A stretch of DNA of 54,293 nucleotides from a virus (lineage: Duplodnaviria; Heunggongvirae; Uroviricota; Caudoviricetes), in IMG/VR virus record IMGVR_UViG_3300028797_000106; one strand, given 5' to 3'. A program made the position numbers and the translations under genes. Below the pieces are notes generated by a model that worked only from the letters and a program-made list of their open reading frames with translations, did no database searches and was not told the DNA's origin. This document shows, piece by piece, positions 1 through 54,293 of the stretch. The number at the start of each line of letters is the position of its first letter. Within the stretch, counting starts at the first letter, position 1.

Positions 1-2
1 AC

Positions 3-173
3 AACGGCAAGATGAGCGGAGGCGAAGGTTTCGTCGTCAGTGACGGAGCAGATGCAATGAAGCTCTTGACCGATGATTTTACGGAGAAAAACCTAGCCCA
101 CATGCATCAAGTTCATGAAAAGGCTAAGCAGTTGACCGAAGCAATTAACAATCTTTTGAAGGTAATGAAATGA
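3..173 (+). CDS. C-terminal end of a gene truncated by the window edge (conserved T4-like hypothetical, nucleotidyltransferase-like motif)
   Basis: Frame 3 is open from the window edge: NGKMSGGEGFVVSDGADAMKLL...LKVMK*. The EGFV..K pattern resembles ligase/NTase motifs IV-V. TGA overlaps the next ATG. Confidence 0.6.
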   Translation, partial: NGKMSGGEGFVVSDGADAMKLLTDDFTEKNLAHMHQVHEKAKQLTEAINNLLKVMK

Positions 174-1579
174 ACCTAATGGAATTTTACAGCAAGACCT
201 GTCTTAATCACCTGAACGAAAAGTTCCAAGGCGATAAGATTTTGATGTACACAACATCAAAGAGCGATGACTACGATAAGTACTTCAACGCCCAGGAATT
301 GAGATTTGCGAACAATGCCGGCAACATGTATGGCCTTGGCATTTACACAACCCTTGAACCGCCTGAAGAAAGTAAGGCCGGTTGGAAGAGCGACACAAGA
401 GCTGAACTTTACGGCAACAACATCTATGAATTCTCTTTGAACTCCGACCGTTTGGTTTATTTCCTTTATGACTATTTCGTCAAGTCAGCACTGTTTAAGA
501 AGTGTGGTTCGCCTGATGAAAGCTCATTCATTGAAGCGCAGATGAAGTATTTCAAGCTGAACATCGATGCAGATGATCTTGCTCGCATTACTCCATCAGC
601 ATCTAGAAATAACGCTAAGTGTGCTTTTGCCTTCTACCGTTTGATGAATGCTGAGTATTATCAGCGTGATGACGGCACATTGGAAACGCCTATCGCAGGC
701 TTTGTTTATGAAGGTAAGCAAGACGGCCTTGTCGGTGTTATTTGGAACCCATACGAAATGACAATGACCCGCAAGAATATTGGTGGTGAATGGCAGCCTA
801 TTGAGAATACAAAGAAGAACTCAAAGGCAAACGACATCAAGGCTCGTATCTTTGACGGCAACATGACTGACGAAAAAGTCAAGGTTTACAAACTGCTTCA
901 GGGAACAAAGGATGACGAAGGCGTAGGCGGTCAGTTCGTTCATGTTGTCATTCATGACAATAAGACTATTGATTTTACCTATAAGTCACTTGTTCCACAG
1001 GCAGATGGTTATCGCCATTGCTTGGTGATGCAGCAGAACAATTACTTTGATGAAATCTTCAAGATGGGCTATCGCTTTGGTAAGGTGGACGCATGGCTTA
1101 AGCTAGGTCACTCAACACAGGCAGTGTCCGAATCTTATACCCCGACACAATGCCCGGCTAAGTACTGGCCGAAAATGGTGACTGAAGGCTTCTATTTGTC
1201 AGCAATGGAAATCACCGACGCTGAACTTGCTGCGTTGAAGAAACACAAGTCAGAAACCGGCAAGTTGGCAATTCGTCGCTGCAAGCTCTTGACTGCAAAC
1301 CTTGAAGGATTTGAAATTGAACGCCTTGATGAATGCTCTGCACCTGACGATGTAGCAGAAAAGCTCATGAGCAAGTATGATTGTCAGGTAAGGAAACAGT
1401 CTGATATTGACGCTGAAATTGCTCAGAAGGAAGCAGCTAAGAAGGCTAAGGAAGAAGCCAAGCGTGCTGCCGAAGAAGAGAAGAAGCGCAAGGCTGCTGA
1501 ACGTGAAGCTAAGAAAAAGGCCAAGGAAGAGGAAGCTGCAAAGAAGGCAGCAGCCAAGGCGGCAAAGGCCAAGAAATAA
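170..1579 (+). CDS. Putative ADP-ribosyltransferase-like internal virion protein with Lys/Ala/Glu-rich tail
   Basis: MYTTS..NMYGLGIYTT..YGNNIYEF..GFVYEG..VGVIWNP resembles the ART fold pattern (YHGT..YG.GIY). N-terminal LNE site. C-terminal KKAKEEAK low-complexity tail. Confidence 0.45.
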   Translation: MNLMEFYSKTCLNHLNEKFQGDKILMYTTSKSDDYDKYFNAQELRFANNAGNMYGLGIYTTLEPPEESKAGWKSDTRAELYGNNIYEFSLNSDRLVYFLYDYFVKSALFKKCGSPDESSFIEAQMKYFKLNIDADDLARITPSASRNNAKCAFAFYRLMNAEYYQRDDGTLETPIAGFVYEGKQDGLVGVIWNPYEMTMTRKNIGGEWQPIENTKKNSKANDIKARIFDGNMTDEKVKVYKLLQGTKDDEGVGGQFVHVVIHDNKTIDFTYKSLVPQADGYRHCLVMQQNNYFDEIFKMGYRFGKVDAWLKLGHSTQAVSESYTPTQCPAKYWPKMVTEGFYLSAMEITDAELAALKKHKSETGKLAIRRCKLLTANLEGFEIERLDECSAPDDVAEKLMSKYDCQVRKQSDIDAEIAQKEAAKKAKEEAKRAAEEEKKRKAAEREAKKKAKEEEAAKKAAAKAAKAKK

Positions 1580-1598
1580 ATAATGTAGAGGAATTACA

Positions 1599-3293
1599 AT
1601 GATTACCATACAAGAATTTATGTTAGAGGCACGCCAAAAGTTGCCGCCCGTTGCTCCGGCTCCTACAAAGAAAGCTGGGACAAAGAAGGAAGTTTCATCA
1701 ACCGATAAGCCACAGACAGCCGAAGAAGAAAAGGCTATGGCTGAAGAAAAGCCAACCACTGCGAAGATCCCTAACCGCAACATCAGTACATTTGATACAT
1801 TGAAGCAGTTCCCTGATGTACTTGCTGAGCTTGAAGAAATTGCTGGTGGCGTGATGGTCAGCGATGAAGAATTTGATAATCCTGACTTTAACGGCTTGTT
1901 CTATAAGACATCAAACAGTGCAAGCGCTAAGCCTAAGCTTTGTATCGGTAAGGGCTCTTCTGCTGAAAGCAACTTGTTTGATGCAGGTGCTGAACAAAGC
2001 GGTGCATCTGACATGGTGATTAAGTTACCTTGCGGTGCGAAGATTGCTTTGCATCAGTCAGCTAAGTCAAAATCATTTAAGTACCTCAAGAACACGACTG
2101 ACTTCCAAGAAGCCGTTATCGGCGCTTTGATGCAAATGCGTGTGGACAACATTCCTATTCCTGTGCCGACTGATAAGAAGAAAGCCAAATATCCAGTGCA
2201 GGCTTGGATGGAATCATCTGACCCTGTAAAGAAGACAGGTATCTGTAAATACATTGATTACTCCGTTCCTGCTGAAGATGTTGAACAGTTCCAGACTGAA
2301 ATCAACATGATTTTGACATCAGGAAACAACGGCTGGCGTAATTGCTTTGAAGCGATTTACAAGGTAGACTGGAAGTCGGAAATCAATAAGATCTTCATTC
2401 ACAAGCCTACTTGGTTCAAGCCTCTGTTCATCCATGATAACATGAGATTGCCTAGCACAGTCAAGGCATCAGCTTCTAAGTTCTTGGGTAAGCAGCGCTG
2501 TGGCGTTCAGAAGGATGTGGTTGATAAGACCGATATTTTGCTTGTTTTCAATGCAGCCGATGCAGTTCCTTTGATGGACCGTTGCATGGCATTTACAAAG
2601 GACCAGATCCCTGAACACAATGAGTTCGTTAACGAAATGATTAACCAAGGAAAGATGCTTGGCATTTCAATGAAGCAAACTGGCACAAGCGTTATGGTCG
2701 CTGCGGTTAACTTCAACATCAAGACAACCGCTGTCGGTGATAACATCAACGACGAATATAAGGTTGTCGTTCAGATTGACCCAGATGATCCTAATAACTG
2801 CACATTCAACTGCAATAAGAAGAACCTCGTCATTCCTCAGTTCAAACCTGATGTTAAGACCTACCGAATTGATGTGCCGTTCAACCGTGGACACGGCAAG
2901 GACTTGCATGCTGGCGATGGTGATATGTTGGGTATCTTCATTCGTGAAGCAGGCGGAACCATTCAATGTAACTTCGGCCTTAAGGGTGCTAAAGCATTCT
3001 TCGGTAAGGGAAACCTCGCCCTTAAAGAAATACTTCCTGCTGAACCGAATTATGTGCCGATTGACTTGACAGCGATTGTTAAGAAGAACATTGATGCTGG
3101 TAAATCAGTTCCTGAAGCGGTATATGAAGGTGTGAAACGCATTGCATCGCTCATCTTTACTCACCCTTGGACCTTCACCAAAATCTTTGCTAAGTCAGCA
3201 GGCTACCCGCTTGCCATCGTAGGTAAGGATAAGAAAGGTAAGAAGAAACTCAATTATGAATTTATGGCAGCACCTTACATGAAGGTGTTCTAA
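1599..3293 (+). CDS. Putative capsid-targeted internal protein with restriction-endonuclease-like (D..ISxK) motif
   Basis: Starts MITIQEFMLEA (similar to the T4 IPIII capsid-targeting sequence). Contains DKTDILL..GISMKQ. SD GAGG and a TAAATAAATA late-like element upstream. Confidence 0.45.
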   Translation: MITIQEFMLEARQKLPPVAPAPTKKAGTKKEVSSTDKPQTAEEEKAMAEEKPTTAKIPNRNISTFDTLKQFPDVLAELEEIAGGVMVSDEEFDNPDFNGLFYKTSNSASAKPKLCIGKGSSAESNLFDAGAEQSGASDMVIKLPCGAKIALHQSAKSKSFKYLKNTTDFQEAVIGALMQMRVDNIPIPVPTDKKKAKYPVQAWMESSDPVKKTGICKYIDYSVPAEDVEQFQTEINMILTSGNNGWRNCFEAIYKVDWKSEINKIFIHKPTWFKPLFIHDNMRLPSTVKASASKFLGKQRCGVQKDVVDKTDILLVFNAADAVPLMDRCMAFTKDQIPEHNEFVNEMINQGKMLGISMKQTGTSVMVAAVNFNIKTTAVGDNINDEYKVVVQIDPDDPNNCTFNCNKKNLVIPQFKPDVKTYRIDVPFNRGHGKDLHAGDGDMLGIFIREAGGTIQCNFGLKGAKAFFGKGNLALKEILPAEPNYVPIDLTAIVKKNIDAGKSVPEAVYEGVKRIASLIFTHPWTFTKIFAKSAGYPLAIVGKDKKGKKKLNYEFMAAPYMKVF

Positions 3294-3303
3294 AAAGAAC
3301 TTC

Positions 3304-3353
3304 GGAAAAAATTTTCAAGATGGCGTTCAAAAAGCGCCATCTTTTATTATATT
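3304..3353 (+). promoter_or_regulatory. Promoter with overlapping hairpin/terminator
   Basis: GGAAAAAATTTT at 3304, inverted repeat AAGATGGCG/CGCCATCTT at 3317-3343, -10 TATATT at 3348-3353. Confidence 0.6.
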
Positions 3354-3359
3354 TTGAAT

Positions 3360-4214
3360 ATGAATAATTTACACGAAAAGTTATGGACATCCTTTAATGA
3401 CATTTCCTTTGAGGAAACCCGTCATAAGTATACCGATTCGTTAGGCACTAATTTCCAATCCGCAACAGGTTGGTATAAGCAGTTTGTGCCTGAAGAAGAC
3501 TGGGATTTGAAGGCGTTCAACTCAGCCGTGAAAGATCTGAAGAAGCAGGGCGTTGCTGTTGACATTGATGAAGACAACATGACGCCTGAAGAAATTGAAG
3601 AAATCAAGAAAATCATCGCTGAACAGTATGCAGCAGTTCAGGCTAAGTGGAAATATGCAGGTGACTATGCTTGCGCTTTGGGAACCCAAATCCACTCAGT
3701 CATGGAGAACTTGTGGTATAAAAAGGACTACAAGTTTGATGATAGGCTTGAAGAAAAATTCCCGGGCATGAAAGCAGATTTTGAATGGCGTAAGAAGTTC
3801 CGCTGTATTCCGCTCTTCAACAAGATGAAGCGTGTATATGCACCTGTTGCGAATGAATTTGTTGTGTATGACCAAGAACATGCTATATGCGGAACCATTG
3901 ATATGATTGCCTATAACATGAAGACAAGGAAGTATGCAATTATTGACTGGAAGACATCAAAGAAGTTTGACACAACGAACTACTTCGGCGACCAATGCTT
4001 GAAGGAACCGTTCTCTGACCTTCCGGTCTGTAATACCGTGGAGTATTCTCTACAGCTCAGTTTGTATAAGTACATGCTTGAAAAGAAAACCGGCATGGAG
4101 ATTGACGAACTCTTGCTGTTTCAGATCCCAGGACAAGAAAACAAGCTACCGCTTGTTCATCGTTGCATGGACCTTTCTGGCCGTATTAAGGATTTCTTAG
4201 AGAATAAAAAGTAA
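3360..4214 (+). CDS. PD-(D/E)XK Cas4/RecB-like exonuclease
   Basis: GTQIHSVME, ICGTIDMIAYN, IIDWKTSKK, YSLQLSLYKY motifs. The ATG at 3360 is preferred over TTG 3354. Confidence 0.8.
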   Translation: MNNLHEKLWTSFNDISFEETRHKYTDSLGTNFQSATGWYKQFVPEEDWDLKAFNSAVKDLKKQGVAVDIDEDNMTPEEIEEIKKIIAEQYAAVQAKWKYAGDYACALGTQIHSVMENLWYKKDYKFDDRLEEKFPGMKADFEWRKKFRCIPLFNKMKRVYAPVANEFVVYDQEHAICGTIDMIAYNMKTRKYAIIDWKTSKKFDTTNYFGDQCLKEPFSDLPVCNTVEYSLQLSLYKYMLEKKTGMEIDELLLFQIPGQENKLPLVHRCMDLSGRIKDFLENKK

Positions 4215-4223
4215 ATTCCACTA

Positions 4224-4252
4224 TTTACATTCCGCCCAAATTTTGTTATTTT
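4224..4252 (+). promoter_or_regulatory. sigma70-like early promoter
   Basis: TTTACA-17 bp-TATTTT with a TG extension. Confidence 0.65.
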
Positions 4253-4278
4253 ATTTCAACAAACTGGAGTAAAGTTTT

Positions 4279-5316
4279 ATGAATTTCTTAGAAGAAGCAA
4301 CAGGATATAAGGAAACCAAGAGAGACAAGGTTCTTCTTATTGACACAAACAACCTAAGTATGCGATGCTTGTTCGCGCTGGCCTACGACCCAACGGACAC
4401 GCAGTTCACCATCTACAAGAACGCATTCTTGACATCTCTCTGCAAGTCAGTCAGACAGTTCAAGCCTAACAAGATTATCTTCTGTATGGAAGGTTTTCAT
4501 AACTGGCGCCGTGACGTTTTTGCGGATTACAAATGCAGCCGAGCCCCGGGACGAGAAGCCTCTCCTGTTGACTTTGACGCATTCTTCCAGATGAACAATG
4601 AATTCATTGATGACTTGTCAAAGAGCTTGCAGAACTGCTTGTTCTTGAAGGTTCACCGTTTGGAAGCAGATGACCTTGTGGCATTGACAACAAAGTACAT
4701 GAAGCAGTGGGACATCACTCTCATCTCAACCGATAAGGATTTTTACCAGCTTCATAAGTACCCGAACTTCAAGCAGTGGGATCCGATTAAGAATAAGTAC
4801 ATTCAGGTTCTTGACCCGAATGTCGCCTTGATGCAGAAGATTATCACGGGCGATAAGAGCGATGACATTCCTCAGTTGAAGAAGGGCGTTGGACCGAAGA
4901 CCGTTGAAAAGATCTTGATTGAAGGACTTCAGGATTGGCTTACAAAGAACGATCTTCAGCAGCGCTTTGATGAAAACCGTCGCTTGATTGACTTTGACTT
5001 TATCCCACAGGAATTTCATCAGCCAGTGATTGACATCCTCGAGAACTGGAAGCAGGGCAAGTTCAACGGCCGAGAATTTTACAACTTCGTTGTGAAACAC
5101 GGCATGGGCGTTGCTCTTGAAACACTTGATGAAAAGATTGAAACATTCAGCCAGATCCGTGGGGCAAACGAGGAAGACACAGGTCCGGAAAAGATTGACA
5201 TTCCTAAGCAGCCGCAGAAGATTGAACCTCCCCAGCAGACCTCTTGGGAAAAGGACGAACCTTGGTATGCAACTGGTCAACCTGCACCGGCATCTGACGG
5301 ATTTTCTTGGAGCTAA
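4279..5316 (+). CDS. rnh: T4-type RNase H / 5'-3' flap exonuclease
   Basis: LLIDTNN, EADDLVA, STDKDFYQL, GDKSDDIP, GVGPKT motifs of the FEN/5'-nuclease family. Confidence 0.9.
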   Translation: MNFLEEATGYKETKRDKVLLIDTNNLSMRCLFALAYDPTDTQFTIYKNAFLTSLCKSVRQFKPNKIIFCMEGFHNWRRDVFADYKCSRAPGREASPVDFDAFFQMNNEFIDDLSKSLQNCLFLKVHRLEADDLVALTTKYMKQWDITLISTDKDFYQLHKYPNFKQWDPIKNKYIQVLDPNVALMQKIITGDKSDDIPQLKKGVGPKTVEKILIEGLQDWLTKNDLQQRFDENRRLIDFDFIPQEFHQPVIDILENWKQGKFNGREFYNFVVKHGMGVALETLDEKIETFSQIRGANEEDTGPEKIDIPKQPQKIEPPQQTSWEKDEPWYATGQPAPASDGFSWS

Positions 5317-5318
5317 AA

Positions 5319-5882
5319 ATGAAACTGAAATACAAGCCAATTTACACATCCGCTTTGGAATCATATAAGGAGCTTTCAACCTGTTCTAGGTTGAAGGTTT
5401 CTGCTATTCTCGTTAAAGACGGACGCATTCTGTCAATGGGATATAACGGAACCGCTCCTGGGCAGCCACATTGCTGCGACCGTTTCATTCGCATCGGTGA
5501 CCGTTATTACATTGGAGAATATGCACCTCCTGCGGAAATGGCTCAGTATGAAGTTTCAAAAGAAGAATGGTTTGCGGAACATCACAAGTTCTCGGAACAT
5601 CACGAAGTGCATGCAGAAATGAACTGCATCGCTTTTGCGATTAAAAACCGTATTGATGTTTCTGACTGTGACCTTATCATCTCAATTTCGCCTTGCATTC
5701 AGTGTGCTAAACTGATTGCGGCAGTAGGCATCAAAAATGTTTACTATGTTGATGATTATGACCGCAACCCATCAGATGGACTCAAATACCTATTAGCGAA
5801 CGGAGTCGCTTGCTGCAAACTTGCAGATGCAAGAGACGATGTCGTAAGAACTTATGAAGATGTAGTTCAGAGGGAAGGATGA
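5319..5882 (+). CDS. cd: dCMP deaminase
   Basis: ILSMGYNGT, HAEMNCI and SPCIQCAK zinc-deaminase motifs. SD GGAG precedes ATG 5319. Confidence 0.92.
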   Translation: MKLKYKPIYTSALESYKELSTCSRLKVSAILVKDGRILSMGYNGTAPGQPHCCDRFIRIGDRYYIGEYAPPAEMAQYEVSKEEWFAEHHKFSEHHEVHAEMNCIAFAIKNRIDVSDCDLIISISPCIQCAKLIAAVGIKNVYYVDDYDRNPSDGLKYLLANGVACCKLADARDDVVRTYEDVVQREG

Positions 5883-6532
5883 TTAGAAAAGAAACTCTTG
5901 TTAACCTTGAAACGGTTAGCAATTCAGAACTTCGTGAAGCGATGACTTTGATTATGGAACATGGCTACGGTGTTCTTCCAAAGTCAAAAAGAAATGTTGA
6001 TGCATTCATGTTTGAGTCTGTCCCTGAAGCTGCAGAGGCTATTGGCTGGGACATCTCTATGCAAGGCGTCGGTCTAGACGTTTGTAATGACCGCTCAACA
6101 CTTTATTACAAAGGCTGGTTCATCGCATCTTTCATTAGACCTAGCAACAAAAGCAAAAGATGCTACATTTCCGCGATGGAAGAATGGACATTTGAACCGG
6201 GTGACGGCAGAGCAAATGTTTATCTATGCGATGATGATGTTGAAGAAGCGGCATATACATGGCCTACGATGGACGGTCATGACATTTATGAGAGCACTGA
6301 CCAATTCAGCAAACTAGCTTCTGATGATTTTTACACGCTTGAAAAATACCAAACCGGCCTCAAGATGGCCAAGGAAAAACAGCCGATGATAAAGGCTGCC
6401 ATTGACATGCATGAAGAATACATTAAAGAAGTTGATACACTTGCTGTAGGCGTTGCTGCTAAGATGAAAAAGCTAGACACCAAATATAAGCTGAAAGTTG
6501 AAGCGTTGAAAGCAAAGATAAAGAAGGACTAA
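5879..6532 (+). CDS. Hypothetical protein (C-terminal coiled coil)
   Basis: 217 aa ORF overlapping the upstream stop (ATGA). Confidence 0.75.
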   Translation: MIRKETLVNLETVSNSELREAMTLIMEHGYGVLPKSKRNVDAFMFESVPEAAEAIGWDISMQGVGLDVCNDRSTLYYKGWFIASFIRPSNKSKRCYISAMEEWTFEPGDGRANVYLCDDDVEEAAYTWPTMDGHDIYESTDQFSKLASDDFYTLEKYQTGLKMAKEKQPMIKAAIDMHEEYIKEVDTLAVGVAAKMKKLDTKYKLKVEALKAKIKKD

Positions 6533-6533
6533 A

Positions 6534-6968
6534 ATGTTCACAGGATATTTTGCCAGACTTAAGGCGTATGAAGAAAGAGGACTCATTCCTGTTTCCATTT
6601 GCGGTAAGGCGCCGGATTGGTATAAAGGCCATGAATATAAAGTGCTTGCTCCTAAGTGGGAATTTTTCAATGAATGGAAAAACGGCGATCACAAGGGAGA
6701 CAATGACTATTACACCAAGCATTTCAAAGAAGAAGTGCTTGATAAGTTGTATGTCCAACAGGTGGTCAATGATCTTTTGAAATTTGGTCCGCTTGATAAA
6801 ATTGTGCTAGTCTGTTATGAAAAGACGGGTGATTTTTGTCATCGTCATATCGTAGCAGATTGGTTCAATGGCAATGATATTGGATGTATAGAATACCTGC
6901 TGCCTGCCGACTTTGTTGGAGTTATAGCAGGTTTGTCAAATCTGCAAGGAGAAGTGCCTAATGAATAA
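6534..6968 (+). CDS. DUF488-like protein
   Basis: VSICGKAPDWY..LAPKWE and LVCYEKTGDFCHRHIVADWF (CxE..CHR motif). Confidence 0.8.
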   Translation: MFTGYFARLKAYEERGLIPVSICGKAPDWYKGHEYKVLAPKWEFFNEWKNGDHKGDNDYYTKHFKEEVLDKLYVQQVVNDLLKFGPLDKIVLVCYEKTGDFCHRHIVADWFNGNDIGCIEYLLPADFVGVIAGLSNLQGEVPNE

Positions 6969-7320
6969 TACGCAGAAAGATCGTTATGAAAACAAGCTCG
7001 CTCGTTTTATGAAAGAAGAAGATAAACTTTGGAGAAAGGCTCGTGATGAACGCGGTTTTCTTAGCATTGAAACATGGTCAGCACTAAGAGACGATCTTCA
7101 AAAGCAGTATGGATTTTCAGAAGCTGATTGTCAGCGTGCTTATGCTTTGCATCGTCATCATTCTGATAGACATTATTGGTGTGATGCTGAATTTCATAAG
7201 GGCGAACAGAAGCAGAACAAAATTGACAAGGCAGAAAGAAGAATGAAACCCTCAGACGAATCTCTGGAAGCAGAGCTTAAGGCTGAACAAGATTGGATTT
7301 TGGACGTATATGACAACTAA
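6961..7320 (+). CDS. Hypothetical protein
   Basis: 119 aa ORF, SD GGAG, coupled to neighbours. Confidence 0.7.
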   Translation: MNNTQKDRYENKLARFMKEEDKLWRKARDERGFLSIETWSALRDDLQKQYGFSEADCQRAYALHRHHSDRHYWCDAEFHKGEQKQNKIDKAERRMKPSDESLEAELKAEQDWILDVYDN

Positions 7321-7825
7321 GAGAAAACGAATTTATGCGATGTCCCACAAGGACTTTGACTCAACGATGGAAAAGCTAGGCTGGAATGACACTGATGGCG
7401 CGGCTCCAAATGTCGCTATCATTTCCATTTGTTGCTCGCCGGCCTTCCGTCAAAAGTACTTTGAACGTCATAATACACAGGACGAACATTGGTTCAAATG
7501 CAACGAGTTCCGTAATGTGTTGAATGTTGACTTTGATGATATCTATGAGGAAAAACTTGAGACTGAACAGTATGGAACTGCATACGGCATTTCAGACGAA
7601 CAGGCAAAGCAGATCATTCAGTTCGTCAAAGACAACCGCGATGTTGATGAATGGTACATTCACTGCCATGCAGGGAAAAGCCGTTCTGTCGCAGTCGCAG
7701 CGTGGATTAGAAACTACTACTTGAGAAACAAACAAGACGCTAAATGTTTTACCGCTCATGGCTTTATGGGCGAAAATCCTTTTGTGTATAAAAAGCTAGA
7801 AGAAAATGATAAAGATATTTCTTGA
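7310..7825 (+). CDS. Cys-based protein-tyrosine/dual-specificity phosphatase-like protein
   Basis: HCHAGKSRS (HCX5R) P-loop and an FDD general-acid segment. Confidence 0.85.
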   Translation: MTTKRKRIYAMSHKDFDSTMEKLGWNDTDGAAPNVAIISICCSPAFRQKYFERHNTQDEHWFKCNEFRNVLNVDFDDIYEEKLETEQYGTAYGISDEQAKQIIQFVKDNRDVDEWYIHCHAGKSRSVAVAAWIRNYYLRNKQDAKCFTAHGFMGENPFVYKKLEENDKDIS

Positions 7826-8315
7826 CATTGAAAACACCGTGCTTGATGATCTTCAGAATGCGGAGTTCATGTGTGATAACTGCAACCGCATTAAGATGTT
7901 CATTCAAGGCATTAAGAATGATCTTTTGACGGTCAACTTCTTTACATGGGGTTGGAAGACAAAGGATGAAATTGAACCTGAAGTGGTCAAGCTGATGTTT
8001 GACCGTTTAGGCATTGAAGAAAAGTACCGTGGCGATGTCTTCGTGAAAGAAGACTCTGTTGACTTGATGATTAAGCAGGGATTCTTGAAAGAAGAGGATC
8101 GTGCGGAGGCTTTAATTCCTGGGGCTATGATGAATGAATTCGGCTTGACGAAAATGGAATGTTTTCATCGCATGGCTGAAAAGTTCATTCCCGGGACAAA
8201 GGCTATTTTGATTGATGATCTTGTTGAGGACATTGAGGCTGACGAACTCGAAGGCAACAGATCTATTGCGAAAATTAACCCTTCATTCATAGGAACCGAC
8301 GATGCCGACTGTTGA
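7806..8315 (+). CDS. HAD-like hypothetical protein
   Basis: IFLDIENTV (DxE variant of motif I) and ILIDD (motif IV). Confidence 0.55.
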   Translation: MIKIFLDIENTVLDDLQNAEFMCDNCNRIKMFIQGIKNDLLTVNFFTWGWKTKDEIEPEVVKLMFDRLGIEEKYRGDVFVKEDSVDLMIKQGFLKEEDRAEALIPGAMMNEFGLTKMECFHRMAEKFIPGTKAILIDDLVEDIEADELEGNRSIAKINPSFIGTDDADC

Positions 8316-8502
8316 AGAAAGATTGGAACACCTAGAAGAAATCTGCCGAAAGCAGCAGATTGAAATTGACAAGCTGAAACACCATGTTCATCATTATAAT
8401 GATTATGGGTATCATGGTGACAGGGATACATCTGAGCCATATCCGGGAATGGTAAATTACGTCGTTCATCCCCGAACGTCAATGAAGAAGACGGAAGATT
8501 AA
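8302..8502 (+). CDS. Small coiled-coil hypothetical protein
   Basis: 66 aa, SD AGGA, VEERLEHLEE heptads. Confidence 0.6.
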   Translation: MPTVEERLEHLEEICRKQQIEIDKLKHHVHHYNDYGYHGDRDTSEPYPGMVNYVVHPRTSMKKTED

Positions 8503-8508
8503 ATTATT

Positions 8509-8544
8509 TGAACCATTGAAGAATGGTTCATTTTTTGTTATTTT
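8509..8544 (+). terminator. Intrinsic terminator overlapping a sigma70-like promoter
   Basis: TGAACCATT-GAAG-AATGGTTCA followed by a T-tract; TTGAAG-17 bp-TATTTT. Confidence 0.65.
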
Positions 8545-8563
8545 TATCCAAAAAGGAACAACA

Positions 8564-9112
8564 ATGAAGCACTGGATAAAAAGCAAACTTAAGGACAAGA
8601 TCTTTCATGACCGTGGAGGATTGTCCATTAACCATGTTGATACTTGGGTCAACTGGTGTGAGGTGAAAGCCTTCTTTAAGGCTGCCAATAGCGTCTCGAA
8701 ATTTGAGTACTTCATCAACGGACTTTTCATACTTTCTGTTATTGCGATTTGTGCGCCATTTGGCATGTCATCAAATGAAAAGCTAAATGACAAGGTTGAT
8801 GACATTGCAGAAGTTATGACAAGAACTCACATCAAGATCTTGAACTGTATTTTCTGGAAAGGAATTTGGGATTCGTTTTTAGATTGTCTTGAAGACGAAG
8901 AAAAAGACGAATACATGAAAAAGTATCCTGTCAGATATGAATTCATCAAGAAGAAAGAAAATCGTTTCACGAACATATATAACCTTGCCGTTGAGCGTGA
9001 TGGATTGACAACTAAACAGCGCAGGTTTGTTGCGAAATTCTTTAGTTGGCACCGCATAAAGGATATTCAAAATAAAAGGGAAAAACATGAACATAAAAGA
9101 AAAACTCATTAA
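8564..9112 (+). CDS. Hypothetical protein
   Basis: SD AAGGA before ATG 8564. The track start at 8516 lies inside the promoter. Confidence 0.7.
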   Translation: MKHWIKSKLKDKIFHDRGGLSINHVDTWVNWCEVKAFFKAANSVSKFEYFINGLFILSVIAICAPFGMSSNEKLNDKVDDIAEVMTRTHIKILNCIFWKGIWDSFLDCLEDEEKDEYMKKYPVRYEFIKKKENRFTNIYNLAVERDGLTTKQRRFVAKFFSWHRIKDIQNKREKHEHKRKTH

Positions 9113-9539
9113 CCTCTTCAACAAGAAATTTGACTCAGGCATTCCTGATGAACAATATGATTACGAGCGTGCTCTTTACGAGAATATGCTTGCGGACAAG
9201 GAAGGGCGTCCGAAGACTGAAGTCAACATTGAAATTCAGAAGCACTATGAGGAAGTTGGAAATCCTGTTGATGTGTTTGACATCCGTGAAGAAATCTCTT
9301 TGCTTGTCAAAAAGAAAAAGGATAACGCTTTCCTTCGCACTCGCTTTGTGAAACCGAATCGTCATGTGGGTTCAGACATCTTCTCGCATCCGTTCACAGG
9401 TTCTTATGAACATCAGGATGAGAATGGTAACTGGGTACCGGGTCCGGCTTTAGGTCACGGCTATGAAGGTGGCTATGTAGATTATTCATGCGATGTATCC
9501 GAATTTTTCGGAAAGATCATTAAGAGATTTAAGAAATGA
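9087..9539 (+). CDS. Hypothetical protein
   Basis: 150 aa ORF, SD AGGG. Confidence 0.7.
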   Translation: MNIKEKLINLFNKKFDSGIPDEQYDYERALYENMLADKEGRPKTEVNIEIQKHYEEVGNPVDVFDIREEISLLVKKKKDNAFLRTRFVKPNRHVGSDIFSHPFTGSYEHQDENGNWVPGPALGHGYEGGYVDYSCDVSEFFGKIIKRFKK

Positions 9540-9730
9540 AAGAACGATACAAGTGCCTAACCAATCTTGGCATTTTCAAAAGATGGGGAGAAACTGAAGA
9601 CGAGGTTAAGAAAGACCTCTCTTCTTTTATCCTTGAAAGGTATGGCGTCAAAGGCCAGATCTTTGAAGTAGAAAAGGACAAGACCCATAAATATACTCCA
9701 GAAAAGGAATTGAAAAATGAAAACGGATAA
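9536..9730 (+). CDS. Hypothetical protein
   Basis: 64 aa, ATGA-coupled. Confidence 0.55.
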   Translation: MKERYKCLTNLGIFKRWGETEDEVKKDLSSFILERYGVKGQIFEVEKDKTHKYTPEKELKNENG

Positions 9731-10538
9731 AGAAGAAAGAACCAGGATCTTCCTAGACACCTGTAAGCAGTTTGAAACAGATAAGGTTTTGAAGGAAGCA
9801 ACTGAACGAGCAAAGGCAAACACTGAAGTTTTGACACTCAGCAAAGTTAACGATTTTGATGTGCCTGATGTTTATGACAAGGATTGCGAAATCAAGGTCA
9901 CGAAACGCTCTACATTTGATGCAGGTCGTTCTTATGGCGGAAAGGTTGCGGTATTGAATTTTGCATCTTCCACGAACCCAGGTGGTGGCGTTAAGAAAGG
10001 CTCTTCTGCTCAGGAAGAATGCTTGTGCCGTTGTTCTAACTTGTTCCAGTGCTTGGACCAAAAGAAAACATGGGACGGTTTCTACACGCCGCATCGCAAT
10101 GAAGGCAACGCTTTGCATAATGATGACATCATTTACACAAGAGGTGTCACCGTTGTTAAGTCAGACGCATATATGCTGCTTTACCGCCCAGCAGTTCTTG
10201 ATGTTATCACTTGTGCAGCTCCTAACTTAAGAGCTCAACCGACTAACCCGTATAACACAGAGCATGCACCGGCACCTGAAATCTCCAATGAAGATCTTAT
10301 GAAACTTCATGAAAGAAGAGCATGTGCCATTATGTCCGTTGCGGCAAAGGAAAATGTTGAACATCTTGTGGTCGGAGCATTCGGTTGCGGCGCATACAGG
10401 AACCCGCCTGAAGTTGTTGCTCAGGCTTGGAAGAATGTTCTGCCGAAGTATCGCCGTTGCTTCAAGACGATTGAATTTGCGATTTACAGTAGCAAAGACA
10501 CTGTCAATTATGACACCTTCAAAAAGGTTTTAGGATAA
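9717..10538 (+). CDS. Bacterial-type poly(ADP-ribose) glycohydrolase macrodomain (TIGR02452/DUF2263-like)
   Basis: VLNFASSTNPGGG..AQEECLCRCSNL, VITCAAPN and GAFGCGAYRNPPEVVA signature motifs. Confidence 0.9.
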   Translation: MKTDKEERTRIFLDTCKQFETDKVLKEATERAKANTEVLTLSKVNDFDVPDVYDKDCEIKVTKRSTFDAGRSYGGKVAVLNFASSTNPGGGVKKGSSAQEECLCRCSNLFQCLDQKKTWDGFYTPHRNEGNALHNDDIIYTRGVTVVKSDAYMLLYRPAVLDVITCAAPNLRAQPTNPYNTEHAPAPEISNEDLMKLHERRACAIMSVAAKENVEHLVVGAFGCGAYRNPPEVVAQAWKNVLPKYRRCFKTIEFAIYSSKDTVNYDTFKKVLG

Positions 10539-10542
10539 AGAA

Positions 10543-11457
10543 ATGAAAGCATTCGTTTTATCAGATATTCACACAGACATGTGGTACTGCTATGCAGTCA
10601 AGCCGTCACGGTTGAAAGGTGATGACCCGAAAGAAGATGTCGTTGAAGACACACTGAACCATCTCTGGAAATTCAAGGATTATCCTGAAACGGATGCTAT
10701 CATTGTCCCAGGGGATGTCGGAAACGATTTCTTGACATACACCAGAACTATCACATGGCTGTCAAAGAAGTATAAGCAAGTATACATTGTTCTCGGCAAC
10801 CACGATGTTCTTGCAAGAGGCGCGACACCATCGCAGTCTAACGTGCAGTTCAATACATCGGACGATAAGGTAGCCGCTTTGAAGGCTCATGCTGCACAGT
10901 ATCCGAATGTTCATTTGTTGGATGGCGATGTTCATAACGGCATCGGCGGCACAATGGGCATGTGTGATTTGAAGTGTGAAGTCGTTCCTTGGCGGAACAT
11001 CAAGTTTGACTGGAAGAAGTGGTTTGATGGAAAGCATTGGAAACACTACATTTCAAAGGACCCAGAGGAAATCTGGAATGCTGAAGCAGAAAAGTTGAAC
11101 AAGATATTGGAACAGAAACCGAAGATTGTCATGACACACTTCGTTCCTTACGAAGCGGGTATAAATTGGCATTATCGGAATGACCCATGCAATGTGTTCT
11201 TCTATTTCAATGCTGAAGAATTTCTGGATAAGATGGAAGACGGCACATTGTGGCTTTGCGGACATGTTCACGACAAGAAGATCATCAATTGGGTGAACAG
11301 CAGCGGAAAGCATATCACAATTCTCTGCAACCCGTCAGGCTATCCGGGAGAAGGGTCAATGTATGCAGACAAGGCCGATGTTGAAGACGGAAAACTTAAT
11401 CGGTATTCTGGAACAACGGAATGGTCTGACTTCATAATTGACATTCCTGAAGAATAA
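10543..11457 (+). CDS. Calcineurin-like metallophosphoesterase
   Basis: SDIH, PGDVGN, LGNHD, THFVP, CGHVH, CNPSGYPG. Confidence 0.88.
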   Translation: MKAFVLSDIHTDMWYCYAVKPSRLKGDDPKEDVVEDTLNHLWKFKDYPETDAIIVPGDVGNDFLTYTRTITWLSKKYKQVYIVLGNHDVLARGATPSQSNVQFNTSDDKVAALKAHAAQYPNVHLLDGDVHNGIGGTMGMCDLKCEVVPWRNIKFDWKKWFDGKHWKHYISKDPEEIWNAEAEKLNKILEQKPKIVMTHFVPYEAGINWHYRNDPCNVFFYFNAEEFLDKMEDGTLWLCGHVHDKKIINWVNSSGKHITILCNPSGYPGEGSMYADKADVEDGKLNRYSGTTEWSDFIIDIPEE

Positions 11458-11466
11458 TTTTGTAAG

Positions 11467-11503
11467 GCTAGGGGTTTACAAGCTCCTAGCTTTTTATTAA
11501 ATT
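11467..11503 (+). promoter_or_regulatory. Hairpin-embedded sigma70-like promoter/terminator
   Basis: Stem GCTAGGGG/CTCCTAGC with loop TTTACAAG; TTTACA-17 bp-TAAATT. Confidence 0.7.
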
Positions 11504-11522
11504 TAATTCAAACGAGGAAAAC

Positions 11523-11852
11523 ATGAAGTTTAATCTCAAAAGATTTGATGACTTAGGCAAGTGCTCTTACGCAACGCTTAAGGATGAATATGACACAGAC
11601 AAAGATATCATCTATCTTGATGAAAAGCCACAGGAAATCAAAAGCATAGATGATCTTTTCAAGTTCATTTGGCGCTGCCCAGGAATTGCATTCACCGACA
11701 GAGCAACAGGAAAATCTGCAGCTCATTTCTGGGGACCGAATGATGCATGGTATAAAGACTATTACAGTTCTTCGGGAGATCTTGTTAAGCGACTTGACGA
11801 ACAAAGAGCTTTGGTTGAACAAAGACTGAGAGAAGACAATGCAGAAGTTTGA
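11523..11852 (+). CDS. Hypothetical protein
   Basis: 109 aa, SD GAGG. Confidence 0.7.
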   Translation: MKFNLKRFDDLGKCSYATLKDEYDTDKDIIYLDEKPQEIKSIDDLFKFIWRCPGIAFTDRATGKSAAHFWGPNDAWYKDYYSSSGDLVKRLDEQRALVEQRLREDNAEV

Positions 11853-12294
11853 AAAATTTAAGCAGCTAGAATTTGTCTTTGAGAATTGTGAATGCGTTCT
11901 CATTGACGTTCAGGCTATTTCATTTTGGTACATGCATGAAGGCGGACAGAACTTCAGATGGGACCCGCATAATGAAGAGCTTGACTATGCCGCAACTCTT
12001 GATGAATTTGCCATCACTTTGAAAGATGATCCGAAGTATTACCATTATTCGGATAATCAGCGTGATATCTTCACAAGACACGGCACAATGCCGGAAGGCG
12101 AAACTGCTTTGAGCCGTATCAAGACAGGAACTGACCTCAGTCAGATTTACATCGGCGACCATTGTTATAACCTGCCTTGGAAAACAAAGACAACCAAAAC
12201 TGACTTTCTTCCTATCGTTGATAATGACAACCTAAACATCAAGGTAGACGAGAAGGGAATTAAGATTTATGCCAAAGGAGGCATTGAGCGATGA
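11839..12294 (+). CDS. Hypothetical protein
   Basis: 151 aa ORF in a coupled gene run. Confidence 0.7.
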   Translation: MQKFEKFKQLEFVFENCECVLIDVQAISFWYMHEGGQNFRWDPHNEELDYAATLDEFAITLKDDPKYYHYSDNQRDIFTRHGTMPEGETALSRIKTGTDLSQIYIGDHCYNLPWKTKTTKTDFLPIVDNDNLNIKVDEKGIKIYAKGGIER

Positions 12295-12791
12295 AAGAAC
12301 CTAATTATGATGACTTGACCATTAATGAACTTCGCACTTTGCGAGACAATGCTGACCGCGTTCTTCAAAGAAAAAAGAAAGAGGATGAAGAAGAAAAGCT
12401 GAAGGCTGCTGCGAAGGATTTTGAAGGCAAGTGGTTTGTTAAATATGACAAGACAATGAATATGAACGCTGCTCTTGTTGAAGACATTCTTGTGAACCCT
12501 ACTTATTATCACATCAAGAAGGTTCATTACACCGGTCGCGGTTTCATCAATGCAACTTATACGAAGTTCAAGTTATATCTCGAAGAACCAGGTGTAAGCA
12601 CGCATTTGTTTGAACCAAAAGATGATGAAAGATACATGGAACTGTCCGTCTATAAGGACATTATCGGAAACATTGATGTTGATGACTTGAAAAAGGAAGT
12701 CAAATACGAAGATGTGAAGCACCATGTTGAAGGTGCCAAATATGATTGGGAAGCTGCATTAGCAATTCTTGACAAGGAAAAAGATGCTTAA
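12291..12791 (+). CDS. Hypothetical protein
   Basis: 166 aa, SD GGAGG. Confidence 0.7.
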   Translation: MKEPNYDDLTINELRTLRDNADRVLQRKKKEDEEEKLKAAAKDFEGKWFVKYDKTMNMNAALVEDILVNPTYYHIKKVHYTGRGFINATYTKFKLYLEEPGVSTHLFEPKDDERYMELSVYKDIIGNIDVDDLKKEVKYEDVKHHVEGAKYDWEAALAILDKEKDA

Positions 12792-13479
12792 GATAAATTC
12801 AAATTTTCAGGACTATTATGATAGCGCCATCGGATCCTTTGCGGAATCCGAAGTAGTCATCAACCGTAAAACGAAAGAGTTGAATAAGCGTGACTTACAG
12901 CCTGTCATTCCAGCTGACATTGTTAAGCGAGGCTATCCTGAATTTGATTATGTCTGGAACATGCATAAAGATAGAACCTTTTCAACATGTGCTATCGGCG
13001 CTATAGGATTTTGCGGTAGGTGGTACTACTTTATCTGGGATGAAGGGAAGATCAGATATGTAACCTTTGACATGATTGTAGAAAATCATGCCACAACCAC
13101 ATTCTGGTCTTTCGTCACCCGGAGGAGGGAATCTGTAAAGCTGGTTGACTTGAACACAATTCCGTTCTTTCAGTCAGAAATCTTCGAGAAGTATGGACCT
13201 GTTCTTTACTTCCCGTCAATTAAGTTTCAGTACCTTGATAATTCATCTATCCGCTATGAAGGACAACAAATGGATCTTGTTGTCTTTCCTGAATTGAAGT
13301 CAATGAATTTTCAGACGCAGAAAGATCCATTCTCAGCGCTTTGGGAACTTGAACATTGGTATGATACACATGCCCGTCCTGATGATGCAAAGGTTCCTGT
13401 CGGCGATGATTTAACAAGATTGAAGTCAGCAGGCTTTGACGCTAAAACTTCTTTTAGAAAACCTAAGGAGAAAAAATGA
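12784..13479 (+). CDS. Hypothetical protein
   Basis: MLKINSNFQDYYDS..., SD AAGGA before ATG 12784. Confidence 0.7.
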   Translation: MLKINSNFQDYYDSAIGSFAESEVVINRKTKELNKRDLQPVIPADIVKRGYPEFDYVWNMHKDRTFSTCAIGAIGFCGRWYYFIWDEGKIRYVTFDMIVENHATTTFWSFVTRRRESVKLVDLNTIPFFQSEIFEKYGPVLYFPSIKFQYLDNSSIRYEGQQMDLVVFPELKSMNFQTQKDPFSALWELEHWYDTHARPDDAKVPVGDDLTRLKSAGFDAKTSFRKPKEKK

Positions 13480-13745
13480 AAAAGGTAATACTAGGAATCG
13501 CACTTGTTGCTTCCGCAGCATTTGCAGATATTAAACTTGACTTCCAAGTGTCCGTTAATCGTATGGGCTGCTCTCTTGTGCAGTGGATTGAAAACGATTA
13601 TGAAAGCGGCGTGAAATGGAAGCACTACGGAAAGTTTGCTTGTAAGGATCCTATCAAGGTTCCGGTCAAGCTCGTAGGATTGAAGTTCCTTGATGTTTCT
13701 AAGAACCTCAAGGGAGAATACATTTTCACATACGGAGAAGAATAA
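13476..13745 (+). CDS. Small exported protein (signal peptide)
   Basis: MKKVILGIALVASAAFA|D is a classical Sec signal with an AFA cleavage site; two Cys. Confidence 0.7.
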   Translation: MKKVILGIALVASAAFADIKLDFQVSVNRMGCSLVQWIENDYESGVKWKHYGKFACKDPIKVPVKLVGLKFLDVSKNLKGEYIFTYGEE

Positions 13746-13999
13746 TGAAAAAGGCAATTACATACTTCAACATCGCTGGCTTCAAGGCTATCGTCTTTGC
13801 ATTCGGTATCGCTTTGAAGGTCGGTAAGATTCTTCTTTACCCGCTTTGGCTGCTATGTGCAGTTCTTTACGGTCTGTCCTGGTTCATCGTGCCGATTGGC
13901 GACAAGATTGATGAGCTCTTGACGAACGCTGTGACGAATACAGTCACTGGCATCTTTGGCCTCTTTAAGAGAAAGAAAAATGTCGGTGACACTGTATAG
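13745..13999 (+). CDS. Small membrane protein
   Basis: Long hydrophobic stretch; SD GGAG. Confidence 0.65.
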   Translation: MKKAITYFNIAGFKAIVFAFGIALKVGKILLYPLWLLCAVLYGLSWFIVPIGDKIDELLTNAVTNTVTGIFGLFKRKKNVGDTV

Positions 14000-14138
14000 C
14001 ATATTAGAGCTATTAACAATGTTATGCCATGCAATTGGGTTTGCTGGCTTACTCCTGCTCGGCCTCGTGATTGGCTACAACCTCGGGTGCTGGGCAGCAA
14101 ACAAATTTAGAGGTAAAGACGATGAACCAGAACAATGA
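13980..14138 (+). CDS. Small membrane protein
   Basis: MSVTLYS..IGFAGLLLLGLVIGYNLG hydrophobic helix. Confidence 0.5.
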   Translation: MSVTLYSILELLTMLCHAIGFAGLLLLGLVIGYNLGCWAANKFRGKDDEPEQ

Positions 14139-14250
14139 TACCAATGTAGGCTGCTTGATTTTATTCATTCTGTTTATTCTAGCATGCTTTGATGTCATAC
14201 CTTTTACGGCATTCTTAATCATCTTTATTTTCTGCCTTTTATTTGGGTAA
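14122..14250 (+). CDS. 42 aa membrane micropeptide (not in the ORF track)
   Basis: MNQNNDTNVGCLILFILFILACFDVIPFTAFLIIFIFCLLFG*, SD GAGG; fills the gap before 14254. Confidence 0.55.
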   Translation: MNQNNDTNVGCLILFILFILACFDVIPFTAFLIIFIFCLLFG

Positions 14251-14253
14251 CCT

Positions 14254-14841
14254 ATGAAACTTTATTTTATCAGACATTGGCGGACAGAAGCAAATCTGAC
14301 CGGCAAGATGGCTAAGAACTACGATGAAGCAGATATCATCGCTGACTATCCAGAAGGCTGGGACAAGAAGGTCGGATGTCACATCAGCGAAAGCGAATGC
14401 TCTTTGCTTGTCTCAAGTTTCGCAAAGCGTTGTCAGCAAACATGTGAACTCGTGTTTGGAAGAAAACCTGATATGCGAAATGATATAGTCGGCGAGTTTG
14501 ATTGTGCTGCACTTGGTGACAGAAAATTCTGGGAAATGACAAGAGAAGAATTTGAAGCTCTTGTTCCTTTAACGCCAAAACAGATGGAAGAAAAGGCAGA
14601 TCATATTTTACGATTTGCTGACTGTCTTCATGGTTTGTGCCATGAAAATGTAATCATCATGACACACGGCATGGTCATTCGTTATCTGTATCATTACTTT
14701 ACAGGCAACAAGGGAATTTCTGCCTATGATGTGATTAACAGCAAGGGCTTTGAATTTTCTAACCTTGACATGCTTGTGTATGATACCGAAACCCATCAAG
14801 TCACCGTTCATCGTTATGATGACAAGAAAATGTTCTGCTAG
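14254..14841 (+). CDS. Histidine phosphatase (phosphoglycerate mutase-like) family protein
   Basis: LYFIRHWRTEAN (RHG-type motif), KRCQQT, GEFD, IIMTHGMVIR. Confidence 0.85.
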   Translation: MKLYFIRHWRTEANLTGKMAKNYDEADIIADYPEGWDKKVGCHISESECSLLVSSFAKRCQQTCELVFGRKPDMRNDIVGEFDCAALGDRKFWEMTREEFEALVPLTPKQMEEKADHILRFADCLHGLCHENVIIMTHGMVIRYLYHYFTGNKGISAYDVINSKGFEFSNLDMLVYDTETHQVTVHRYDDKKMFC

Positions 14842-14849
14842 GAGACAAC

Positions 14850-15131
14850 ATGGTAAAATTTAATGTTATGCAATTTCCCGGGCAAGGAAATCGAGTCGCG
14901 ATTGAAATCATTGACGATGCAGAAGGAACACCGGGATCCTCTCGTCAGTACACAAGATTCAGATCAGAAGTGCTGCCCGAACTTAAGAAGCACTTTAACA
15001 ATGAAGAAGCACCGTTTTCAGAAAAGCTTGAGGAACTGCTGAATAAACATCAGTTCACCATCGCTGACCACAAGTGGTCTACTGAAAGCCTCGTTATCAT
15101 CAACAGTTACAAAATTGACACAAAGGAATAA
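14850..15131 (+). CDS. Hypothetical protein
   Basis: 93 aa, SD AGGAG. Confidence 0.7.
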   Translation: MVKFNVMQFPGQGNRVAIEIIDDAEGTPGSSRQYTRFRSEVLPELKKHFNNEEAPFSEKLEELLNKHQFTIADHKWSTESLVIINSYKIDTKE

Positions 15132-15133
15132 AC

Positions 15134-15307
15134 ATGAGAGAATCTATTGCTCTTAAACTCATCTCTATGATGATTGTATGCGTTATCGGTTGCATCTTTC
15201 TAAGTGCTATCGGACTGCCTTGCTTCGTAAACTGGATTTGGGGTTTCGTTCTCGGTTGGAACTGGAACACCATCTGGAACTGGGCTTGCGACAAATTAGG
15301 TAAGTGA
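15134..15307 (+). CDS. 57 aa membrane micropeptide (not in the ORF track)
   Basis: MRESIALKLISMMIVCVIGCIFLSAIGLPCFVNWIWGFVLGW..., SD AAGGA; TGA overlaps the next ATG. Confidence 0.6.
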   Translation: MRESIALKLISMMIVCVIGCIFLSAIGLPCFVNWIWGFVLGWNWNTIWNWACDKLGK

Positions 15308-15561
15308 TGGTCTTTAACGGAAAGATAGAAGATCTTAAAGTTGTCAGGAATGGCGATTATGTCGAGTATCGTATTCCTGACAATGATCATCTTCTTTGGC
15401 GGTATAATGCGCTTCAGGCGTCAATGTTTGTTGGCAAGCCAGGCTGTCAGACCCAAGAAGAATTTGATGAAGGCGTAAGACTTTGTCTTCAGGCCAGAAT
15501 GCCTTTAGTTAGACCCGTAAACATTCTTGATTGGGGAAACCCAACATTTGAGGTTCTTTAG
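15307..15561 (+). CDS. Hypothetical protein
   Basis: TGATG coupling with the upstream micropeptide. Confidence 0.6.
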   Translation: MVFNGKIEDLKVVRNGDYVEYRIPDNDHLLWRYNALQASMFVGKPGCQTQEEFDEGVRLCLQARMPLVRPVNILDWGNPTFEVL

Positions 15562-15608
15562 GAAAAATTTCGCCCACTGCTGAACATCGTGAAAAACTTT
15601 GTTATATT
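15561..15608 (+). promoter_or_regulatory. Putative middle-type promoter (upstream box + -10)
   Basis: GGAAAAATTTC starts 42 bp before -10 TATATT (15603); AAAAACTTTG precedes the -10. Confidence 0.55.
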
Positions 15609-15636
15609 TTGTTTGAATTTTTAATAGGAGAATTAC

Positions 15637-16272
15637 ATGCAAGAATATAACAAAGACACCGCGATGGAAACTATGTTCAACATGCAGGAATCACTGCAGA
15701 ACGCTATCGGAGCAAAAAGAGGAACTATCTGTCCCAATTCGTGGAACTCTGACATCCCTGACAAGTACCGCACTATGGCTATTGAGTCAGGCTACTACAT
15801 GATGTCAACTGTGACCGAACTGTTTGAATTCTTTGAACAGTGGAAGAAGGATAATTATCAGTTCACTGACTTGGTGAAGTTTGAGCTCATTGATGCATGG
15901 CACTTCGTCATGAACCAGCTGCTTTACATGAACATCAAGCCTACACAGACTGTTGAATGGTTCTATAATAAGGCAAAGGAAAACATTGCCCAGGTAGATT
16001 TCGTAAATCACGACCTCTATCACATTGTCGGTGGCGTTGTTGAAACAATGGGTGAAATTTATCAGAACTCTTCTTACAAGAAATGGAAGACATACGAAAC
16101 ACCGAAGGAAGATGCATTGAAGTTGCAGGTGCTTGCCGAAAACTTCTTGTTGAAGTTCTTTGAGTTGTTCGTGGTGACCGGAATGAAGCCAGAAGATATC
16201 TGGAAGTTCTATTACGAAAAGAACGCTGAAAATTTCAAGCGTCAAGAAAAAGGTGGAAGATATGAAAAGTAA
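15637..16272 (+). CDS. Dimeric (all-alpha) dUTPase/dCTP pyrophosphatase
   Basis: ELFEFFEQWK, ELIDAWHF, KKWKTY and YYEKNAENFKRQ motifs (dUTPase_2 / T4 gp56-like). Confidence 0.85.
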   Translation: MQEYNKDTAMETMFNMQESLQNAIGAKRGTICPNSWNSDIPDKYRTMAIESGYYMMSTVTELFEFFEQWKKDNYQFTDLVKFELIDAWHFVMNQLLYMNIKPTQTVEWFYNKAKENIAQVDFVNHDLYHIVGGVVETMGEIYQNSSYKKWKTYETPKEDALKLQVLAENFLLKFFELFVVTGMKPEDIWKFYYEKNAENFKRQEKGGRYEK

Positions 16273-16420
16273 TTTCCTAGAATGGTTTGGCTATGCTCTC
16301 GGAGCCGGCCTATGCCTTCTTTTGCTTGCGGGTATCGCCCGTAATGACAGTCAGTACCCATCAAAGTACCCCGCAGTGGATTCTTCCTCTTCGGTTGTCA
16401 TTGAACCCACAAGAAAGTAA
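16262..16420 (+). CDS. 52 aa membrane micropeptide (not in the ORF track)
   Basis: MKSNFLEWFGYALGAGLCLLLLAGIARN..., SD GGAAG; overlaps the dUTPase 3' end. Confidence 0.5.
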   Translation: MKSNFLEWFGYALGAGLCLLLLAGIARNDSQYPSKYPAVDSSSSVVIEPTRK

Positions 16421-16440
16421 TTTCACATACACACGCATTT

Positions 16441-16488
16441 GGAAAAGTTTCCGCTCAAAAATAATTTGGGCGAAAACTTTTTTATATT
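16441..16488 (+). promoter_or_regulatory. Putative middle-type promoter
   Basis: Palindromic GGAAAAGTTTCC starts 42 bp before -10 TATATT (16483). Confidence 0.55.
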
Positions 16489-16518
16489 TTAATCAGATTA
16501 CAAATAGGAGAAACCAAA

Positions 16519-17283
16519 ATGATTAAACAAATGAACTATGACTCTAAGTTTATCAGCCTGATGACTGAACTTGCTGCTATCAACCCGCAGTTGATTTTCA
16601 AGCAGGCCGAAGACAAGGTCTCTGTCAAGGCTATTGAAGCAAAGAACAAGTCAATCTGCTTCTTCTTGGATGCACCGGCTGATGCTTTCAAGTTTGAATC
16701 TGAAAGCTTGGCTGTCATTGACTTCAACCGTCTCGTCAGCTATTTCAATACCTTCAACGTTGCAGGTAAGAAGGACGACGCTAACAGCGACTCGCCGATC
16801 CTCTCCGTTGAATACTCCGATGACGAAGCAACAGAAGCAATCGTCATGCACATCAAGAGCTCGAAGCAGAAGGCAGCATTCCGTCACCGTCTCGCAAACG
16901 AAGATGTGATTGTGAAGCCGAACTTCAGCAAGATCAAGTTCCCGACAACAGATGCAACCTTCGCATTGTCTAAGGACCAGCTTGACGATTTGAACAAGAT
17001 GCAGAAGTTGACCGCTGCTGACCGTATCAAGTGGGCATTCCACGACTCTGTCTGCACAGTGACTTTGTTCAACACAAGAACCAACGATACTTACGAAAAT
17101 GATTACATCATTGATGCAAGCGTTGATGCACCGTTTGACTTCACAACTGTCGCAGACGGTATCGGCCTTCTTCCGGATGGTGGTTATAAGATTGTGGTGT
17201 CTAAGGCTGGTATCATGAGCTTGACTCAGGACCGCACCGACGCTATCAACCTTGAGCTCTACATTGCCAAGACTGGTAAGTAA
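16519..17283 (+). CDS. gp45: DNA polymerase sliding clamp (T4 gp45-like)
   Basis: N-terminal ..LMTELAAINPQLIF resembles gp45 LKNFATIN. Size (254 aa) and the F.I.D..RL..F pattern fit; gp44/gp62 are in the same window. Confidence 0.75.
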   Translation: MIKQMNYDSKFISLMTELAAINPQLIFKQAEDKVSVKAIEAKNKSICFFLDAPADAFKFESESLAVIDFNRLVSYFNTFNVAGKKDDANSDSPILSVEYSDDEATEAIVMHIKSSKQKAAFRHRLANEDVIVKPNFSKIKFPTTDATFALSKDQLDDLNKMQKLTAADRIKWAFHDSVCTVTLFNTRTNDTYENDYIIDASVDAPFDFTTVADGIGLLPDGGYKIVVSKAGIMSLTQDRTDAINLELYIAKTGK

Positions 17284-18251
17284 TGGTTAAAAAGATTGAC
17301 CTACACGACGGTTCCATTTGGAACCGTCTTTTTTCGTTTGATGTAAGCGACGATTTCGTTGACTTAATCATTGACGGAATTGCCCCATCATGGGTGAGAT
17401 GTGACGATTTAGCCAGAATGCAAATTCGTCAAATGTATAAGGCGGCAATAAATGTTCGTAAAGAGGAGTTTTTCAACCTACAGGCGAACTATCGTGTATA
17501 CTCATGCCACCTGCTTGATGAGCATTTGAGGGCGACAAAACATCCTGCCTGCAGATACGCCATCACTTCAAATTACACTGCCGGTATTCTGCGAAACATT
17601 TATAATGAGCAGAAGGCAGACTCACTTGCGCTAAAAGCATCTATACAAAAGAAGCAACTTCAATGGGACCGTGCAGGTCGTAAGATACGGCAAAAGATGG
17701 GCAAGCGTCCAAAGTTGCCGGATAATATGTTCTGTATCAAGTACCCTACTCTAGCTCTCTTTGCGGAGGACAACCTAAAGCAGATTGCGAATGCGTTAAA
17801 TCCGTTTCAGTTTGACTGCTGTTGTTGGGTCTTCCAGTGGCTCATGGAGTACATACTGCAACTTAAAACCGAGTACATGCTTAATGCTCCTGAATTCTTC
17901 ACGGAAAAACTTAATGACATGACACGAATGTATTTCCATAACAAGGAACTACAGTTCTGGCGAGAATTTCTTGAAGATCAGCGAGATGCAGCAGAGGCGA
18001 AAAGCCGAAGCATGCTTACGGAACTTGTTGAACATCGTGGGTGGACTTGGAACGATATCTGGAGCACTTACAACGGCGGCATGTTCGCTCCACATAATCA
18101 TTCACGACGAGCCATCGGTTTATGGACACCGAGAGAAGACTTTGAGCAAAAACTTTATGTCCTTCTTTCTGACGGTGTTCAGGCGTATTTCAAGACTCGA
18201 GATAAAGCGGAAAAAATGGACAAAATACATAAAGAAGCATCACTTGCTTGA
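17283..18251 (+). CDS. Hypothetical protein
   Basis: 322 aa, TAATG-coupled to gp45. Confidence 0.75.
   Translation: MVKKIDLHDGSIWNRLFSFDVSDDFVDLIIDGIAPSWVRCDDLARMQIRQMYKAAINVRKEEFFNLQANYRVYSCHLLDEHLRATKHPACRYAITSNYTAGILRNIYNEQKADSLALKASIQKKQLQWDRAGRKIRQKMGKRPKLPDNMFCIKYPTLALFAEDNLKQIANALNPFQFDCCCWVFQWLMEYILQLKTEYMLNAPEFFTEKLNDMTRMYFHNKELQFWREFLEDQRDAAEAKSRSMLTELVEHRGWTWNDIWSTYNGGMFAPHNHSRRAIGLWTPREDFEQKLYVLLSDGVQAYFKTRDKAEKMDKIHKEASLA
17307..17334 (+). terminator. Intrinsic terminator just inside the gene after gp45
   Basis: GACGGTTCC-ATTT-GGAACCGTC-TTTTTT. Confidence 0.7.
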
Positions 18252-18274
18252 TGCTTTTAGAAATTTTTTAGTCG

Positions 18275-18311
18275 GCGTGGGGTTTACATCCCACGCTTTT
18301 TTTGTTATATT
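18275..18311 (+). promoter_or_regulatory. Hairpin-embedded sigma70-like promoter/terminator
   Basis: GCGTGGG/CCCACGC stem enclosing TTTACA, then a T-tract; TTTACA-17 bp-TATATT with TG. Confidence 0.7.
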
Positions 18312-18341
18312 TTATTTGAACTCAACAAGAGGTTAACTTAC

Positions 18342-18611
18342 ATGTGTTTAGTATGTGACATTTTCAAAAATCGCATAGATTCCAAAATCGCACAAAAGAT
18401 AAATTCCAACCAAAATCTTCGGTTAGTCTACGATAAGCTCCGCGGTTCAAACTGTGACGGAAAGAGCCCTGAAGAAATCATTCAGGTCTTTAAAGATTAC
18501 GACTGGAACGGACAGGAAATCGTGAACAACACCGTGGAAATGCGAAATCGTGTTGATGCGATGGCGAAGAAGAAAAAAGAAATCCGAAAAGAAGCTTCGG
18601 TACTGAAATGA
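18342..18611 (+). CDS. Hypothetical protein (N-terminal CxxC)
   Basis: 89 aa, SD GAGG. Confidence 0.65.
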   Translation: MCLVCDIFKNRIDSKIAQKINSNQNLRLVYDKLRGSNCDGKSPEEIIQVFKDYDWNGQEIVNNTVEMRNRVDAMAKKKKEIRKEASVLK

Positions 18612-18835
18612 TTTACATTATGGACGATAGCGACATAAAGCTCGCCCGGAAACTTACAACCGACGGCATTGACTGCATGTATGAGCAGATGCAATTTAAT
18701 CATCGGCTCTTAATCAACAAGAAATGCCGCACCATTTCACAACTTGAGGAAATCTTTGGAAAGAACCTCAAGGTCATTCGGAAAAGGGAAAAAATTAACA
18801 AACTAAAAAGCGAAGCGCTGCGCGGTTTGAAGTAA
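18608..18835 (+). CDS. Hypothetical protein
   Basis: 75 aa, ATGA-coupled. Confidence 0.6.
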   Translation: MIYIMDDSDIKLARKLTTDGIDCMYEQMQFNHRLLINKKCRTISQLEEIFGKNLKVIRKREKINKLKSEALRGLK

Positions 18836-18948
18836 AAAAACTAGCCCAAAATTGATGTTTGCCGCCTTAAAATTTTTGAACTGATAAATCCATTTACTGT
18901 TTTTTTTGACGCCCTCAAACATCCTTTTTGCACAAAACTTACTTCTTC

Positions 18949-18995
18949 GGAAAAATTGCCGCTCAACTTAAAAACGGTCAAAACTTTGTTAAATT
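18949..18995 (+). promoter_or_regulatory. Putative middle-type promoter driving the structured RNA
   Basis: GGAAAAATTGCC starts 41 bp before -10 TAAATT (18990), with AAAACTTTG before the -10; A/T tracts upstream. Confidence 0.55.
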
Positions 18996-19001
18996 TGAAA
19001 C

Positions 19002-19316
19002 AAAGAAAAACCTATTGCTGGCTCGGGGTTCAACTCAATGAATTGTCGGATAAGCGTAGGTCGCCGCGGGTTGAGACGAACCGCAGAAATGGCGAATGTC
19101 AGCGAAGTGGAAATTAGCAGTTTTCACACATAGCCGTCACGCGCATTGTGAAATGTAGCCGGAGTACAGGGTGACCGCCCCGTAAGTTCACAAATAAGAC
19201 GAATTACAAAGTCATACGGTTCAGCAGTTAGAAGAAAGAAGATACTGCTGTGGACTGGAGATTTGTAAGTTCCCTACTGGGCTTACTGTCTCCGGTTCTC
19301 AGTTACAGAAAGAAGA
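19002..19316 (+). ncRNA. Putative structured non-coding RNA / long 5' leader of unknown family
   Basis: The only long ORF-free interval in the window. At least six stems can be paired by eye (e.g. 19015-22/19098-105, 19061-65/19091-95, 19222-28/19244-50, 19254-61/19289-96). Confidence 0.5.
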
Positions 19317-19345
19317 ATTTCAATTAACAATAAAGGAAAAACAAC

Positions 19346-20293
19346 ATGCCAGAATTCATACTTCCAACTCTTAAAGGTCTTGACAAGGACTTTTCTGAAA
19401 AACTTATCACAACAGCATGCGAGGAAACCCGCGTTGGACAGAGAGGTCCAGACTGTTATTACCTCGGAATTGTTTGGCTCGGAGCTTGCGCTTACGAGAT
19501 TAAGAAGATGATGCCGATGATTAACGATGATCTTCTTATTGAAAAGACAATTCACGACTTCCTTCAGGTTCACCCGGATCTTGCTATTAAGCAGGGTTCA
19601 GACAAACCTGCCGTGACTGTTGGAAAGGTTCATGACCTTGGACATGATGGACTGGCACTTGTTGAAATGCCGGATCCTACTCCGCAGCCGACATACACAC
19701 CTCCTCCGATGGATTGGAGCAAGGTGACTACCGGTCTTGACGGTACTGACTTTGACATTACGCCTGAAATGATTGAAGAAGCAAAGAAGGATGAAGTCGG
19801 TCTTCGTAACCGTTTGTTCTGCTCTCATTTCTGGAGAGATGTGACTGAAGGCATGACATCTAACATGGACATCAATAACCTTGACCTCAAGGGCTGGAAC
19901 ATTTTCCAGGGCTTCTTCAAAGAAAGCTGGATGTGTCACTTGTGGGATACCCGCACTGGTAATGACGGCGAATGGGAAGAATACAAGGAACGCAGAACTG
20001 AAAACGGCGACCGCTTCCCGATGACTTGGGCAGAATTCTGTGACGGATTGTATGAAGACAACGATCCTGATGCAGAAGAAGATGAATTGCCTGAAAATGT
20101 TGATGATCTTGATGGCATTGATGAAACATGGACGAACCCAAACTGGGTTGGCAAGAAACTCCCGAAAACTGTGGCACAGCGCTATTACATTGCACCTGAT
20201 GAAGTTTGGGGTTTCCTCTCTTGCTGGTTCTTGAGAATCGTTTATGATTCTGCAACCGGTGAAATCATTTGGTGCACAAGCCATCAGGACTAA
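19346..20293 (+). CDS. Two-domain acidic hypothetical protein with Pro-rich linker
   Basis: 315 aa, SD AAGGA, PDPTPQPTYTPPP linker, Trp/Asp/Glu-rich C-terminal domain. Confidence 0.8.
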   Translation: MPEFILPTLKGLDKDFSEKLITTACEETRVGQRGPDCYYLGIVWLGACAYEIKKMMPMINDDLLIEKTIHDFLQVHPDLAIKQGSDKPAVTVGKVHDLGHDGLALVEMPDPTPQPTYTPPPMDWSKVTTGLDGTDFDITPEMIEEAKKDEVGLRNRLFCSHFWRDVTEGMTSNMDINNLDLKGWNIFQGFFKESWMCHLWDTRTGNDGEWEEYKERRTENGDRFPMTWAEFCDGLYEDNDPDAEEDELPENVDDLDGIDETWTNPNWVGKKLPKTVAQRYYIAPDEVWGFLSCWFLRIVYDSATGEIIWCTSHQD

Positions 20294-20294
20294 T

Positions 20295-20510
20295 ATGTTC
20301 TCGAAATTCATTCACACTTTGAACTTTTCCGTAAGCGGAAAGAACTACACAACAAAAATTGAAGATGATTTGACGCATGAAGAATACTTGAAGGTCATTA
20401 ACCGTTGTAAGACAAAGGTTTTTGGCAATACACTTCAGGTAATCTCTTGCGAAACGAAGGAACGAGATGAGCAGGAAACGACTACCACGCCTATTACGCA
20501 ATCTCCGTGA
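20295..20510 (+). CDS. Hypothetical protein
   Basis: ATG 1 nt after the upstream stop; AGGA upstream. Confidence 0.55.
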   Translation: MFSKFIHTLNFSVSGKNYTTKIEDDLTHEEYLKVINRCKTKVFGNTLQVISCETKERDEQETTTTPITQSP

Positions 20511-20910
20511 GGAAGATCGTAAAGCCGGAATCTTACACTTTATTCGTAACCAGGTAACCCCTGAGTTTAAGAAGCATTGTATCTTAATGGGTAACCCACT
20601 GTGGACCCATTTCGCAACAATGACAGTTTATCTGGCTGAACATTATGACGAAATCTTTACACGCGATGAAATTGCGGAATTTAACCGATGTGCGGTACCG
20701 CGTGATTATACCGTAAAGGATATTTCTTCCCGAGCAGATCATGCCTTTGGTCCGCATTACCGCAAGTATTACGGCAACATCATTCAAGACACCGCGTGGT
20801 CTTTACGAGAAACGAACGGATTTGATGATGCCGCATATCAAAGGCTTTTCAAGAAGCTAGATAAGCGTCTGCAGTTGAAACACGAAGGCGAGACGGGGTT
20901 AACAAAATGA
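20467..20910 (+). CDS. Hypothetical protein
   Basis: 147 aa, SD AAGGA. Confidence 0.7.
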   Translation: MSRKRLPRLLRNLREEDRKAGILHFIRNQVTPEFKKHCILMGNPLWTHFATMTVYLAEHYDEIFTRDEIAEFNRCAVPRDYTVKDISSRADHAFGPHYRKYYGNIIQDTAWSLRETNGFDDAAYQRLFKKLDKRLQLKHEGETGLTK

Positions 20911-21347
20911 AGTGTGGTTATCACTTGTATTCTGACCAATGCTGCGTTCTGAATAATCTTATCAGAAAGCGTGTTGAAGACGAAACCACGGATTACATCT
21001 GTAAGGTTGACCCTACATATTCGTGGCATGTTTACTTCATAACCCATGAAATCGCTTTTGACTACAAGAACCAGTTTCCTGAAGAACTTGTAAATAACAT
21101 GCTTGAGGCAGAATGCGAAGGCGGCAACATCAACTATATGTTTTCACCTTTCAAGGTTGTCTTGCGGTGGTTCTTACCAATCTTAACGCCTCTTATCAGA
21201 GAAGTCGCTGAGCGGATATATGAAGAATACCCTGCGCGGTTCAGCTCAGATGAACATTATCACGCAGAAGCGATGAAGATCTGTCAAAAGGCACGCATTA
21301 AATACGAAACCGTTTTAGCAAAACGAAACATCAAGGAGCAACAATGA
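20907..21347 (+). CDS. Hypothetical protein
   Basis: 146 aa, ATGA-coupled. Confidence 0.7.
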   Translation: MKCGYHLYSDQCCVLNNLIRKRVEDETTDYICKVDPTYSWHVYFITHEIAFDYKNQFPEELVNNMLEAECEGGNINYMFSPFKVVLRWFLPILTPLIREVAERIYEEYPARFSSDEHYHAEAMKICQKARIKYETVLAKRNIKEQQ

Positions 21348-21700
21348 TACAAGCCATCATATTTGGTATCACAATCTGGGTAGCTATAATGATCATTCAT
21401 CATTACATGACGGAGGGTCGTTCAAAGAAAGAGCTAGCCGAAAAGAAGAAAAGCAACGCGGATGAAGACCGTCTGTATGTTGCCGTTGAAAATTTCATGG
21501 AGAAGTTCAAGGATGGAAATCCGATTAAGGTTTCGCCGAACTCCGTGTTTATCAGCGACATCCGCTACACAGTCAAGATTGACGCCAACACCAAGCCGTG
21601 TAAGTGCACAATCTTTGATGAAAACGGTGTTCAGATTTTCTCCGGCGCATCTTCTATGTGCATGGTGATTATCCGCAACTTTATGAATAAAATTTCGTAA
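21344..21700 (+). CDS. Membrane-anchored hypothetical protein
   Basis: N-terminal TM helix MIQAIIFGITIWVAIMII; SD AGGAG. Confidence 0.7.
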   Translation: MIQAIIFGITIWVAIMIIHHYMTEGRSKKELAEKKKSNADEDRLYVAVENFMEKFKDGNPIKVSPNSVFISDIRYTVKIDANTKPCKCTIFDENGVQIFSGASSMCMVIIRNFMNKIS

Positions 21701-21706
21701 AGACTA

Positions 21707-21735
21707 TTGCATTTCATCTGAAACTTTTGTAAATT
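21707..21735 (+). promoter_or_regulatory. sigma70-like promoter
   Basis: TTGCAT-17 bp-TAAATT. Confidence 0.55.
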
Positions 21736-21741
21736 GAAAAT

Positions 21742-21819
21742 ATGTTATCGAGTATAGTCATAGGCGGCATCATCCTTTGGGTTGTTGCCGTCGTGTTTTT
21801 CATGGTAAAGAAATTATGA
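21742..21819 (+). CDS. 25 aa single-TM micropeptide, probably leaderless (not in the ORF track)
   Basis: MLSSIVIGGIILWVVAVVFFMVKKL*; the ATG is at the predicted TSS and the stop overlaps the next ATG (ATGA). Confidence 0.5.
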   Translation: MLSSIVIGGIILWVVAVVFFMVKKL

Positions 21820-22094
21820 AAGTTGAATGGTATGTAATTTTCAACATGCATGGCTTTCAGTCTTTTATGTGTAAACCTACCAAGGATGAAGTTTGTCATC
21901 CTTCAACTGTGGTTTTTTATAAGTGGCAAAATAAAGGTGATGAAATTGCTTATCACCTTCCAATGTTCAAATGGTCAGTGACGCCAACCGATCTCGTGAC
22001 CTTTCCAAATGAATATGTTGCCGAGGTTGTAGCGCAGAAATACACAAAAGACAGAGGTTGTGGTTACCAAATCGCTTACACATTTTCCAACTAA
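21816..22094 (+). CDS. Hypothetical protein
   Basis: ATG 21816 is coupled to the micropeptide stop. Confidence 0.65.
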   Translation: MKVEWYVIFNMHGFQSFMCKPTKDEVCHPSTVVFYKWQNKGDEIAYHLPMFKWSVTPTDLVTFPNEYVAEVVAQKYTKDRGCGYQIAYTFSN

Positions 22095-22151
22095 TAAATA
22101 ATTATAGTGGACAGGTGTGAATGATTGTATGATTATTCAAAGGAGGAAGAA

Positions 22152-22385
22152 ATGAGTCCTTGGGAAAAACGACATCAGTTTATGCTTGACCAAGTTGAGG
22201 AAATGAAAAAGCACAAGTGGATTGAGTCTGAAAAGGCTGCCCGCGACATGGGAGAAGAGGCCCTCTTTGATTGGATAAATAAATGGGCCAAGGAATTCCG
22301 TGAGCAATGGGAAGCAGAACACGGTCCAGTTGACGAAGGTTTGGCAGAACGCAAAGAGGAGAACAATGGATACTACCCTTTCTGA
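22152..22385 (+). CDS. Stand-alone DUF4032-like helical domain protein
   Basis: QVEEMKKHKWIESEKAARDMGEEALFDWINKW matches the DUF4032 HKW.xSExxGxD.G..A..DW pattern. SD AGGAGG (alternative TTG start at 22125). Confidence 0.6.
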   Translation: MSPWEKRHQFMLDQVEEMKKHKWIESEKAARDMGEEALFDWINKWAKEFREQWEAEHGPVDEGLAERKEENNGYYPF

Positions 22386-22833
22386 AGCAATTAAGATTGA
22401 AGGCTTTGACGCTGAAACACAACATGCTTTTGATAAACTAGCCGGCTACTTTGCCGTCTTCAAGTCAAGGGCAAATCCGAACAGTCCAAGATACATCACA
22501 AAGCTCAACCAATTCCAGTTGAAGTTCATGGAGTTTTTGGACAAGGCAACATCCGAAAAAGGTAAGTTGCAGATAAGAGGCTATGTAACTGAAATTCAGC
22601 GTCTTGTGAATTCATCTGATGCTCCTGTAGAAAAACCAACAGTTGTAGCCGGAGGCAAAGTCGTGGATTTAGACAAGCGTAGAAAAGGCGCAAGAAGTTC
22701 AGGCGTTGAATATGCAAACCCGAATAACGGCGGCGAGTATTGGGACGGTGATGTTCATGTTTATGAAGCACCGGCCGATGAAGATGACGCCGTTGAAACC
22801 TTGAGAAAAGCAGGGTTTACCGTTTCCAAGTAA
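22366..22833 (+). CDS. Hypothetical protein
   Basis: SD GAGGAG before ATG 22366. Confidence 0.7.
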   Translation: MDTTLSEAIKIEGFDAETQHAFDKLAGYFAVFKSRANPNSPRYITKLNQFQLKFMEFLDKATSEKGKLQIRGYVTEIQRLVNSSDAPVEKPTVVAGGKVVDLDKRRKGARSSGVEYANPNNGGEYWDGDVHVYEAPADEDDAVETLRKAGFTVSK

Positions 22834-22855
22834 TTTGGTTGAACAACATTTTATG

Positions 22856-22884
22856 AAACAGCAAACTTCGGTTTGCTGTTTTTG
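22856..22884 (+). terminator. Intrinsic terminator with cUUCGg tetraloop
   Basis: AAACAGCAAAC-TTCG-GTTTGCTGTTT followed by TTT. Confidence 0.85.
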
Positions 22885-22899
22885 TTTTCTGGAGATAAA

Positions 22900-23406
22900 A
22901 TGAACTTAGAATTCTATACATTTCTTGCGAATGTAAAAGACATAACTGGAATAAGATATGGCGGTAATCATCAGGTTGAACGAGGATATTTTGACCCGAT
23001 GCGAAAGTATTCTCGTTGGACCACTGAATGGCGCTGGAAATCAGATGCCCACAAAACATGGTGGCATAACATAGAAGCAGGCCTGTCATATTACAGAACG
23101 TCTTGTGAAATGTACTTTTATAACAAGAAGTATAACAACAAGATGATGGACTATCTTTGGACCGCAATGGGTCTTGATGCTCTTACGAAAGACACGCTTG
23201 ACCGTTTCGGTCGTGATGTTAAGTACCGCGACCTCTTCTTGAACGAGATGCTCAAAGAAGGAGAAAAGCTCTATCACAGAGCAAAGGCAGAAACCAGCGG
23301 CAAATGGTATGCCGACCCAAGTGACGCTTGGAAGGCATTCTTTGAACGAAATATTCCAGTCGCAGTAAAGAAGGTTAAACTTAAACTTGAAGGATCATCA
23401 CTATGA
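22900..23406 (+). CDS. Hypothetical protein
   Basis: SD GGAG before ATG 22900. Confidence 0.7.
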   Translation: MNLEFYTFLANVKDITGIRYGGNHQVERGYFDPMRKYSRWTTEWRWKSDAHKTWWHNIEAGLSYYRTSCEMYFYNKKYNNKMMDYLWTAMGLDALTKDTLDRFGRDVKYRDLFLNEMLKEGEKLYHRAKAETSGKWYADPSDAWKAFFERNIPVAVKKVKLKLEGSSL

Positions 23407-23891
23407 AAAACTCACGAGGACAATGGGCTGGACCTGGCATAAAGTTCAAGTATGAAGAAAGGATCCCGCCGCACTTTTTATTGCCGTCTAATTTTAATGA
23501 CATAGATGAAAATCGTCAAGAAGCGATTGTTCAACATCTTCTAAATATATTTCCGTGGAGAGCGGAAGCTGAAGAAAGAATGAAGAAATCATTTTTACTT
23601 AATGATGTTGCATGGATGATTGTCCAAGAAGGCGGCAAGAAATCATATGTTCGTCAAAATGATGAAAAGTTCATGACCGAATTCTTTTATTCAAATTTGG
23701 CTCGTGTATCGTTAAACCGTATTGACATTGTAAAGGCTGATCTTGAAAAGATTTTGAAAGATTCTCGTTCATGGGAGATTGTCGCTTTTCATACTGACCC
23801 ATCAGGTGCTGCACATGACTATCAAGTAGCACAATGGCAAAAGCTCATCAAGCGTGAAGAACTATACTTAGAAAAGGAAGGCATATTATGA
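23403..23891 (+). CDS. Hypothetical protein
   Basis: 162 aa, ATGA-coupled. Confidence 0.7.
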   Translation: MKNSRGQWAGPGIKFKYEERIPPHFLLPSNFNDIDENRQEAIVQHLLNIFPWRAEAEERMKKSFLLNDVAWMIVQEGGKKSYVRQNDEKFMTEFFYSNLARVSLNRIDIVKADLEKILKDSRSWEIVAFHTDPSGAAHDYQVAQWQKLIKREELYLEKEGIL

Positions 23892-24280
23892 TCATTTATG
23901 GTATTGATGCAATTCGTTCCGATATGCGTCATCGCTTTAATGAAATGACATTTAAGGAGAGTGATGGTTTTCGCTCTTTCATGAATGTTGTATCGGTCGT
24001 GTATTATGACCTCAATGTTGGCTCAGTTCCAGGCGAGACAGCCAAGTTCTTGGTTGACCAACTTGCAAGAGCCTACGAAGATGTAAAGAAGTTGAAGACA
24101 AAGCAAGAAAAGCTTGATGCGACAAATGCGCTGGCCCGTAAGGTATTTGGAGCCTTGGCGATTAAGAATGAATGTGAATTTGAAAAGATGAGAATGAAAA
24201 ACGCCGAAAAGATGCAAGAACGACCGCCAAAGCAAGGTCGTGTCGTGTTTTTCAGTGGCGGACACAATTATACATTCTAG
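23888..24280 (+). CDS. Hypothetical protein
   Basis: 130 aa, coupled. Confidence 0.7.
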   Translation: MIIYGIDAIRSDMRHRFNEMTFKESDGFRSFMNVVSVVYYDLNVGSVPGETAKFLVDQLARAYEDVKKLKTKQEKLDATNALARKVFGALAIKNECEFEKMRMKNAEKMQERPPKQGRVVFFSGGHNYTF

Positions 24281-24296
24281 CTGAATAAATAGCAAT

Positions 24297-24614
24297 ATGA
24301 ATGGATTTGATGTAAAAGATTTAATCAAAAAGAAAGATCTTGATGACCCTGAGTGGTTTCACAGCGAAGAAAGGATAGCAACGCTTATCCGAAACTCAGC
24401 AAAGGCACAAGGGATTAGACTTAGAGCACCTAACCCAAATTGTAAGAAGTGCCATGGAAGAGGATGGACTGCTCTTAACGCAGTGACTGGCGACCCGGTT
24501 GTCTGCCGTTGTATTTTCTATCCCGAAGACTTAGAAAACCGTGATGAAATACCAGAGGAGGATCGTAAGCCGCGAAATCGTGCAGAGCGAAGAAAAAAAT
24601 CGAGATGCAAATGA
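24297..24614 (+). CDS. Zinc-ribbon protein
   Basis: CKKCHGRGW..VCRC; an AATAAATA late-like element 5 nt upstream. Confidence 0.65.
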   Translation: MNGFDVKDLIKKKDLDDPEWFHSEERIATLIRNSAKAQGIRLRAPNPNCKKCHGRGWTALNAVTGDPVVCRCIFYPEDLENRDEIPEEDRKPRNRAERRKKSRCK

Positions 24615-24638
24615 TTTTGTGAAAAACTGAATTATATT
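24591..24638 (+). promoter_or_regulatory. Putative middle-type promoter for the clamp loader
   Basis: AGAAAAAAAT 42 bp before -10 TATATT (24633); GAAAAACT before the -10. Confidence 0.4.
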
Positions 24639-24663
24639 TTGTTAAAAAAAATAGGAGATAAGA

Positions 24664-25599
24664 ATGTCAAGTATTAACTCAGGTCTATGGGTGGAACGCT
24701 ATCGTCCGAAGTCTGTCGCACATCTCGTGTTGCCTGCTGACTTCAAGCGATTTTTCAAAAAGGTACTAGCCGACGAAGAAATTCCGAATCTTTTGCTTCA
24801 CTCGCCGACAGCAGGTACTGGAAAGACAAGTATCGCAAAAGCCATCGTGAACGACTTGGAAGCAGATTACATTTACATCAATGCTTCTTCGGAAAACTCA
24901 ATTGACACTTTGAGAAATCAGATTGCTGGCTTTGCACAAACAATGAGCTTCACTGGCAAGAAAAAGATTGTCATTTTGGACGAAGCGGATGGTTTGACCC
25001 CGCAGTTCCAGAAAGCTCTTCGTGCATACATGGAAGAATTTGCAGCAAACTGCCGTTTCATTCTGACTTGTAATTTCTTGGAAAAGATCATTGACCCGCT
25101 TCGTCAAGGAAGAACGATGGTGTTTGACTTTGACATGGCTAAATATCGAGAAGAACTCTTCCCTCAAGTTGTTTCACGAGTGGAAGGTATCTTGAAGATG
25201 GAACAAGTGCCATTCAGCCATGACGGTGTCTGTAAGATTGTTGAAAAGACATACCCAAGTATTCGTAAGGCAATTTCATTTGTTCAGCAGTATGCCGAAA
25301 CACATGGTGAGATTGATGAAAACGCTGTTCCGAAGGACCAGGGCGTTGAATTGGTCAAGTTCTTGATGGAAGCAAAACCGAATGTGACAGGCGCAAGAGC
25401 ATACATTGAAAACGAAGGTCTTTCATATACCGATGTATTCCACGGATTGTTCAAGCACTTTATCCCGATTTGTTCAGCACCGGCTCAGGCAACGATTACA
25501 CTGGCTGCATACGAAGCACAAGCAGGCACATCAGCAGACCCGACATTGCAAGTCGCTGCTGCACTGTATGAAATGTGCAAGTTCATTAAGAGGGCATAA
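24664..25599 (+). CDS. gp44: Clamp loader large subunit (T4 gp44 / RFC-like AAA+)
   Basis: LWVERYRP, GTGKTS, ILDEADGLT, FILTCN, SIRKAI. Confidence 0.93.
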   Translation: MSSINSGLWVERYRPKSVAHLVLPADFKRFFKKVLADEEIPNLLLHSPTAGTGKTSIAKAIVNDLEADYIYINASSENSIDTLRNQIAGFAQTMSFTGKKKIVILDEADGLTPQFQKALRAYMEEFAANCRFILTCNFLEKIIDPLRQGRTMVFDFDMAKYREELFPQVVSRVEGILKMEQVPFSHDGVCKIVEKTYPSIRKAISFVQQYAETHGEIDENAVPKDQGVELVKFLMEAKPNVTGARAYIENEGLSYTDVFHGLFKHFIPICSAPAQATITLAAYEAQAGTSADPTLQVAAALYEMCKFIKRA

Positions 25600-26273
25600 T
25601 GTTTGATACTCAGAAAATCTCGTTTGATGATTTTGCATTCGGCTACAAGCACGGCGTGTATGTATTCGTCAAGGATGCGTGTGACTGGTGTAAGAGATAC
25701 AAACAAGAGATTGAGTACATCAATAACCACTATCTGTATGTTGTTGAAGTAGCAACAGCCAAGCAAGAAGAATTGCTTGATAAGATCCTTGCTCGCCAGA
25801 CCGCATTCCCGATTACCGTCGGCTATGTGGACAATGTTATCAAGTTTGCGAAAACTGGTGTTCAGTGGGAAGAGCAACAGGCAAAGGAAATCATACCGTT
25901 CTTAAAGCAGTTCGGCGATGTGCCTTTGTCCGACTCAGAAATTCAGCGCAGACTTGAAAAGCAGCGAAACAGATGCATGTTGACCTATTATATTTTTCCG
26001 TCAAATGTAACTGATGAGGAAAGAAAAGAATGGGTCGAGAAAAAGTGTGCATCTTTCAATGAATTGCCGATTGACATTTCAACAGTTGGCATTGGATTGA
26101 GCGAAGACGAAAGAGAACGCATGCTTGAAAGCCAATACACTTCTGCAAAGATGGTGGTATTTAAGAAGGGTGAACATTCAACGCTTGCTCCGTTTGAAAA
26201 TAAGATTATGTTGGGCTACGCGATTGCGAACCAAGAAGTGAAATTCATAACTAGGAACATTACTGAAGAATGA
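25599..26273 (+). CDS. Thioredoxin-fold (CxxC) protein with C-terminal extra domain
   Basis: YVFVKDACDWCKRYK and a cis-Pro-like AFPIT segment. Confidence 0.55.
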   Translation: MFDTQKISFDDFAFGYKHGVYVFVKDACDWCKRYKQEIEYINNHYLYVVEVATAKQEELLDKILARQTAFPITVGYVDNVIKFAKTGVQWEEQQAKEIIPFLKQFGDVPLSDSEIQRRLEKQRNRCMLTYYIFPSNVTDEERKEWVEKKCASFNELPIDISTVGIGLSEDERERMLESQYTSAKMVVFKKGEHSTLAPFENKIMLGYAIANQEVKFITRNITEE

Positions 26274-26431
26274 AAAAGAAAGAACTAATTGCCTTGTTGG
26301 CTGATAAACCTGACGAATCTGAAGTATTCTTTTCATTTGACGATTCGTATAATTCAGTCTATAAGATGGGAATCAAAAGAGTCAGGGTAAACGATAAAAA
26401 CCAAATCATACTGGATAACGAAGATGATTGA
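26270..26431 (+). CDS. 53 aa hypothetical protein (not in the ORF track)
   Basis: MKKKELIALLADKPDESEVFF...; overlaps both neighbours. Confidence 0.55.
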   Translation: MKKKELIALLADKPDESEVFFSFDDSYNSVYKMGIKRVRVNDKNQIILDNEDD

Positions 26432-27614
26432 GATACAAGGAAAATATAACACTGCGGTTGTCTATTCAGACACTGTTGAGCCGGTCGCATATTCTCAGAT
26501 CTTGAATATGATGTGCCAAATTTGGGCTAAGAATAGCCAAGTCAAGCTCATGCCTGATGTTCATGCAGGCAAAGGATGCACAGTTGGAACCACAATGACT
26601 ATCGTGGACAAGGTCGTGCCTAACCTAGTAGGCGTAGACATTGGCTGCGGTATGCTTGTCGCTAAGGTCAAGCCAAAGGGACACATTGAATTTGGGCAAC
26701 TGGACAAGTTAATTAAGGAGAAGATCCCATCTGGCAAGGAACACCGTGCCAACAAGCACTCCTATGCCAAGGACTTTGAACAGTTTGACGATTTGATTGC
26801 AGATGTCAAGCGTGAAGAATTGCTGTCCATCGGTTCACTCGGTGGCGGTAATCATTTCATTGAACTTGACAAGGACGAGGGAGGCAACTACTACCTCGTT
26901 ATTCACAGCGGTAGCCGTCATTTGGGCGTTGCTGTTTGTGAATACTGGCAGAACCGTGCCATCAAGGAATGCAAACAAAAGACTGAAGAAAGAGGTCAAC
27001 TCGTAGCCAAGTATAAGGCACAAGGAAAGAACGACGCAGAAATCAAAGAGCTGCTTAAGGACTATGACCACTTCTCAGTTCCAAATGAACTTGCATATCT
27101 GACTGGCGAGTCAATGGAAGGCTACTTGCATGACATGGCTATCACACAGGAATTTGCTGTGCAGAACCGTGCTGCGATGCTTAATGAAATTGTCAAGGGT
27201 ATGAACTGGAAGGTTGAAGAAAAGTTTGAGACCATTCATAATTACATTGACTTGAAGAATATGATTTTGAGAAAAGGCTCAGTCTCAGCACAGAACGGAG
27301 AACGCCTGATTATCCCAATGAACATGCGTGATGGCTCGCTCATCTGTGTGGGTAAGGGAAATCCTGACTGGAATTATTCAGCTCCGCACGGTGCTGGCCG
27401 TTTGATGAGCCGCGCTGACGCAAAGAACAGCATCTCGATGAAAGATTACAAGGAAGCCATGAAAGGCATATATACAACATGTGTTTCATCGGCAACCGTT
27501 GATGAAAGCCCAATGGCCTATAAGCCAATGGATGAAATCATCAAGAACATTGAACCGACCTGCACGATTGAAAAGATCATCAAGCCGGTTTATAACTTTA
27601 AGGCAGCATTCTAA
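26424..27614 (+). CDS. rtcB: RtcB RNA ligase (3'-phosphate/5'-OH)
   Basis: MPDVHAGKGC, VGVDIGCGM, GSLGGGNHFIE, IHSGSR, HNY, RKG, SAPHGAGR, DESPMAYK. Confidence 0.96.
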   Translation: MIEIQGKYNTAVVYSDTVEPVAYSQILNMMCQIWAKNSQVKLMPDVHAGKGCTVGTTMTIVDKVVPNLVGVDIGCGMLVAKVKPKGHIEFGQLDKLIKEKIPSGKEHRANKHSYAKDFEQFDDLIADVKREELLSIGSLGGGNHFIELDKDEGGNYYLVIHSGSRHLGVAVCEYWQNRAIKECKQKTEERGQLVAKYKAQGKNDAEIKELLKDYDHFSVPNELAYLTGESMEGYLHDMAITQEFAVQNRAAMLNEIVKGMNWKVEEKFETIHNYIDLKNMILRKGSVSAQNGERLIIPMNMRDGSLICVGKGNPDWNYSAPHGAGRLMSRADAKNSISMKDYKEAMKGIYTTCVSSATVDESPMAYKPMDEIIKNIEPTCTIEKIIKPVYNFKAAF

Positions 27615-27961
27615 TGAATTACGATGTACTGAAATCAGACCGTGTGTTGATATGGTATGATGGCCCTATGGTAGAAGTGCTACGAGACGGCGCTGATTAT
27701 TATATGACATACATGACAATGCCCGGATGTATATGTGCTAGAATTAAGAAGGCTGATCTTATCGCAGTTTTGAAGAATGAACAACCAATGAATTATGTTT
27801 ATGAAAATGCACCTGAGAAATTTGAATGGGATACGACCCTACAGAATTTTAAGAAGGTGTCATTTTTCAAAAACGATGACTTATTTGATGCCAATGTTTA
27901 TGCAAAGAATTTAGGCATTGACGAAAAATCTTACATAAATGAACTTAAGCAAAGGAGATAA
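27614..27961 (+). CDS. Hypothetical protein
   Basis: 115 aa, TAATG-coupled to rtcB. Confidence 0.7.
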   Translation: MNYDVLKSDRVLIWYDGPMVEVLRDGADYYMTYMTMPGCICARIKKADLIAVLKNEQPMNYVYENAPEKFEWDTTLQNFKKVSFFKNDDLFDANVYAKNLGIDEKSYINELKQRR

Positions 27962-27966
27962 CCCAA

Positions 27967-28560
27967 ATGGCAAACAAGTACACTAGAAAGATTGACGAAA
28001 TGTTCAAAAAGTATGACCCGGAGAACAAAGCAGACTACATTTACCTTGGCTACTGCCATAAGGGTAATGAAGATGGCGGCTGCGATGATTACGATTATGT
28101 CGGCTGGGACTTCTATGACACCGAAGATCAGGAACCATACAAGATTCAGAACAAGTCGCTTTGGTGGCAGATTGACCCAGACGATAAGGAACTGAACGAA
28201 GCATATGAAAAGGACTGGGACATTTTGACAGGCATGCTCCGCGACGGTTTCCCTGACGCTGTTGAAGCAGACTACTCGTCAACCAACTGCTATTGGTATC
28301 GTCATTACATGGTGAACCGTGACCATCAGATCATTTCTTTGGTCACTCGCGGCGACATTGATGGCAGTGAACGCACTGAAGCTTCTTTGAACTTGGTTTC
28401 TGAAGAAGAAGGCGAAATGGCTCGTGATAACAACACGCTTAAGGAAATTGAAAAACATGCCTCCGAAATCAAGAGCCTGCTGACACAGCTTGAACATAAT
28501 GACAGCGTAGACAAGGCGTATGCGATTATCTCGACTGTCCCAAATCATCGTAAGGTTTAG
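27967..28560 (+). CDS. Acidic hypothetical protein
   Basis: 197 aa, SD AGGAG. Confidence 0.75.
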   Translation: MANKYTRKIDEMFKKYDPENKADYIYLGYCHKGNEDGGCDDYDYVGWDFYDTEDQEPYKIQNKSLWWQIDPDDKELNEAYEKDWDILTGMLRDGFPDAVEADYSSTNCYWYRHYMVNRDHQIISLVTRGDIDGSERTEASLNLVSEEEGEMARDNNTLKEIEKHASEIKSLLTQLEHNDSVDKAYAIISTVPNHRKV

Positions 28561-28561
28561 T

Positions 28562-28732
28562 ATGAAAAAGAAAATTGAAATTACATTCGGATGTGACAAT
28601 AACAAGATCCAGCAGTATGACGATAAAATTCAGCAGCTGATTCAGGATTGTATTGACACATTGGAGAAGATTACCCCTCTGCAGTTGAAATCAGTCACTG
28701 TGGACGGTAACTTGTATTACACAAATAATTGA
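28562..28732 (+). CDS. Hypothetical protein
   Basis: ATG 1 nt after the upstream stop; AAGG upstream. Confidence 0.55.
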   Translation: MKKKIEITFGCDNNKIQQYDDKIQQLIQDCIDTLEKITPLQLKSVTVDGNLYYTNN

Positions 28733-28740
28733 GGTGAAGT

Positions 28741-29001
28741 ATGTCGCTAGCAAGTAAGAGAATTGACGACATTGAAAAGTATGTCAATGAAACATACCCG
28801 TCAAAGCCTACTGACCGTGTGCCTTGTGGGAACATGTGTTATAACAAGATTTTGCGAATCCGCGTAGATGCAGACCCTCGTGAAATCATCTTCTGCTTCT
28901 TCTTTAGTGACGATCTTGTCTGGGCTAACTACAAGGACAAGAACGCTCATTCTCCTGAAGAACTTGAAAAATTGTTTGCTGATACCCTGGGAGATAAATA
29001 A
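28741..29001 (+). CDS. Hypothetical protein
   Basis: 86 aa, SD GAGGTG. Confidence 0.65.
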   Translation: MSLASKRIDDIEKYVNETYPSKPTDRVPCGNMCYNKILRIRVDADPREIIFCFFFSDDLVWANYKDKNAHSPEELEKLFADTLGDK

Positions 29002-29019
29002 AATCTAACAGGAGATTGT

Positions 29020-29754
29020 ATGATAGAAATTATTCCCGTTTCTAAAAGAAGCCCGGAACAGATTGATACTGACAAAAGATTTTACATAGAAGACTCAACA
29101 TCACTCCAGTCCATCGCCGAGAAATACAACTGGGCGATTGAGAACATCATTCTTAAATCGGATGATGATGTGATTTGTTTCCGACACGCTGACACCGAAA
29201 TCAGAAGCAACACTGACTTGGTGGAGGCTCAGGTCCGAATGCAAATGGATGATGGGTGTGGGGTTTGCGGCGTTATCGGCACCATCGCTTTGGAAGATTC
29301 TTGCCAGTGGTGGAGACCGAACCGTCATGTAAATGGCTCTGGCTATATCATTCAAGGCGGTACCCGACCGAAACTTGATGAAAAGGGCAAGCCTATCATG
29401 GATGAAAATGGCGTGCCGATCATCGAGAAATTTGAGTACCCGATGGCGGACCACCCAGGCGTTCATGACTATCTTGCGACAGTTGACGGATGTTGTTTCT
29501 GGCTTTCACGCAAAATGCTAGAAGAGGGCATGAGATTTGATACCAACCTAAAGGGTTATCACTTCTATGACACCGACATTTGCTGTCAGGCACTCGAAAA
29601 AGGCTATAAGGTTTCAACTGTCAATGTGATAGTTAAGCATGAAAGCCAAGGCGAAATGCCTGATGATTTTCCAAAACTTCGTGAAGTATTTTTCAACAAG
29701 TGGAACTCAAAGATTGACACTTGGCCGATTACGAGGTTGACGAGGTTCAAATGA
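29020..29754 (+). CDS. GT-A fold glycosyltransferase-like protein (GT2-related)
   Basis: YN.A, ICFRHADTEI (DxD region), GVIG, TVDGCCFW, FDTNLKGYHFYDTDICCQALEKGY. Confidence 0.75.
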   Translation: MIEIIPVSKRSPEQIDTDKRFYIEDSTSLQSIAEKYNWAIENIILKSDDDVICFRHADTEIRSNTDLVEAQVRMQMDDGCGVCGVIGTIALEDSCQWWRPNRHVNGSGYIIQGGTRPKLDEKGKPIMDENGVPIIEKFEYPMADHPGVHDYLATVDGCCFWLSRKMLEEGMRFDTNLKGYHFYDTDICCQALEKGYKVSTVNVIVKHESQGEMPDDFPKLREVFFNKWNSKIDTWPITRLTRFK

Positions 29755-30113
29755 TTAAAGATCCTACTCAGGAACTAGCGGAGATTGAAAAATCATTTCC
29801 CAATCTCACTTGGACCTACGCCTCAAATGGCGAAAGTAGGATATACACTGGAAAGGTCCGCGACATCATTGTCGTGACCTTTTTTGAACCTTCATCTCAA
29901 TTTGTCATTCATTCAATGGCACGAGATATTATTACAAGATATTTAAGCAGCGCTGAAGCAGAGGTCAATTTCCTGCTTCATAATGATGCTATGTTGAGCA
30001 TAGTTCAGTTTCATGACGCTTTAGGAAAAGTTTTTGAACATGCTGAACATTTTGTGAAAAGATATTATATTGAACAAAAACAGGAACAAATTTATGGCGA
30101 AAGGCACTACTAG
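29751..30113 (+). CDS. Hypothetical protein
   Basis: SD GAGG before ATG 29751. Confidence 0.65.
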   Translation: MIKDPTQELAEIEKSFPNLTWTYASNGESRIYTGKVRDIIVVTFFEPSSQFVIHSMARDIITRYLSSAEAEVNFLLHNDAMLSIVQFHDALGKVFEHAEHFVKRYYIEQKQEQIYGERHY

Positions 30114-30582
30114 GAAAAAGACTGTCAAGACGGAAGAAGCTCCGGCTGAAGAAAAGGAAAAGTCTATTGGCTTGTTTGATGTTCTTAATATGATTGAAGG
30201 ACAAAAACTGCCGTGGGATAAGCTACCTGACGAATATAAGAAGGCATATAGCCAGTTTATGATAAATCGCTTTGTCAGTTCACAAGAACTGTATGTGCCG
30301 ATTGTCGCTGAACTGGCTTGTATGCAGCTGACTGACGAACAGCACTATCTGATTTTATGCAATACTGTCGCAGGAAATAGGAAACATTGGTTTAATTATA
30401 AGGCATACAAGAAGGAAAAGGTTGAAAAAGACCTTGACATGCTGATTTTTGCCGTTTGTAAAGAATGGGAACTGGGTCGCCGCGAAGCTAAGATGTATAT
30501 AAATAATTTAGAGGAAACGGTAAAAGACCAACTCCGTGAAAAATGGGGTGAGTCCTATATTTACGAAAGAGGAAACAAATAA
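30094..30582 (+). CDS. gp62: Clamp loader small subunit (T4 gp62-like)
   Basis: YSQFMINRFVS..HY.IL..RKHWF..K..REAKMYINNL matches the gp62 family pattern. Confidence 0.7.
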   Translation: MAKGTTRKKTVKTEEAPAEEKEKSIGLFDVLNMIEGQKLPWDKLPDEYKKAYSQFMINRFVSSQELYVPIVAELACMQLTDEQHYLILCNTVAGNRKHWFNYKAYKKEKVEKDLDMLIFAVCKEWELGRREAKMYINNLEETVKDQLREKWGESYIYERGNK

Positions 30583-32081
30583 TGCATAAGACATTTAAGG
30601 AATTGTTGAGCGAAGCATCTGTCGGTAAGGCAGATAGAAGACGCGCCTCGGTTAACATCGTAAAGTATTTGCAGAAAACATTGGACAAGGAATATAAGCC
30701 ATGCGACGGTAACATTTATGCAAATGGTTCCGGTACTTATGTTGGTTATTTGTTCATTTGTCCAGCTGACAACTCTGCAATTCGTGTTAACTGGGCAGAA
30801 AAATCATTCCATTCTATCAACGTTTGGAACGACTACATTAATGACGCTTCGCCTTCATTAGAAATTTTCACTGGCAAGATTGCTCCGGGAGATACATCAT
30901 TTGCTCGTTTGCTGCCTGAAATTGCCGCAGCCATCAAGGACGGCGGTTTCCCAACCGAAGATGATGAACCGATGGACGAACTTGCAGAATCTGCTTCAGT
31001 CAATGAAGCATACGAATACAACGGCAAGACTTACGGCACAAAGGTTGACATTGTTCATGCCATGTATGACGAAGGTAAGTCAGTTGATGATATTAAGGCT
31101 GCCGTTGGTTATCCTCCTGGACACATCCGCAATTTGATTGCCCGCTATAAGGGAGAATTGGGCTCCGTTCAGAAGTCAAATTCTGGAAAGGTTAAGGTTG
31201 TTAAGGGCGTGCCTGAAACTGTGCTTCCGAATAAGGGAACAAAGAAGGCAGATGAAATCCTTGACGATACCGAATACGCTGACCCGAACATTGTGTTCAA
31301 GGATTTGGCACAGTATGTGGAACTTATCGGTCGCCGTTATATCCCGGCCCTTTTGATTACAGGTCAGGGCGGTATTGGTAAGTCATTCACCGTTACCGAC
31401 ATTTTGAACAAGTTCGGTAAGAAGGGCGAAGACTATGTGATTATGAAGGGACGCTGCACACCGTCTGCTATGTATAAGTTCCTGTATAACCACTATAATC
31501 AGATTTGCGTATTTGATGACTGCGACTCTGTTTTCGGCTCTGAAGATGGTATGAACATTCTTAAGGGTGCTCTGGACTCTGGTAACCCTCGTGAAATTTC
31601 ATGGATGACAAAGGGACCGGACATCGTTGATACCTTCGGTATGGAGTCACACGAAGAAATTGAACAGACACTTGCTGCATGGTCAGCAGAAAACCACGGT
31701 CGTGATGGTACCCCATCTTACTTCCAGTTCAAGGGCGCTGTTGTGTTCATCTCGAACTTGACAAAGCGCGATATTTACAAGAAGGACCGTGCTATTCTAT
31801 CACGCTGCACCGTTATTGACATTGTGCTTCGTGCAAAGGATGTTATTAACCGTATTGAAACCGTGCTCCCGCACATCAAGGTTTATGACATTGACGGCAA
31901 GAACTATGCCACACCTGAAGGTAAGAAAATCGTGTTTGATTTTATCAGCTCTGATGAATTCCTTCAGAACCCACGCATGAGAGGCAAGGAAGTTAACTTC
32001 CGTCTATTCAACCAGGTTTATGCCTACTGGGCTGCTGGATTTGAAAACTGGAAGGATTTGGCATTCCGAGCAGGTGGCTAA
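30582..32081 (+). CDS. Multidomain protein: capsid-targeting leader, N-domain, HTH, AAA+ ATPase
   Basis: MHKTFKELLSEA leader; IVHAMYDEGKSVDDIKAAVGYPPGHIRNLI HTH-like; GQGGIGKS, VFDDCDS, FISN sensor and ILSRC Arg finger. Confidence 0.75.
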   Translation: MHKTFKELLSEASVGKADRRRASVNIVKYLQKTLDKEYKPCDGNIYANGSGTYVGYLFICPADNSAIRVNWAEKSFHSINVWNDYINDASPSLEIFTGKIAPGDTSFARLLPEIAAAIKDGGFPTEDDEPMDELAESASVNEAYEYNGKTYGTKVDIVHAMYDEGKSVDDIKAAVGYPPGHIRNLIARYKGELGSVQKSNSGKVKVVKGVPETVLPNKGTKKADEILDDTEYADPNIVFKDLAQYVELIGRRYIPALLITGQGGIGKSFTVTDILNKFGKKGEDYVIMKGRCTPSAMYKFLYNHYNQICVFDDCDSVFGSEDGMNILKGALDSGNPREISWMTKGPDIVDTFGMESHEEIEQTLAAWSAENHGRDGTPSYFQFKGAVVFISNLTKRDIYKKDRAILSRCTVIDIVLRAKDVINRIETVLPHIKVYDIDGKNYATPEGKKIVFDFISSDEFLQNPRMRGKEVNFRLFNQVYAYWAAGFENWKDLAFRAGG

Positions 32082-32103
32082 TCAGAAATACATATTTAAG
32101 AAG

Positions 32104-32127
32104 AGCAGGGTTTCTACCCTGCTTTTT
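32104..32127 (+). terminator. Intrinsic terminator
   Basis: AGCAGGGT-TTCT-ACCCTGCT-TTTT. Confidence 0.8.
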
Positions 32128-32132
32128 CCATG

Positions 32133-32140
32133 TATAAATA
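32133..32140 (+). promoter_or_regulatory. T4-type late promoter
   Basis: Exact TATAAATA upstream of the endolysin. Confidence 0.75.
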
Positions 32141-32144
32141 ATGC

Positions 32145-32813
32145 ATGGAAATCAAGCAACAGTTTTCAACGGTTAACACAACGCCGTTAAAGAATAGAAA
32201 GATTGAGTACATTGTAATTCACTACACAGCAGGAACTTCATCTGCACCCGGAAAAGCGGCTGCTACTGCAGCATACTTTGCGAAAGACACAACGAAAGCG
32301 TCTGCGGACTTTATTGTTGATGATTCAAATGTTGTTCAGTTCAACCCCGACCCAGCCAATAGATATTCATGGCATTGTGGTGGTTCTAAGCAAGCAACAG
32401 CAGGCGGCCAGTATTACTCCAAGTGCACAAATAAAAACTCTCTAGGGATTGAAATCTGCTCAAATAATGCGATGGGAAAAATGACCGCCGCAAACGACGA
32501 TAACTGGTATTTTACGGACGATGCCGTGCTGCTTGCCCAGGAATTGGTAAAGAAGCTCATGGTGGAATATGGAATACCTCCGGAAAATGTCATTCGTCAT
32601 TATGATGTCACTGGAAAGCTCTGTCCCGGAATTTATGGATGGAATGCCGAAAGCGGAGACGATTCCGAATGGGAAGATTTTAAGGCAGCCATCATTACAC
32701 GAAATGACGCAGTTGGCGCAGTAGATACCTTTGGCGATTATCAGGAACTTCTAGAACGCTATAACGAATTGAAAGCTAAGTATGATGCAATAGTCGCCAT
32801 CATCAACAGTTAA
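32145..32813 (+). CDS. N-acetylmuramoyl-L-alanine amidase (Amidase_2), likely endolysin
   Basis: IVIHYTAG, SADFIVDD, SWHCGG, NSLGIEIC, VIRHYDVTGKLCPG; C-terminal coiled coil. Confidence 0.92.
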   Translation: MEIKQQFSTVNTTPLKNRKIEYIVIHYTAGTSSAPGKAAATAAYFAKDTTKASADFIVDDSNVVQFNPDPANRYSWHCGGSKQATAGGQYYSKCTNKNSLGIEICSNNAMGKMTAANDDNWYFTDDAVLLAQELVKKLMVEYGIPPENVIRHYDVTGKLCPGIYGWNAESGDDSEWEDFKAAIITRNDAVGAVDTFGDYQELLERYNELKAKYDAIVAIINS

Positions 32814-32842
32814 GACCCATAAATAGATTACCAAGCATAAAT

Positions 32843-32889
32843 GGACAATTTTTATGTCCATTTATTTTCGTCTTAAAAATTGTTAAATT
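32843..32889 (+). promoter_or_regulatory. Putative middle-type promoter overlapping an inverted repeat
   Basis: GGACAATTTT 41 bp before -10 TAAATT (32884); ATAAATGGACA/TGTCCATTTAT inverted repeat. Confidence 0.5.
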
Positions 32890-32906
32890 TAATAAGAGGT
32901 ACTTAT

Positions 32907-33101
32907 ATGTGCGTGAAAGTAAAGATTAAAAACCAAAGCAAACGAGAGCTTCCCGAGGAAGTGATTGATGCACTAACATTCAAGAGCATTTCTGAGGCGA
33001 ATGACATTCTCGAAGATTATAACCTCAAGCTCATTGAGTATGAACGAGTACTGAAAGATGCTAAGGTAGTTGAACAAGTTTTTATAGTAGGAAGTGTCTA
33101 A
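32907..33101 (+). CDS. Hypothetical protein
   Basis: SD GAGG before ATG 32907. Confidence 0.6.
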   Translation: MCVKVKIKNQSKRELPEEVIDALTFKSISEANDILEDYNLKLIEYERVLKDAKVVEQVFIVGSV

Positions 33102-34456
33102 TGTCAGAAAAGAAATTGAAGTGGGGATTTATTCAGCCACTAACTGGCGGTGCTTATCTAGGTGCCGAAAAAGCTATCGGTTGTCCAGCAGCATGGATCT
33201 TGTCATTCCCTGGCCTCTGTGCCCATAAAGAAAAGGAAGACGGTTCAATTTACAGCGCTGCGAACGAATATCATTTGATGAAGTATCTGCAGAAGAAGGG
33301 TGAACTCCCTCCGTATCTGACCATCAACCGTGAGATGTTCGCTGAATTTAAGAGTGACCCGAAGGCATTTGAACCTGAACTCATCAAGAATGAATTCAGC
33401 ACCACTGACACCGTTGACATGACGAACATGGACATTGTCTGCGCTTTGCCAGTTTGTTCAGGTCTGTCAAATGCTACCACGACTCCGAATGACGAAACAC
33501 GCGATGCACGAAATCAGAACATGCAGTGGATAACTGAATATACATTGAAGGTTATTCAGCCGAAGGCATATATCTTTGAAAATGCTCCTGCATTGTTTGC
33601 TGGTGCCAAGGGCAAGCCTATTCGTGAATACATCAATAAGGTTGCGGAGTATTACGGTTATTCAGTTTCGTATTTCAAGACTGACACTATGTTGCATCAC
33701 AATGCGCAGCGCCGTCCAAGAACATTCGTAATTTGCTGGAAGTGGTCTGGCAAAGAAAAGCAGATGCCGCCTATCATCAATTTTGTTAAGGACGAAATCT
33801 CTGTTAAGCAGTTCTTTGATGAAATGCCTGAATATGAACAGAAGGAAGAAATCCCACTGGGTTATTCAAACCAGGCAGCTCTTGACTACATGAAGTCTGC
33901 ACATCCTGACAACTACCGTGAGTTGATGAAGGAGAACACCTCCTATGCTCACATTGTCCAGAATAATGAAGTAGACGCATTCGTCAAGTTCTGTGAGACA
34001 TACAAGTTTGATGATGATCCGTCTACAAAGCATCGTGACTCGACCATCCGTCAAATCCAACATGCTAAAGAAAAGTATGCGTCAGGCTCGTGGATCTTTG
34101 ATACCACAACAGCCGTCATTGACGATACAAAGAAGATCCCGTCAATCATGCACAAGGTCACTCAGGCTAAGTTGCATCCATACAAAGACCGTCTTTTGAA
34201 TGTCGGTGAAATTCTTTACTGTATGGGTATGCCGACTGACTATCACATTTACGGTCAGACCTTTGAAAAGACACATCAGACAGGTCAGAACGTTCCAGTC
34301 AACACCATGAAATACATTGTCTCCGAAATCGTCAGGGTTCTCAAGAATTGGGACACCGAAAGAAATAACACGAATGGTAATCCGTTCTTCGGCGATGACG
34401 ACAATGTGGAATATGTTGACAACATCAAGCAAACTTATTCAACTAAACCCGAATAG
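33101..34456 (+). CDS. Atypical DNA cytosine-5 methyltransferase (phage family)
   Basis: Motif I variant IQPLTGG, catalytic region LPVCSGLS, IFENAP (ENV), AQRRPRTF (QxRxR), GQNVPV (motif X). Confidence 0.75.
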   Translation: MSEKKLKWGFIQPLTGGAYLGAEKAIGCPAAWILSFPGLCAHKEKEDGSIYSAANEYHLMKYLQKKGELPPYLTINREMFAEFKSDPKAFEPELIKNEFSTTDTVDMTNMDIVCALPVCSGLSNATTTPNDETRDARNQNMQWITEYTLKVIQPKAYIFENAPALFAGAKGKPIREYINKVAEYYGYSVSYFKTDTMLHHNAQRRPRTFVICWKWSGKEKQMPPIINFVKDEISVKQFFDEMPEYEQKEEIPLGYSNQAALDYMKSAHPDNYRELMKENTSYAHIVQNNEVDAFVKFCETYKFDDDPSTKHRDSTIRQIQHAKEKYASGSWIFDTTTAVIDDTKKIPSIMHKVTQAKLHPYKDRLLNVGEILYCMGMPTDYHIYGQTFEKTHQTGQNVPVNTMKYIVSEIVRVLKNWDTERNNTNGNPFFGDDDNVEYVDNIKQTYSTKPE

Positions 34457-34503
34457 GAAAAGTTTTAGGTAGAACCTCACTACTGTAAAAACTTTTTTAT
34501 ATT
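34456..34503 (+). promoter_or_regulatory. Putative middle-type promoter
   Basis: GGAAAAGTTTT 42 bp before -10 TATATT (34498); AAAAACTTTTT before the -10. Confidence 0.55.
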
Positions 34504-34543
34504 TTATTCAAACCAAATTACAAATTCATAAGGAGAATACATT

Positions 34544-34891
34544 ATGAAGAAACTCTATAAGAACCGTTACGTTATGGACAAGCGCACTGGCATGACATAC
34601 CAGCTGCTCTCTTCCGAAGCAACCACAAATGGCCGTCGTTGGGTCCGCACTTCTCGCAAGGGCAAGTCCTACGGCAACAAGTCCTGTGCTAAGTGCCAGG
34701 TTTGTGAATCCCAGCTCATTCCGCTCAACTACATTGAAGGTGTGATTGCTTGGAAGGCTGAAAACATCATTCGTAACAAGCAGTTCCGCGACACTGAAGA
34801 CCTCGCTATTCTCGACCTGCATAAGCAGATGCTCGTGGCAAAGGGATTCTCTCGTGGCACAGTTGAAGCAAACTTCAGAGGTTCCTGCTAA
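34544..34891 (+). CDS. Basic hypothetical protein with CxxCxxC
   Basis: 115 aa, SD AGGAG, codon usage typical of high expression. Confidence 0.75.
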   Translation: MKKLYKNRYVMDKRTGMTYQLLSSEATTNGRRWVRTSRKGKSYGNKSCAKCQVCESQLIPLNYIEGVIAWKAENIIRNKQFRDTEDLAILDLHKQMLVAKGFSRGTVEANFRGSC

Positions 34892-35070
34892 TGTGGCAAA
34901 TCACCAAGTATCATTGTGATGAAAACGGCAAGCCTTACGGCGAACCGTTTACTTCCATCTGCTATTCACAAGAATTGATGGAATCCTACAAGAACCCGAA
35001 ATTCGTTGAAAAGATTGAAGCCTTTGAAGGTTCCTCTCTAAAGACTGTTTGGGTTCCTCGTAGAAAGTAA
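34891..35070 (+). CDS. 59 aa hypothetical protein (not in the ORF track)
   Basis: MWQITKYHCDENGKPYGEPF...; TAATG-coupled and fills the gap. Confidence 0.6.
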   Translation: MWQITKYHCDENGKPYGEPFTSICYSQELMESYKNPKFVEKIEAFEGSSLKTVWVPRRK

Positions 35071-35073
35071 GAT

Positions 35074-35937
35074 ATGGATTGCTATTTCGTCTCAGACCTA
35101 CACATTGACTCGCATCTGCCTCATCTAACTCCAGGTGGAAAGCGCAGCAGTGTGTATCACAAGTGGATGGATAGCAACCTTTTACCCGCTGACATACTTT
35201 GCATCGCCGGCGACATCGCCAATAACAGTAGAACCTTTATGGATTTTATCATGGCATGCCGCAACCGATACAAGTATGTCGTGTTTGTTTATGGGAACCA
35301 CGACATAGGCGTGTTTGACAATGAGTATAAGAGTTCCATGCTAAAGGTTGAACAAATGAACACTTGGCTTGGGAACTTGTCACAGCTATGTACATCAACT
35401 CACAAGATTAAGACACAAATTTTTAAGCTTGATGGCAACGAACCAGTTGATGTTGGAGGTCGCTTATTCGCCGGGGCTATGGGCGCACCAGATTGGTCCT
35501 ATCCGAAGACATTCCTTCGCTCTTCAGACAAAGCATTTAAGAAGCTTTGGCCTGAAGGATTACAAAAGTCTGGCTGGATAGACTGGTGGTCAAACGACTT
35601 GTTCGAGATTGCTGGGGATGAAAAGGAGAGGCTGCGTAGAGCAGTTCAGTCCGAGCAAGGTTTGCCTCATGTCGTGGTTTCTCATTATGTACCTTTAGGA
35701 ATACCAGCTGCTAAACAGTATGCAAAGAAGAAGACAACTGGCTTTTTCTACTGGGATGTGAATGATATTATAAATATGTTGCCCGCCGGCACGATTTGGC
35801 ACTATGGGCATAACCATACAGCCAGTATCTTGGAGAAGGACGGGATCTTGTTTTTAAGTAACCCACTAGGCTACCCTGGACAGGATGTTAACCTAATCGG
35901 TAAATACGATAGACGAGACTTTTTGATAACATTATAG
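35074..35937 (+). CDS. Calcineurin-like metallophosphoesterase (paralog of 10543-11457)
   Basis: SDLH, AGDIAN, YGNHD, SHYVP, YGHNH, SNPLGYPG. Confidence 0.88.
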   Translation: MDCYFVSDLHIDSHLPHLTPGGKRSSVYHKWMDSNLLPADILCIAGDIANNSRTFMDFIMACRNRYKYVVFVYGNHDIGVFDNEYKSSMLKVEQMNTWLGNLSQLCTSTHKIKTQIFKLDGNEPVDVGGRLFAGAMGAPDWSYPKTFLRSSDKAFKKLWPEGLQKSGWIDWWSNDLFEIAGDEKERLRRAVQSEQGLPHVVVSHYVPLGIPAAKQYAKKKTTGFFYWDVNDIINMLPAGTIWHYGHNHTASILEKDGILFLSNPLGYPGQDVNLIGKYDRRDFLITL

Positions 35938-35945
35938 GAGAAATC

Positions 35946-36248
35946 ATGAGACTTACAGGAGATAAAGTTCTACTAACTGGCAAACAGGAACAGACGAAGT
36001 CCGGTATCTACATGCCTGAGACAAAATCTGGTAAGAGAACATTTACCGTCGCTGCAGTTGGTCCGGGTCAGTGGAACCCAATCAAGTGCGAACGCAAGCC
36101 TATGACCGTTAAGGTTGGCGACCGTGTTGCGGCTAATGTTGAAATCGCACCGGAGATTGAAATCACAAAGGCTGGCGTGAAGACTAAGTACTACATCATT
36201 CCAGAATCTGATATTCAGTACATTCTTGAAGATGGAGAAGAAGCCTAA
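35946..36248 (+). CDS. groES: GroES-like co-chaperonin 1
   Basis: RLTGDKVLL, mobile loop TKSGIYMPE, VAAVGPG, PMTVKVGDRV, IPESDI. Confidence 0.88.
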   Translation: MRLTGDKVLLTGKQEQTKSGIYMPETKSGKRTFTVAAVGPGQWNPIKCERKPMTVKVGDRVAANVEIAPEIEITKAGVKTKYYIIPESDIQYILEDGEEA

Positions 36249-36565
36249 TGAAATTGCTAGATGATAAGATTATCGTTCGTAACCTGACAAAGAAAACCGC
36301 CGGTGGACTTGTTATTCCTGGCATGCTTGTCGCATACACGATGTATGAAGTTGTCGCAGTTGGTCCTGGACATTACGACAAGCGCGGATGCTCCATCACC
36401 CCGATGGAAGTCAAGGTTGGTGACCGTGTTTTGATTAACTACGGTTCATGTAAAGAAATTGAAGGCAAGACCGTTAATGTAAACGGTGTTGATGAACAAC
36501 TCTTTTTGGTTGACACTGCTGAAGAATGTATTATGGTTCTTGATGAAGACGAGACTATCGGATGA
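36248..36565 (+). CDS. groES: GroES-like co-chaperonin 2
   Basis: KLLDDKIIV, mobile loop TAGGLVIPG, VVAVGPG, PMEVKVGDRV. Confidence 0.88.
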   Translation: MKLLDDKIIVRNLTKKTAGGLVIPGMLVAYTMYEVVAVGPGHYDKRGCSITPMEVKVGDRVLINYGSCKEIEGKTVNVNGVDEQLFLVDTAEECIMVLDEDETIG

Positions 36566-36894
36566 CAAAGCGTGTAATCATAATTATAGCAGTGGCAGCC
36601 GCGCTGCTTTATACCGTGCTACTACTATGCTTGGGAGTGTTCGGTAGTGCAGCTGCTTCAGCAACCCTTGCTGTTGTTCTCGCTATCGGCAAGTGGGTTT
36701 TAGTGGCAGCGGGATATGCTTTTGCCATTTGGCTACCCTTCCGTATTTGGCAGGCAAAGCAGCTAGATGCAAAGGCTAAAGAACACTACAAGGCTGTTGA
36801 AGAACAGATGGAAAAGCTGAAGCAAAAAAGTGAACAGCAAAAAATTGAAGAAGCAATACTTAAAGCCTATCAAAAGGCAGAGGACAATATCTAA
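36562..36894 (+). CDS. Membrane protein (two TM helices + coiled coil)
   Basis: Hydrophobic N-terminal 60 aa, charged C-terminal helix. Confidence 0.7.
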   Translation: MTKRVIIIIAVAAALLYTVLLLCLGVFGSAAASATLAVVLAIGKWVLVAAGYAFAIWLPFRIWQAKQLDAKAKEHYKAVEEQMEKLKQKSEQQKIEEAILKAYQKAEDNI

Positions 36895-37316
36895 TGGCAC
36901 AAACACTTGAAGAAGAAGTGAATAAACCGACCCACTATCGCTCACACGAAAGTGGCATTGAGGCTATCGAGATTACAAGGCATCTACCCGGTGACTTGTC
37001 TAACGCTTGGAAGTATGGCATGCGTTATGAAGACAAGGGTACCCCGAAGAAGGACCTGAAGAAGCTCGTGTGGTATATGAACGACTACCTAAAGCATTTC
37101 GTTGACGACAACAATGTAGTGGTAGCACCGTTTGAAGTACCGTCTGAAATCAAACTATTGATGATGGCAGTGCAGGCTTCAGAACCGAATGAGACCATGG
37201 CTAATTTGTTCGCGGAGATCATTCAAATTGTAGTCGCACAAGGCGTCGTCAATCCTTGCAAGCTAAGACAAGCGATTGATGCAGTTGCAGTTTTGGCAGA
37301 AAGTTTTTCAAATTAA
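36894..37316 (+). CDS. DUF3310 (SaV-like) domain protein
   Basis: VNKPTHY, IEAIEI, NAWKY.MR...KG..KKDLKK..WY. Confidence 0.8.
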   Translation: MAQTLEEEVNKPTHYRSHESGIEAIEITRHLPGDLSNAWKYGMRYEDKGTPKKDLKKLVWYMNDYLKHFVDDNNVVVAPFEVPSEIKLLMMAVQASEPNETMANLFAEIIQIVVAQGVVNPCKLRQAIDAVAVLAESFSN

Positions 37317-37320
37317 ACCA

Positions 37321-37348
37321 TTGCAAGATTGTAAAAATTTATTATATT
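37321..37348 (+). promoter_or_regulatory. sigma70-like promoter
   Basis: TTGCAA-16 bp-TATATT. Confidence 0.5.
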
Positions 37349-37379
37349 TAATTGTTAAGTTTAACAAAGGAACAAATTT

Positions 37380-37649
37380 ATGAATAATCTAACTATTACA
37401 TCTACTTCTATTCTCCCTATTGAAAACGGTATTGGCGGTTGTGTTGCTATTGCACAACTTACTTTGAATGATGCCATCAAGTTGACAGGTATTAAGCTCA
37501 TGGACCGTAACGGCAAGCGTTTTATCACTTACCCACGCAATATGAGTAATAAGCAGAAGAAGAGTTACTTCTACCCGTTGAACAATGATGCTTCTGATTT
37601 TATCGCAGAACGTCTCTGGGCAGATTTTGATAAGGGAGCCCAGGCTTAA
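37380..37649 (+). CDS. spoVG: SpoVG-family nucleic-acid-binding protein
   Basis: A.A.LTLNDAIKLTGIKLM..NGKRFITYP.......YFYPLN matches the SpoVG pattern. Confidence 0.8.
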   Translation: MNNLTITSTSILPIENGIGGCVAIAQLTLNDAIKLTGIKLMDRNGKRFITYPRNMSNKQKKSYFYPLNNDASDFIAERLWADFDKGAQA

Positions 37650-37654
37650 TCATC

Positions 37655-37960
37655 ATGGCTAAAAAGAGGCCGTCATATTCTTGTCCTCAGCTGATCCCCA
37701 AGAAGAAAAAGGAGATGCTGAAGATCGTCCAGAACCCAGAGGCGATGCGCAAGCTGATTGCTTTGAATAAAGCCGCTGCTGAGGTTCTGGAGAAGAAGGA
37801 GAAGATTCGCGCTCTAACTGTTGAAGAGTGGTTAGAGCGCTCTTTTGCTATCTTACCTGAAAGTTATGACAGCGACGAACTCAAAGAAAAAATCAAAGCT
37901 TGTTTTGAAGGTGGTGTGGATGACTCATACAATGAACGGGAAACAGGTCAGCACGAATGA
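37655..37960 (+). CDS. Hypothetical protein
   Basis: 101 aa ORF. Confidence 0.65.
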   Translation: MAKKRPSYSCPQLIPKKKKEMLKIVQNPEAMRKLIALNKAAAEVLEKKEKIRALTVEEWLERSFAILPESYDSDELKEKIKACFEGGVDDSYNERETGQHE

Positions 37961-38156
37961 GCTAATATGTTATGTTATTGCATCCGTTGTTGAAGATGTT
38001 CAAAAGAACTTTAACACTTATGCTAGTGTTTGCATTAAGGACTGGGATGATCTCAATGAGGCCGATCATGAGGCGATAAACAAATGGAAAGCGAGAGTAT
38101 TCTCAAAAGTTAATACAAGACTTGGTAAACGCAACATGGCGGAAGATAATGGTTGA
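37932..38156 (+). CDS. Hypothetical protein
   Basis: ATG 37932 is preferred; overlaps the upstream 3' end. Confidence 0.55.
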   Translation: MNGKQVSTNELICYVIASVVEDVQKNFNTYASVCIKDWDDLNEADHEAINKWKARVFSKVNTRLGKRNMAEDNG

Positions 38157-38466
38157 TTTTGAAATTGGAAAAACTTATAAAGCAAAATCTGGAAAGGACT
38201 TCACTGTTATAGATAATTGCGGAGAACTAGTTACTATTCAACACATTAAGCTAATCAGAAAGGCAAGGAAAATTCTTTATTGTGGCGTTCAAGCTGCCAT
38301 CTTTGATTTTGGTTCTGATATGATCCTCGCTGAGGAAATCAAACCGATTGAAGATGAGGAGATTGAATTTGGCTACGTCAAGCAATATACGATTAACAGT
38401 GATGGAGAAACATATGTCAATATCTTTAAAAGACACAAAGAAGAAGAAAAGACCGAAGAAGAATGA
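38149..38466 (+). CDS. Hypothetical protein
   Basis: SD GGAAG before ATG 38149. Confidence 0.6.
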   Translation: MVDFEIGKTYKAKSGKDFTVIDNCGELVTIQHIKLIRKARKILYCGVQAAIFDFGSDMILAEEIKPIEDEEIEFGYVKQYTINSDGETYVNIFKRHKEEEKTEEE

Positions 38467-39133
38467 TATTCCTGATGTTGATAAAAATATCAGCACGGAT
38501 GCAGCTGAAGCGGTCACGGAGGGCGATGCTGAAGTTGCTTTGCAGCAAGGCGTAAACCCGATGGTAATTCCCGGGTACTTTAATAACATTCGTGGTAACT
38601 ATTATGATGGAAACCGTATCATTTGGTTAACTCAAGAGATTGACTGGCCTGTCGTTACGGAAGTATTGCAGAAGTTGAATTTTTATGATGATGGCTCTAA
38701 GGATCCTATCTTTATCTACATCGCTTCACCTGGTGGATTGTGCGATGCAGGATGGGCTCTTATTGATATGATTGATGCGTTCAAGAAGAAAGGCTATATT
38801 ATTAACACGATTTGTGCCGGATCTTGTTCGTCTATGGCAGCTATGATTTTGTCGGCTGGTTCAAAGGGTTATCGCTTTGCATTCCCGTCATCAAGAATTA
38901 TGATTCATCAGGCAGGAATTGGCGGTTGGGGTTTGACCGGAAGAACTGATGAAATCGCAAATGAAGTGCGTGAATTGCAGTACTGGACTGACTTGAGCTC
39001 TAAGTACTTAGCTAAGGTCACTAACAAGAACGAAAAGGAAGTGATTAAGGCTATGTCTTACGATAACTATATGTCAGCGAAGGAAGCAGTTAAGTTCGGT
39101 ATCGTTGATAAGATTAAGGTTGTCCTAGCTTAA
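38414..39133 (+). CDS. clpP: ClpP-like protease proteolytic subunit
   Basis: RIIWL, IYIASPGG, CSSMAA (catalytic Ser), RIMIHQ (His), DNYMSA (Asp). SD GGAG before ATG 38414. Confidence 0.9.
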   Translation: MSISLKDTKKKKRPKKNDIPDVDKNISTDAAEAVTEGDAEVALQQGVNPMVIPGYFNNIRGNYYDGNRIIWLTQEIDWPVVTEVLQKLNFYDDGSKDPIFIYIASPGGLCDAGWALIDMIDAFKKKGYIINTICAGSCSSMAAMILSAGSKGYRFAFPSSRIMIHQAGIGGWGLTGRTDEIANEVRELQYWTDLSSKYLAKVTNKNEKEVIKAMSYDNYMSAKEAVKFGIVDKIKVVLA

Positions 39134-39510
39134 TGAAACCGACGCTTAAACAGATTGTCAAAGGATTGGCCGAAGAGAACGGGTTGGAGATTCCCACAAC
39201 CCGCCTTCGGTCTTCTTCCAAGAATGCCACCGCAATGAATAAAGTGATGGCTTGGGTCAAGAAACACCCTGATGAAGTTGAAGAAATCATTGAGGAAGTC
39301 ATTTCCTCGTCTTCCTATGGCGACCCGTTTTATGAATACTTCAATGATGAAGACAAGTTTGATGAACTGATTGAAATGCACGAGACAGAACCTGACCGCT
39401 TTTACGATATTGTTAAGAGCTATGAACTGTTCTTGAATGTATGTGCCAAAAAGGCCGGCTATGACTCGATGACAATACGAATAAACATTGACGATTTGCT
39501 GGACAAATAA
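39133..39510 (+). CDS. Acidic hypothetical protein
   Basis: 125 aa, TAATG-coupled. Confidence 0.7.
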   Translation: MKPTLKQIVKGLAEENGLEIPTTRLRSSSKNATAMNKVMAWVKKHPDEVEEIIEEVISSSSYGDPFYEYFNDEDKFDELIEMHETEPDRFYDIVKSYELFLNVCAKKAGYDSMTIRINIDDLLDK

Positions 39511-39527
39511 ATATACCAGAGGCAAGA

Positions 39528-40244
39528 ATGAGTTTTCGTGATTTTGTAAATGATAGCAGATTTAAGCAAGAACCACCTAAAAAGGAAGAACCTACTATGG
39601 ACAGATTACCACCAAGAAAGGTGACTCGTCAAGTGACGCAGATGTCACCCCAGCGTAGGAGACAGGTAGAACAGCGAGATGCTTATACCGAATCCCAGGA
39701 AATGCTGGAAACCCTCAATGAAAAACTGAAGCAAGTGCTTTATCGCTTTGGCATGAGCGGCCTTGAACAGGTTGACCAAGCCATCATCGAGACTTGCCGA
39801 AACATGATGAACGGAGGCGGTCTTTATCAGCCGGCACGCCCGTCAAAGCGTAAGCCAGGATTGACCGAATCAGTTGTTCAGCAGACTCGTCAGCAAGCCG
39901 CACCTGCTCGTCGCCCGTCATTCATTGACATCGCAGCAGCTGCTGTTTCGCAGATGGCTCCTATGGGAGATATGAGTGACCACCTACCGCCGCAGGTACC
40001 TGATGCACCAGTTGTCAATGCTCCTGCTGCACCGGCTGCTCAGCCTCAGATGGTAAATCCGAATGTTGTCTTGCCGGTATCACAGCCTGATGCAGGTGCA
40101 GATTACTATGATAACTTGGACCCAAGCACACTTGACCCTGATGCTCTTGAAGCAATGCTTAACGGCAAGGGCGGCGGTGATGTTGGAATCGGAATGGATC
40201 CTAACATGCTTGCGATGATTGGACAGGCAGCGAAAGGCAAATAA
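39528..40244 (+). CDS. Pro/Gln/Ala-rich, probably late/virion protein
   Basis: AATAAATA upstream, MSFRDFVND start, LTES motif, low-complexity C-terminal half. Confidence 0.7.
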   Translation: MSFRDFVNDSRFKQEPPKKEEPTMDRLPPRKVTRQVTQMSPQRRRQVEQRDAYTESQEMLETLNEKLKQVLYRFGMSGLEQVDQAIIETCRNMMNGGGLYQPARPSKRKPGLTESVVQQTRQQAAPARRPSFIDIAAAAVSQMAPMGDMSDHLPPQVPDAPVVNAPAAPAAQPQMVNPNVVLPVSQPDAGADYYDNLDPSTLDPDALEAMLNGKGGGDVGIGMDPNMLAMIGQAAKGK

Positions 40245-40504
40245 TGTCTAAGAAAACTCACGGCAAGAAGAAAGAACTGGTAAAGAAAGAACCAAAGGGC
40301 GTTGTGCTAGAAGGCACCGTTGGTGAAGCCTATGCCAACGCTCTGTTTGACGTAACCCTAGACAACGGTGTGGTGGTTAAATGTACCGTTGCTGGCAAAT
40401 TACGCCAACACAAAATTTTCATTCAGCCAGATGACAGGGTTGAGATTGAACTTGACCCTTACACCTTAACAAAAGGAAGAATCACCTGGAAGATAAAGAG
40501 GTAG
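40244..40504 (+). CDS. infA: Translation initiation factor IF-1 homolog
   Basis: LEGTV.EA..NALF.V.LDNG..V.C.VAGKLR...I.I..DDRV..EL.PY.L.KGRI. Confidence 0.92.
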   Translation: MSKKTHGKKKELVKKEPKGVVLEGTVGEAYANALFDVTLDNGVVVKCTVAGKLRQHKIFIQPDDRVEIELDPYTLTKGRITWKIKR

Positions 40505-40507
40505 CTT

Positions 40508-40726
40508 ATGTTTATTCCGCCATACAAGCCGGACCATCAGTTTTCATATTGGGAAGTTGTCAATAAGTTTCCTGAATATGCTGAGATGCTCCAGCAACAG
40601 AACAATTGGGCACAGTATGAACAAAAGCCTAATTTGGCGGGACTGCCTCCTGAAGTGGTGAAAATGATACCGCAGGCTGTGCGAGATGGTAAAGAAGATG
40701 ATCGCATAGATGCGTGGATCTTATAA
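40508..40726 (+). CDS. Hypothetical protein
   Basis: 72 aa, SD GAGG. Confidence 0.6.
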   Translation: MFIPPYKPDHQFSYWEVVNKFPEYAEMLQQQNNWAQYEQKPNLAGLPPEVVKMIPQAVRDGKEDDRIDAWIL

Positions 40727-40729
40727 ATA
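40722..40729 (+). promoter_or_regulatory. T4-type late promoter
   Basis: TATAAATA in context CTTATAAATACAAT, identical to 53110. Confidence 0.75.
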
Positions 40730-40733
40730 CAAT

Positions 40734-41288
40734 ATGGAAGATATTGAGCTTGCATACACATTATGGCAGAGACTTGAAGAAGCCACTAAGGACGAAAATA
40801 ACCTTAGGGCTCTTAAGCGCATTGTAGTCAATGCAGAAATGCTTTCTGCTATGATGGAAGCCAATGACATCCTGACCGAGGCTGATAAGCAGTTGTATTC
40901 ACTGCAAACATTGAATAAGAAACTCGGTATGGGAACACACAATCGCACGGTTGACAATGTTTTGGTCTTTGTCTTCTTGAAGGGTCTGACAACAATTCCT
41001 ACAAGAACAAAGGCTTATAGATTGGGCTTAATTGACAAAGAAGGACGCTTAATCAAGAAACCTGAAACAAAGGAAGAAGAAGATAGCATTTCCAATCTTG
41101 ACTTGTTGATGTTCAAGCTACGCAAATGGCTCCAAGCCAAAATCCAGTATCTGTCCACAATTTCATGGGTCAAAGGAACTGCTAACGATGTTCGCATTCA
41201 GAACTACTTCTCAAATACTGAAACGCCAGCAAGACAGTACATGGTTAAGCGCATCAATGCCGATTTGGAAAGGTTGCTATCAAAATGA
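40734..41288 (+). CDS. Conserved T4-like myovirus late protein
   Basis: TKAYRLGLIDKEG.LIKKP....E...LD.L.FKLRK resembles a conserved myovirus structural-region family; follows a late promoter. Confidence 0.65.
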   Translation: MEDIELAYTLWQRLEEATKDENNLRALKRIVVNAEMLSAMMEANDILTEADKQLYSLQTLNKKLGMGTHNRTVDNVLVFVFLKGLTTIPTRTKAYRLGLIDKEGRLIKKPETKEEEDSISNLDLLMFKLRKWLQAKIQYLSTISWVKGTANDVRIQNYFSNTETPARQYMVKRINADLERLLSK

Positions 41289-41512
41289 GTTGTCCCGAAT
41301 GTGAAGCACAAAGAGCCGTCTATGGATTTACACTCCAAGTCAACGGCGTTTACATGACCAAGGTTCCAGAGGTTAAGGCTTGCTGTCCAGTAAAGGTCAA
41401 GGTAACGAATTTTGACTCGCTAAAAGTTTATTTCACACACAACAACAAAGCCTTTGAAATGCCTAAGAAACAGTTCATGGCTACAAGCTGGCGTGTTTAC
41501 GATTCATATTGA
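41285..41512 (+). CDS. Small Cys-containing hypothetical protein
   Basis: MSCPECE..., ATGA-coupled. Confidence 0.6.
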   Translation: MSCPECEAQRAVYGFTLQVNGVYMTKVPEVKACCPVKVKVTNFDSLKVYFTHNNKAFEMPKKQFMATSWRVYDSY

Positions 41513-41519
41513 GGTAAGT

Positions 41520-42041
41520 ATGGAATTAGAAGAAGCAAAGCGTGAGCTTAATAAGAGCGGCTTGACCATTGACGAAGGCTACTCAAAAGATAAGTTCATC
41601 ATATCTGGAATTTTTGACTGCGAAGGCACAATGAAGAAGCTTTATTACTACCGTTCGTCCGAAAACTGGACCGACGACATATATGAAGCAACCGAATTCG
41701 TTGCATATCCTGTTCAGAATTTGATGAAAGCAAAAACAGTCTGCACGGAAGGCACAAAGAATACGCTTGGCTGTCCGACTGCAAAACTTGACCACATTGA
41801 AGTTCTTCAGGTGAAGACAATGGGCACAGGCTACAGAAAGACAATTAAACTCATCGGTAAAACACCGGTGAAAATTAACGAAGATTTTGGCATCGGCGTT
41901 GGAGCTCCGCTCGGCGCTGACCAAGGCATTCCTTGCGGCGGTGACTGCAAAGCAGTTGTTGCGAAAAGGATGGACGGCGGCAAACCGAAAACAAGATTTG
42001 ATTTTAAGAAGCTGAAGAAAAAGGCTAAGAAGAAGAAATAA
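41520..42041 (+). CDS. Leader-bearing putative internal head protein with basic tail
   Basis: MELEEAKRELNKSGLTIDE leader, second INE site, KKLKKKAKKKK tail; SD GAGG. Confidence 0.65.
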   Translation: MELEEAKRELNKSGLTIDEGYSKDKFIISGIFDCEGTMKKLYYYRSSENWTDDIYEATEFVAYPVQNLMKAKTVCTEGTKNTLGCPTAKLDHIEVLQVKTMGTGYRKTIKLIGKTPVKINEDFGIGVGAPLGADQGIPCGGDCKAVVAKRMDGGKPKTRFDFKKLKKKAKKKK

Positions 42042-42541
42042 TGAACGAGGATTTTGAGAGATCATCGCAGCTGGTAAACGGCTATTTTTATGTAGCCGAA
42101 TATCATCGCATGCATCCTACTGGAAAGCAGCAAGGCTATGATGTAAATCCTCTCATCTTCGTGTTAGGTCCTTGGAAGCACAACGAGAATTGTGTCGTTG
42201 CGGTGAACTTTCATCACATCGCTGACCTTGATGCTCGCTGCCAAATCCTGAAGACGATTTCAGATATCGCTGACATCTCAAAATTTGACATCAGAGCAAC
42301 TGAAATAACTGAGGATGTTTTCAGAAGCAAGTTTTCATTCGCAAGTGATGCAATAAGAGTGTATAACCGTATGTCGCTGCGTGAGGTTTACCGCGTAAAG
42401 TCAAACCGCGTAGGACGATATATAGATTGTGAAGGAAATTTCTTACAGGCATCTCCTTCATCAATTATGAACAAGTATTGGCTGAATTATTCAGAGAATA
42501 CAACGGTAGCGGCGAAACAAGTAGAAAACGAGGTTAAGTGA
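42041..42541 (+). CDS. DNA end-protector protein (T4 gp2-like)
   Basis: YDVNPLIFVL..VAVNFHHI resembles the gp2 YD.FPL...G.N.HY pattern; IRVY..R segment. Confidence 0.5.
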   Translation: MNEDFERSSQLVNGYFYVAEYHRMHPTGKQQGYDVNPLIFVLGPWKHNENCVVAVNFHHIADLDARCQILKTISDIADISKFDIRATEITEDVFRSKFSFASDAIRVYNRMSLREVYRVKSNRVGRYIDCEGNFLQASPSSIMNKYWLNYSENTTVAAKQVENEVK

Positions 42542-42813
42542 ATTACGGCAAAATCTATGACAAGATCATAAACCGTGCATTAACTCGAGAAGAATACATT
42601 GTTATAACTGAAGGGCACCACATCCTTCCGCGTTCTGAAGGCGGAAGCAACAAGAAATCAAATAAGGTAGAATTAACTCCTAAGGAACACCACCTCTGTC
42701 ACCTACTGCTGATTCGTAAAGGCATGTGCTTGAAATACTGCTTCCGCAACATGACGCTGCGTGAATATGTTTCAATGAAAATGGCAGAAAAGAAAAAGAA
42801 GCACTTAATTTAA
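42538..42813 (+). CDS. Small HNH endonuclease (Mob-like)
   Basis: IYDKII.RA..EGHHILPRSEGGSN..SN.V.LT.KEH..CH.LL. Confidence 0.85.
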   Translation: MNYGKIYDKIINRALTREEYIVITEGHHILPRSEGGSNKKSNKVELTPKEHHLCHLLLIRKGMCLKYCFRNMTLREYVSMKMAEKKKKHLI

Positions 42814-42826
42814 GATTAAATTTCTA

Positions 42827-42865
42827 ATGTTGAGTATTGACAAGATACTCAGCATTTTTTATTTT
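42827..42865 (+). promoter_or_regulatory. Hairpin-embedded sigma70 promoter/terminator
   Basis: 11-bp stem ATGTTGAGTAT/ATACTCAGCAT with loop TGACAAG; TTGACA-17 bp-TATTTT. Confidence 0.75.
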
Positions 42866-42886
42866 TACCAATAAAGAGGACAACTT

Positions 42887-43762
42887 ATGAAATTCAACGA
42901 AGAAATCTTTAAAGAATATGCAACTAAGTTTGGCTTGCCTGAGGCTACATTTAATGATTCTGCACAGACAAACTGGCGAGGCGATAAACTTATGGAATGG
43001 TTGATGCCGCTTGAACATACTGCTGATGGCGGCTACTTAATGCTAAGAATCGTCAGATGGCGTGACTATCGAGATCCGCGATATGACTGGAAGAAAGAAA
43101 CAGTCAACATCAATGAATTTCATAAATATGAAAGCAAGGATTATTGGTTCGTTACGATTAGACCAGCTGACGCCAATATGCAGTGCAGATATCATGTTAA
43201 CATTCCAACCATTCAAAAGCCAGTATGCAGCGCTGAAACAACGATTGATGAATTGCATGACGCAGCGCTTAGATATGTAAAGCGTAAAACACAAGAAAAG
43301 AAAAACCAGAAGAAATGGAAAATTCGTTCAGAAGCAGCCGCTGATTACACTGAAGATTTTAAGGAATTCTTTGTCAGACGCGGCTACCGAAATGTTCGCG
43401 TTGGCAGAGCAGTATCAGAAAAAGTTTGTCCTTGGCCGTATTGCTATCGCATCAATTTTTACAATGAACCTGGCCCAATTCAGCATGTTTCAATGATGGT
43501 TGAAGTATCCCGCTTGATGGACAAGTTCAATGTGTATTTCTATAATTCAGAACTTGAAAGATATGATAACATTCATGAAAAGGATAGCAGATATGCATTC
43601 TTCAAAGGTTCAATAGGTATGTTCAAAACAAAGGAAGATGCATTAGCCGCGCTTTCAGCTGCTTTAGATTATGCAGAGAATATCATTAAGCTGCGTGATG
43701 ATCTGAAAAGGAAGATGGATGCACTCAGAATAATTTCTGATGATACTTCTAAAGCGGAATAA
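42887..43762 (+). CDS. Hypothetical protein
   Basis: 291 aa, SD GAGGA. Confidence 0.8.
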   Translation: MKFNEEIFKEYATKFGLPEATFNDSAQTNWRGDKLMEWLMPLEHTADGGYLMLRIVRWRDYRDPRYDWKKETVNINEFHKYESKDYWFVTIRPADANMQCRYHVNIPTIQKPVCSAETTIDELHDAALRYVKRKTQEKKNQKKWKIRSEAAADYTEDFKEFFVRRGYRNVRVGRAVSEKVCPWPYCYRINFYNEPGPIQHVSMMVEVSRLMDKFNVYFYNSELERYDNIHEKDSRYAFFKGSIGMFKTKEDALAALSAALDYAENIIKLRDDLKRKMDALRIISDDTSKAE

Positions 43763-43774
43763 ATTTGTTATATT
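43727..43774 (+). promoter_or_regulatory. Putative middle-type promoter for the topoisomerase
   Basis: AGAATAATTT (within TCAGAA-TAAT-TTCTGA) 42 bp before -10 TATATT (43769). Confidence 0.45.
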
Positions 43775-43809
43775 TTATTTGTTGAGATATAATCAGACAT
43801 AAGGAAGAT

Positions 43810-45693
43810 ATGAAACAATATACAGCAGACAGTATTGACTTTCTTAAGGGTTTGGAAACAATTCGTCGCCGCGCTGACATGTATGTTGGCGCTACCTCTG
43901 GCAAGCCTTCAGATGCTCTGTATCGCCTTTGCCGTGAAGCGATTGACAACTCGCTTGACGAATACCTGGGAGGGTTCAATAAGCAATTATATGTGATTTA
44001 CAACACCAAGACATTTGAAACGATTGTGCTAGACAATGGTCGTGGTATTCCTGTGGGTTATAATGCTAAGGCTCAGCAGGACTCATTGACACTTGTTTTT
44101 ACTCAGCTTCATGCTGGTGGCAAATTTGACCACGAAGCGTATAAGACTTCGTCTGGTAAGAACGGCATCGGCCAGAAGGCAATTTCCGCTTTGTCAAAGA
44201 GACTGCAAGTTTGGTCTAACAATGCGAAGGACAAGAAGTGGCATTCTCAGATTTTTGAGAAAGGCGAAATCAAGTCAGAAGTTCTTGTCAATGATCCGCC
44301 TACCGAATTGAAGAAGTTGGTTCCGAAGACTGGAACGATTTTGAAGTGGACACCTGATGATACGATTTTCAAGGACTCACTTGAATTGAACCTGCCTCGC
44401 TTGAAGCATGAACTTCATGATATTCAGTACCTGTGCCCGTTCTTGCACATTCATCTAGTTATTGACGGTGAAGAAATTGAATTCTTCTCTGAAGACGGTC
44501 TCGGTGAACTTGTTGCGAAGGATCCGCTGAACGATTGCATCTTCACATTCTCCGATGAATTTACCGATGTCGCTTTGAATTTCACAAAGGGCGACTCAAA
44601 CAGCTTCAAGAGCTTCGTGAACATTTGCTACACGAACCTTGGCGGTACTCATCTTGATGGTTTGAAGCGTGCTATCTGTAATGTTGTCAAGGACAACTCA
44701 AAACAGAAGATTTTGAATGATGATATTCTTGAAGGTATCATTGGGGCAATTCATCACCGAATGGCAGAGCCTCAATATCAAGGACAGACAAAGAATGAAT
44801 TGACGAATAGCGAAGTCACTCAAGAAATCATTGACAAGCTGACGCCTGAACTTGAAAAATTCTTCAAGAAGAACAAGCCTTTGCTCAAGCGCATTGTTGA
44901 ATATGCTGAAAAGATGCTTGAACAAAGAAATAAGATGAAGGCATCAAAGGACCTCTTGAAGGGACTTAAAACGCTGAACGCTTCTGCAAACAGAATTTCA
45001 GATAAGTTCTTAGACGCTGACCGCCGTAAGTATAAGAACCCGAAAGACCTTGAAATGTTTATCGTTGAAGGTGACTCCGCAGGTGGTCACTTTAAGCAGG
45101 CTCGTGAAGGTTTCCAAGGTGAGTTGAAAATCAGAGGTAAGATCATCAACGCTGCTAAGGCAAGTCCAGAAGACTTGTTTGGTAAACCTGGCAAGAAGGG
45201 CGAAGCAAAAGAAGGCAACAGAGAAATCAAGGACCTCGTTGCTGCTTTGGGTTGCGGCATCGGTGAGAACTATGATGAAGCAAAGTTGAGATTTAACAAA
45301 GTAATCATTCTATCTGACGCGGATGTTGACGGACAGCACATCGCTAACTTGTGTTTGGCATTCTTTATAAATTACATGCCAGATCTTGTTAAAAACGGAC
45401 ATGTTTACATCATTGATGCTCCGTTGTTCATCGCCACATCTGCAAAGCACAAAGTGTTTGGAATGACCCGTGCTGAAGTTGATGCACAGATGAAGAAACT
45501 CAAGTGTTCTGACTACACCGTCACTCGTCTTAAGGGTTGGGGAGAAACTTCGCCTGAACAGCTAAGCGAACTCTGCTTGAACCCGAAGACAAGAAAACTC
45601 ATCCAGATTAAGTGGACTGATAAAACTGAAGCGATGTGTGAGCAGACGATGGGTGGAGATGTAGCATTCCGTAAGGAACTTCTTGGGATCTAA
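43810..45693 (+). CDS. gyrB: Type IIA topoisomerase subunit B (GyrB/ParE-like; T4 gp39+60 equivalent)
   Basis: EAIDNSLDE, DNGRGIP, LHAGGKF, QTK, EGDSAGG, RGKIIN, DADVDG.HI, RLKGWGE. Confidence 0.95.
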   Translation: MKQYTADSIDFLKGLETIRRRADMYVGATSGKPSDALYRLCREAIDNSLDEYLGGFNKQLYVIYNTKTFETIVLDNGRGIPVGYNAKAQQDSLTLVFTQLHAGGKFDHEAYKTSSGKNGIGQKAISALSKRLQVWSNNAKDKKWHSQIFEKGEIKSEVLVNDPPTELKKLVPKTGTILKWTPDDTIFKDSLELNLPRLKHELHDIQYLCPFLHIHLVIDGEEIEFFSEDGLGELVAKDPLNDCIFTFSDEFTDVALNFTKGDSNSFKSFVNICYTNLGGTHLDGLKRAICNVVKDNSKQKILNDDILEGIIGAIHHRMAEPQYQGQTKNELTNSEVTQEIIDKLTPELEKFFKKNKPLLKRIVEYAEKMLEQRNKMKASKDLLKGLKTLNASANRISDKFLDADRRKYKNPKDLEMFIVEGDSAGGHFKQAREGFQGELKIRGKIINAAKASPEDLFGKPGKKGEAKEGNREIKDLVAALGCGIGENYDEAKLRFNKVIILSDADVDGQHIANLCLAFFINYMPDLVKNGHVYIIDAPLFIATSAKHKVFGMTRAEVDAQMKKLKCSDYTVTRLKGWGETSPEQLSELCLNPKTRKLIQIKWTDKTEAMCEQTMGGDVAFRKELLGI

Positions 45694-45701
45694 GGAGAAA
45701 T

Positions 45702-45890
45702 ATGGAACCACAAACCGTAAGTATTGAATACATGCCGATTACCGAAATGCATCGCATGATTTATCCGGATGTTGCCTACGAGGTAATCTGTCCTGGTGAA
45801 TGGACCGATGAACAAATTGCGGCATGGTATGAAAAAAGACATTCGCATATCAGACACAAAGGAATTAAAGTTCTGAAAATTAACCACTAA
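45702..45890 (+). CDS. Hypothetical protein
   Basis: 62 aa, SD AAGGAG. Confidence 0.65.
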   Translation: MEPQTVSIEYMPITEMHRMIYPDVAYEVICPGEWTDEQIAAWYEKRHSHIRHKGIKVLKINH

Positions 45891-45894
45891 CCTA

Positions 45895-45923
45895 TTTACA
45901 TTCGGGATTGAATTTGTTATTTT
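45895..45923 (+). promoter_or_regulatory. sigma70-like promoter
   Basis: TTTACA-17 bp-TATTTT with TG; context CTATTTACATTC shared with 4221. Confidence 0.65.
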
Positions 45924-45929
45924 TATTAC

Positions 45930-46325
45930 ATGAGAATGGGTAGCTTTATTTCAGAAGTCTTAGTCAAGTATCAAGCTTTCTACGATGAATTCATTTATGA
46001 AAAAGTCAATAGGAAGTTTTTATGGAAAGGCGATACAGCCTTGGCTAGGAAACCCATTTTCTACAGCGGCGACGGATTCCTGTTTGACTATTCCGCTTAC
46101 AAAGACATAAAAGTGACAAAGGAAAACTGCGAGATCATCGCAGGTTCCAATCTCGAGGTTAAAATTTGGGACATCGAGAACATCTCAAAAGAAAAAGCCG
46201 AAGAAATCATGTATGCAAACATGGAGGCTTTGATGAGATGTGAAACAGTCATTGAAAAAGCAAAGAAAATACAAGTCATTGTAAAGGAAAGCAAACATGG
46301 GAATAGCAGACTTCATGGAATATGA
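45930..46325 (+). CDS. Hypothetical protein, probably leaderless
   Basis: 131 aa; ATG 7 nt after the -10, no SD. Confidence 0.65.
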   Translation: MRMGSFISEVLVKYQAFYDEFIYEKVNRKFLWKGDTALARKPIFYSGDGFLFDYSAYKDIKVTKENCEIIAGSNLEVKIWDIENISKEKAEEIMYANMEALMRCETVIEKAKKIQVIVKESKHGNSRLHGI

Positions 46326-47769
46326 AACTGACCCGAACGCAAAGAATGTTGACGCCGATGGGTTGTTAAAGAAAAATATGTATGACTACGGTATGGATGT
46401 TATATCCGACCGTGCATTGTCAGATTTTCGTGATGGGTTGAAACCCGCACAAAGACGCCTCCTTAAAACCGCAGAAGATCTTAAGGCTTACTGGCAAAAC
46501 AAGACAGTAAAGTCTGCAAGAATTACGGGTGATGCGATGGGCAAGTACCATCCGCATAGCTCTGCATACGGATCTTTGGCAACAATGGTGACCTGTGAAT
46601 ATCCGTTGTTCCACGGACAGGGAAACTGGGGTTCATTGACTGATGGACCTGCTGCTGAAAGATATACCGAAGCCAAGATTTCTCAGCTTGGCATGAAGAT
46701 GCTTGAATGCAATGATGTTGCGGAAATGGTGCCGAATTACACAGGTGAATTTATGGAACCTGTTGTTATCCCGACACGCTTCCCTAACTTCTTTGTCAAT
46801 GAATGTTCAGGCATCGCTGTAGGTTTGTCTGTGAACATTCCTTCCCACAACTTGAAGGAAATTGTGGAAGCATTCAAGGTTGTCGTCAAGAAGGGTCAGG
46901 CAACAAAGGTGAAGGACATTATGAAGCACCTTCATGGACCTGACTACAAGTATGGCGGCAAGATCATTTCAACACCGCAGGAAATTGCGGAAGTTTATGA
47001 AAAGGGCGAAGGTAAGATTACATATGAATGTGAATATGACCTAAAGCCAGAAAAGAGAAATCTGCTTTTGACCATCACAGGATATTGCCCAGGATTTAGC
47101 CCGAACTCGTTCATGAAGAAAATGGACAGTCTTATTGACGAAAACATTGTCCTCTATGTGAACGACTCTTCAACAAAGACCGACCCTTGTAAGCTAGAAG
47201 TGCTTATCAAGTCAAAGGAAGATTTTGAGAAGAAAATCAAGAAGCATTTGACAGTATCCGAATCTTACAGATTCTATGCGATTGAAAGAAAGAAATCTGC
47301 TGAGGTTGAAAAGGATGTTGACACATCCGTTCTTATCCCGAACATGGTTGACCTAATGAATATGTGGGTTGACTGGAGAAAAGGGGTGGAAACTCAAATG
47401 TGTAAGGTTGAAAAGGATTTGACCGCTGAAAGAAAGCAGAAAGCTGAATGGCGCTTGCTCGCTTCAAGGAACCTTAAAACCATAGTTAAAGCGCTTGAAA
47501 CGGATAACCCGATAGATTACCTGGCCAACAATTTACCAGGCCTCAAAGGGTCTTCAAATGCGCTTGAGGGTGCCAAATATATCTGCGACCAAAGAGTTAT
47601 TTCACTTCAAAAGGTTGACCAAGAAAAGACGGAAGCGGATATAGCAGAACATCAGAAACATATTGAAGAACTCGATTATGACATCGCTCACATTGATGAA
47701 GTTGTCATTCGAGAACTTGACAAACTGAAGCCGTTCTTCCGTGACAGAAAGTTAAAGGTGGCAGCTTAA
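46297..47769 (+). CDS. gyrA: Type IIA topoisomerase subunit A (GyrA/ParC-like without CTD; T4 gp52 equivalent)
   Basis: DFRDGLKPAQRR, GKYHPH, GQGNWGS, AAERYTEAK (catalytic Tyr), GIAVGLSVNIPSHNL. Confidence 0.93.
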   Translation: MGIADFMEYETDPNAKNVDADGLLKKNMYDYGMDVISDRALSDFRDGLKPAQRRLLKTAEDLKAYWQNKTVKSARITGDAMGKYHPHSSAYGSLATMVTCEYPLFHGQGNWGSLTDGPAAERYTEAKISQLGMKMLECNDVAEMVPNYTGEFMEPVVIPTRFPNFFVNECSGIAVGLSVNIPSHNLKEIVEAFKVVVKKGQATKVKDIMKHLHGPDYKYGGKIISTPQEIAEVYEKGEGKITYECEYDLKPEKRNLLLTITGYCPGFSPNSFMKKMDSLIDENIVLYVNDSSTKTDPCKLEVLIKSKEDFEKKIKKHLTVSESYRFYAIERKKSAEVEKDVDTSVLIPNMVDLMNMWVDWRKGVETQMCKVEKDLTAERKQKAEWRLLASRNLKTIVKALETDNPIDYLANNLPGLKGSSNALEGAKYICDQRVISLQKVDQEKTEADIAEHQKHIEELDYDIAHIDEVVIRELDKLKPFFRDRKLKVAA

Positions 47770-48863
47770 TGAATGAATTGAAGATACCTATTCAGAATGC
47801 TTATGTGTATACATACCATAAGTATTGCTATACCCTTATGGAAGGTATGCACATTCAGATTACGCCGTGGCATAACGAGCGTGGATATACATTTATGTCC
47901 AGCCCGTGTTTTTGCTACAGCACTTGCGCTAAGGACATTAAGAACAACTACTGTGACTTTAAAGATAACCCGATTGACCTACTTTTATCACAAAAGCGTT
48001 TGGCCTTTTTGAATAAAGTAATCGTTGACCGAGATTTTTCAAGCTGTGTAGGATGTCCTAAATTCGCAATGCGTGATGATAGCGGATTTTGGTATGAAGA
48101 CGACTTTAAGTTCCTGTTTGGCGAAAAGACAGGAACGCTGCATTTTGATATGTTCAAAAATCGTCATATCTCAACCGTCTTCCCAAGAGGCCTATTCCTA
48201 AACTTAGGATCATGCTGTAATTTGAAATGCAGAACCTGTCGTAATGATTTTATCACAAAGCACTGGGATTTGACTGATGATGAAATCAACCAGTTTGCTT
48301 ACATAGCAAGACATTGCGATTTGCTAGCTTTGGGTGGCGATGGTGAGTTCTTTATGAACCCGAATTATACTCGCATTCTAAATCAGGATTTGCGGTCAGA
48401 CTCTCAGCTATGCAAGATTATGATCATGACGAATGGCACAATGTTCACTGAAAAGCGCTGGAACCTACTGCCTGATACATCTAAGAGCTTAATTCACGAA
48501 ATCAAGATTACCTTAGATGCAGCAACGCCTGAAACCTATGAAAAGGTTCGTGGTCCAGTCGGCTGGAAAATGCTGATGAAGAACATGCCGTTTATTCTTG
48601 ACCTTAAAAAGCAGTATGGTTTTGAACTTGCTTCAACATATACCATAAGTAAGTATAATGTTCAGGATGTAGAGAAATTCTATGACTTCGCTAGAGGACT
48701 TGGGTTTGACAATGTCATGTTTCAGTTTGCTCGTGATTTGTTCCATCCTGAAACAGGCAAGGGCGAGGACTTCAAACTACCCGACGATAAGCGTAATGAG
48801 ATTATGAACTATCTGCTTAAGCGTAGAGAACAAGAAGGTTTCGCAAGGTTAGTGATTGAATAA
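47769..48863 (+). CDS. Radical SAM enzyme with N-terminal Cys cluster
   Basis: CNLKCRTC (CX3CX2C), GGDGEFF, TNGT, ITLDAA..ETYEKVR; extra CFC..C and CVGCP cysteines. Confidence 0.88.
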   Translation: MNELKIPIQNAYVYTYHKYCYTLMEGMHIQITPWHNERGYTFMSSPCFCYSTCAKDIKNNYCDFKDNPIDLLLSQKRLAFLNKVIVDRDFSSCVGCPKFAMRDDSGFWYEDDFKFLFGEKTGTLHFDMFKNRHISTVFPRGLFLNLGSCCNLKCRTCRNDFITKHWDLTDDEINQFAYIARHCDLLALGGDGEFFMNPNYTRILNQDLRSDSQLCKIMIMTNGTMFTEKRWNLLPDTSKSLIHEIKITLDAATPETYEKVRGPVGWKMLMKNMPFILDLKKQYGFELASTYTISKYNVQDVEKFYDFARGLGFDNVMFQFARDLFHPETGKGEDFKLPDDKRNEIMNYLLKRREQEGFARLVIE

Positions 48864-49834
48864 TGCACGTTTTATTACCCAAGATTGACATACCTTATCA
48901 AGTAAACAAGAATAAGAAGAAATACACATCTGAATTGGTGCTTCTGATTAAGACCAACAATGCCGGTGATTTTGTCACCTGGCTTGATTGGCATTTGAAC
49001 TATGTTAAGGTAGACCACATTGCGATTTATGATAATGAAAGCGAGATTGCCATACCTCGTATGATTAAGCAGTATGGCGACCGCATTTCATATTTCAGAG
49101 TAGAAGGCAAACCGCATCAGGCTGAGATTTACACAAACCATGTAAGGAATGTGTCAGAAGCCCAGTATGTTTTGCCGATTGACGATGACGAATACATCTA
49201 TTCCGAAATTGACTTCAATGGCTACCTGCGAGCTATGGAGCCTGAAAAGCTGGCGCTGCATTCCATCTTGATGGTGCCGCACAAGCCACTTGAAAAGCGT
49301 CATAACAAGCCGGTATTTGAAATATGCGACAGTTTGGTGCAGCAAGACATTCGTGAAAACCGCGAAGTCAAGACAGTCGTGAACACCGACTACAGCCATT
49401 TCTACTTTGATGTCAAGACTTATGTGGACGCTCACCCATCGCCTGTCTACGAAGGCATACCCGATTGGATTGACATCCCATTGACGCCTGATGTAGAACT
49501 ACCGCCTGACCGTGGCACCGATTTTAACTTCTCACTGGCTGGCACTGTGCATAACCCGATTACAATGACCGAGGATGGTCAGCAAATTTGGGCACAGGAT
49601 ATGCACCTGAACCCTGTGTATGGTTTCTTGTCCAGTCACCCAAATGTGCCATCTGAAATTTTCATCGCACATACGAAGGTCCGTTCTCGTGAAGAATGGG
49701 AATGGAAATGTAAGGTCAGAAAAGTGGTCGCTGATATGAACTGCGACTATTATGATTCCCAATATGAACTCTTTGACAATGTTTATACCTATCCACTAGC
49801 CAAATTTACTGGCTTCAAAGATCGTTATAAATAA
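48863..49834 (+). CDS. Glycosyltransferase (GT92/GT2-like, GT-A)
   Basis: WLDWH....VDHIAIYDNES, Q...Y..., YVLPIDDDEYI (DxDE), KTVV, IAH. Confidence 0.8.
   Translation: MHVLLPKIDIPYQVNKNKKKYTSELVLLIKTNNAGDFVTWLDWHLNYVKVDHIAIYDNESEIAIPRMIKQYGDRISYFRVEGKPHQAEIYTNHVRNVSEAQYVLPIDDDEYIYSEIDFNGYLRAMEPEKLALHSILMVPHKPLEKRHNKPVFEICDSLVQQDIRENREVKTVVNTDYSHFYFDVKTYVDAHPSPVYEGIPDWIDIPLTPDVELPPDRGTDFNFSLAGTVHNPITMTEDGQQIWAQDMHLNPVYGFLSSHPNVPSEIFIAHTKVRSREEWEWKCKVRKVVADMNCDYYDSQYELFDNVYTYPLAKFTGFKDRYK
49826..49833 (+). promoter_or_regulatory. T4-type late promoter
   Basis: TATAAATA directly upstream of the gp15-like gene. Confidence 0.75.
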
Positions 49835-49840
49835 AATAAG

Positions 49841-51217
49841 ATGAGTAATTGGAAACAGTCAGATTATGATCCGTCTATAAACGGTTGGCACAAGGGCGTC
49901 ATTGATGGCGCTTCTCGTGGCGGCTATGCTAAGAACTACTTCTTCGCAGATTCGTTCAAAACATACTCGACCGCCTTTGCCAATTTCTTCCGTAGCATTC
50001 ATGTTTACCGTTATGATGAAAACGGTGAACCTGTTAAGGACATTGAAGTTCCTATTAAGTTTGGTCCACGCTCCAAGGCATTTGATTTTCGTGTTGAGCG
50101 TGAAAGCGGTAAGAAGTATTACATCCCGCTGCCAAACATTACATTCCGTTATACCAGCTTTGCATTTGACGCTGAAAGAGCTGCTGGCTTGAATGAAACA
50201 AGAACATTCTATTCAAAGTTCTTCGAGCACAACAACATTTCAATAAGAATGCAGAATAAGTTCTGGAGCGATATTCAGCCACAGCCTTATGACATCGGCA
50301 TTACGCTTGAATTGAAGACTGAATACCTTTCTGACGCTGACCAAATCACTCAACAGGTATTGGCACAGTTCACACCGGACCGCTATTTCAATGTTAAGGA
50401 ATTTTGGTTCACGAACATGCGCCGTTCAATACAAGTTTTATTGAATGACATTTCTCAAGATGTTCAGTCCGAGGCAATGGGCGAAGATCAGAAGCGTGAA
50501 ATCACGACTACCTTCAACTTCACCATTAAGGGCTGGGTCTACAAGCCGATTGAAATTGGCTACATCATTGACCAAATCAATGTTAAGATGTCAACCGCCG
50601 GCAACACCGACCATGTGTGGCAGAACTCAATGAGCGGTAACGTTGAAGGCGATGAAGACGACCAGAACAGCTATTTCTTTGAGCGATATGATTTCGGCAA
50701 GATATACGGCACGAAGATTGGCCGTATGTCAGCAGTTGTGCCTGAAAGCATCATACCGCAATATGATCCTTCCACAAGCGGGTACTATACAAAGATTGAA
50801 TACAAGGAGCTGCCGGATATTGAGAACTATCCGTGGGGCGCCAAGCAGTTGTATGCTACCTATGAACGCTGGGATCCTACAAGTGCCTTTTACAAACAGA
50901 TGACGGTTGATGGGCAACCAAACACAGCAGCATGTAAAGACCTGATGGTCAGAAGCTCGGCAGATGAACAATTCGGTTATAAATTTGAAGTAGAATATGA
51001 TAAAGGTTTCGGCTCAGTCAGTGCCTATGATGAAGCCACACCTAGAGGCGGAACCATTGTAAAAGCTTGGAAAGACCTTTCTGGCTATGGCGACTTTGTT
51101 TCAGATATCGCTGTTGCCACTTGGAAGTTTGATTACAAGACCGTTGATTTGGGCACTAAGGTCGTTAGTGCGGCGCCAATTATTACTTCTGCAGGCATTT
51201 TGCACGAAGATAAATAA
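49841..51217 (+). CDS. gp15: Tail sheath stabiliser/completion protein (T4 gp15-like) with C-terminal extension
   Basis: AFANFF..I.V.R.D....K.I.VPIKFGP, LP.I.F, PQPYDI.I.L..K..Y.SDADQI.QQ.L..F.P. Confidence 0.8.
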   Translation: MSNWKQSDYDPSINGWHKGVIDGASRGGYAKNYFFADSFKTYSTAFANFFRSIHVYRYDENGEPVKDIEVPIKFGPRSKAFDFRVERESGKKYYIPLPNITFRYTSFAFDAERAAGLNETRTFYSKFFEHNNISIRMQNKFWSDIQPQPYDIGITLELKTEYLSDADQITQQVLAQFTPDRYFNVKEFWFTNMRRSIQVLLNDISQDVQSEAMGEDQKREITTTFNFTIKGWVYKPIEIGYIIDQINVKMSTAGNTDHVWQNSMSGNVEGDEDDQNSYFFERYDFGKIYGTKIGRMSAVVPESIIPQYDPSTSGYYTKIEYKELPDIENYPWGAKQLYATYERWDPTSAFYKQMTVDGQPNTAACKDLMVRSSADEQFGYKFEVEYDKGFGSVSAYDEATPRGGTIVKAWKDLSGYGDFVSDIAVATWKFDYKTVDLGTKVVSAAPIITSAGILHEDK

Positions 51218-51245
51218 AATAAAAGATATTCAAAAGGGTTTAGAA

Positions 51246-51764
51246 ATGAAGAAGACAAACACACAAAATAAGATCTGCCGTAACTCTTTGGAAGATATCA
51301 TTGAAAAGTACTTTGATGTCGCCGAAGAAGGCGGTCTTGGATATGATGCCGAAACAATGGCTGAGTATATTTCAGAAAACGTTGGCCTTTCAAAGGACGA
51401 AGTTAAAAAGGAATACGGCCAGATCATTGAAGCGGCTTGTGCTTTTGATGAAAAAGCATACCTCAGGGCTTGCGATAAGAAGTTCTATGCTTCCGAATTG
51501 AAGGAATCATTCAGGGACTTCTGTCAGGCAAAGAGCGAGCGTCAGTTGAATGAAGAATGCGACTTGAAGTTGGAAGACCTTTTCAACGACAAGAGCTTGT
51601 CAACATTCCGTAAGACAACCGCTTACCGCAACGCTGACCAGGAAGGCAAATACCACATGATTTGGAAGTTCCTTGTTGGCTCTTATAACAACAAGATTTG
51701 CAGCGAAGATGAACTAAGCGACCTCTGTATGGAAATTGCCATGCACGACGAAAATCAGTTCTAA
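51246..51764 (+). CDS. Acidic putative internal head/scaffold-type protein
   Basis: TAAATA upstream; LKES and LNEE candidate protease sites. Confidence 0.6.
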   Translation: MKKTNTQNKICRNSLEDIIEKYFDVAEEGGLGYDAETMAEYISENVGLSKDEVKKEYGQIIEAACAFDEKAYLRACDKKFYASELKESFRDFCQAKSERQLNEECDLKLEDLFNDKSLSTFRKTTAYRNADQEGKYHMIWKFLVGSYNNKICSEDELSDLCMEIAMHDENQF

Positions 51765-51789
51765 TAAATAGAATATAAGGAGATTAAAA

Positions 51790-52197
51790 ATGAGTTTTAA
51801 GTCATGGTATCACAATGAATATCTGGTTGAAGATGGTCAGGACCATGTTCAGCAGCAGGGATTGGACCCAGAGGCACAAATTCCTCAGCAGGAAATGCCT
51901 GCTGATAAGGCACCGGCTGCTCCGGCAGGAAACGGTGGTGCATTTGGTCGCTATTTCCAGCAGGGCAACATGAAGTCATCTTTGCAGCAGTTGGGTAAGG
52001 AACTTGGCGACGCCCTTTACAACTTCGCCATCAAGACATACGTCACAAACGATATGTTTGACTCCGAAGACACCAAGCTCAAATATGAAACCGAAGTTCG
52101 TAATAAGATTGCTGAAGACTACAACCTCAAGTTGATTGAAGTTCTTCGTAATGCTGGTATCTTCCTAGCTAACGCTAAGGAAAAGTACACCAAGTAA
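51790..52197 (+). CDS. Putative internal head protein
   Basis: MSFKSWYHNEYLVED leader; TAATAAATA and AAGGAG upstream. Confidence 0.65.
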   Translation: MSFKSWYHNEYLVEDGQDHVQQQGLDPEAQIPQQEMPADKAPAAPAGNGGAFGRYFQQGNMKSSLQQLGKELGDALYNFAIKTYVTNDMFDSEDTKLKYETEVRNKIAEDYNLKLIEVLRNAGIFLANAKEKYTK

Positions 52198-52198
52198 T

Positions 52199-52525
52199 AT
52201 GAAATTAGACGAAGCATTAACAAAGCTAGATAAAGCCGGTGCTCTAGTAGAAAGCAGAACACCGGTTATCTCGCTTGATGAATTTAATCGTCAGGTTCGT
52301 CGCCGCGATGCGGGATGGGTTATCGGCAAATTGAATGATAACCATAATCCTTCCGCTCCTTGGACACTGACCAAGGAAGGTATCGGTCAGATTAGATTCT
52401 CCGTTTGGGTTCATACTGACGGCGACCGTATATCGGTTGATGTTCGCGGTCTCGGCTGTGAACCTGAAGAAGGCGCTTTTAAGGACATTAACAAAATCTA
52501 TAACGACATTTTCGGGGTAAAGTAA
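52199..52525 (+). CDS. Leader-bearing putative internal head protein
   Basis: MKLDEALTKLDKAGALVES leader. Confidence 0.65.
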   Translation: MKLDEALTKLDKAGALVESRTPVISLDEFNRQVRRRDAGWVIGKLNDNHNPSAPWTLTKEGIGQIRFSVWVHTDGDRISVDVRGLGCEPEEGAFKDINKIYNDIFGVK

Positions 52526-52526
52526 A

Positions 52527-53069
52527 ATGGAATTACAGGAAGCATTGGATAAGCTAAGCGCAGCTGGCATGATTGCCGAAGGCTGCTGTGGCGATAAGGA
52601 TAAGAAGGACTGCGACAGCAAATGTTCATGCGGCAAGGAAGGCTGCAAGGGCGAATGCGGCAAGGATAAAAAGAAGAAAAAGAAGAAGGAAATTGAAGAA
52701 GCACTTGATATCTTGGCTCAGTCAGGATTGGTCGCTGAATCATATTGGAGCAACAGCCGTCCTGAAACACGATACGGCAACCGCACAGGTGTTGCTGGAT
52801 ATACATTTCGCGGCGCCAAGCCAGAACGCAAATACGTCAAGATCTTGATTTGCCTTCGTGATGGCGAAAAGACAAAGGCTGAAGTTCATAGAGAACTTGG
52901 CATGCCTGACCCGACATCAAAGGAACATGAAAACTACTACTCATCAGTTTGGCAGGAAATGCGTAAGGCTGGATTGGTTGATTTTGAAAAGACCGGCGGC
53001 AAGACAATTTGGTTCATTACCCCACGCGGCATGGACCTGCTTGACGAAATCGGCGCTACTGAAAACTAA
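52527..53069 (+). CDS. Double-leader protein with Cys/Lys-rich peptide and winged-helix domain
   Basis: MELQEALDKLSAAGMIAEG and IEEALDILAQSGLVAES; CCGDK..CSCGKEGCKGEC; KTKAEVHRELG..EMRKAGLV..WFITPRG wHTH-like pattern. Confidence 0.65.
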   Translation: MELQEALDKLSAAGMIAEGCCGDKDKKDCDSKCSCGKEGCKGECGKDKKKKKKKEIEEALDILAQSGLVAESYWSNSRPETRYGNRTGVAGYTFRGAKPERKYVKILICLRDGEKTKAEVHRELGMPDPTSKEHENYYSSVWQEMRKAGLVDFEKTGGKTIWFITPRGMDLLDEIGATEN

Positions 53070-53080
53070 CTAAAGATTTT

Positions 53081-53106
53081 GGCGGGCCTAAAACGCCCGC
53101 CTTTTT
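53081..53106 (+). terminator. Intrinsic terminator
   Basis: GGCGGGC-CTAAAAC-GCCCGCC-TTTTT. Confidence 0.85.
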
Positions 53107-53111
53107 AGTCT

Positions 53112-53119
53112 TATAAATA
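53112..53119 (+). promoter_or_regulatory. T4-type late promoter
   Basis: TATAAATA right after a terminator. Confidence 0.75.
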
Positions 53120-53135
53120 CAATAAAGGAGAGTTT

Positions 53136-53609
53136 ATGAGCATCAAGACAATATACTTGGACATGGACGGAGTTTTGACAGACTTTAGACGAGGATGCGA
53201 AGACCAAGATGCTATTCAAGGAACTAAAGTTGATTGGCCTAAAATTCATAAGCTAGGAGCTGGCTTTTGGGCTGACTTGGAATGGTTAGAAGGTTCTGAG
53301 GCATTTTATAAGTGGCTAGTCAATTATTGTAAAGAACAGAAGTTGGACCTCTGCATTTTGTCAGCGGTCAATTATTCGGAAGGCGTTGCTGGTAAGCAGG
53401 CGTGGCTAGATAAGCACTGTCCTGAAATACCAAAGCAGAATCGTTACTTTGTCAACTTCGGTAAGCTGAAGAATAAGTATGCGTCTGAAACCGCAGCGCT
53501 GATTGACGATTTTGGTAAGAACATTGAAGCGTTCATTATGGCTAGTGGACGCGGTATCAAGTTTGAAAACCCAACACAGGCTAAAGAGGAAGTCACAAGA
53601 TTAGTATGA
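53136..53609 (+). CDS. HAD-family 5'(3')-deoxyribonucleotidase (NT5C-like)
   Basis: IYLDMDGVLTDF, FWADL.W, ILS, GK..WL, LIDD..KN. Confidence 0.85.
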   Translation: MSIKTIYLDMDGVLTDFRRGCEDQDAIQGTKVDWPKIHKLGAGFWADLEWLEGSEAFYKWLVNYCKEQKLDLCILSAVNYSEGVAGKQAWLDKHCPEIPKQNRYFVNFGKLKNKYASETAALIDDFGKNIEAFIMASGRGIKFENPTQAKEEVTRLV

Positions 53610-54293
53610 CCGATTTTGCTTCAGAATTCGCAAAGGTATTTAGCAATGGTTGTGCGCCACAAGGAACCGACTGGAACGCACCTCGTTATTTTGACAGTCT
53701 AAATAACCCTTGCTACGAAAAGGAAGCAGCTCTATTGAGTTCGCTGACTTCTGAGGCATACTCTCAATTTGGTTTTGAGGTCCAGTACTTTATCAAGAAG
53801 ATCTCGACCAAAGCCGACAAGATATACGGCGAAGATCCACTTGAAAATGTGGAACGCCGTTTCAGATTAAAGGTCTATGCCGAACAGATACCATCAATGC
53901 AGCGAACATATGAACTGCAAGGTATGAGCTACGATGAAATCATCGAGGTTCAGGCGACCATCTTACATTTTGAAGAAGCATCACAGGTTGACTTCGTTAC
54001 TGGCGAAGTGGCATGGAACAAAGTTGAACCGCAGATTGGCGACATCATGTATTTCCCGTGGTGTGATACCTATTATGAGGTGTTGAATGTCAAGCCGTTT
54101 GCGGAAGGAACCACATTCCTTTCAACACCTATCACATATACATTCAGTCTGCGTGCTTGGCGTAATTCTCACGAAAGCGTTGACTTGACAAAGGCCAATG
54201 ATGACAATATGGACCATCTTAGAAGCTATGTTGAGCTATCTGAGACATTCAACATTGACCACAAGACAGATGAGAACAAGTTTGAACATATTG
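53606..54293 (+). CDS. gp14: Neck protein (T4 gp14-like), 3'-truncated by the window (not in the ORF track)
   Basis: Open from ATG 53606 to the edge: ..SEAYSQFGFEVQYFIK..DKIYGEDP..PQIGDIMYFP..YEV..VK matches the gp14 pattern. Confidence 0.75.
   Translation, partial: MTDFASEFAKVFSNGCAPQGTDWNAPRYFDSLNNPCYEKEAALLSSLTSEAYSQFGFEVQYFIKKISTKADKIYGEDPLENVERRFRLKVYAEQIPSMQRTYELQGMSYDEIIEVQATILHFEEASQVDFVTGEVAWNKVEPQIGDIMYFPWCDTYYEVLNVKPFAEGTTFLSTPITYTFSLRAWRNSHESVDLTKANDDNMDHLRSYVELSETFNIDHKTDENKFEHI

Follow-up and report, generated by a model that had tools for sequence, protein, structure and literature searches.

The non-coding stretch analysed here, on the plus strand of an uncultivated T4-like phage, is by sequence comparison almost certainly a gene for an extended form of the cow-rumen-2 RNA, and represents a slightly variant subgroup of this catalogued, uncharacterised RNA family. 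The best overall explanation, in which the extended cow-rumen-2 RNA gene has its own promoter and its product would act in trans as a folded particle, is given an even chance of being correct. An earlier note on the window (the whole stretch of DNA analysed, 54,293 nt) had described a structured non-coding phage RNA of about 300 nt on the plus strand and had called it an orphan, novel RNA. The structured RNA, at about 315 nt, is borne out by an Rfam match and by covariation in relatives; its novelty is not, since the centre of the element is a full-length member of RF02947.

Regarding the identity of the RNA, the core of the element (Table 1) matched RF02947, cow-rumen-2, with 98 bits against a gathering cut-off of 66 (cmscan, E 1.1e-17), covering model positions 1-106 of 106 without truncation, and this was the sole Rfam match in the whole window. 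The Rfam scan proposed in the earlier note thus showed the RNA to be already catalogued in part. The core shares with the Rfam model all three helices, namely P1 with its UAGC loop, P2 and P3, and the invariant junction nucleotides AGCCGCCA, GUAGCYGGARUACAGGNUGACC and CCRUAAG. The motif is said to have been described originally from cow-rumen metagenomes with neither organism nor function assigned. It is given as one of 224 candidate RNAs by Weinberg et al. (2017; PMC5737381) and is among the structures refined with R-scape in Rfam 15 (PMC11701678); no function is reported for it in the literature naming the motif.

Other RNA identities found no support. A permissive Rfam scan of 18700-19450 with E up to 10 returned, besides cow-rumen-2, only three chance-level matches (E 6.9-8.5), with RNase P, group I/II intron and self-cleaving ribozyme families absent, and ARAGORN detected neither tRNA nor tmRNA in the whole window, in agreement with the earlier statement that the RNA is none of tRNA, tmRNA, RNase P or group I intron. 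An RNase P-like P4, formed by 5' AAGUCC/AAGNC with 3' GGCUUA, was rejected, as AAGNC covaries with its local partner in helix H1, no model matched, and GGCUUA sits in a local hairpin (hairpin b). A conserved small ORF starting from the AUG of the 5' loop was likewise rejected by inspection, as it has 31 codons in the window and only 7 before a stop in relative L002.

The RNA lies in an ORF-free gap of 510 nt (18836-19345), the longest in the window without a plus-strand ORF of at least 70 aa, the runners-up being about 255 and 237 nt; the upstream ORF stops at 18835 and a downstream ORF of 315 codons begins at 19346. The gap is therefore the long non-coding interval that had been claimed, and its G+C content of 0.49-0.52 over 19000-19200 vs 0.33 in 18850-19000 agrees with the claim that it is GC-richer than its upstream flank. 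A long inverted repeat with a T-run at 18854-18932 is apparently the end of the preceding operon. All genes of the window are on the plus strand, and among them are genes for a T4-type sliding clamp, RNase H, topoisomerase II subunits, a gp15-like tail protein, an RtcB RNA ligase and a cytosine methylase.

Relatives were sought with patterns of invariant core nucleotides in viral, metagenome and genome contig collections, which gave 39, 106 and 19 matches, respectively; once chance matches were removed, 93 distinct sequences with full flanks, falling into 40 clusters, were obtained. Nearly all are on large T4-like phage contigs from ruminant gut metagenomes, many of these contigs being 100-424 kb in length; where a source is stated it is goat gut compartments, and one cluster member is from an activated-sludge assembly. 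Genomes carry one to four copies, dispersed and on both strands: a covariance-model search of five records found four copies in each of two complete genomes (415 and 424 kb), a single copy in a 248-kb genome that is 98% complete, and one or two in fragments. The whole RNA had no blastn match among cultured phages in 50,697 GenBank phage records. Matches in MAGs labelled Bacilli, Methanobrevibacter, Ca. Coprovivens and Succinivibrionaceae are on contigs of 15-266 kb that are probably mis-binned phages, and no host was drawn from them; the largest of these contigs are 170-266 kb. Matches in Duganella, Nocardia and Sulfurimonas, together with L042, L052, L063, L078 and L083, look like chance matches to unrelated DNA and were discarded.

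Table 1. Coordinates of the predicted RNA, its helices, repeat copies and promoter, and of the RtcB gene, in the window
Feature	Position	Strand	Remarks
Upstream promoter box GGAAAAATTGCC	18949-18960	+	starts 41 bp before the -10 hexamer; same box in L145
AAAACTTTGT followed by -10-like TAAATT (18990-18995)	18980-18995	+	predicted promoter
Whole conserved unit, extended cow-rumen-2 RNA, ~315 nt	about 19003-19316	+	flank conservation in 40 clusters
5' domain, one long irregular hairpin	19011-19060	+	alignment, RNAalifold, own-strand test
H1	19011-19019 with 19053-19060	+	
CG/CG step of 5' domain	19024-19026 with 19046-19048	+	
Apical stem of 5' domain	19027-19031 with 19040-19044	+	
5' domain loop, 8 nt, AACUCAAU	19032-19039	+	nearly invariant in family as AAYYCAAU
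Variable hairpin domain H2	19061-19095	+	19061-19065 with 19091-19095; 19066-19072 with 19079-19084
Core	19101-19206	+	RF02947 match
PK1	19102-19104 (GCG) with 19176-19178 (CGC)	+	core 5' tail to P3 loop, three pairs
P1	19107-19113 with 19121-19127	+	
PK2 (probable)	19136-19140 (GUCAC) with 19171-19175 (GUGAC)	+	five pairs, all Watson-Crick in window copy
P2	19142-19152 with 19187-19201	+	
P3	19160-19162 and 19164 with 19179-19182	+	
Hairpin a	19222-19250	+	stem 19222-19228 with 19244-19250; 15-nt purine loop carries repeat copy 1
Repeat copy 1 unit	19225-19242	+	in hairpin a loop
Hairpin b	19254-19296	+	19254-19261 with 19289-19296; 19265-19269 with 19282-19286; 19272-19274 with 19279-19281
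Repeat copy 2 CAGUUACAGAAAGAAGA	19300-19316	+	3' end of conserved unit; fixed distance from GGCU
RtcB RNA ligase gene	26424-27614		~7 kb from RNA

Both flanks of the core are conserved in the relatives, and the Rfam model represents only the middle third of the conserved RNA, which measures 290-370 nt across the family (mostly 320-340 nt) when counted from immediately 5' of the first helix through the second repeat copy. Both limits given in the earlier note agree with this analysis, 19002 with the predicted transcription start and 19316 with the end of the block common to relatives L145 and L067. The RNA has four parts, consisting of a 5' hairpin domain, a variable domain that also forms hairpins, the doubly pseudoknotted core, and a 3' domain in which a direct repeat flanks a conserved hairpin.

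In the 5' domain, the variable part of H1 changes on both sides in at least 10 different ways in an anchored alignment of 70 sequences, the strand pairs of relatives including CUAA/UUAG, CAUA/UAUG, CCUA/UAGG, CUCG/CGAG and CUGA/UCAG. Partners for the domain's loop AAYYCAAU were looked for by eye, and the candidates in P2 and the variable domain disagreed from class to class. The closing helix of H2 similarly shows both-sided changes, from UCGCC/GGCGA in the window to UAGAC/GUCUA in L067 and to CCAUU/AAUGG and CGUU/AACG in other classes; the number and size of hairpins in this domain differ between classes. In the 3' domain, hairpin a is found only in the subgroup to which the window belongs, with pairs changed yet kept in L067, L015, L025 and L030. 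Hairpin b carries on its 3' strand the family-wide motif GGCUUAnUGUCUC, conserved in almost all clusters, and its partner strand varies in sequence and register between classes.

Pairing of the strands was also assessed by an alignment-free test, in which the duplex energy of each RNA's own strands was compared with that of strands taken from different clusters, using 31-40 cluster representatives. Own strands paired better than mismatched ones in all five helices tested, these being H1 (-9.0 vs -5.7 kcal/mol, p 1.6e-13), H2 (p 1.7e-4), P1 (p 6e-24), P2 (p 2e-22) and hairpin b (-15.2 vs -9.9 kcal/mol, p 1e-12); these p-values overstate independence because the clusters are related to one another, although the direction is clear. 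RNAalifold on 14 relatives recovered H1, the inner 5' stems, P1, P2 and P3, with compensatory changes in 19 of 38 pairs. Among 93 relatives, the top mutual-information pairs were all in P1, P2 and P3, one P3 pair being placed by covariation at 64:79, where the Rfam structure line has 63:79; scans of the flanks gave mostly class-level correlations.

Mutual information further picked the pair 19102/19178, outside the Rfam helices, and thereby the first pseudoknot, PK1. Across the 93 sequences, model pair 2:78 is U-A in 59, G-C in 20, A-U in 12 and G-U in 1, with one non-pair; model pair 3:77 is C-G in 77 and U-A in 16 with zero exceptions, and model pair 4:76 is an invariant G-C. The second, PK2, which can also be written as junction GCCAU with P3 loop AUGAC at the same positions, has model pair 40:71 as U-A in 82, C-G in 5, A-U in 4 and U-U in 2 of the 93 sequences, while pairs 39:72, 38:73 and 36:75 are invariant and complementary. 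At model pair 37:74, 80 sequences have C-A and 13 have U-A; the window is one of the latter, reading GCCGUCA where the family has GCCGCCA, and this C-to-U change at position 37 in the window's clade makes the fifth PK2 pair Watson-Crick. PK2 is weaker than PK1, since only one covarying pair supports it, and is probably a real contact. RNAalifold additionally proposes pairing of the junction AGCC (19132-19135) with the GGCU of hairpin b (19280-19283), all eight bases being invariant; this proposed contact would stack on PK2 and compete with hairpin b.

The stems quoted in the earlier note are all present where it placed them, and the comparison bears out six of the seven. GTGGAAA/TTTTCAC corresponds to Rfam helix P1, with strong covariation; TCGCC/GGCGA is the helix kept in L067 with both strands changed, as given above, and the GCGG/CCGC of GCGGGTT/AACCGC is also kept there; CAGCAGT/ACTGCTG becomes CACCAG/CAGGUG in L067 and CCAGUC/GACUNGG in L025 and L030; and ACTGGAGA/TCTCCGGT, with GTAAG/CTTAC and CCC/GGG, corresponds to the hairpin conserved in the 3' domain. 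The outermost stem, TTGCTGGC/GTCAGCGA (19015-19022 with 19098-19105), fails: it forms in the window and nearly in L145, but is broken in L067 and L005, where compensatory changes preserve the alternative pairings of its strands, in H1 and PK1. The earlier note had missed P2, P3 and both pseudoknots. Covariation in homologs, the absence of which had been named beforehand as refuting the RNA, was found in the helices of the relatives. The proposed comparison of folding energy with shuffled controls gave a marginal result, with -91.8 kcal/mol for the plus strand (z = -1.88, 3 of 100 shuffles as good) and z = -1.12 for the minus strand, and the case would be weak on this criterion alone. Thus, the decisive evidence for the predicted structured RNA is comparative, consisting of the Rfam match and covariation, with single-sequence folding only marginal.

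Regarding the direct repeat, the purine-rich sequence claimed to occur twice is present as described: the word AGAAAGAAGA is exact at 19233 and 19307, within units of 17-18 nt that begin at 19225 and 19300. In most clusters, a 6-10 nt word precedes hairpin b and is found a second time downstream of GGCU, at a constant spacing. This word varies from class to class and matches within each RNA, the two copies changing in step; it is AGAAAGAAGA in the window and L145, AGAAAAAAGA in L067, AGAAAAAAG in L112, AAACAAAGA in L015, L025 and L030, AGCAAAAGA in L014 and L051, CCAAAAGAA in L056 and L060, ACGGAAUAU in L001 and ACAGAU in class B, twice in each case. The best ungapped match averaged 7.4 nt within the same RNA, 5.5 nt between different RNAs and 5.4 nt with shuffled partners, and the same-RNA match exceeded the 95th percentile of shuffles in 41% of clusters. 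A search for a target of the purine repeat found its complement once in the window, with one mismatch (18161-18170), a match without significance; the window's coding strand has many purine-rich words.

Three readings of the repeat were rejected. A two-state switch, in which the 3' strand of hairpin a alternates between copy 1 and copy 2, would by inspection have only 3-4 possible pairs with copy 2. A template for rolling-circle reverse transcription was not pressed further in view of stops in both orientations of the inter-copy unit (by inspection) and the lack of a reverse transcriptase gene nearby. A transposon-like element, with the repeat as target-site duplication and hairpin b as terminal inverted repeats, is unlikely because the repeat is class-specific yet matched within each RNA, and hairpin b is at the same place in all classes. 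The co-evolving repeat is the main unexplained feature of the RNA, and any functional model must explain it.

A predicted promoter of a phage-specific class lies directly upstream (Table 1) and would place the transcription start at about 19002-19006, consistent with the earlier claim that the RNA has a promoter of its own. The pattern GGAAAA-N(33-38)-TAWATT occurs six times in the window, all on the plus strand, vs 0.24 expected (25-fold), and its proximal part (AAAACTTTGT with the hexamer motif) eight times vs 1.1 expected; further members of the class, at 15561 and 16441, precede the genes for the nucleotide pyrophosphohydrolase and the sliding clamp. Exact TAnnTTTG (mostly TATATTTG) is present upstream of the core in 26 of the 40 clusters, against a background of 0.64 per kb, and mostly 10-25 nt before the conserved 5' end; many of these clusters also carry TTTACA, 16-17 nt further upstream. 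In place of the window's arrangement, most other classes of the family have TTTACA and, after 16-17 nt, TATATT(TG).

Promoter and RNA form one conserved block ending with repeat copy 2, as shown by the limits of two blastn matches. That of L067 to the window covers only 18980-19316, at 78%. That of L145, the closest relative, begins at or before the promoter, runs through the RNA to 19317 and resumes at 20296; therefore the 315-codon gene at 19346 is absent from L145, where a homologue of the 20244 gene comes next after the RNA. In nearly all loci the RNA is in an ORF-free gap between co-oriented ORFs, the downstream genes belonging to 29 unrelated sequence families and the upstream genes to 26. 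Annotated downstream genes include those for baseplate hub, tail tube, GroEL, Hsp20 and phosphoesterase. No gene consistently co-occurring with the RNA was found, and no tRNA genes were detected near the RNA copies in 50 related loci or in the window.

The RNA would be made in the early or middle phase of infection, and a folded particle acting in trans by binding protein or nucleic acid is favoured tentatively, at slightly under an even chance. Most likely it would bind a protein or other macromolecule via its invariant junction nucleotides and the two identical single-stranded copies of the repeat; a single protein partner would sit uneasily with the difference of the repeat between paralogues. 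That the folded RNA is itself functional is suggested by its invariant unpaired positions, by the presence of two pseudoknots and by genomes having kept several diverged paralogues. Regulation of one specific gene downstream is unlikely, because the neighbours are unrelated and the 19346 gene is lost in L145; the suggestion that the element is a leader of the 19346 gene, made in the earlier note, is disfavoured on the same grounds. The protein sponge also suggested there is possible.

A general cis-acting 5' leader, in which the RNA stays on its transcript and acts on it, is the strongest of the alternatives, although we regard it as unlikely. It could serve in antitermination as does the HK022 put RNA, in protection from 5' decay, or in timing expression by switching the pairings of the 3' domain. 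In nearly all loci a promoter immediately precedes the RNA and the genes downstream share its orientation, and several copies per genome would fit one per transcription unit; like put RNA, it is a folded RNA right after a phage promoter, heads co-oriented genes and is present in more than one copy per genome. In the window, neither terminator nor second promoter is present between the RNA and the 19346 gene, so that the RNA might physically be no more than the 5' portion of the mRNA of that gene, and with the preceding operon apparently ending upstream, transcription of the downstream genes would depend on this promoter too. Of the 40 clusters in the family, only about 8 have a canonical terminator in the 260 nt that follow the RNA. 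Pairing of the hairpin b GGCU with the core AGCC would allow a two-state fold, but involves only invariant bases. Against a leader stand the unrelatedness of the downstream genes and the T4-type late-promoter word TATAAATA, which is not rare in A+T-rich DNA. Of the 40 clusters, 13 have this word within 70 nt after hairpin b and 20 have it within 260 nt, so that the downstream genes in those 13 would have their own promoter, unlike the arrangement of put RNA. In L014, a strong terminator follows the RNA and then an ORF on the opposite strand. Conservation furthermore stops at 19316, about 30 nt before the start codon, leaving the ribosome-binding region outside, and the size and tertiary complexity of the RNA are far above those of known antitermination or stabiliser elements; put RNA has about 70 nt and two stem-loops, whereas the cow-rumen-2 RNA is four to five times larger and pseudoknotted.

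A more speculative proposal, which we consider doubtful, is that of a distinct class of large, doubly pseudoknotted RNA of jumbo T4-like phages, with up to four diverged paralogues per genome, in which a conserved scaffold would carry a duplicated, paralogue-specific, single-stranded 'address' flanking a hairpin. Such an RNA might be programmable, pairing with nucleic-acid targets specific to each paralogue, or might be a primer marking several origins.

The replication-origin primer as such, which the earlier note had suggested as an R-loop primer, is improbable. By this account the transcript of a middle-type promoter would form a persistent RNA-DNA hybrid through its purine-rich 3' part, with the 5' fold controlling the hybrid. 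Purine-tract composition favours stable RNA-DNA hybrids, and the 3' repeat is a purine tract in many classes; non-purine repeats such as ACAGAU, with an ordinary -35/-10 promoter, are however used by other classes. The resemblance to the primers of T4 oriF/oriG and ColE1 RNA II lies in a promoter-driven non-coding transcript with a purine-rich 3' part, and that to oriF/oriG also in a phage-specific promoter class shared with replication genes, here including the sliding-clamp gene, and in several dispersed copies per genome, here four in 415-424 kb. An A+T-rich stretch follows the RNA, but neither iterons nor other origin features were seen. The strong covariation and the two pseudoknots suggest that selection acts on the fold of the free RNA rather than on a hybrid, and the oriF/oriG and RNA II primers are not known to need such a conserved pseudoknotted fold.

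A catalytic or self-processing RNA, or one from which a smaller piece is cut out with the repeat copies beside hairpin b marking two equivalent processing sites, is a shade more improbable still: many invariant unpaired nucleotides surround the double pseudoknot in the manner of small self-cleaving ribozymes, the two copies of the repeat keep fixed positions on either side of the hairpin b base and the phage has an RtcB RNA ligase gene, but no Rfam ribozyme family matched in the permissive scan, a conserved candidate cleavage site was not found, there is no link to genes usually accompanying self-cleaving ribozymes, and RtcB, 7 kb away, has ordinary RNA-repair explanations. The remainder of the probability falls to an explanation outside those considered.

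Among known RNAs, close counterparts are GOLLD and ROOL, large ornate RNAs of unknown function that are often found in phages and form cages (PMC12286853). They share with the extended cow-rumen-2 RNA a large size, an intricate fold and a phage-borne location, and ROOL was also first seen in cow-rumen data. GOLLD and ROOL differ from it in having about 580-800 nt vs 290-370 nt, in showing neither sequence nor model match to the window RNA and in being often beside tRNA genes, which was not the case for cow-rumen-2 in the 50 loci and the window.

The Rfam cow-rumen-2 model leaves out the 5' domain, the variable domain, the 3' hairpin with its repeat and the promoter, and its structure line lacks the two pseudoknot contacts. 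For the window itself the result is modest, one more, slightly variant family member, in this case in a T4-like phage genome. For the family, cow-rumen-2 has been one of many Rfam motifs without attached organism or function; the relatives place it in large T4-like phages, mainly of the ruminant gut, and the catalogued 106 nt are only the core of an RNA of 290-370 nt with a predicted promoter of its own, to whose model two covarying pseudoknots are added and in which a co-evolving direct repeat is revealed. Phage RNAs of such size and tertiary complexity are rare, and GOLLD and ROOL proved to have unexpected architectures; the family is therefore a reasonable target for structure probing and cryo-EM.

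Investigation of the related loci revealed that the usual 5' hairpin domain of the RNA is replaced in L036, L055, L057, L070, L075 and L092 by a different, longer conserved domain that includes GGUCUUCCUAAAG and GAGGCACCUAA, and that L048 and L066 likewise lack the usual domain. Because a subset of members has replaced its 5' domain, at least two alternative 5' modules combine with the cow-rumen-2 core. Regarding habitat, the family is not strictly limited to ruminant guts, since one member (L096, of the L013 cluster) lies on a 65-kb contig from an activated-sludge metagenome assembly.

On the 5' side, the long inverted repeat listed below is located just upstream of the promoter of the RNA and, with its T-run, is probably the terminator of the preceding operon. 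The window has six + strand copies of a bipartite promoter-like pattern (GGAAAARTTT, then ~30 nt, then AAAACTTTNT, then TAWATT), with 0.24 expected, and genes of replication and nucleotide metabolism are downstream of several copies; this seems to be a phage-specific promoter class of the middle type.

Coordinates of features in the window and on a contig carrying a relative of the RNA
Feature	Position	Strand	Detail
Bipartite promoter-like pattern	3304, 15561, 16441, 18949, 30024, 34456	+	pattern match
Long imperfect inverted repeat, then T-run	18854-18932		arms 18854-18872 and 18905-18923
315-codon gene	19346-20293		immediately 3' of the RNA
tmRNA gene	L076:5821-6175	-	ARAGORN; tag ANTYAMAA

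The 315-codon gene had no PHROG match and is missing in the closest relative, L145, where a homologue of window gene 20244-20510 directly follows the RNA; the difference is an insertion or deletion at the 3' boundary of the RNA. In some phages the RNA is followed by a chaperone gene (L070:7876-8664, L058:97-528), whose product is either a chaperonin of the GroEL type or the small heat-shock protein Hsp20; such genes in jumbo phages may be worth separate attention. The tmRNA call is on a 149-kb phage-like contig, which also bears a cow-rumen-2 copy.

Neither pseudoknot (model positions 2-4/76-78 and 36-40/71-75) is drawn in the RF02947 structure line from cmscan, which pairs position 63 with 79, whereas covariation among 93 sequences favours 64 with 79. 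The Rfam family model has room for both extension and correction.

Follow-up and report, generated by a model that had tools for sequence, protein, structure and literature searches.

A short module reused at the head of unrelated proteins in a T4-like phage: a candidate capsid-targeting leader

The window analysed here, the whole 54,293-nucleotide stretch of phage DNA, encodes three small proteins of 173, 108 and 180 residues that carry copies of one short peptide module. A weaker segment of similar form lies elsewhere in the window.

41520-41576, + strand: module copy 1, 19 aa, ending I-D-E, N-terminus of the 173-aa protein (pattern; HMM 17.8 bits)
52199-52252, + strand: module copy 2, 18 aa, ending L-V-E, N-terminus of the 108-aa protein (pattern and HMM)
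52527-52580, + strand: module copy 3, ending I-A-E, N-terminus of the 180-aa protein (pattern and HMM)
52686-52739, + strand: module copy 4, internal in the 180-aa protein, ending V-A-E (pattern; HMM 19.7 bits)
22789-22824, + strand: weak module-like helix-Gly-strand with no terminal Glu, C-terminus of a 155-aa protein (HMM 9.6 bits)

Translated in all six frames, the window holds exactly four matches to the leader pattern, whose first residues are encoded at 41526, 52205, 52533 and 52692. On the + strand, ORFs 41520-42041 and 52199-52525 contain one match each and ORF 52527-53069 contains two; 200 codon-shuffled controls averaged 0.005 matches each. With a profile HMM the four copies reach 17.8-25.5 bits and no reversed window protein exceeds 4.2 bits, and BLASTP finds the cargos behind these copies mutually unrelated. 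The sequence-only reading, which had placed four near-identical modules here, each heading a different cargo, is borne out on both points. Synonymous differences separate the four copies; selection therefore acts on the module peptide, and an RNA- or DNA-level cause of the repeat is ruled out for the same reason. Megablast of positions 41000-53200 found no match among GenBank phages. The 155-aa protein has an ortholog (62104) with a similar C-terminus in G001, a related 185-kb phage contig.

The cargo of the 108-aa protein (52253-52525, + strand) belongs to no known family: Pfam and PHROGs searches were empty, and an AF2 model built on a two-row alignment was unusable (pLDDT 42). The 180-aa protein has a more complex architecture behind its first module.

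52581-52685, + strand: Cys- and Lys-rich spacer between modules 3 and 4, a lineage-specific insertion in the 180-aa protein
52740-53069, + strand: winged-helix (MarR/ArsR-like) cargo domain (phrog_2440, E 6e-5; AF2; Foldseek)

Searching IMG/VR with peptide patterns returned no relatives of the 180-aa protein, and these were reached instead via gp15, the protease and a DNA pattern; tblastn of the winged-helix (wHTH) cargo against GenBank phages found none. For the G001 ortholog, an AF2 model (pLDDT 84) has MarR/ArsR regulators as its best Foldseek matches, and shows a helix at residues 2-13 followed by no regular secondary structure up to residue 44. Throughout this family the order is module, indel-rich linker and conserved cargo; the module is kept in 26 of 26 members, with A7, G15 and E19 invariant. 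The spacer is absent from the other 25 of the 26 aligned members, and the module duplication is likewise confined among them to the window protein, both features recurring in a near-identical copy in L001. The earlier suggestion that ORF 52527 encodes a polyprotein depends on this lineage-specific duplication.

The 173-aa protein contains a segment related to the major capsid protein (MCP).

41880-41963, + strand: capsid-like cargo segment in the 173-aa protein, with I-N-E before it and a Lys-rich tail behind

This segment is 86% identical over 28 aa (BLASTP) to residues 52-79 of the G001 MCP, which was identified by Pfam Gp23, and the corresponding MCP segment aligns with T4 gp23 around the LTE/A maturation site of the latter. 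The motif [LI]-x-E/DFGIGVG, present both in the 173-aa cargo and in its 67-aa G001 ortholog, is a copy of the predicted maturation site of the MCP. Judged by this alignment, the cargo segment copies the presumptive start of the mature major capsid protein, predicted maturation site included. The 67-aa ortholog has no module, which indicates that the module was gained or lost as a unit.

The module genes lie among structural genes and behind a promoter-like motif.

40722-40729, + strand: late-type TATAAATA motif heading the unit that includes 41520
49826-49833, + strand: late-type TATAAATA motif at the head of the gp15 unit, to which 52199 and 52527 belong
49841-51217, + strand: T4 gp15-like tail sheath stabiliser (PF16724; tblastn to cyanophage g15)
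53606-54293, + strand: T4 gp14-like neck protein, running off the window (PF11649, weak)

The sequence [TA]ATAAATA occurs 11 times on the + strand of the window and not at all on the - strand. Nine of the 11 occurrences have a listed start no more than 100 nt downstream; another (40722) comes 5 nt before an in-frame ATG at 40734. This late-type (T/A)ATAAATA is the nearest upstream promoter-like motif for all three module genes of the window and for 13 of the 14 module genes checked in G001; at the fourteenth (2058, - strand), the scan found neither promoter-like motif. Genes for gp15, sheath, portal, MCP and TerL also stand behind (T/A)ATAAATA, whereas those for the clamp, clamp loader and topoisomerase have the early-type TTGTTATATTT motif instead. 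These motif and gene assignments support the placement of the module genes in late-type transcription units beside head, neck and packaging genes, and likewise support a T4-like lineage for the phage.

A Peptidase_S77 (gp21-type) protease is encoded in G001 (E 3e-32) and also in the related contigs L031, L033, L063 and L064; a further example from the clade is at 2028-2672 in L012. The scaffold gene of G001 is at 134928-135893. In G001, L031 and L033 the genes flanking the protease are module genes, and the two module copies adjoining the G001 protease are without the terminal Glu. No S77 protease was seen within the window; gene order downstream of the window follows that of the relatives up to the helicase, and on this synteny the window's own genome would be expected to encode one. 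A complex prediction pairing the G001 protease (66-row alignment) with residues 1-45 of the winged-helix family scored 0.00 and was counted neither way.

Profile searching extended the module well beyond the window. In G001, the profile found 15 copies, and none of the reversed sequences exceeded 5.5 bits. Across related IMG/VR, Logan and NCBI contigs the total collected is 44 copies, and 39 clustered module proteins fall into 29 BLAST-unrelated cargo clusters. The module HMM found no copy in phage T4, nor was a module found in LR756502, a 642-kb uncultured phage that is the best GenBank match of the protein encoded at 30582. Among 30 module and cargo proteins, Pfam and PHROGs returned the winged-helix match alone and otherwise sub-threshold noise; a feature search of the ESM Atlas using residues 1-22 yielded nothing usable. 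In some relatives module genes form tandem arrays (G001, 2.1-3.4 kb; L064, 15.9-18.2 kb).

The 18-residue consensus is M-x-L-N-E-A-L-x-x-L-x-x-A-G-[FL]-[IV]-x-E. Most copies, including three of the four in the window, directly follow the start Met, and seven of the listed module matches are internal. An [LIV]-x-E ending is present in 39 of the 44 copies (P3 being Ile in 23, Leu in nine and Val in seven), with a fixed Gly-to-[LIV]-x-E spacing in 32 of these 39 and Gly, Ser or Ala next after the Glu in 24. Roughly two in three cargos are acidic, with a pI of 4-5, unlike the proteins classically packed with DNA, which are basic.

Other window proteins carry N-termini of a different type.

1599-1628, + strand: T4-CTS-like N-terminus MITIQEFMLE/A of a 564-aa protein (score vs T4 IPII CTS)
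30582-30614, + strand: T4-CTS-like N-terminus MHKTFKELLSE/ASVG of a 499-aa P-loop protein (score vs T4 IPIII CTS)
51790-51831, + strand: conserved N-terminus ending Y-L-V-E/D-G of a 135-aa protein

The first scores 36 against the T4 IPII CTS, where none of 20000 internal 16-mers reached 30; an ortholog in L061 keeps F-L-N-E/A-R, and AATAAATA lies 16 nt upstream of 1599. The second scores 35 against the T4 IPIII CTS and is kept in the G001 ortholog 66254, with TATAAATA 76-77 nt upstream of the gene in both the window phage and G001. At 51790, with AATAAATA 19 nt upstream, the G001 ortholog reads WYHNQYLKE/DG, and this N-terminus is possibly a third kind of leader. Of the further leaders named in the sequence-only reading, those at 1599 and 30582 prove significantly similar to the CTS of T4 internal proteins, that at 51790 is upheld as a conserved N-terminus ending L-x-E in common with G001, the tentative one at 39528 resembles the T4 CTS weakly, and the one at 170 finds no support. 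A tag swap on the G001 ortholog of the 1599 protein, module-like by eye, was dropped at an HMM score of only 2.7 bits.

We give about an even chance to the reading that the module is a capsid-targeting propeptide analogous to the T4 CTS. It would then be a portable N-terminal leader, in which an amphipathic helix (about 11 residues) is followed by a Gly and then by a short hydrophobic run up to [LIV]-x-Glu, and it would send small, late-made proteins to the prohead scaffolding core; the gp21-type (Peptidase_S77) protease would cut after the terminal Glu and remove the leader, and the freed cargo would go into the head along with the DNA and would probably be injected. The terminal [LIV]-x-E counts for this reading because it matches the cleavage motif of T4 gp21, L/I-x-E (PMC9026906). 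A leader that is removed would be expected to favour the N-terminus, to keep a near-invariant [LIV]-x-E at its boundary and to be followed by a hypervariable linker, as is the case here. The idea of a modular address tag thus gains from reuse on many unrelated cargos, the terminal L/I-x-E and the late context, while the case for its loading the head is circumstantial.

The internal copies and the Glu-less C-terminal copy (22789-22824) fit a binding module better than a pure propeptide. Such a module might be an uncleaved docking or oligomerisation unit that tethers diverse late proteins to one partner, either within the virion or inside infected cells, its terminal Glu being a contact residue and not a cleavage site; we regard this as possible, at rather long odds. 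Besides the internal, tandem and C-terminal copies, it draws on a conserved Ala/Pro-rich protein, encoded after the protease, whose two related AE-x-AGY helix-Gly-strand units suggest like-with-like pairing, and on a weak resemblance to SHOCT that stays below threshold. Against docking speak the pronounced preference for the N-terminus, the near-invariant boundary [LIV]-x-E and the hypervariable linker that comes immediately behind it; docking also leaves the copy of the MCP cleavage site in one cargo unexplained.

The tandem arrays are as local duplication would give, and the shared N-terminus might on that account be the remnant of one fast-evolving paralogous family of small proteins, conserved at the start alone, or might have spread by recombination, with no addressing role. 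This we consider improbable: cargo lengths differ, a winged-helix domain and a segment derived from the MCP are among the cargos, the 29 cargo clusters are BLAST-unrelated, the module is absent from the G001 ortholog of the 173-aa protein, and synonymous divergence with peptide conservation indicates purifying selection on the module itself. Yet more improbable, in our estimate, is a recognition tag for another phage machine, for example a degron for the phage's ClpP-like protease or a binding tag for a GroES-like co-chaperonin. The window does encode a ClpP-family protease (38354-39133, E 1e-39), 2.4 kb upstream of the 173-aa module protein, and two GroES-like genes; the ClpP gene, however, stands behind an early-type motif whereas the module genes are late, and no unfoldase was seen in the window. 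To our knowledge, the module is unlike known ClpX or ClpA N-degrons.

For the preferred capsid-targeting reading, a second tag needs its own explanation, because T4-type CTS-like N-termini occur on other window proteins. One tentative and rather doubtful answer is that the clade, which comprises uncultured giant phages related to T4, uses two tags side by side: a few large proteins would keep the ancestral T4-type 10-mer, while dozens of small cargos that turn over fast would bear a new 18-mer, and each tag might direct its proteins to a separate location or fate within the head.

Phage-injected proteins act before any phage gene is expressed, and those of T4 include anti-restriction factors; for uncultured giant phages, we know of no way to list them. 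If the module is a packaging tag, a profile search would list injected proteins, here from 29 cargo families or more whose functions are nearly all unknown, as candidate anti-defence effectors, and the module would offer a second, longer portable tag by which foreign proteins could be brought into phage heads. As an uncleaved docking unit, it would still mark a large set of late proteins with one common partner.

Among known elements, the first two thirds of SHOCT (PF09851) are resembled by L-x-x-L-x-x-L-x-x-x-G-I-I-T-E, the second SHOCT helix being missing from the module; the match was to a single module protein of a relative (15.3 bits against a cut-off of 27), and a SHOCT search of the window proteins gave none. 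Encapsulin cargo-loading peptides are short portable tags that load unrelated cargo into an HK97-fold shell. They differ from the module in sequence, in their usual C-terminal position, in staying uncleaved and in direct binding to the shell protein. SPN3US and other phiKZ-like giant phages have ejection and inner-body proteins with long N-terminal propeptides (PMC5694885, PMC9026906). These phages resemble the module clade in being giant and in having a gp21-related protease, which recognises a short motif and cleaves behind its Glu, and their paralogous head proteins have conserved N-termini in common, proposed to be CTS-like; they differ in that the propeptides mostly exceed 100 residues, the motif is A/S/G-x-E, the cargos are large and the lineage is another.

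[quoted passage not shown] T-even internal proteins are diverse, with only a CTS as their common feature (PMC3012670); the T4 CTS is carried by IPI, IPII, IPIII and Alt, and has already been used for packaging foreign proteins (PMC3012670, PMC9026906). To call the module an uncharacterised kind of programmable packaging system is therefore an overstatement, since the T4 CTS is an established precedent that already does this. Like the module, the T4 CTS is a short leader directly after Met, ends in L/I-x-E and sits on unrelated, fast-evolving cargos whose genes are partly in tandem, and T4 shares with the module phages T4-type head, neck and tail genes and, in the relatives, the S77 protease. 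The module has no detectable similarity to MKTYQEFIAE or MKTFKEF, which the 1599 and 30582 N-termini do resemble. It is set apart from the T4 CTS by its length (18 residues against 10), by its own consensus in place of MKTYQEFIAE, by internal or C-terminal copies, and by many more cargo families.

The four leader modules proposed by the sequence-only reading are borne out: in a six-frame translation of the window, its pattern matches four times, each inside a real ORF (one copy in the 173-aa protein at 41520, one in the 108-aa protein at 52199, two in the 180-aa protein at 52527), versus 0.005 matches in codon-shuffled controls. At the DNA level the four copies diverge at many synonymous sites, which means that the module peptide is under selection. 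These differences also rule out a recent DNA repeat or RNA element as the source of the module.

The further copies expected in a related phage were found in G001, a syntenic IMG/VR contig (184,671 bp, analysed whole) whose gp15 is 41% identical to that of the window: a profile search recovered 15 copies at 14.6-33.1 bits, versus a maximum of 5.5 bits in the reversed-sequence control. Several of these belong to small genes arrayed in tandem, each starting M-K-M-x-L-N-E-A-L. A back-translated DNA pattern of the module matched 20 IMG/VR loci; their contigs are large, reaching 411 kb. Another array lies on JAZLKX010000052.1 (266,469 bp; L064 and L069), a related phage genome of this clade that was binned in a 1.7-Mb 'Bacilli bacterium' MAG, which may be a host hint or a binning artefact. 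The module is absent from phage T4 and from a 642-kb uncultured phage. In total, 44 distinct copies were collected, most of them directly preceded by the start Met. Reuse on unrelated cargos also holds, as 39 module proteins fall into 29 cargo clusters mutually unrelated by BLASTP; roughly two in three cargos are acidic.

The module consensus is M-(E)-L-N-E-A-L-x-x-L-x-x-A-G-[FL]-[IV]-x-E. The terminal [LIV]-x-Glu is present in 39 of the 44 copies (spacing from the Gly fixed in 32 of these), and is followed by Gly, Ser or Ala in 24 of the 39. In the winged-helix (wHTH) family, which includes the window 180-aa protein, all 26 members keep the module, with invariant Ala, Gly and terminal Glu; an indel-rich linker immediately follows this Glu, and conserved cargo lies beyond the linker. 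In the AF2 model of the G001 member (pLDDT 84), residues 2-13 form a helix, the chain up to residue 44 has no regular secondary structure, and a MarR/ArsR-like winged helix is predicted beyond. The window 180-aa protein is atypical of the family in bearing a second module and an inserted Cys/Lys-rich spacer between the modules, a layout common to it and its near-identical copy in contig L001. This spacer (52581-52685) has 35 residues, including eight Cys and a Lys run. The gene for a radical SAM enzyme (47769-48863) lies 3.7 kb upstream; no evidence was found to connect it with the spacer.

All window genes are on the + strand. The region under study contains the gene below and four small genes, followed by genes for an NT5C nucleotidase and a gp14-like neck protein.

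49841-51217, + strand, T4 gp15-like tail sheath stabiliser

Genes for topoisomerase II subunits, the radical SAM enzyme and a ClpP-family (S14) protease lie farther upstream; that of the protease (38354-39133) belongs to a conserved block that also contains an IF-1-like S1-domain gene (40244-40504). A 264,180-bp metagenomic contig also has a record of the window 108-aa protein; downstream of the window, it encodes tail sheath, DNA methylase and helicase. The closest GenBank phages, T4-type cyanophages, show ~30% identity across half of gp15; the source is thus a deep-branching, uncultured T4-related giant myovirus.

Phage T4 internal proteins have in common only a 10-residue N-terminal capsid-targeting sequence (CTS), which is removed by the prohead protease gp21, cleaving after L/I-x-E (PMC9026906, PMC3012670). 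In the T4 record, the CTS is MKTYQEFIAE/A in IPII and IPIII, and MKTFKEF in IPI. G001 encodes a Peptidase_S77 prohead protease with module genes on either side, and in other relatives, genes after the protease likewise begin with the module, one being a wHTH family member. No S77 protease was seen in the window DNA. With a ClpP-like enzyme in the window and S77 in relatives, the lineage has two protease types. In the related contigs L033, L034 and L035 (around 5941-6649), the S77 frame is two ORFs broken at the same place, which could reflect an intron, an intein-free split or a shared frameshift.

In G001, the major capsid protein (Pfam Gp23) has L-L-E/DFGIGVG where T4 has its maturation site, L-T-E/A. 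The window 173-aa module protein has I-N-E/DFGIGVG in a segment 86% identical to the capsid protein over 28 residues, so one cargo carries a copy of the predicted maturation site; its 67-aa G001 ortholog has L-V-E/DFGIGVG without the module. Small proteins copy this site along with the ~28 residues that open the mature capsid protein (DFGIGVG...GADQGIP.GGD.KAV), and a Lys-rich tail comes next. The loci concerned are listed below.

Window 41880-41963
G001 135976-137265
L004 1890-2093

Such copies could be protease decoys or regulators, or N-arm mimics inserting into the shell. T4 possesses the protease inhibitor Inh.

Directly before nrdD, and always a few genes downstream of the S77 protease, is a conserved Ala/Pro-rich protein with two A-(K/R)-x-T-A-E-x-A-G-Y helix-Gly-strand units, a possible candidate for both core protein and module partner.

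L029 7056-7466, Ala/Pro-rich protein
L031 8297-8785, Ala/Pro-rich protein
L063 7439-8032, Ala/Pro-rich protein

Two N-termini that the sequence-only reading had related to the module are significantly similar to the T4 CTS (scores against the first 12 residues of T4 CTS sequences; 0 of 20,000 internal 16-mers reached 30).

1599-1628, MITIQEFMLE/A-R, score 36
30582-30614, MHKTFKELLSE/A-S-V-G, score 35

Each is kept in orthologs. The first begins a late 564-aa protein of no family and the second a late 499-aa P-loop protein; the C-terminal half of the latter matches genes annotated in records of T4-like phages as nrdC.10, hypothetical protein or ATP-binding protein; both are candidate packaged proteins. 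The lineage thus seems to retain a tag of the T4 type on a few large proteins, which means that the 18-mer is a separate device rather than a diverged copy that displaced this tag.

Upstream of genes, two motifs are over-represented. TTGTTATATTT lies 24-39 nt ahead of clamp, clamp-loader, topoisomerase and other replication genes, and (T/A)ATAAATA, the T4 late-promoter word, is found ahead of gp15, sheath, portal, capsid, protease and terminase genes (the window has 11 on its coding strand and 0 on the opposite strand).

Window 15602, 16482, 18305, 24632, 34497, 43768, examples of TTGTTATATTT
Window 49826, 53112, 30498, examples of (T/A)ATAAATA

The three module genes of the window, and 13 of the 14 checked in G001, all have the late type as their nearest upstream motif; the scan found neither type upstream of the 14th. 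The late motif also precedes 1599, 30582, 39528 and 51790, at 14-76 nt. In several cases upstream of structural genes it is only 4-8 nt from the ATG, suggesting that late mRNAs are leaderless or near-leaderless.

The best fit, to which we give about an even chance, is that the module would be a removable leader that targets proteins to the capsid, analogous to the T4 CTS, and the T4-type leaders support the idea that such head targeting operates in this lineage. The main rival, an uncleaved docking unit, is clearly less likely in our estimation; it draws on the module copies at internal and C-terminal positions and on the related AE-x-AGY units in the Ala/Pro-rich protein downstream of the protease. 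As regards the removable leader, its principle is already established in T-even phages, where one conserved tag serves diverse packaged cargo and works for foreign proteins, so the earlier description of an uncharacterised kind of programmable packaging system was overstated. What is new is the tag itself, the count of cargo families, and the tag's occurrence alongside T4-type leaders in an uncultured clade.
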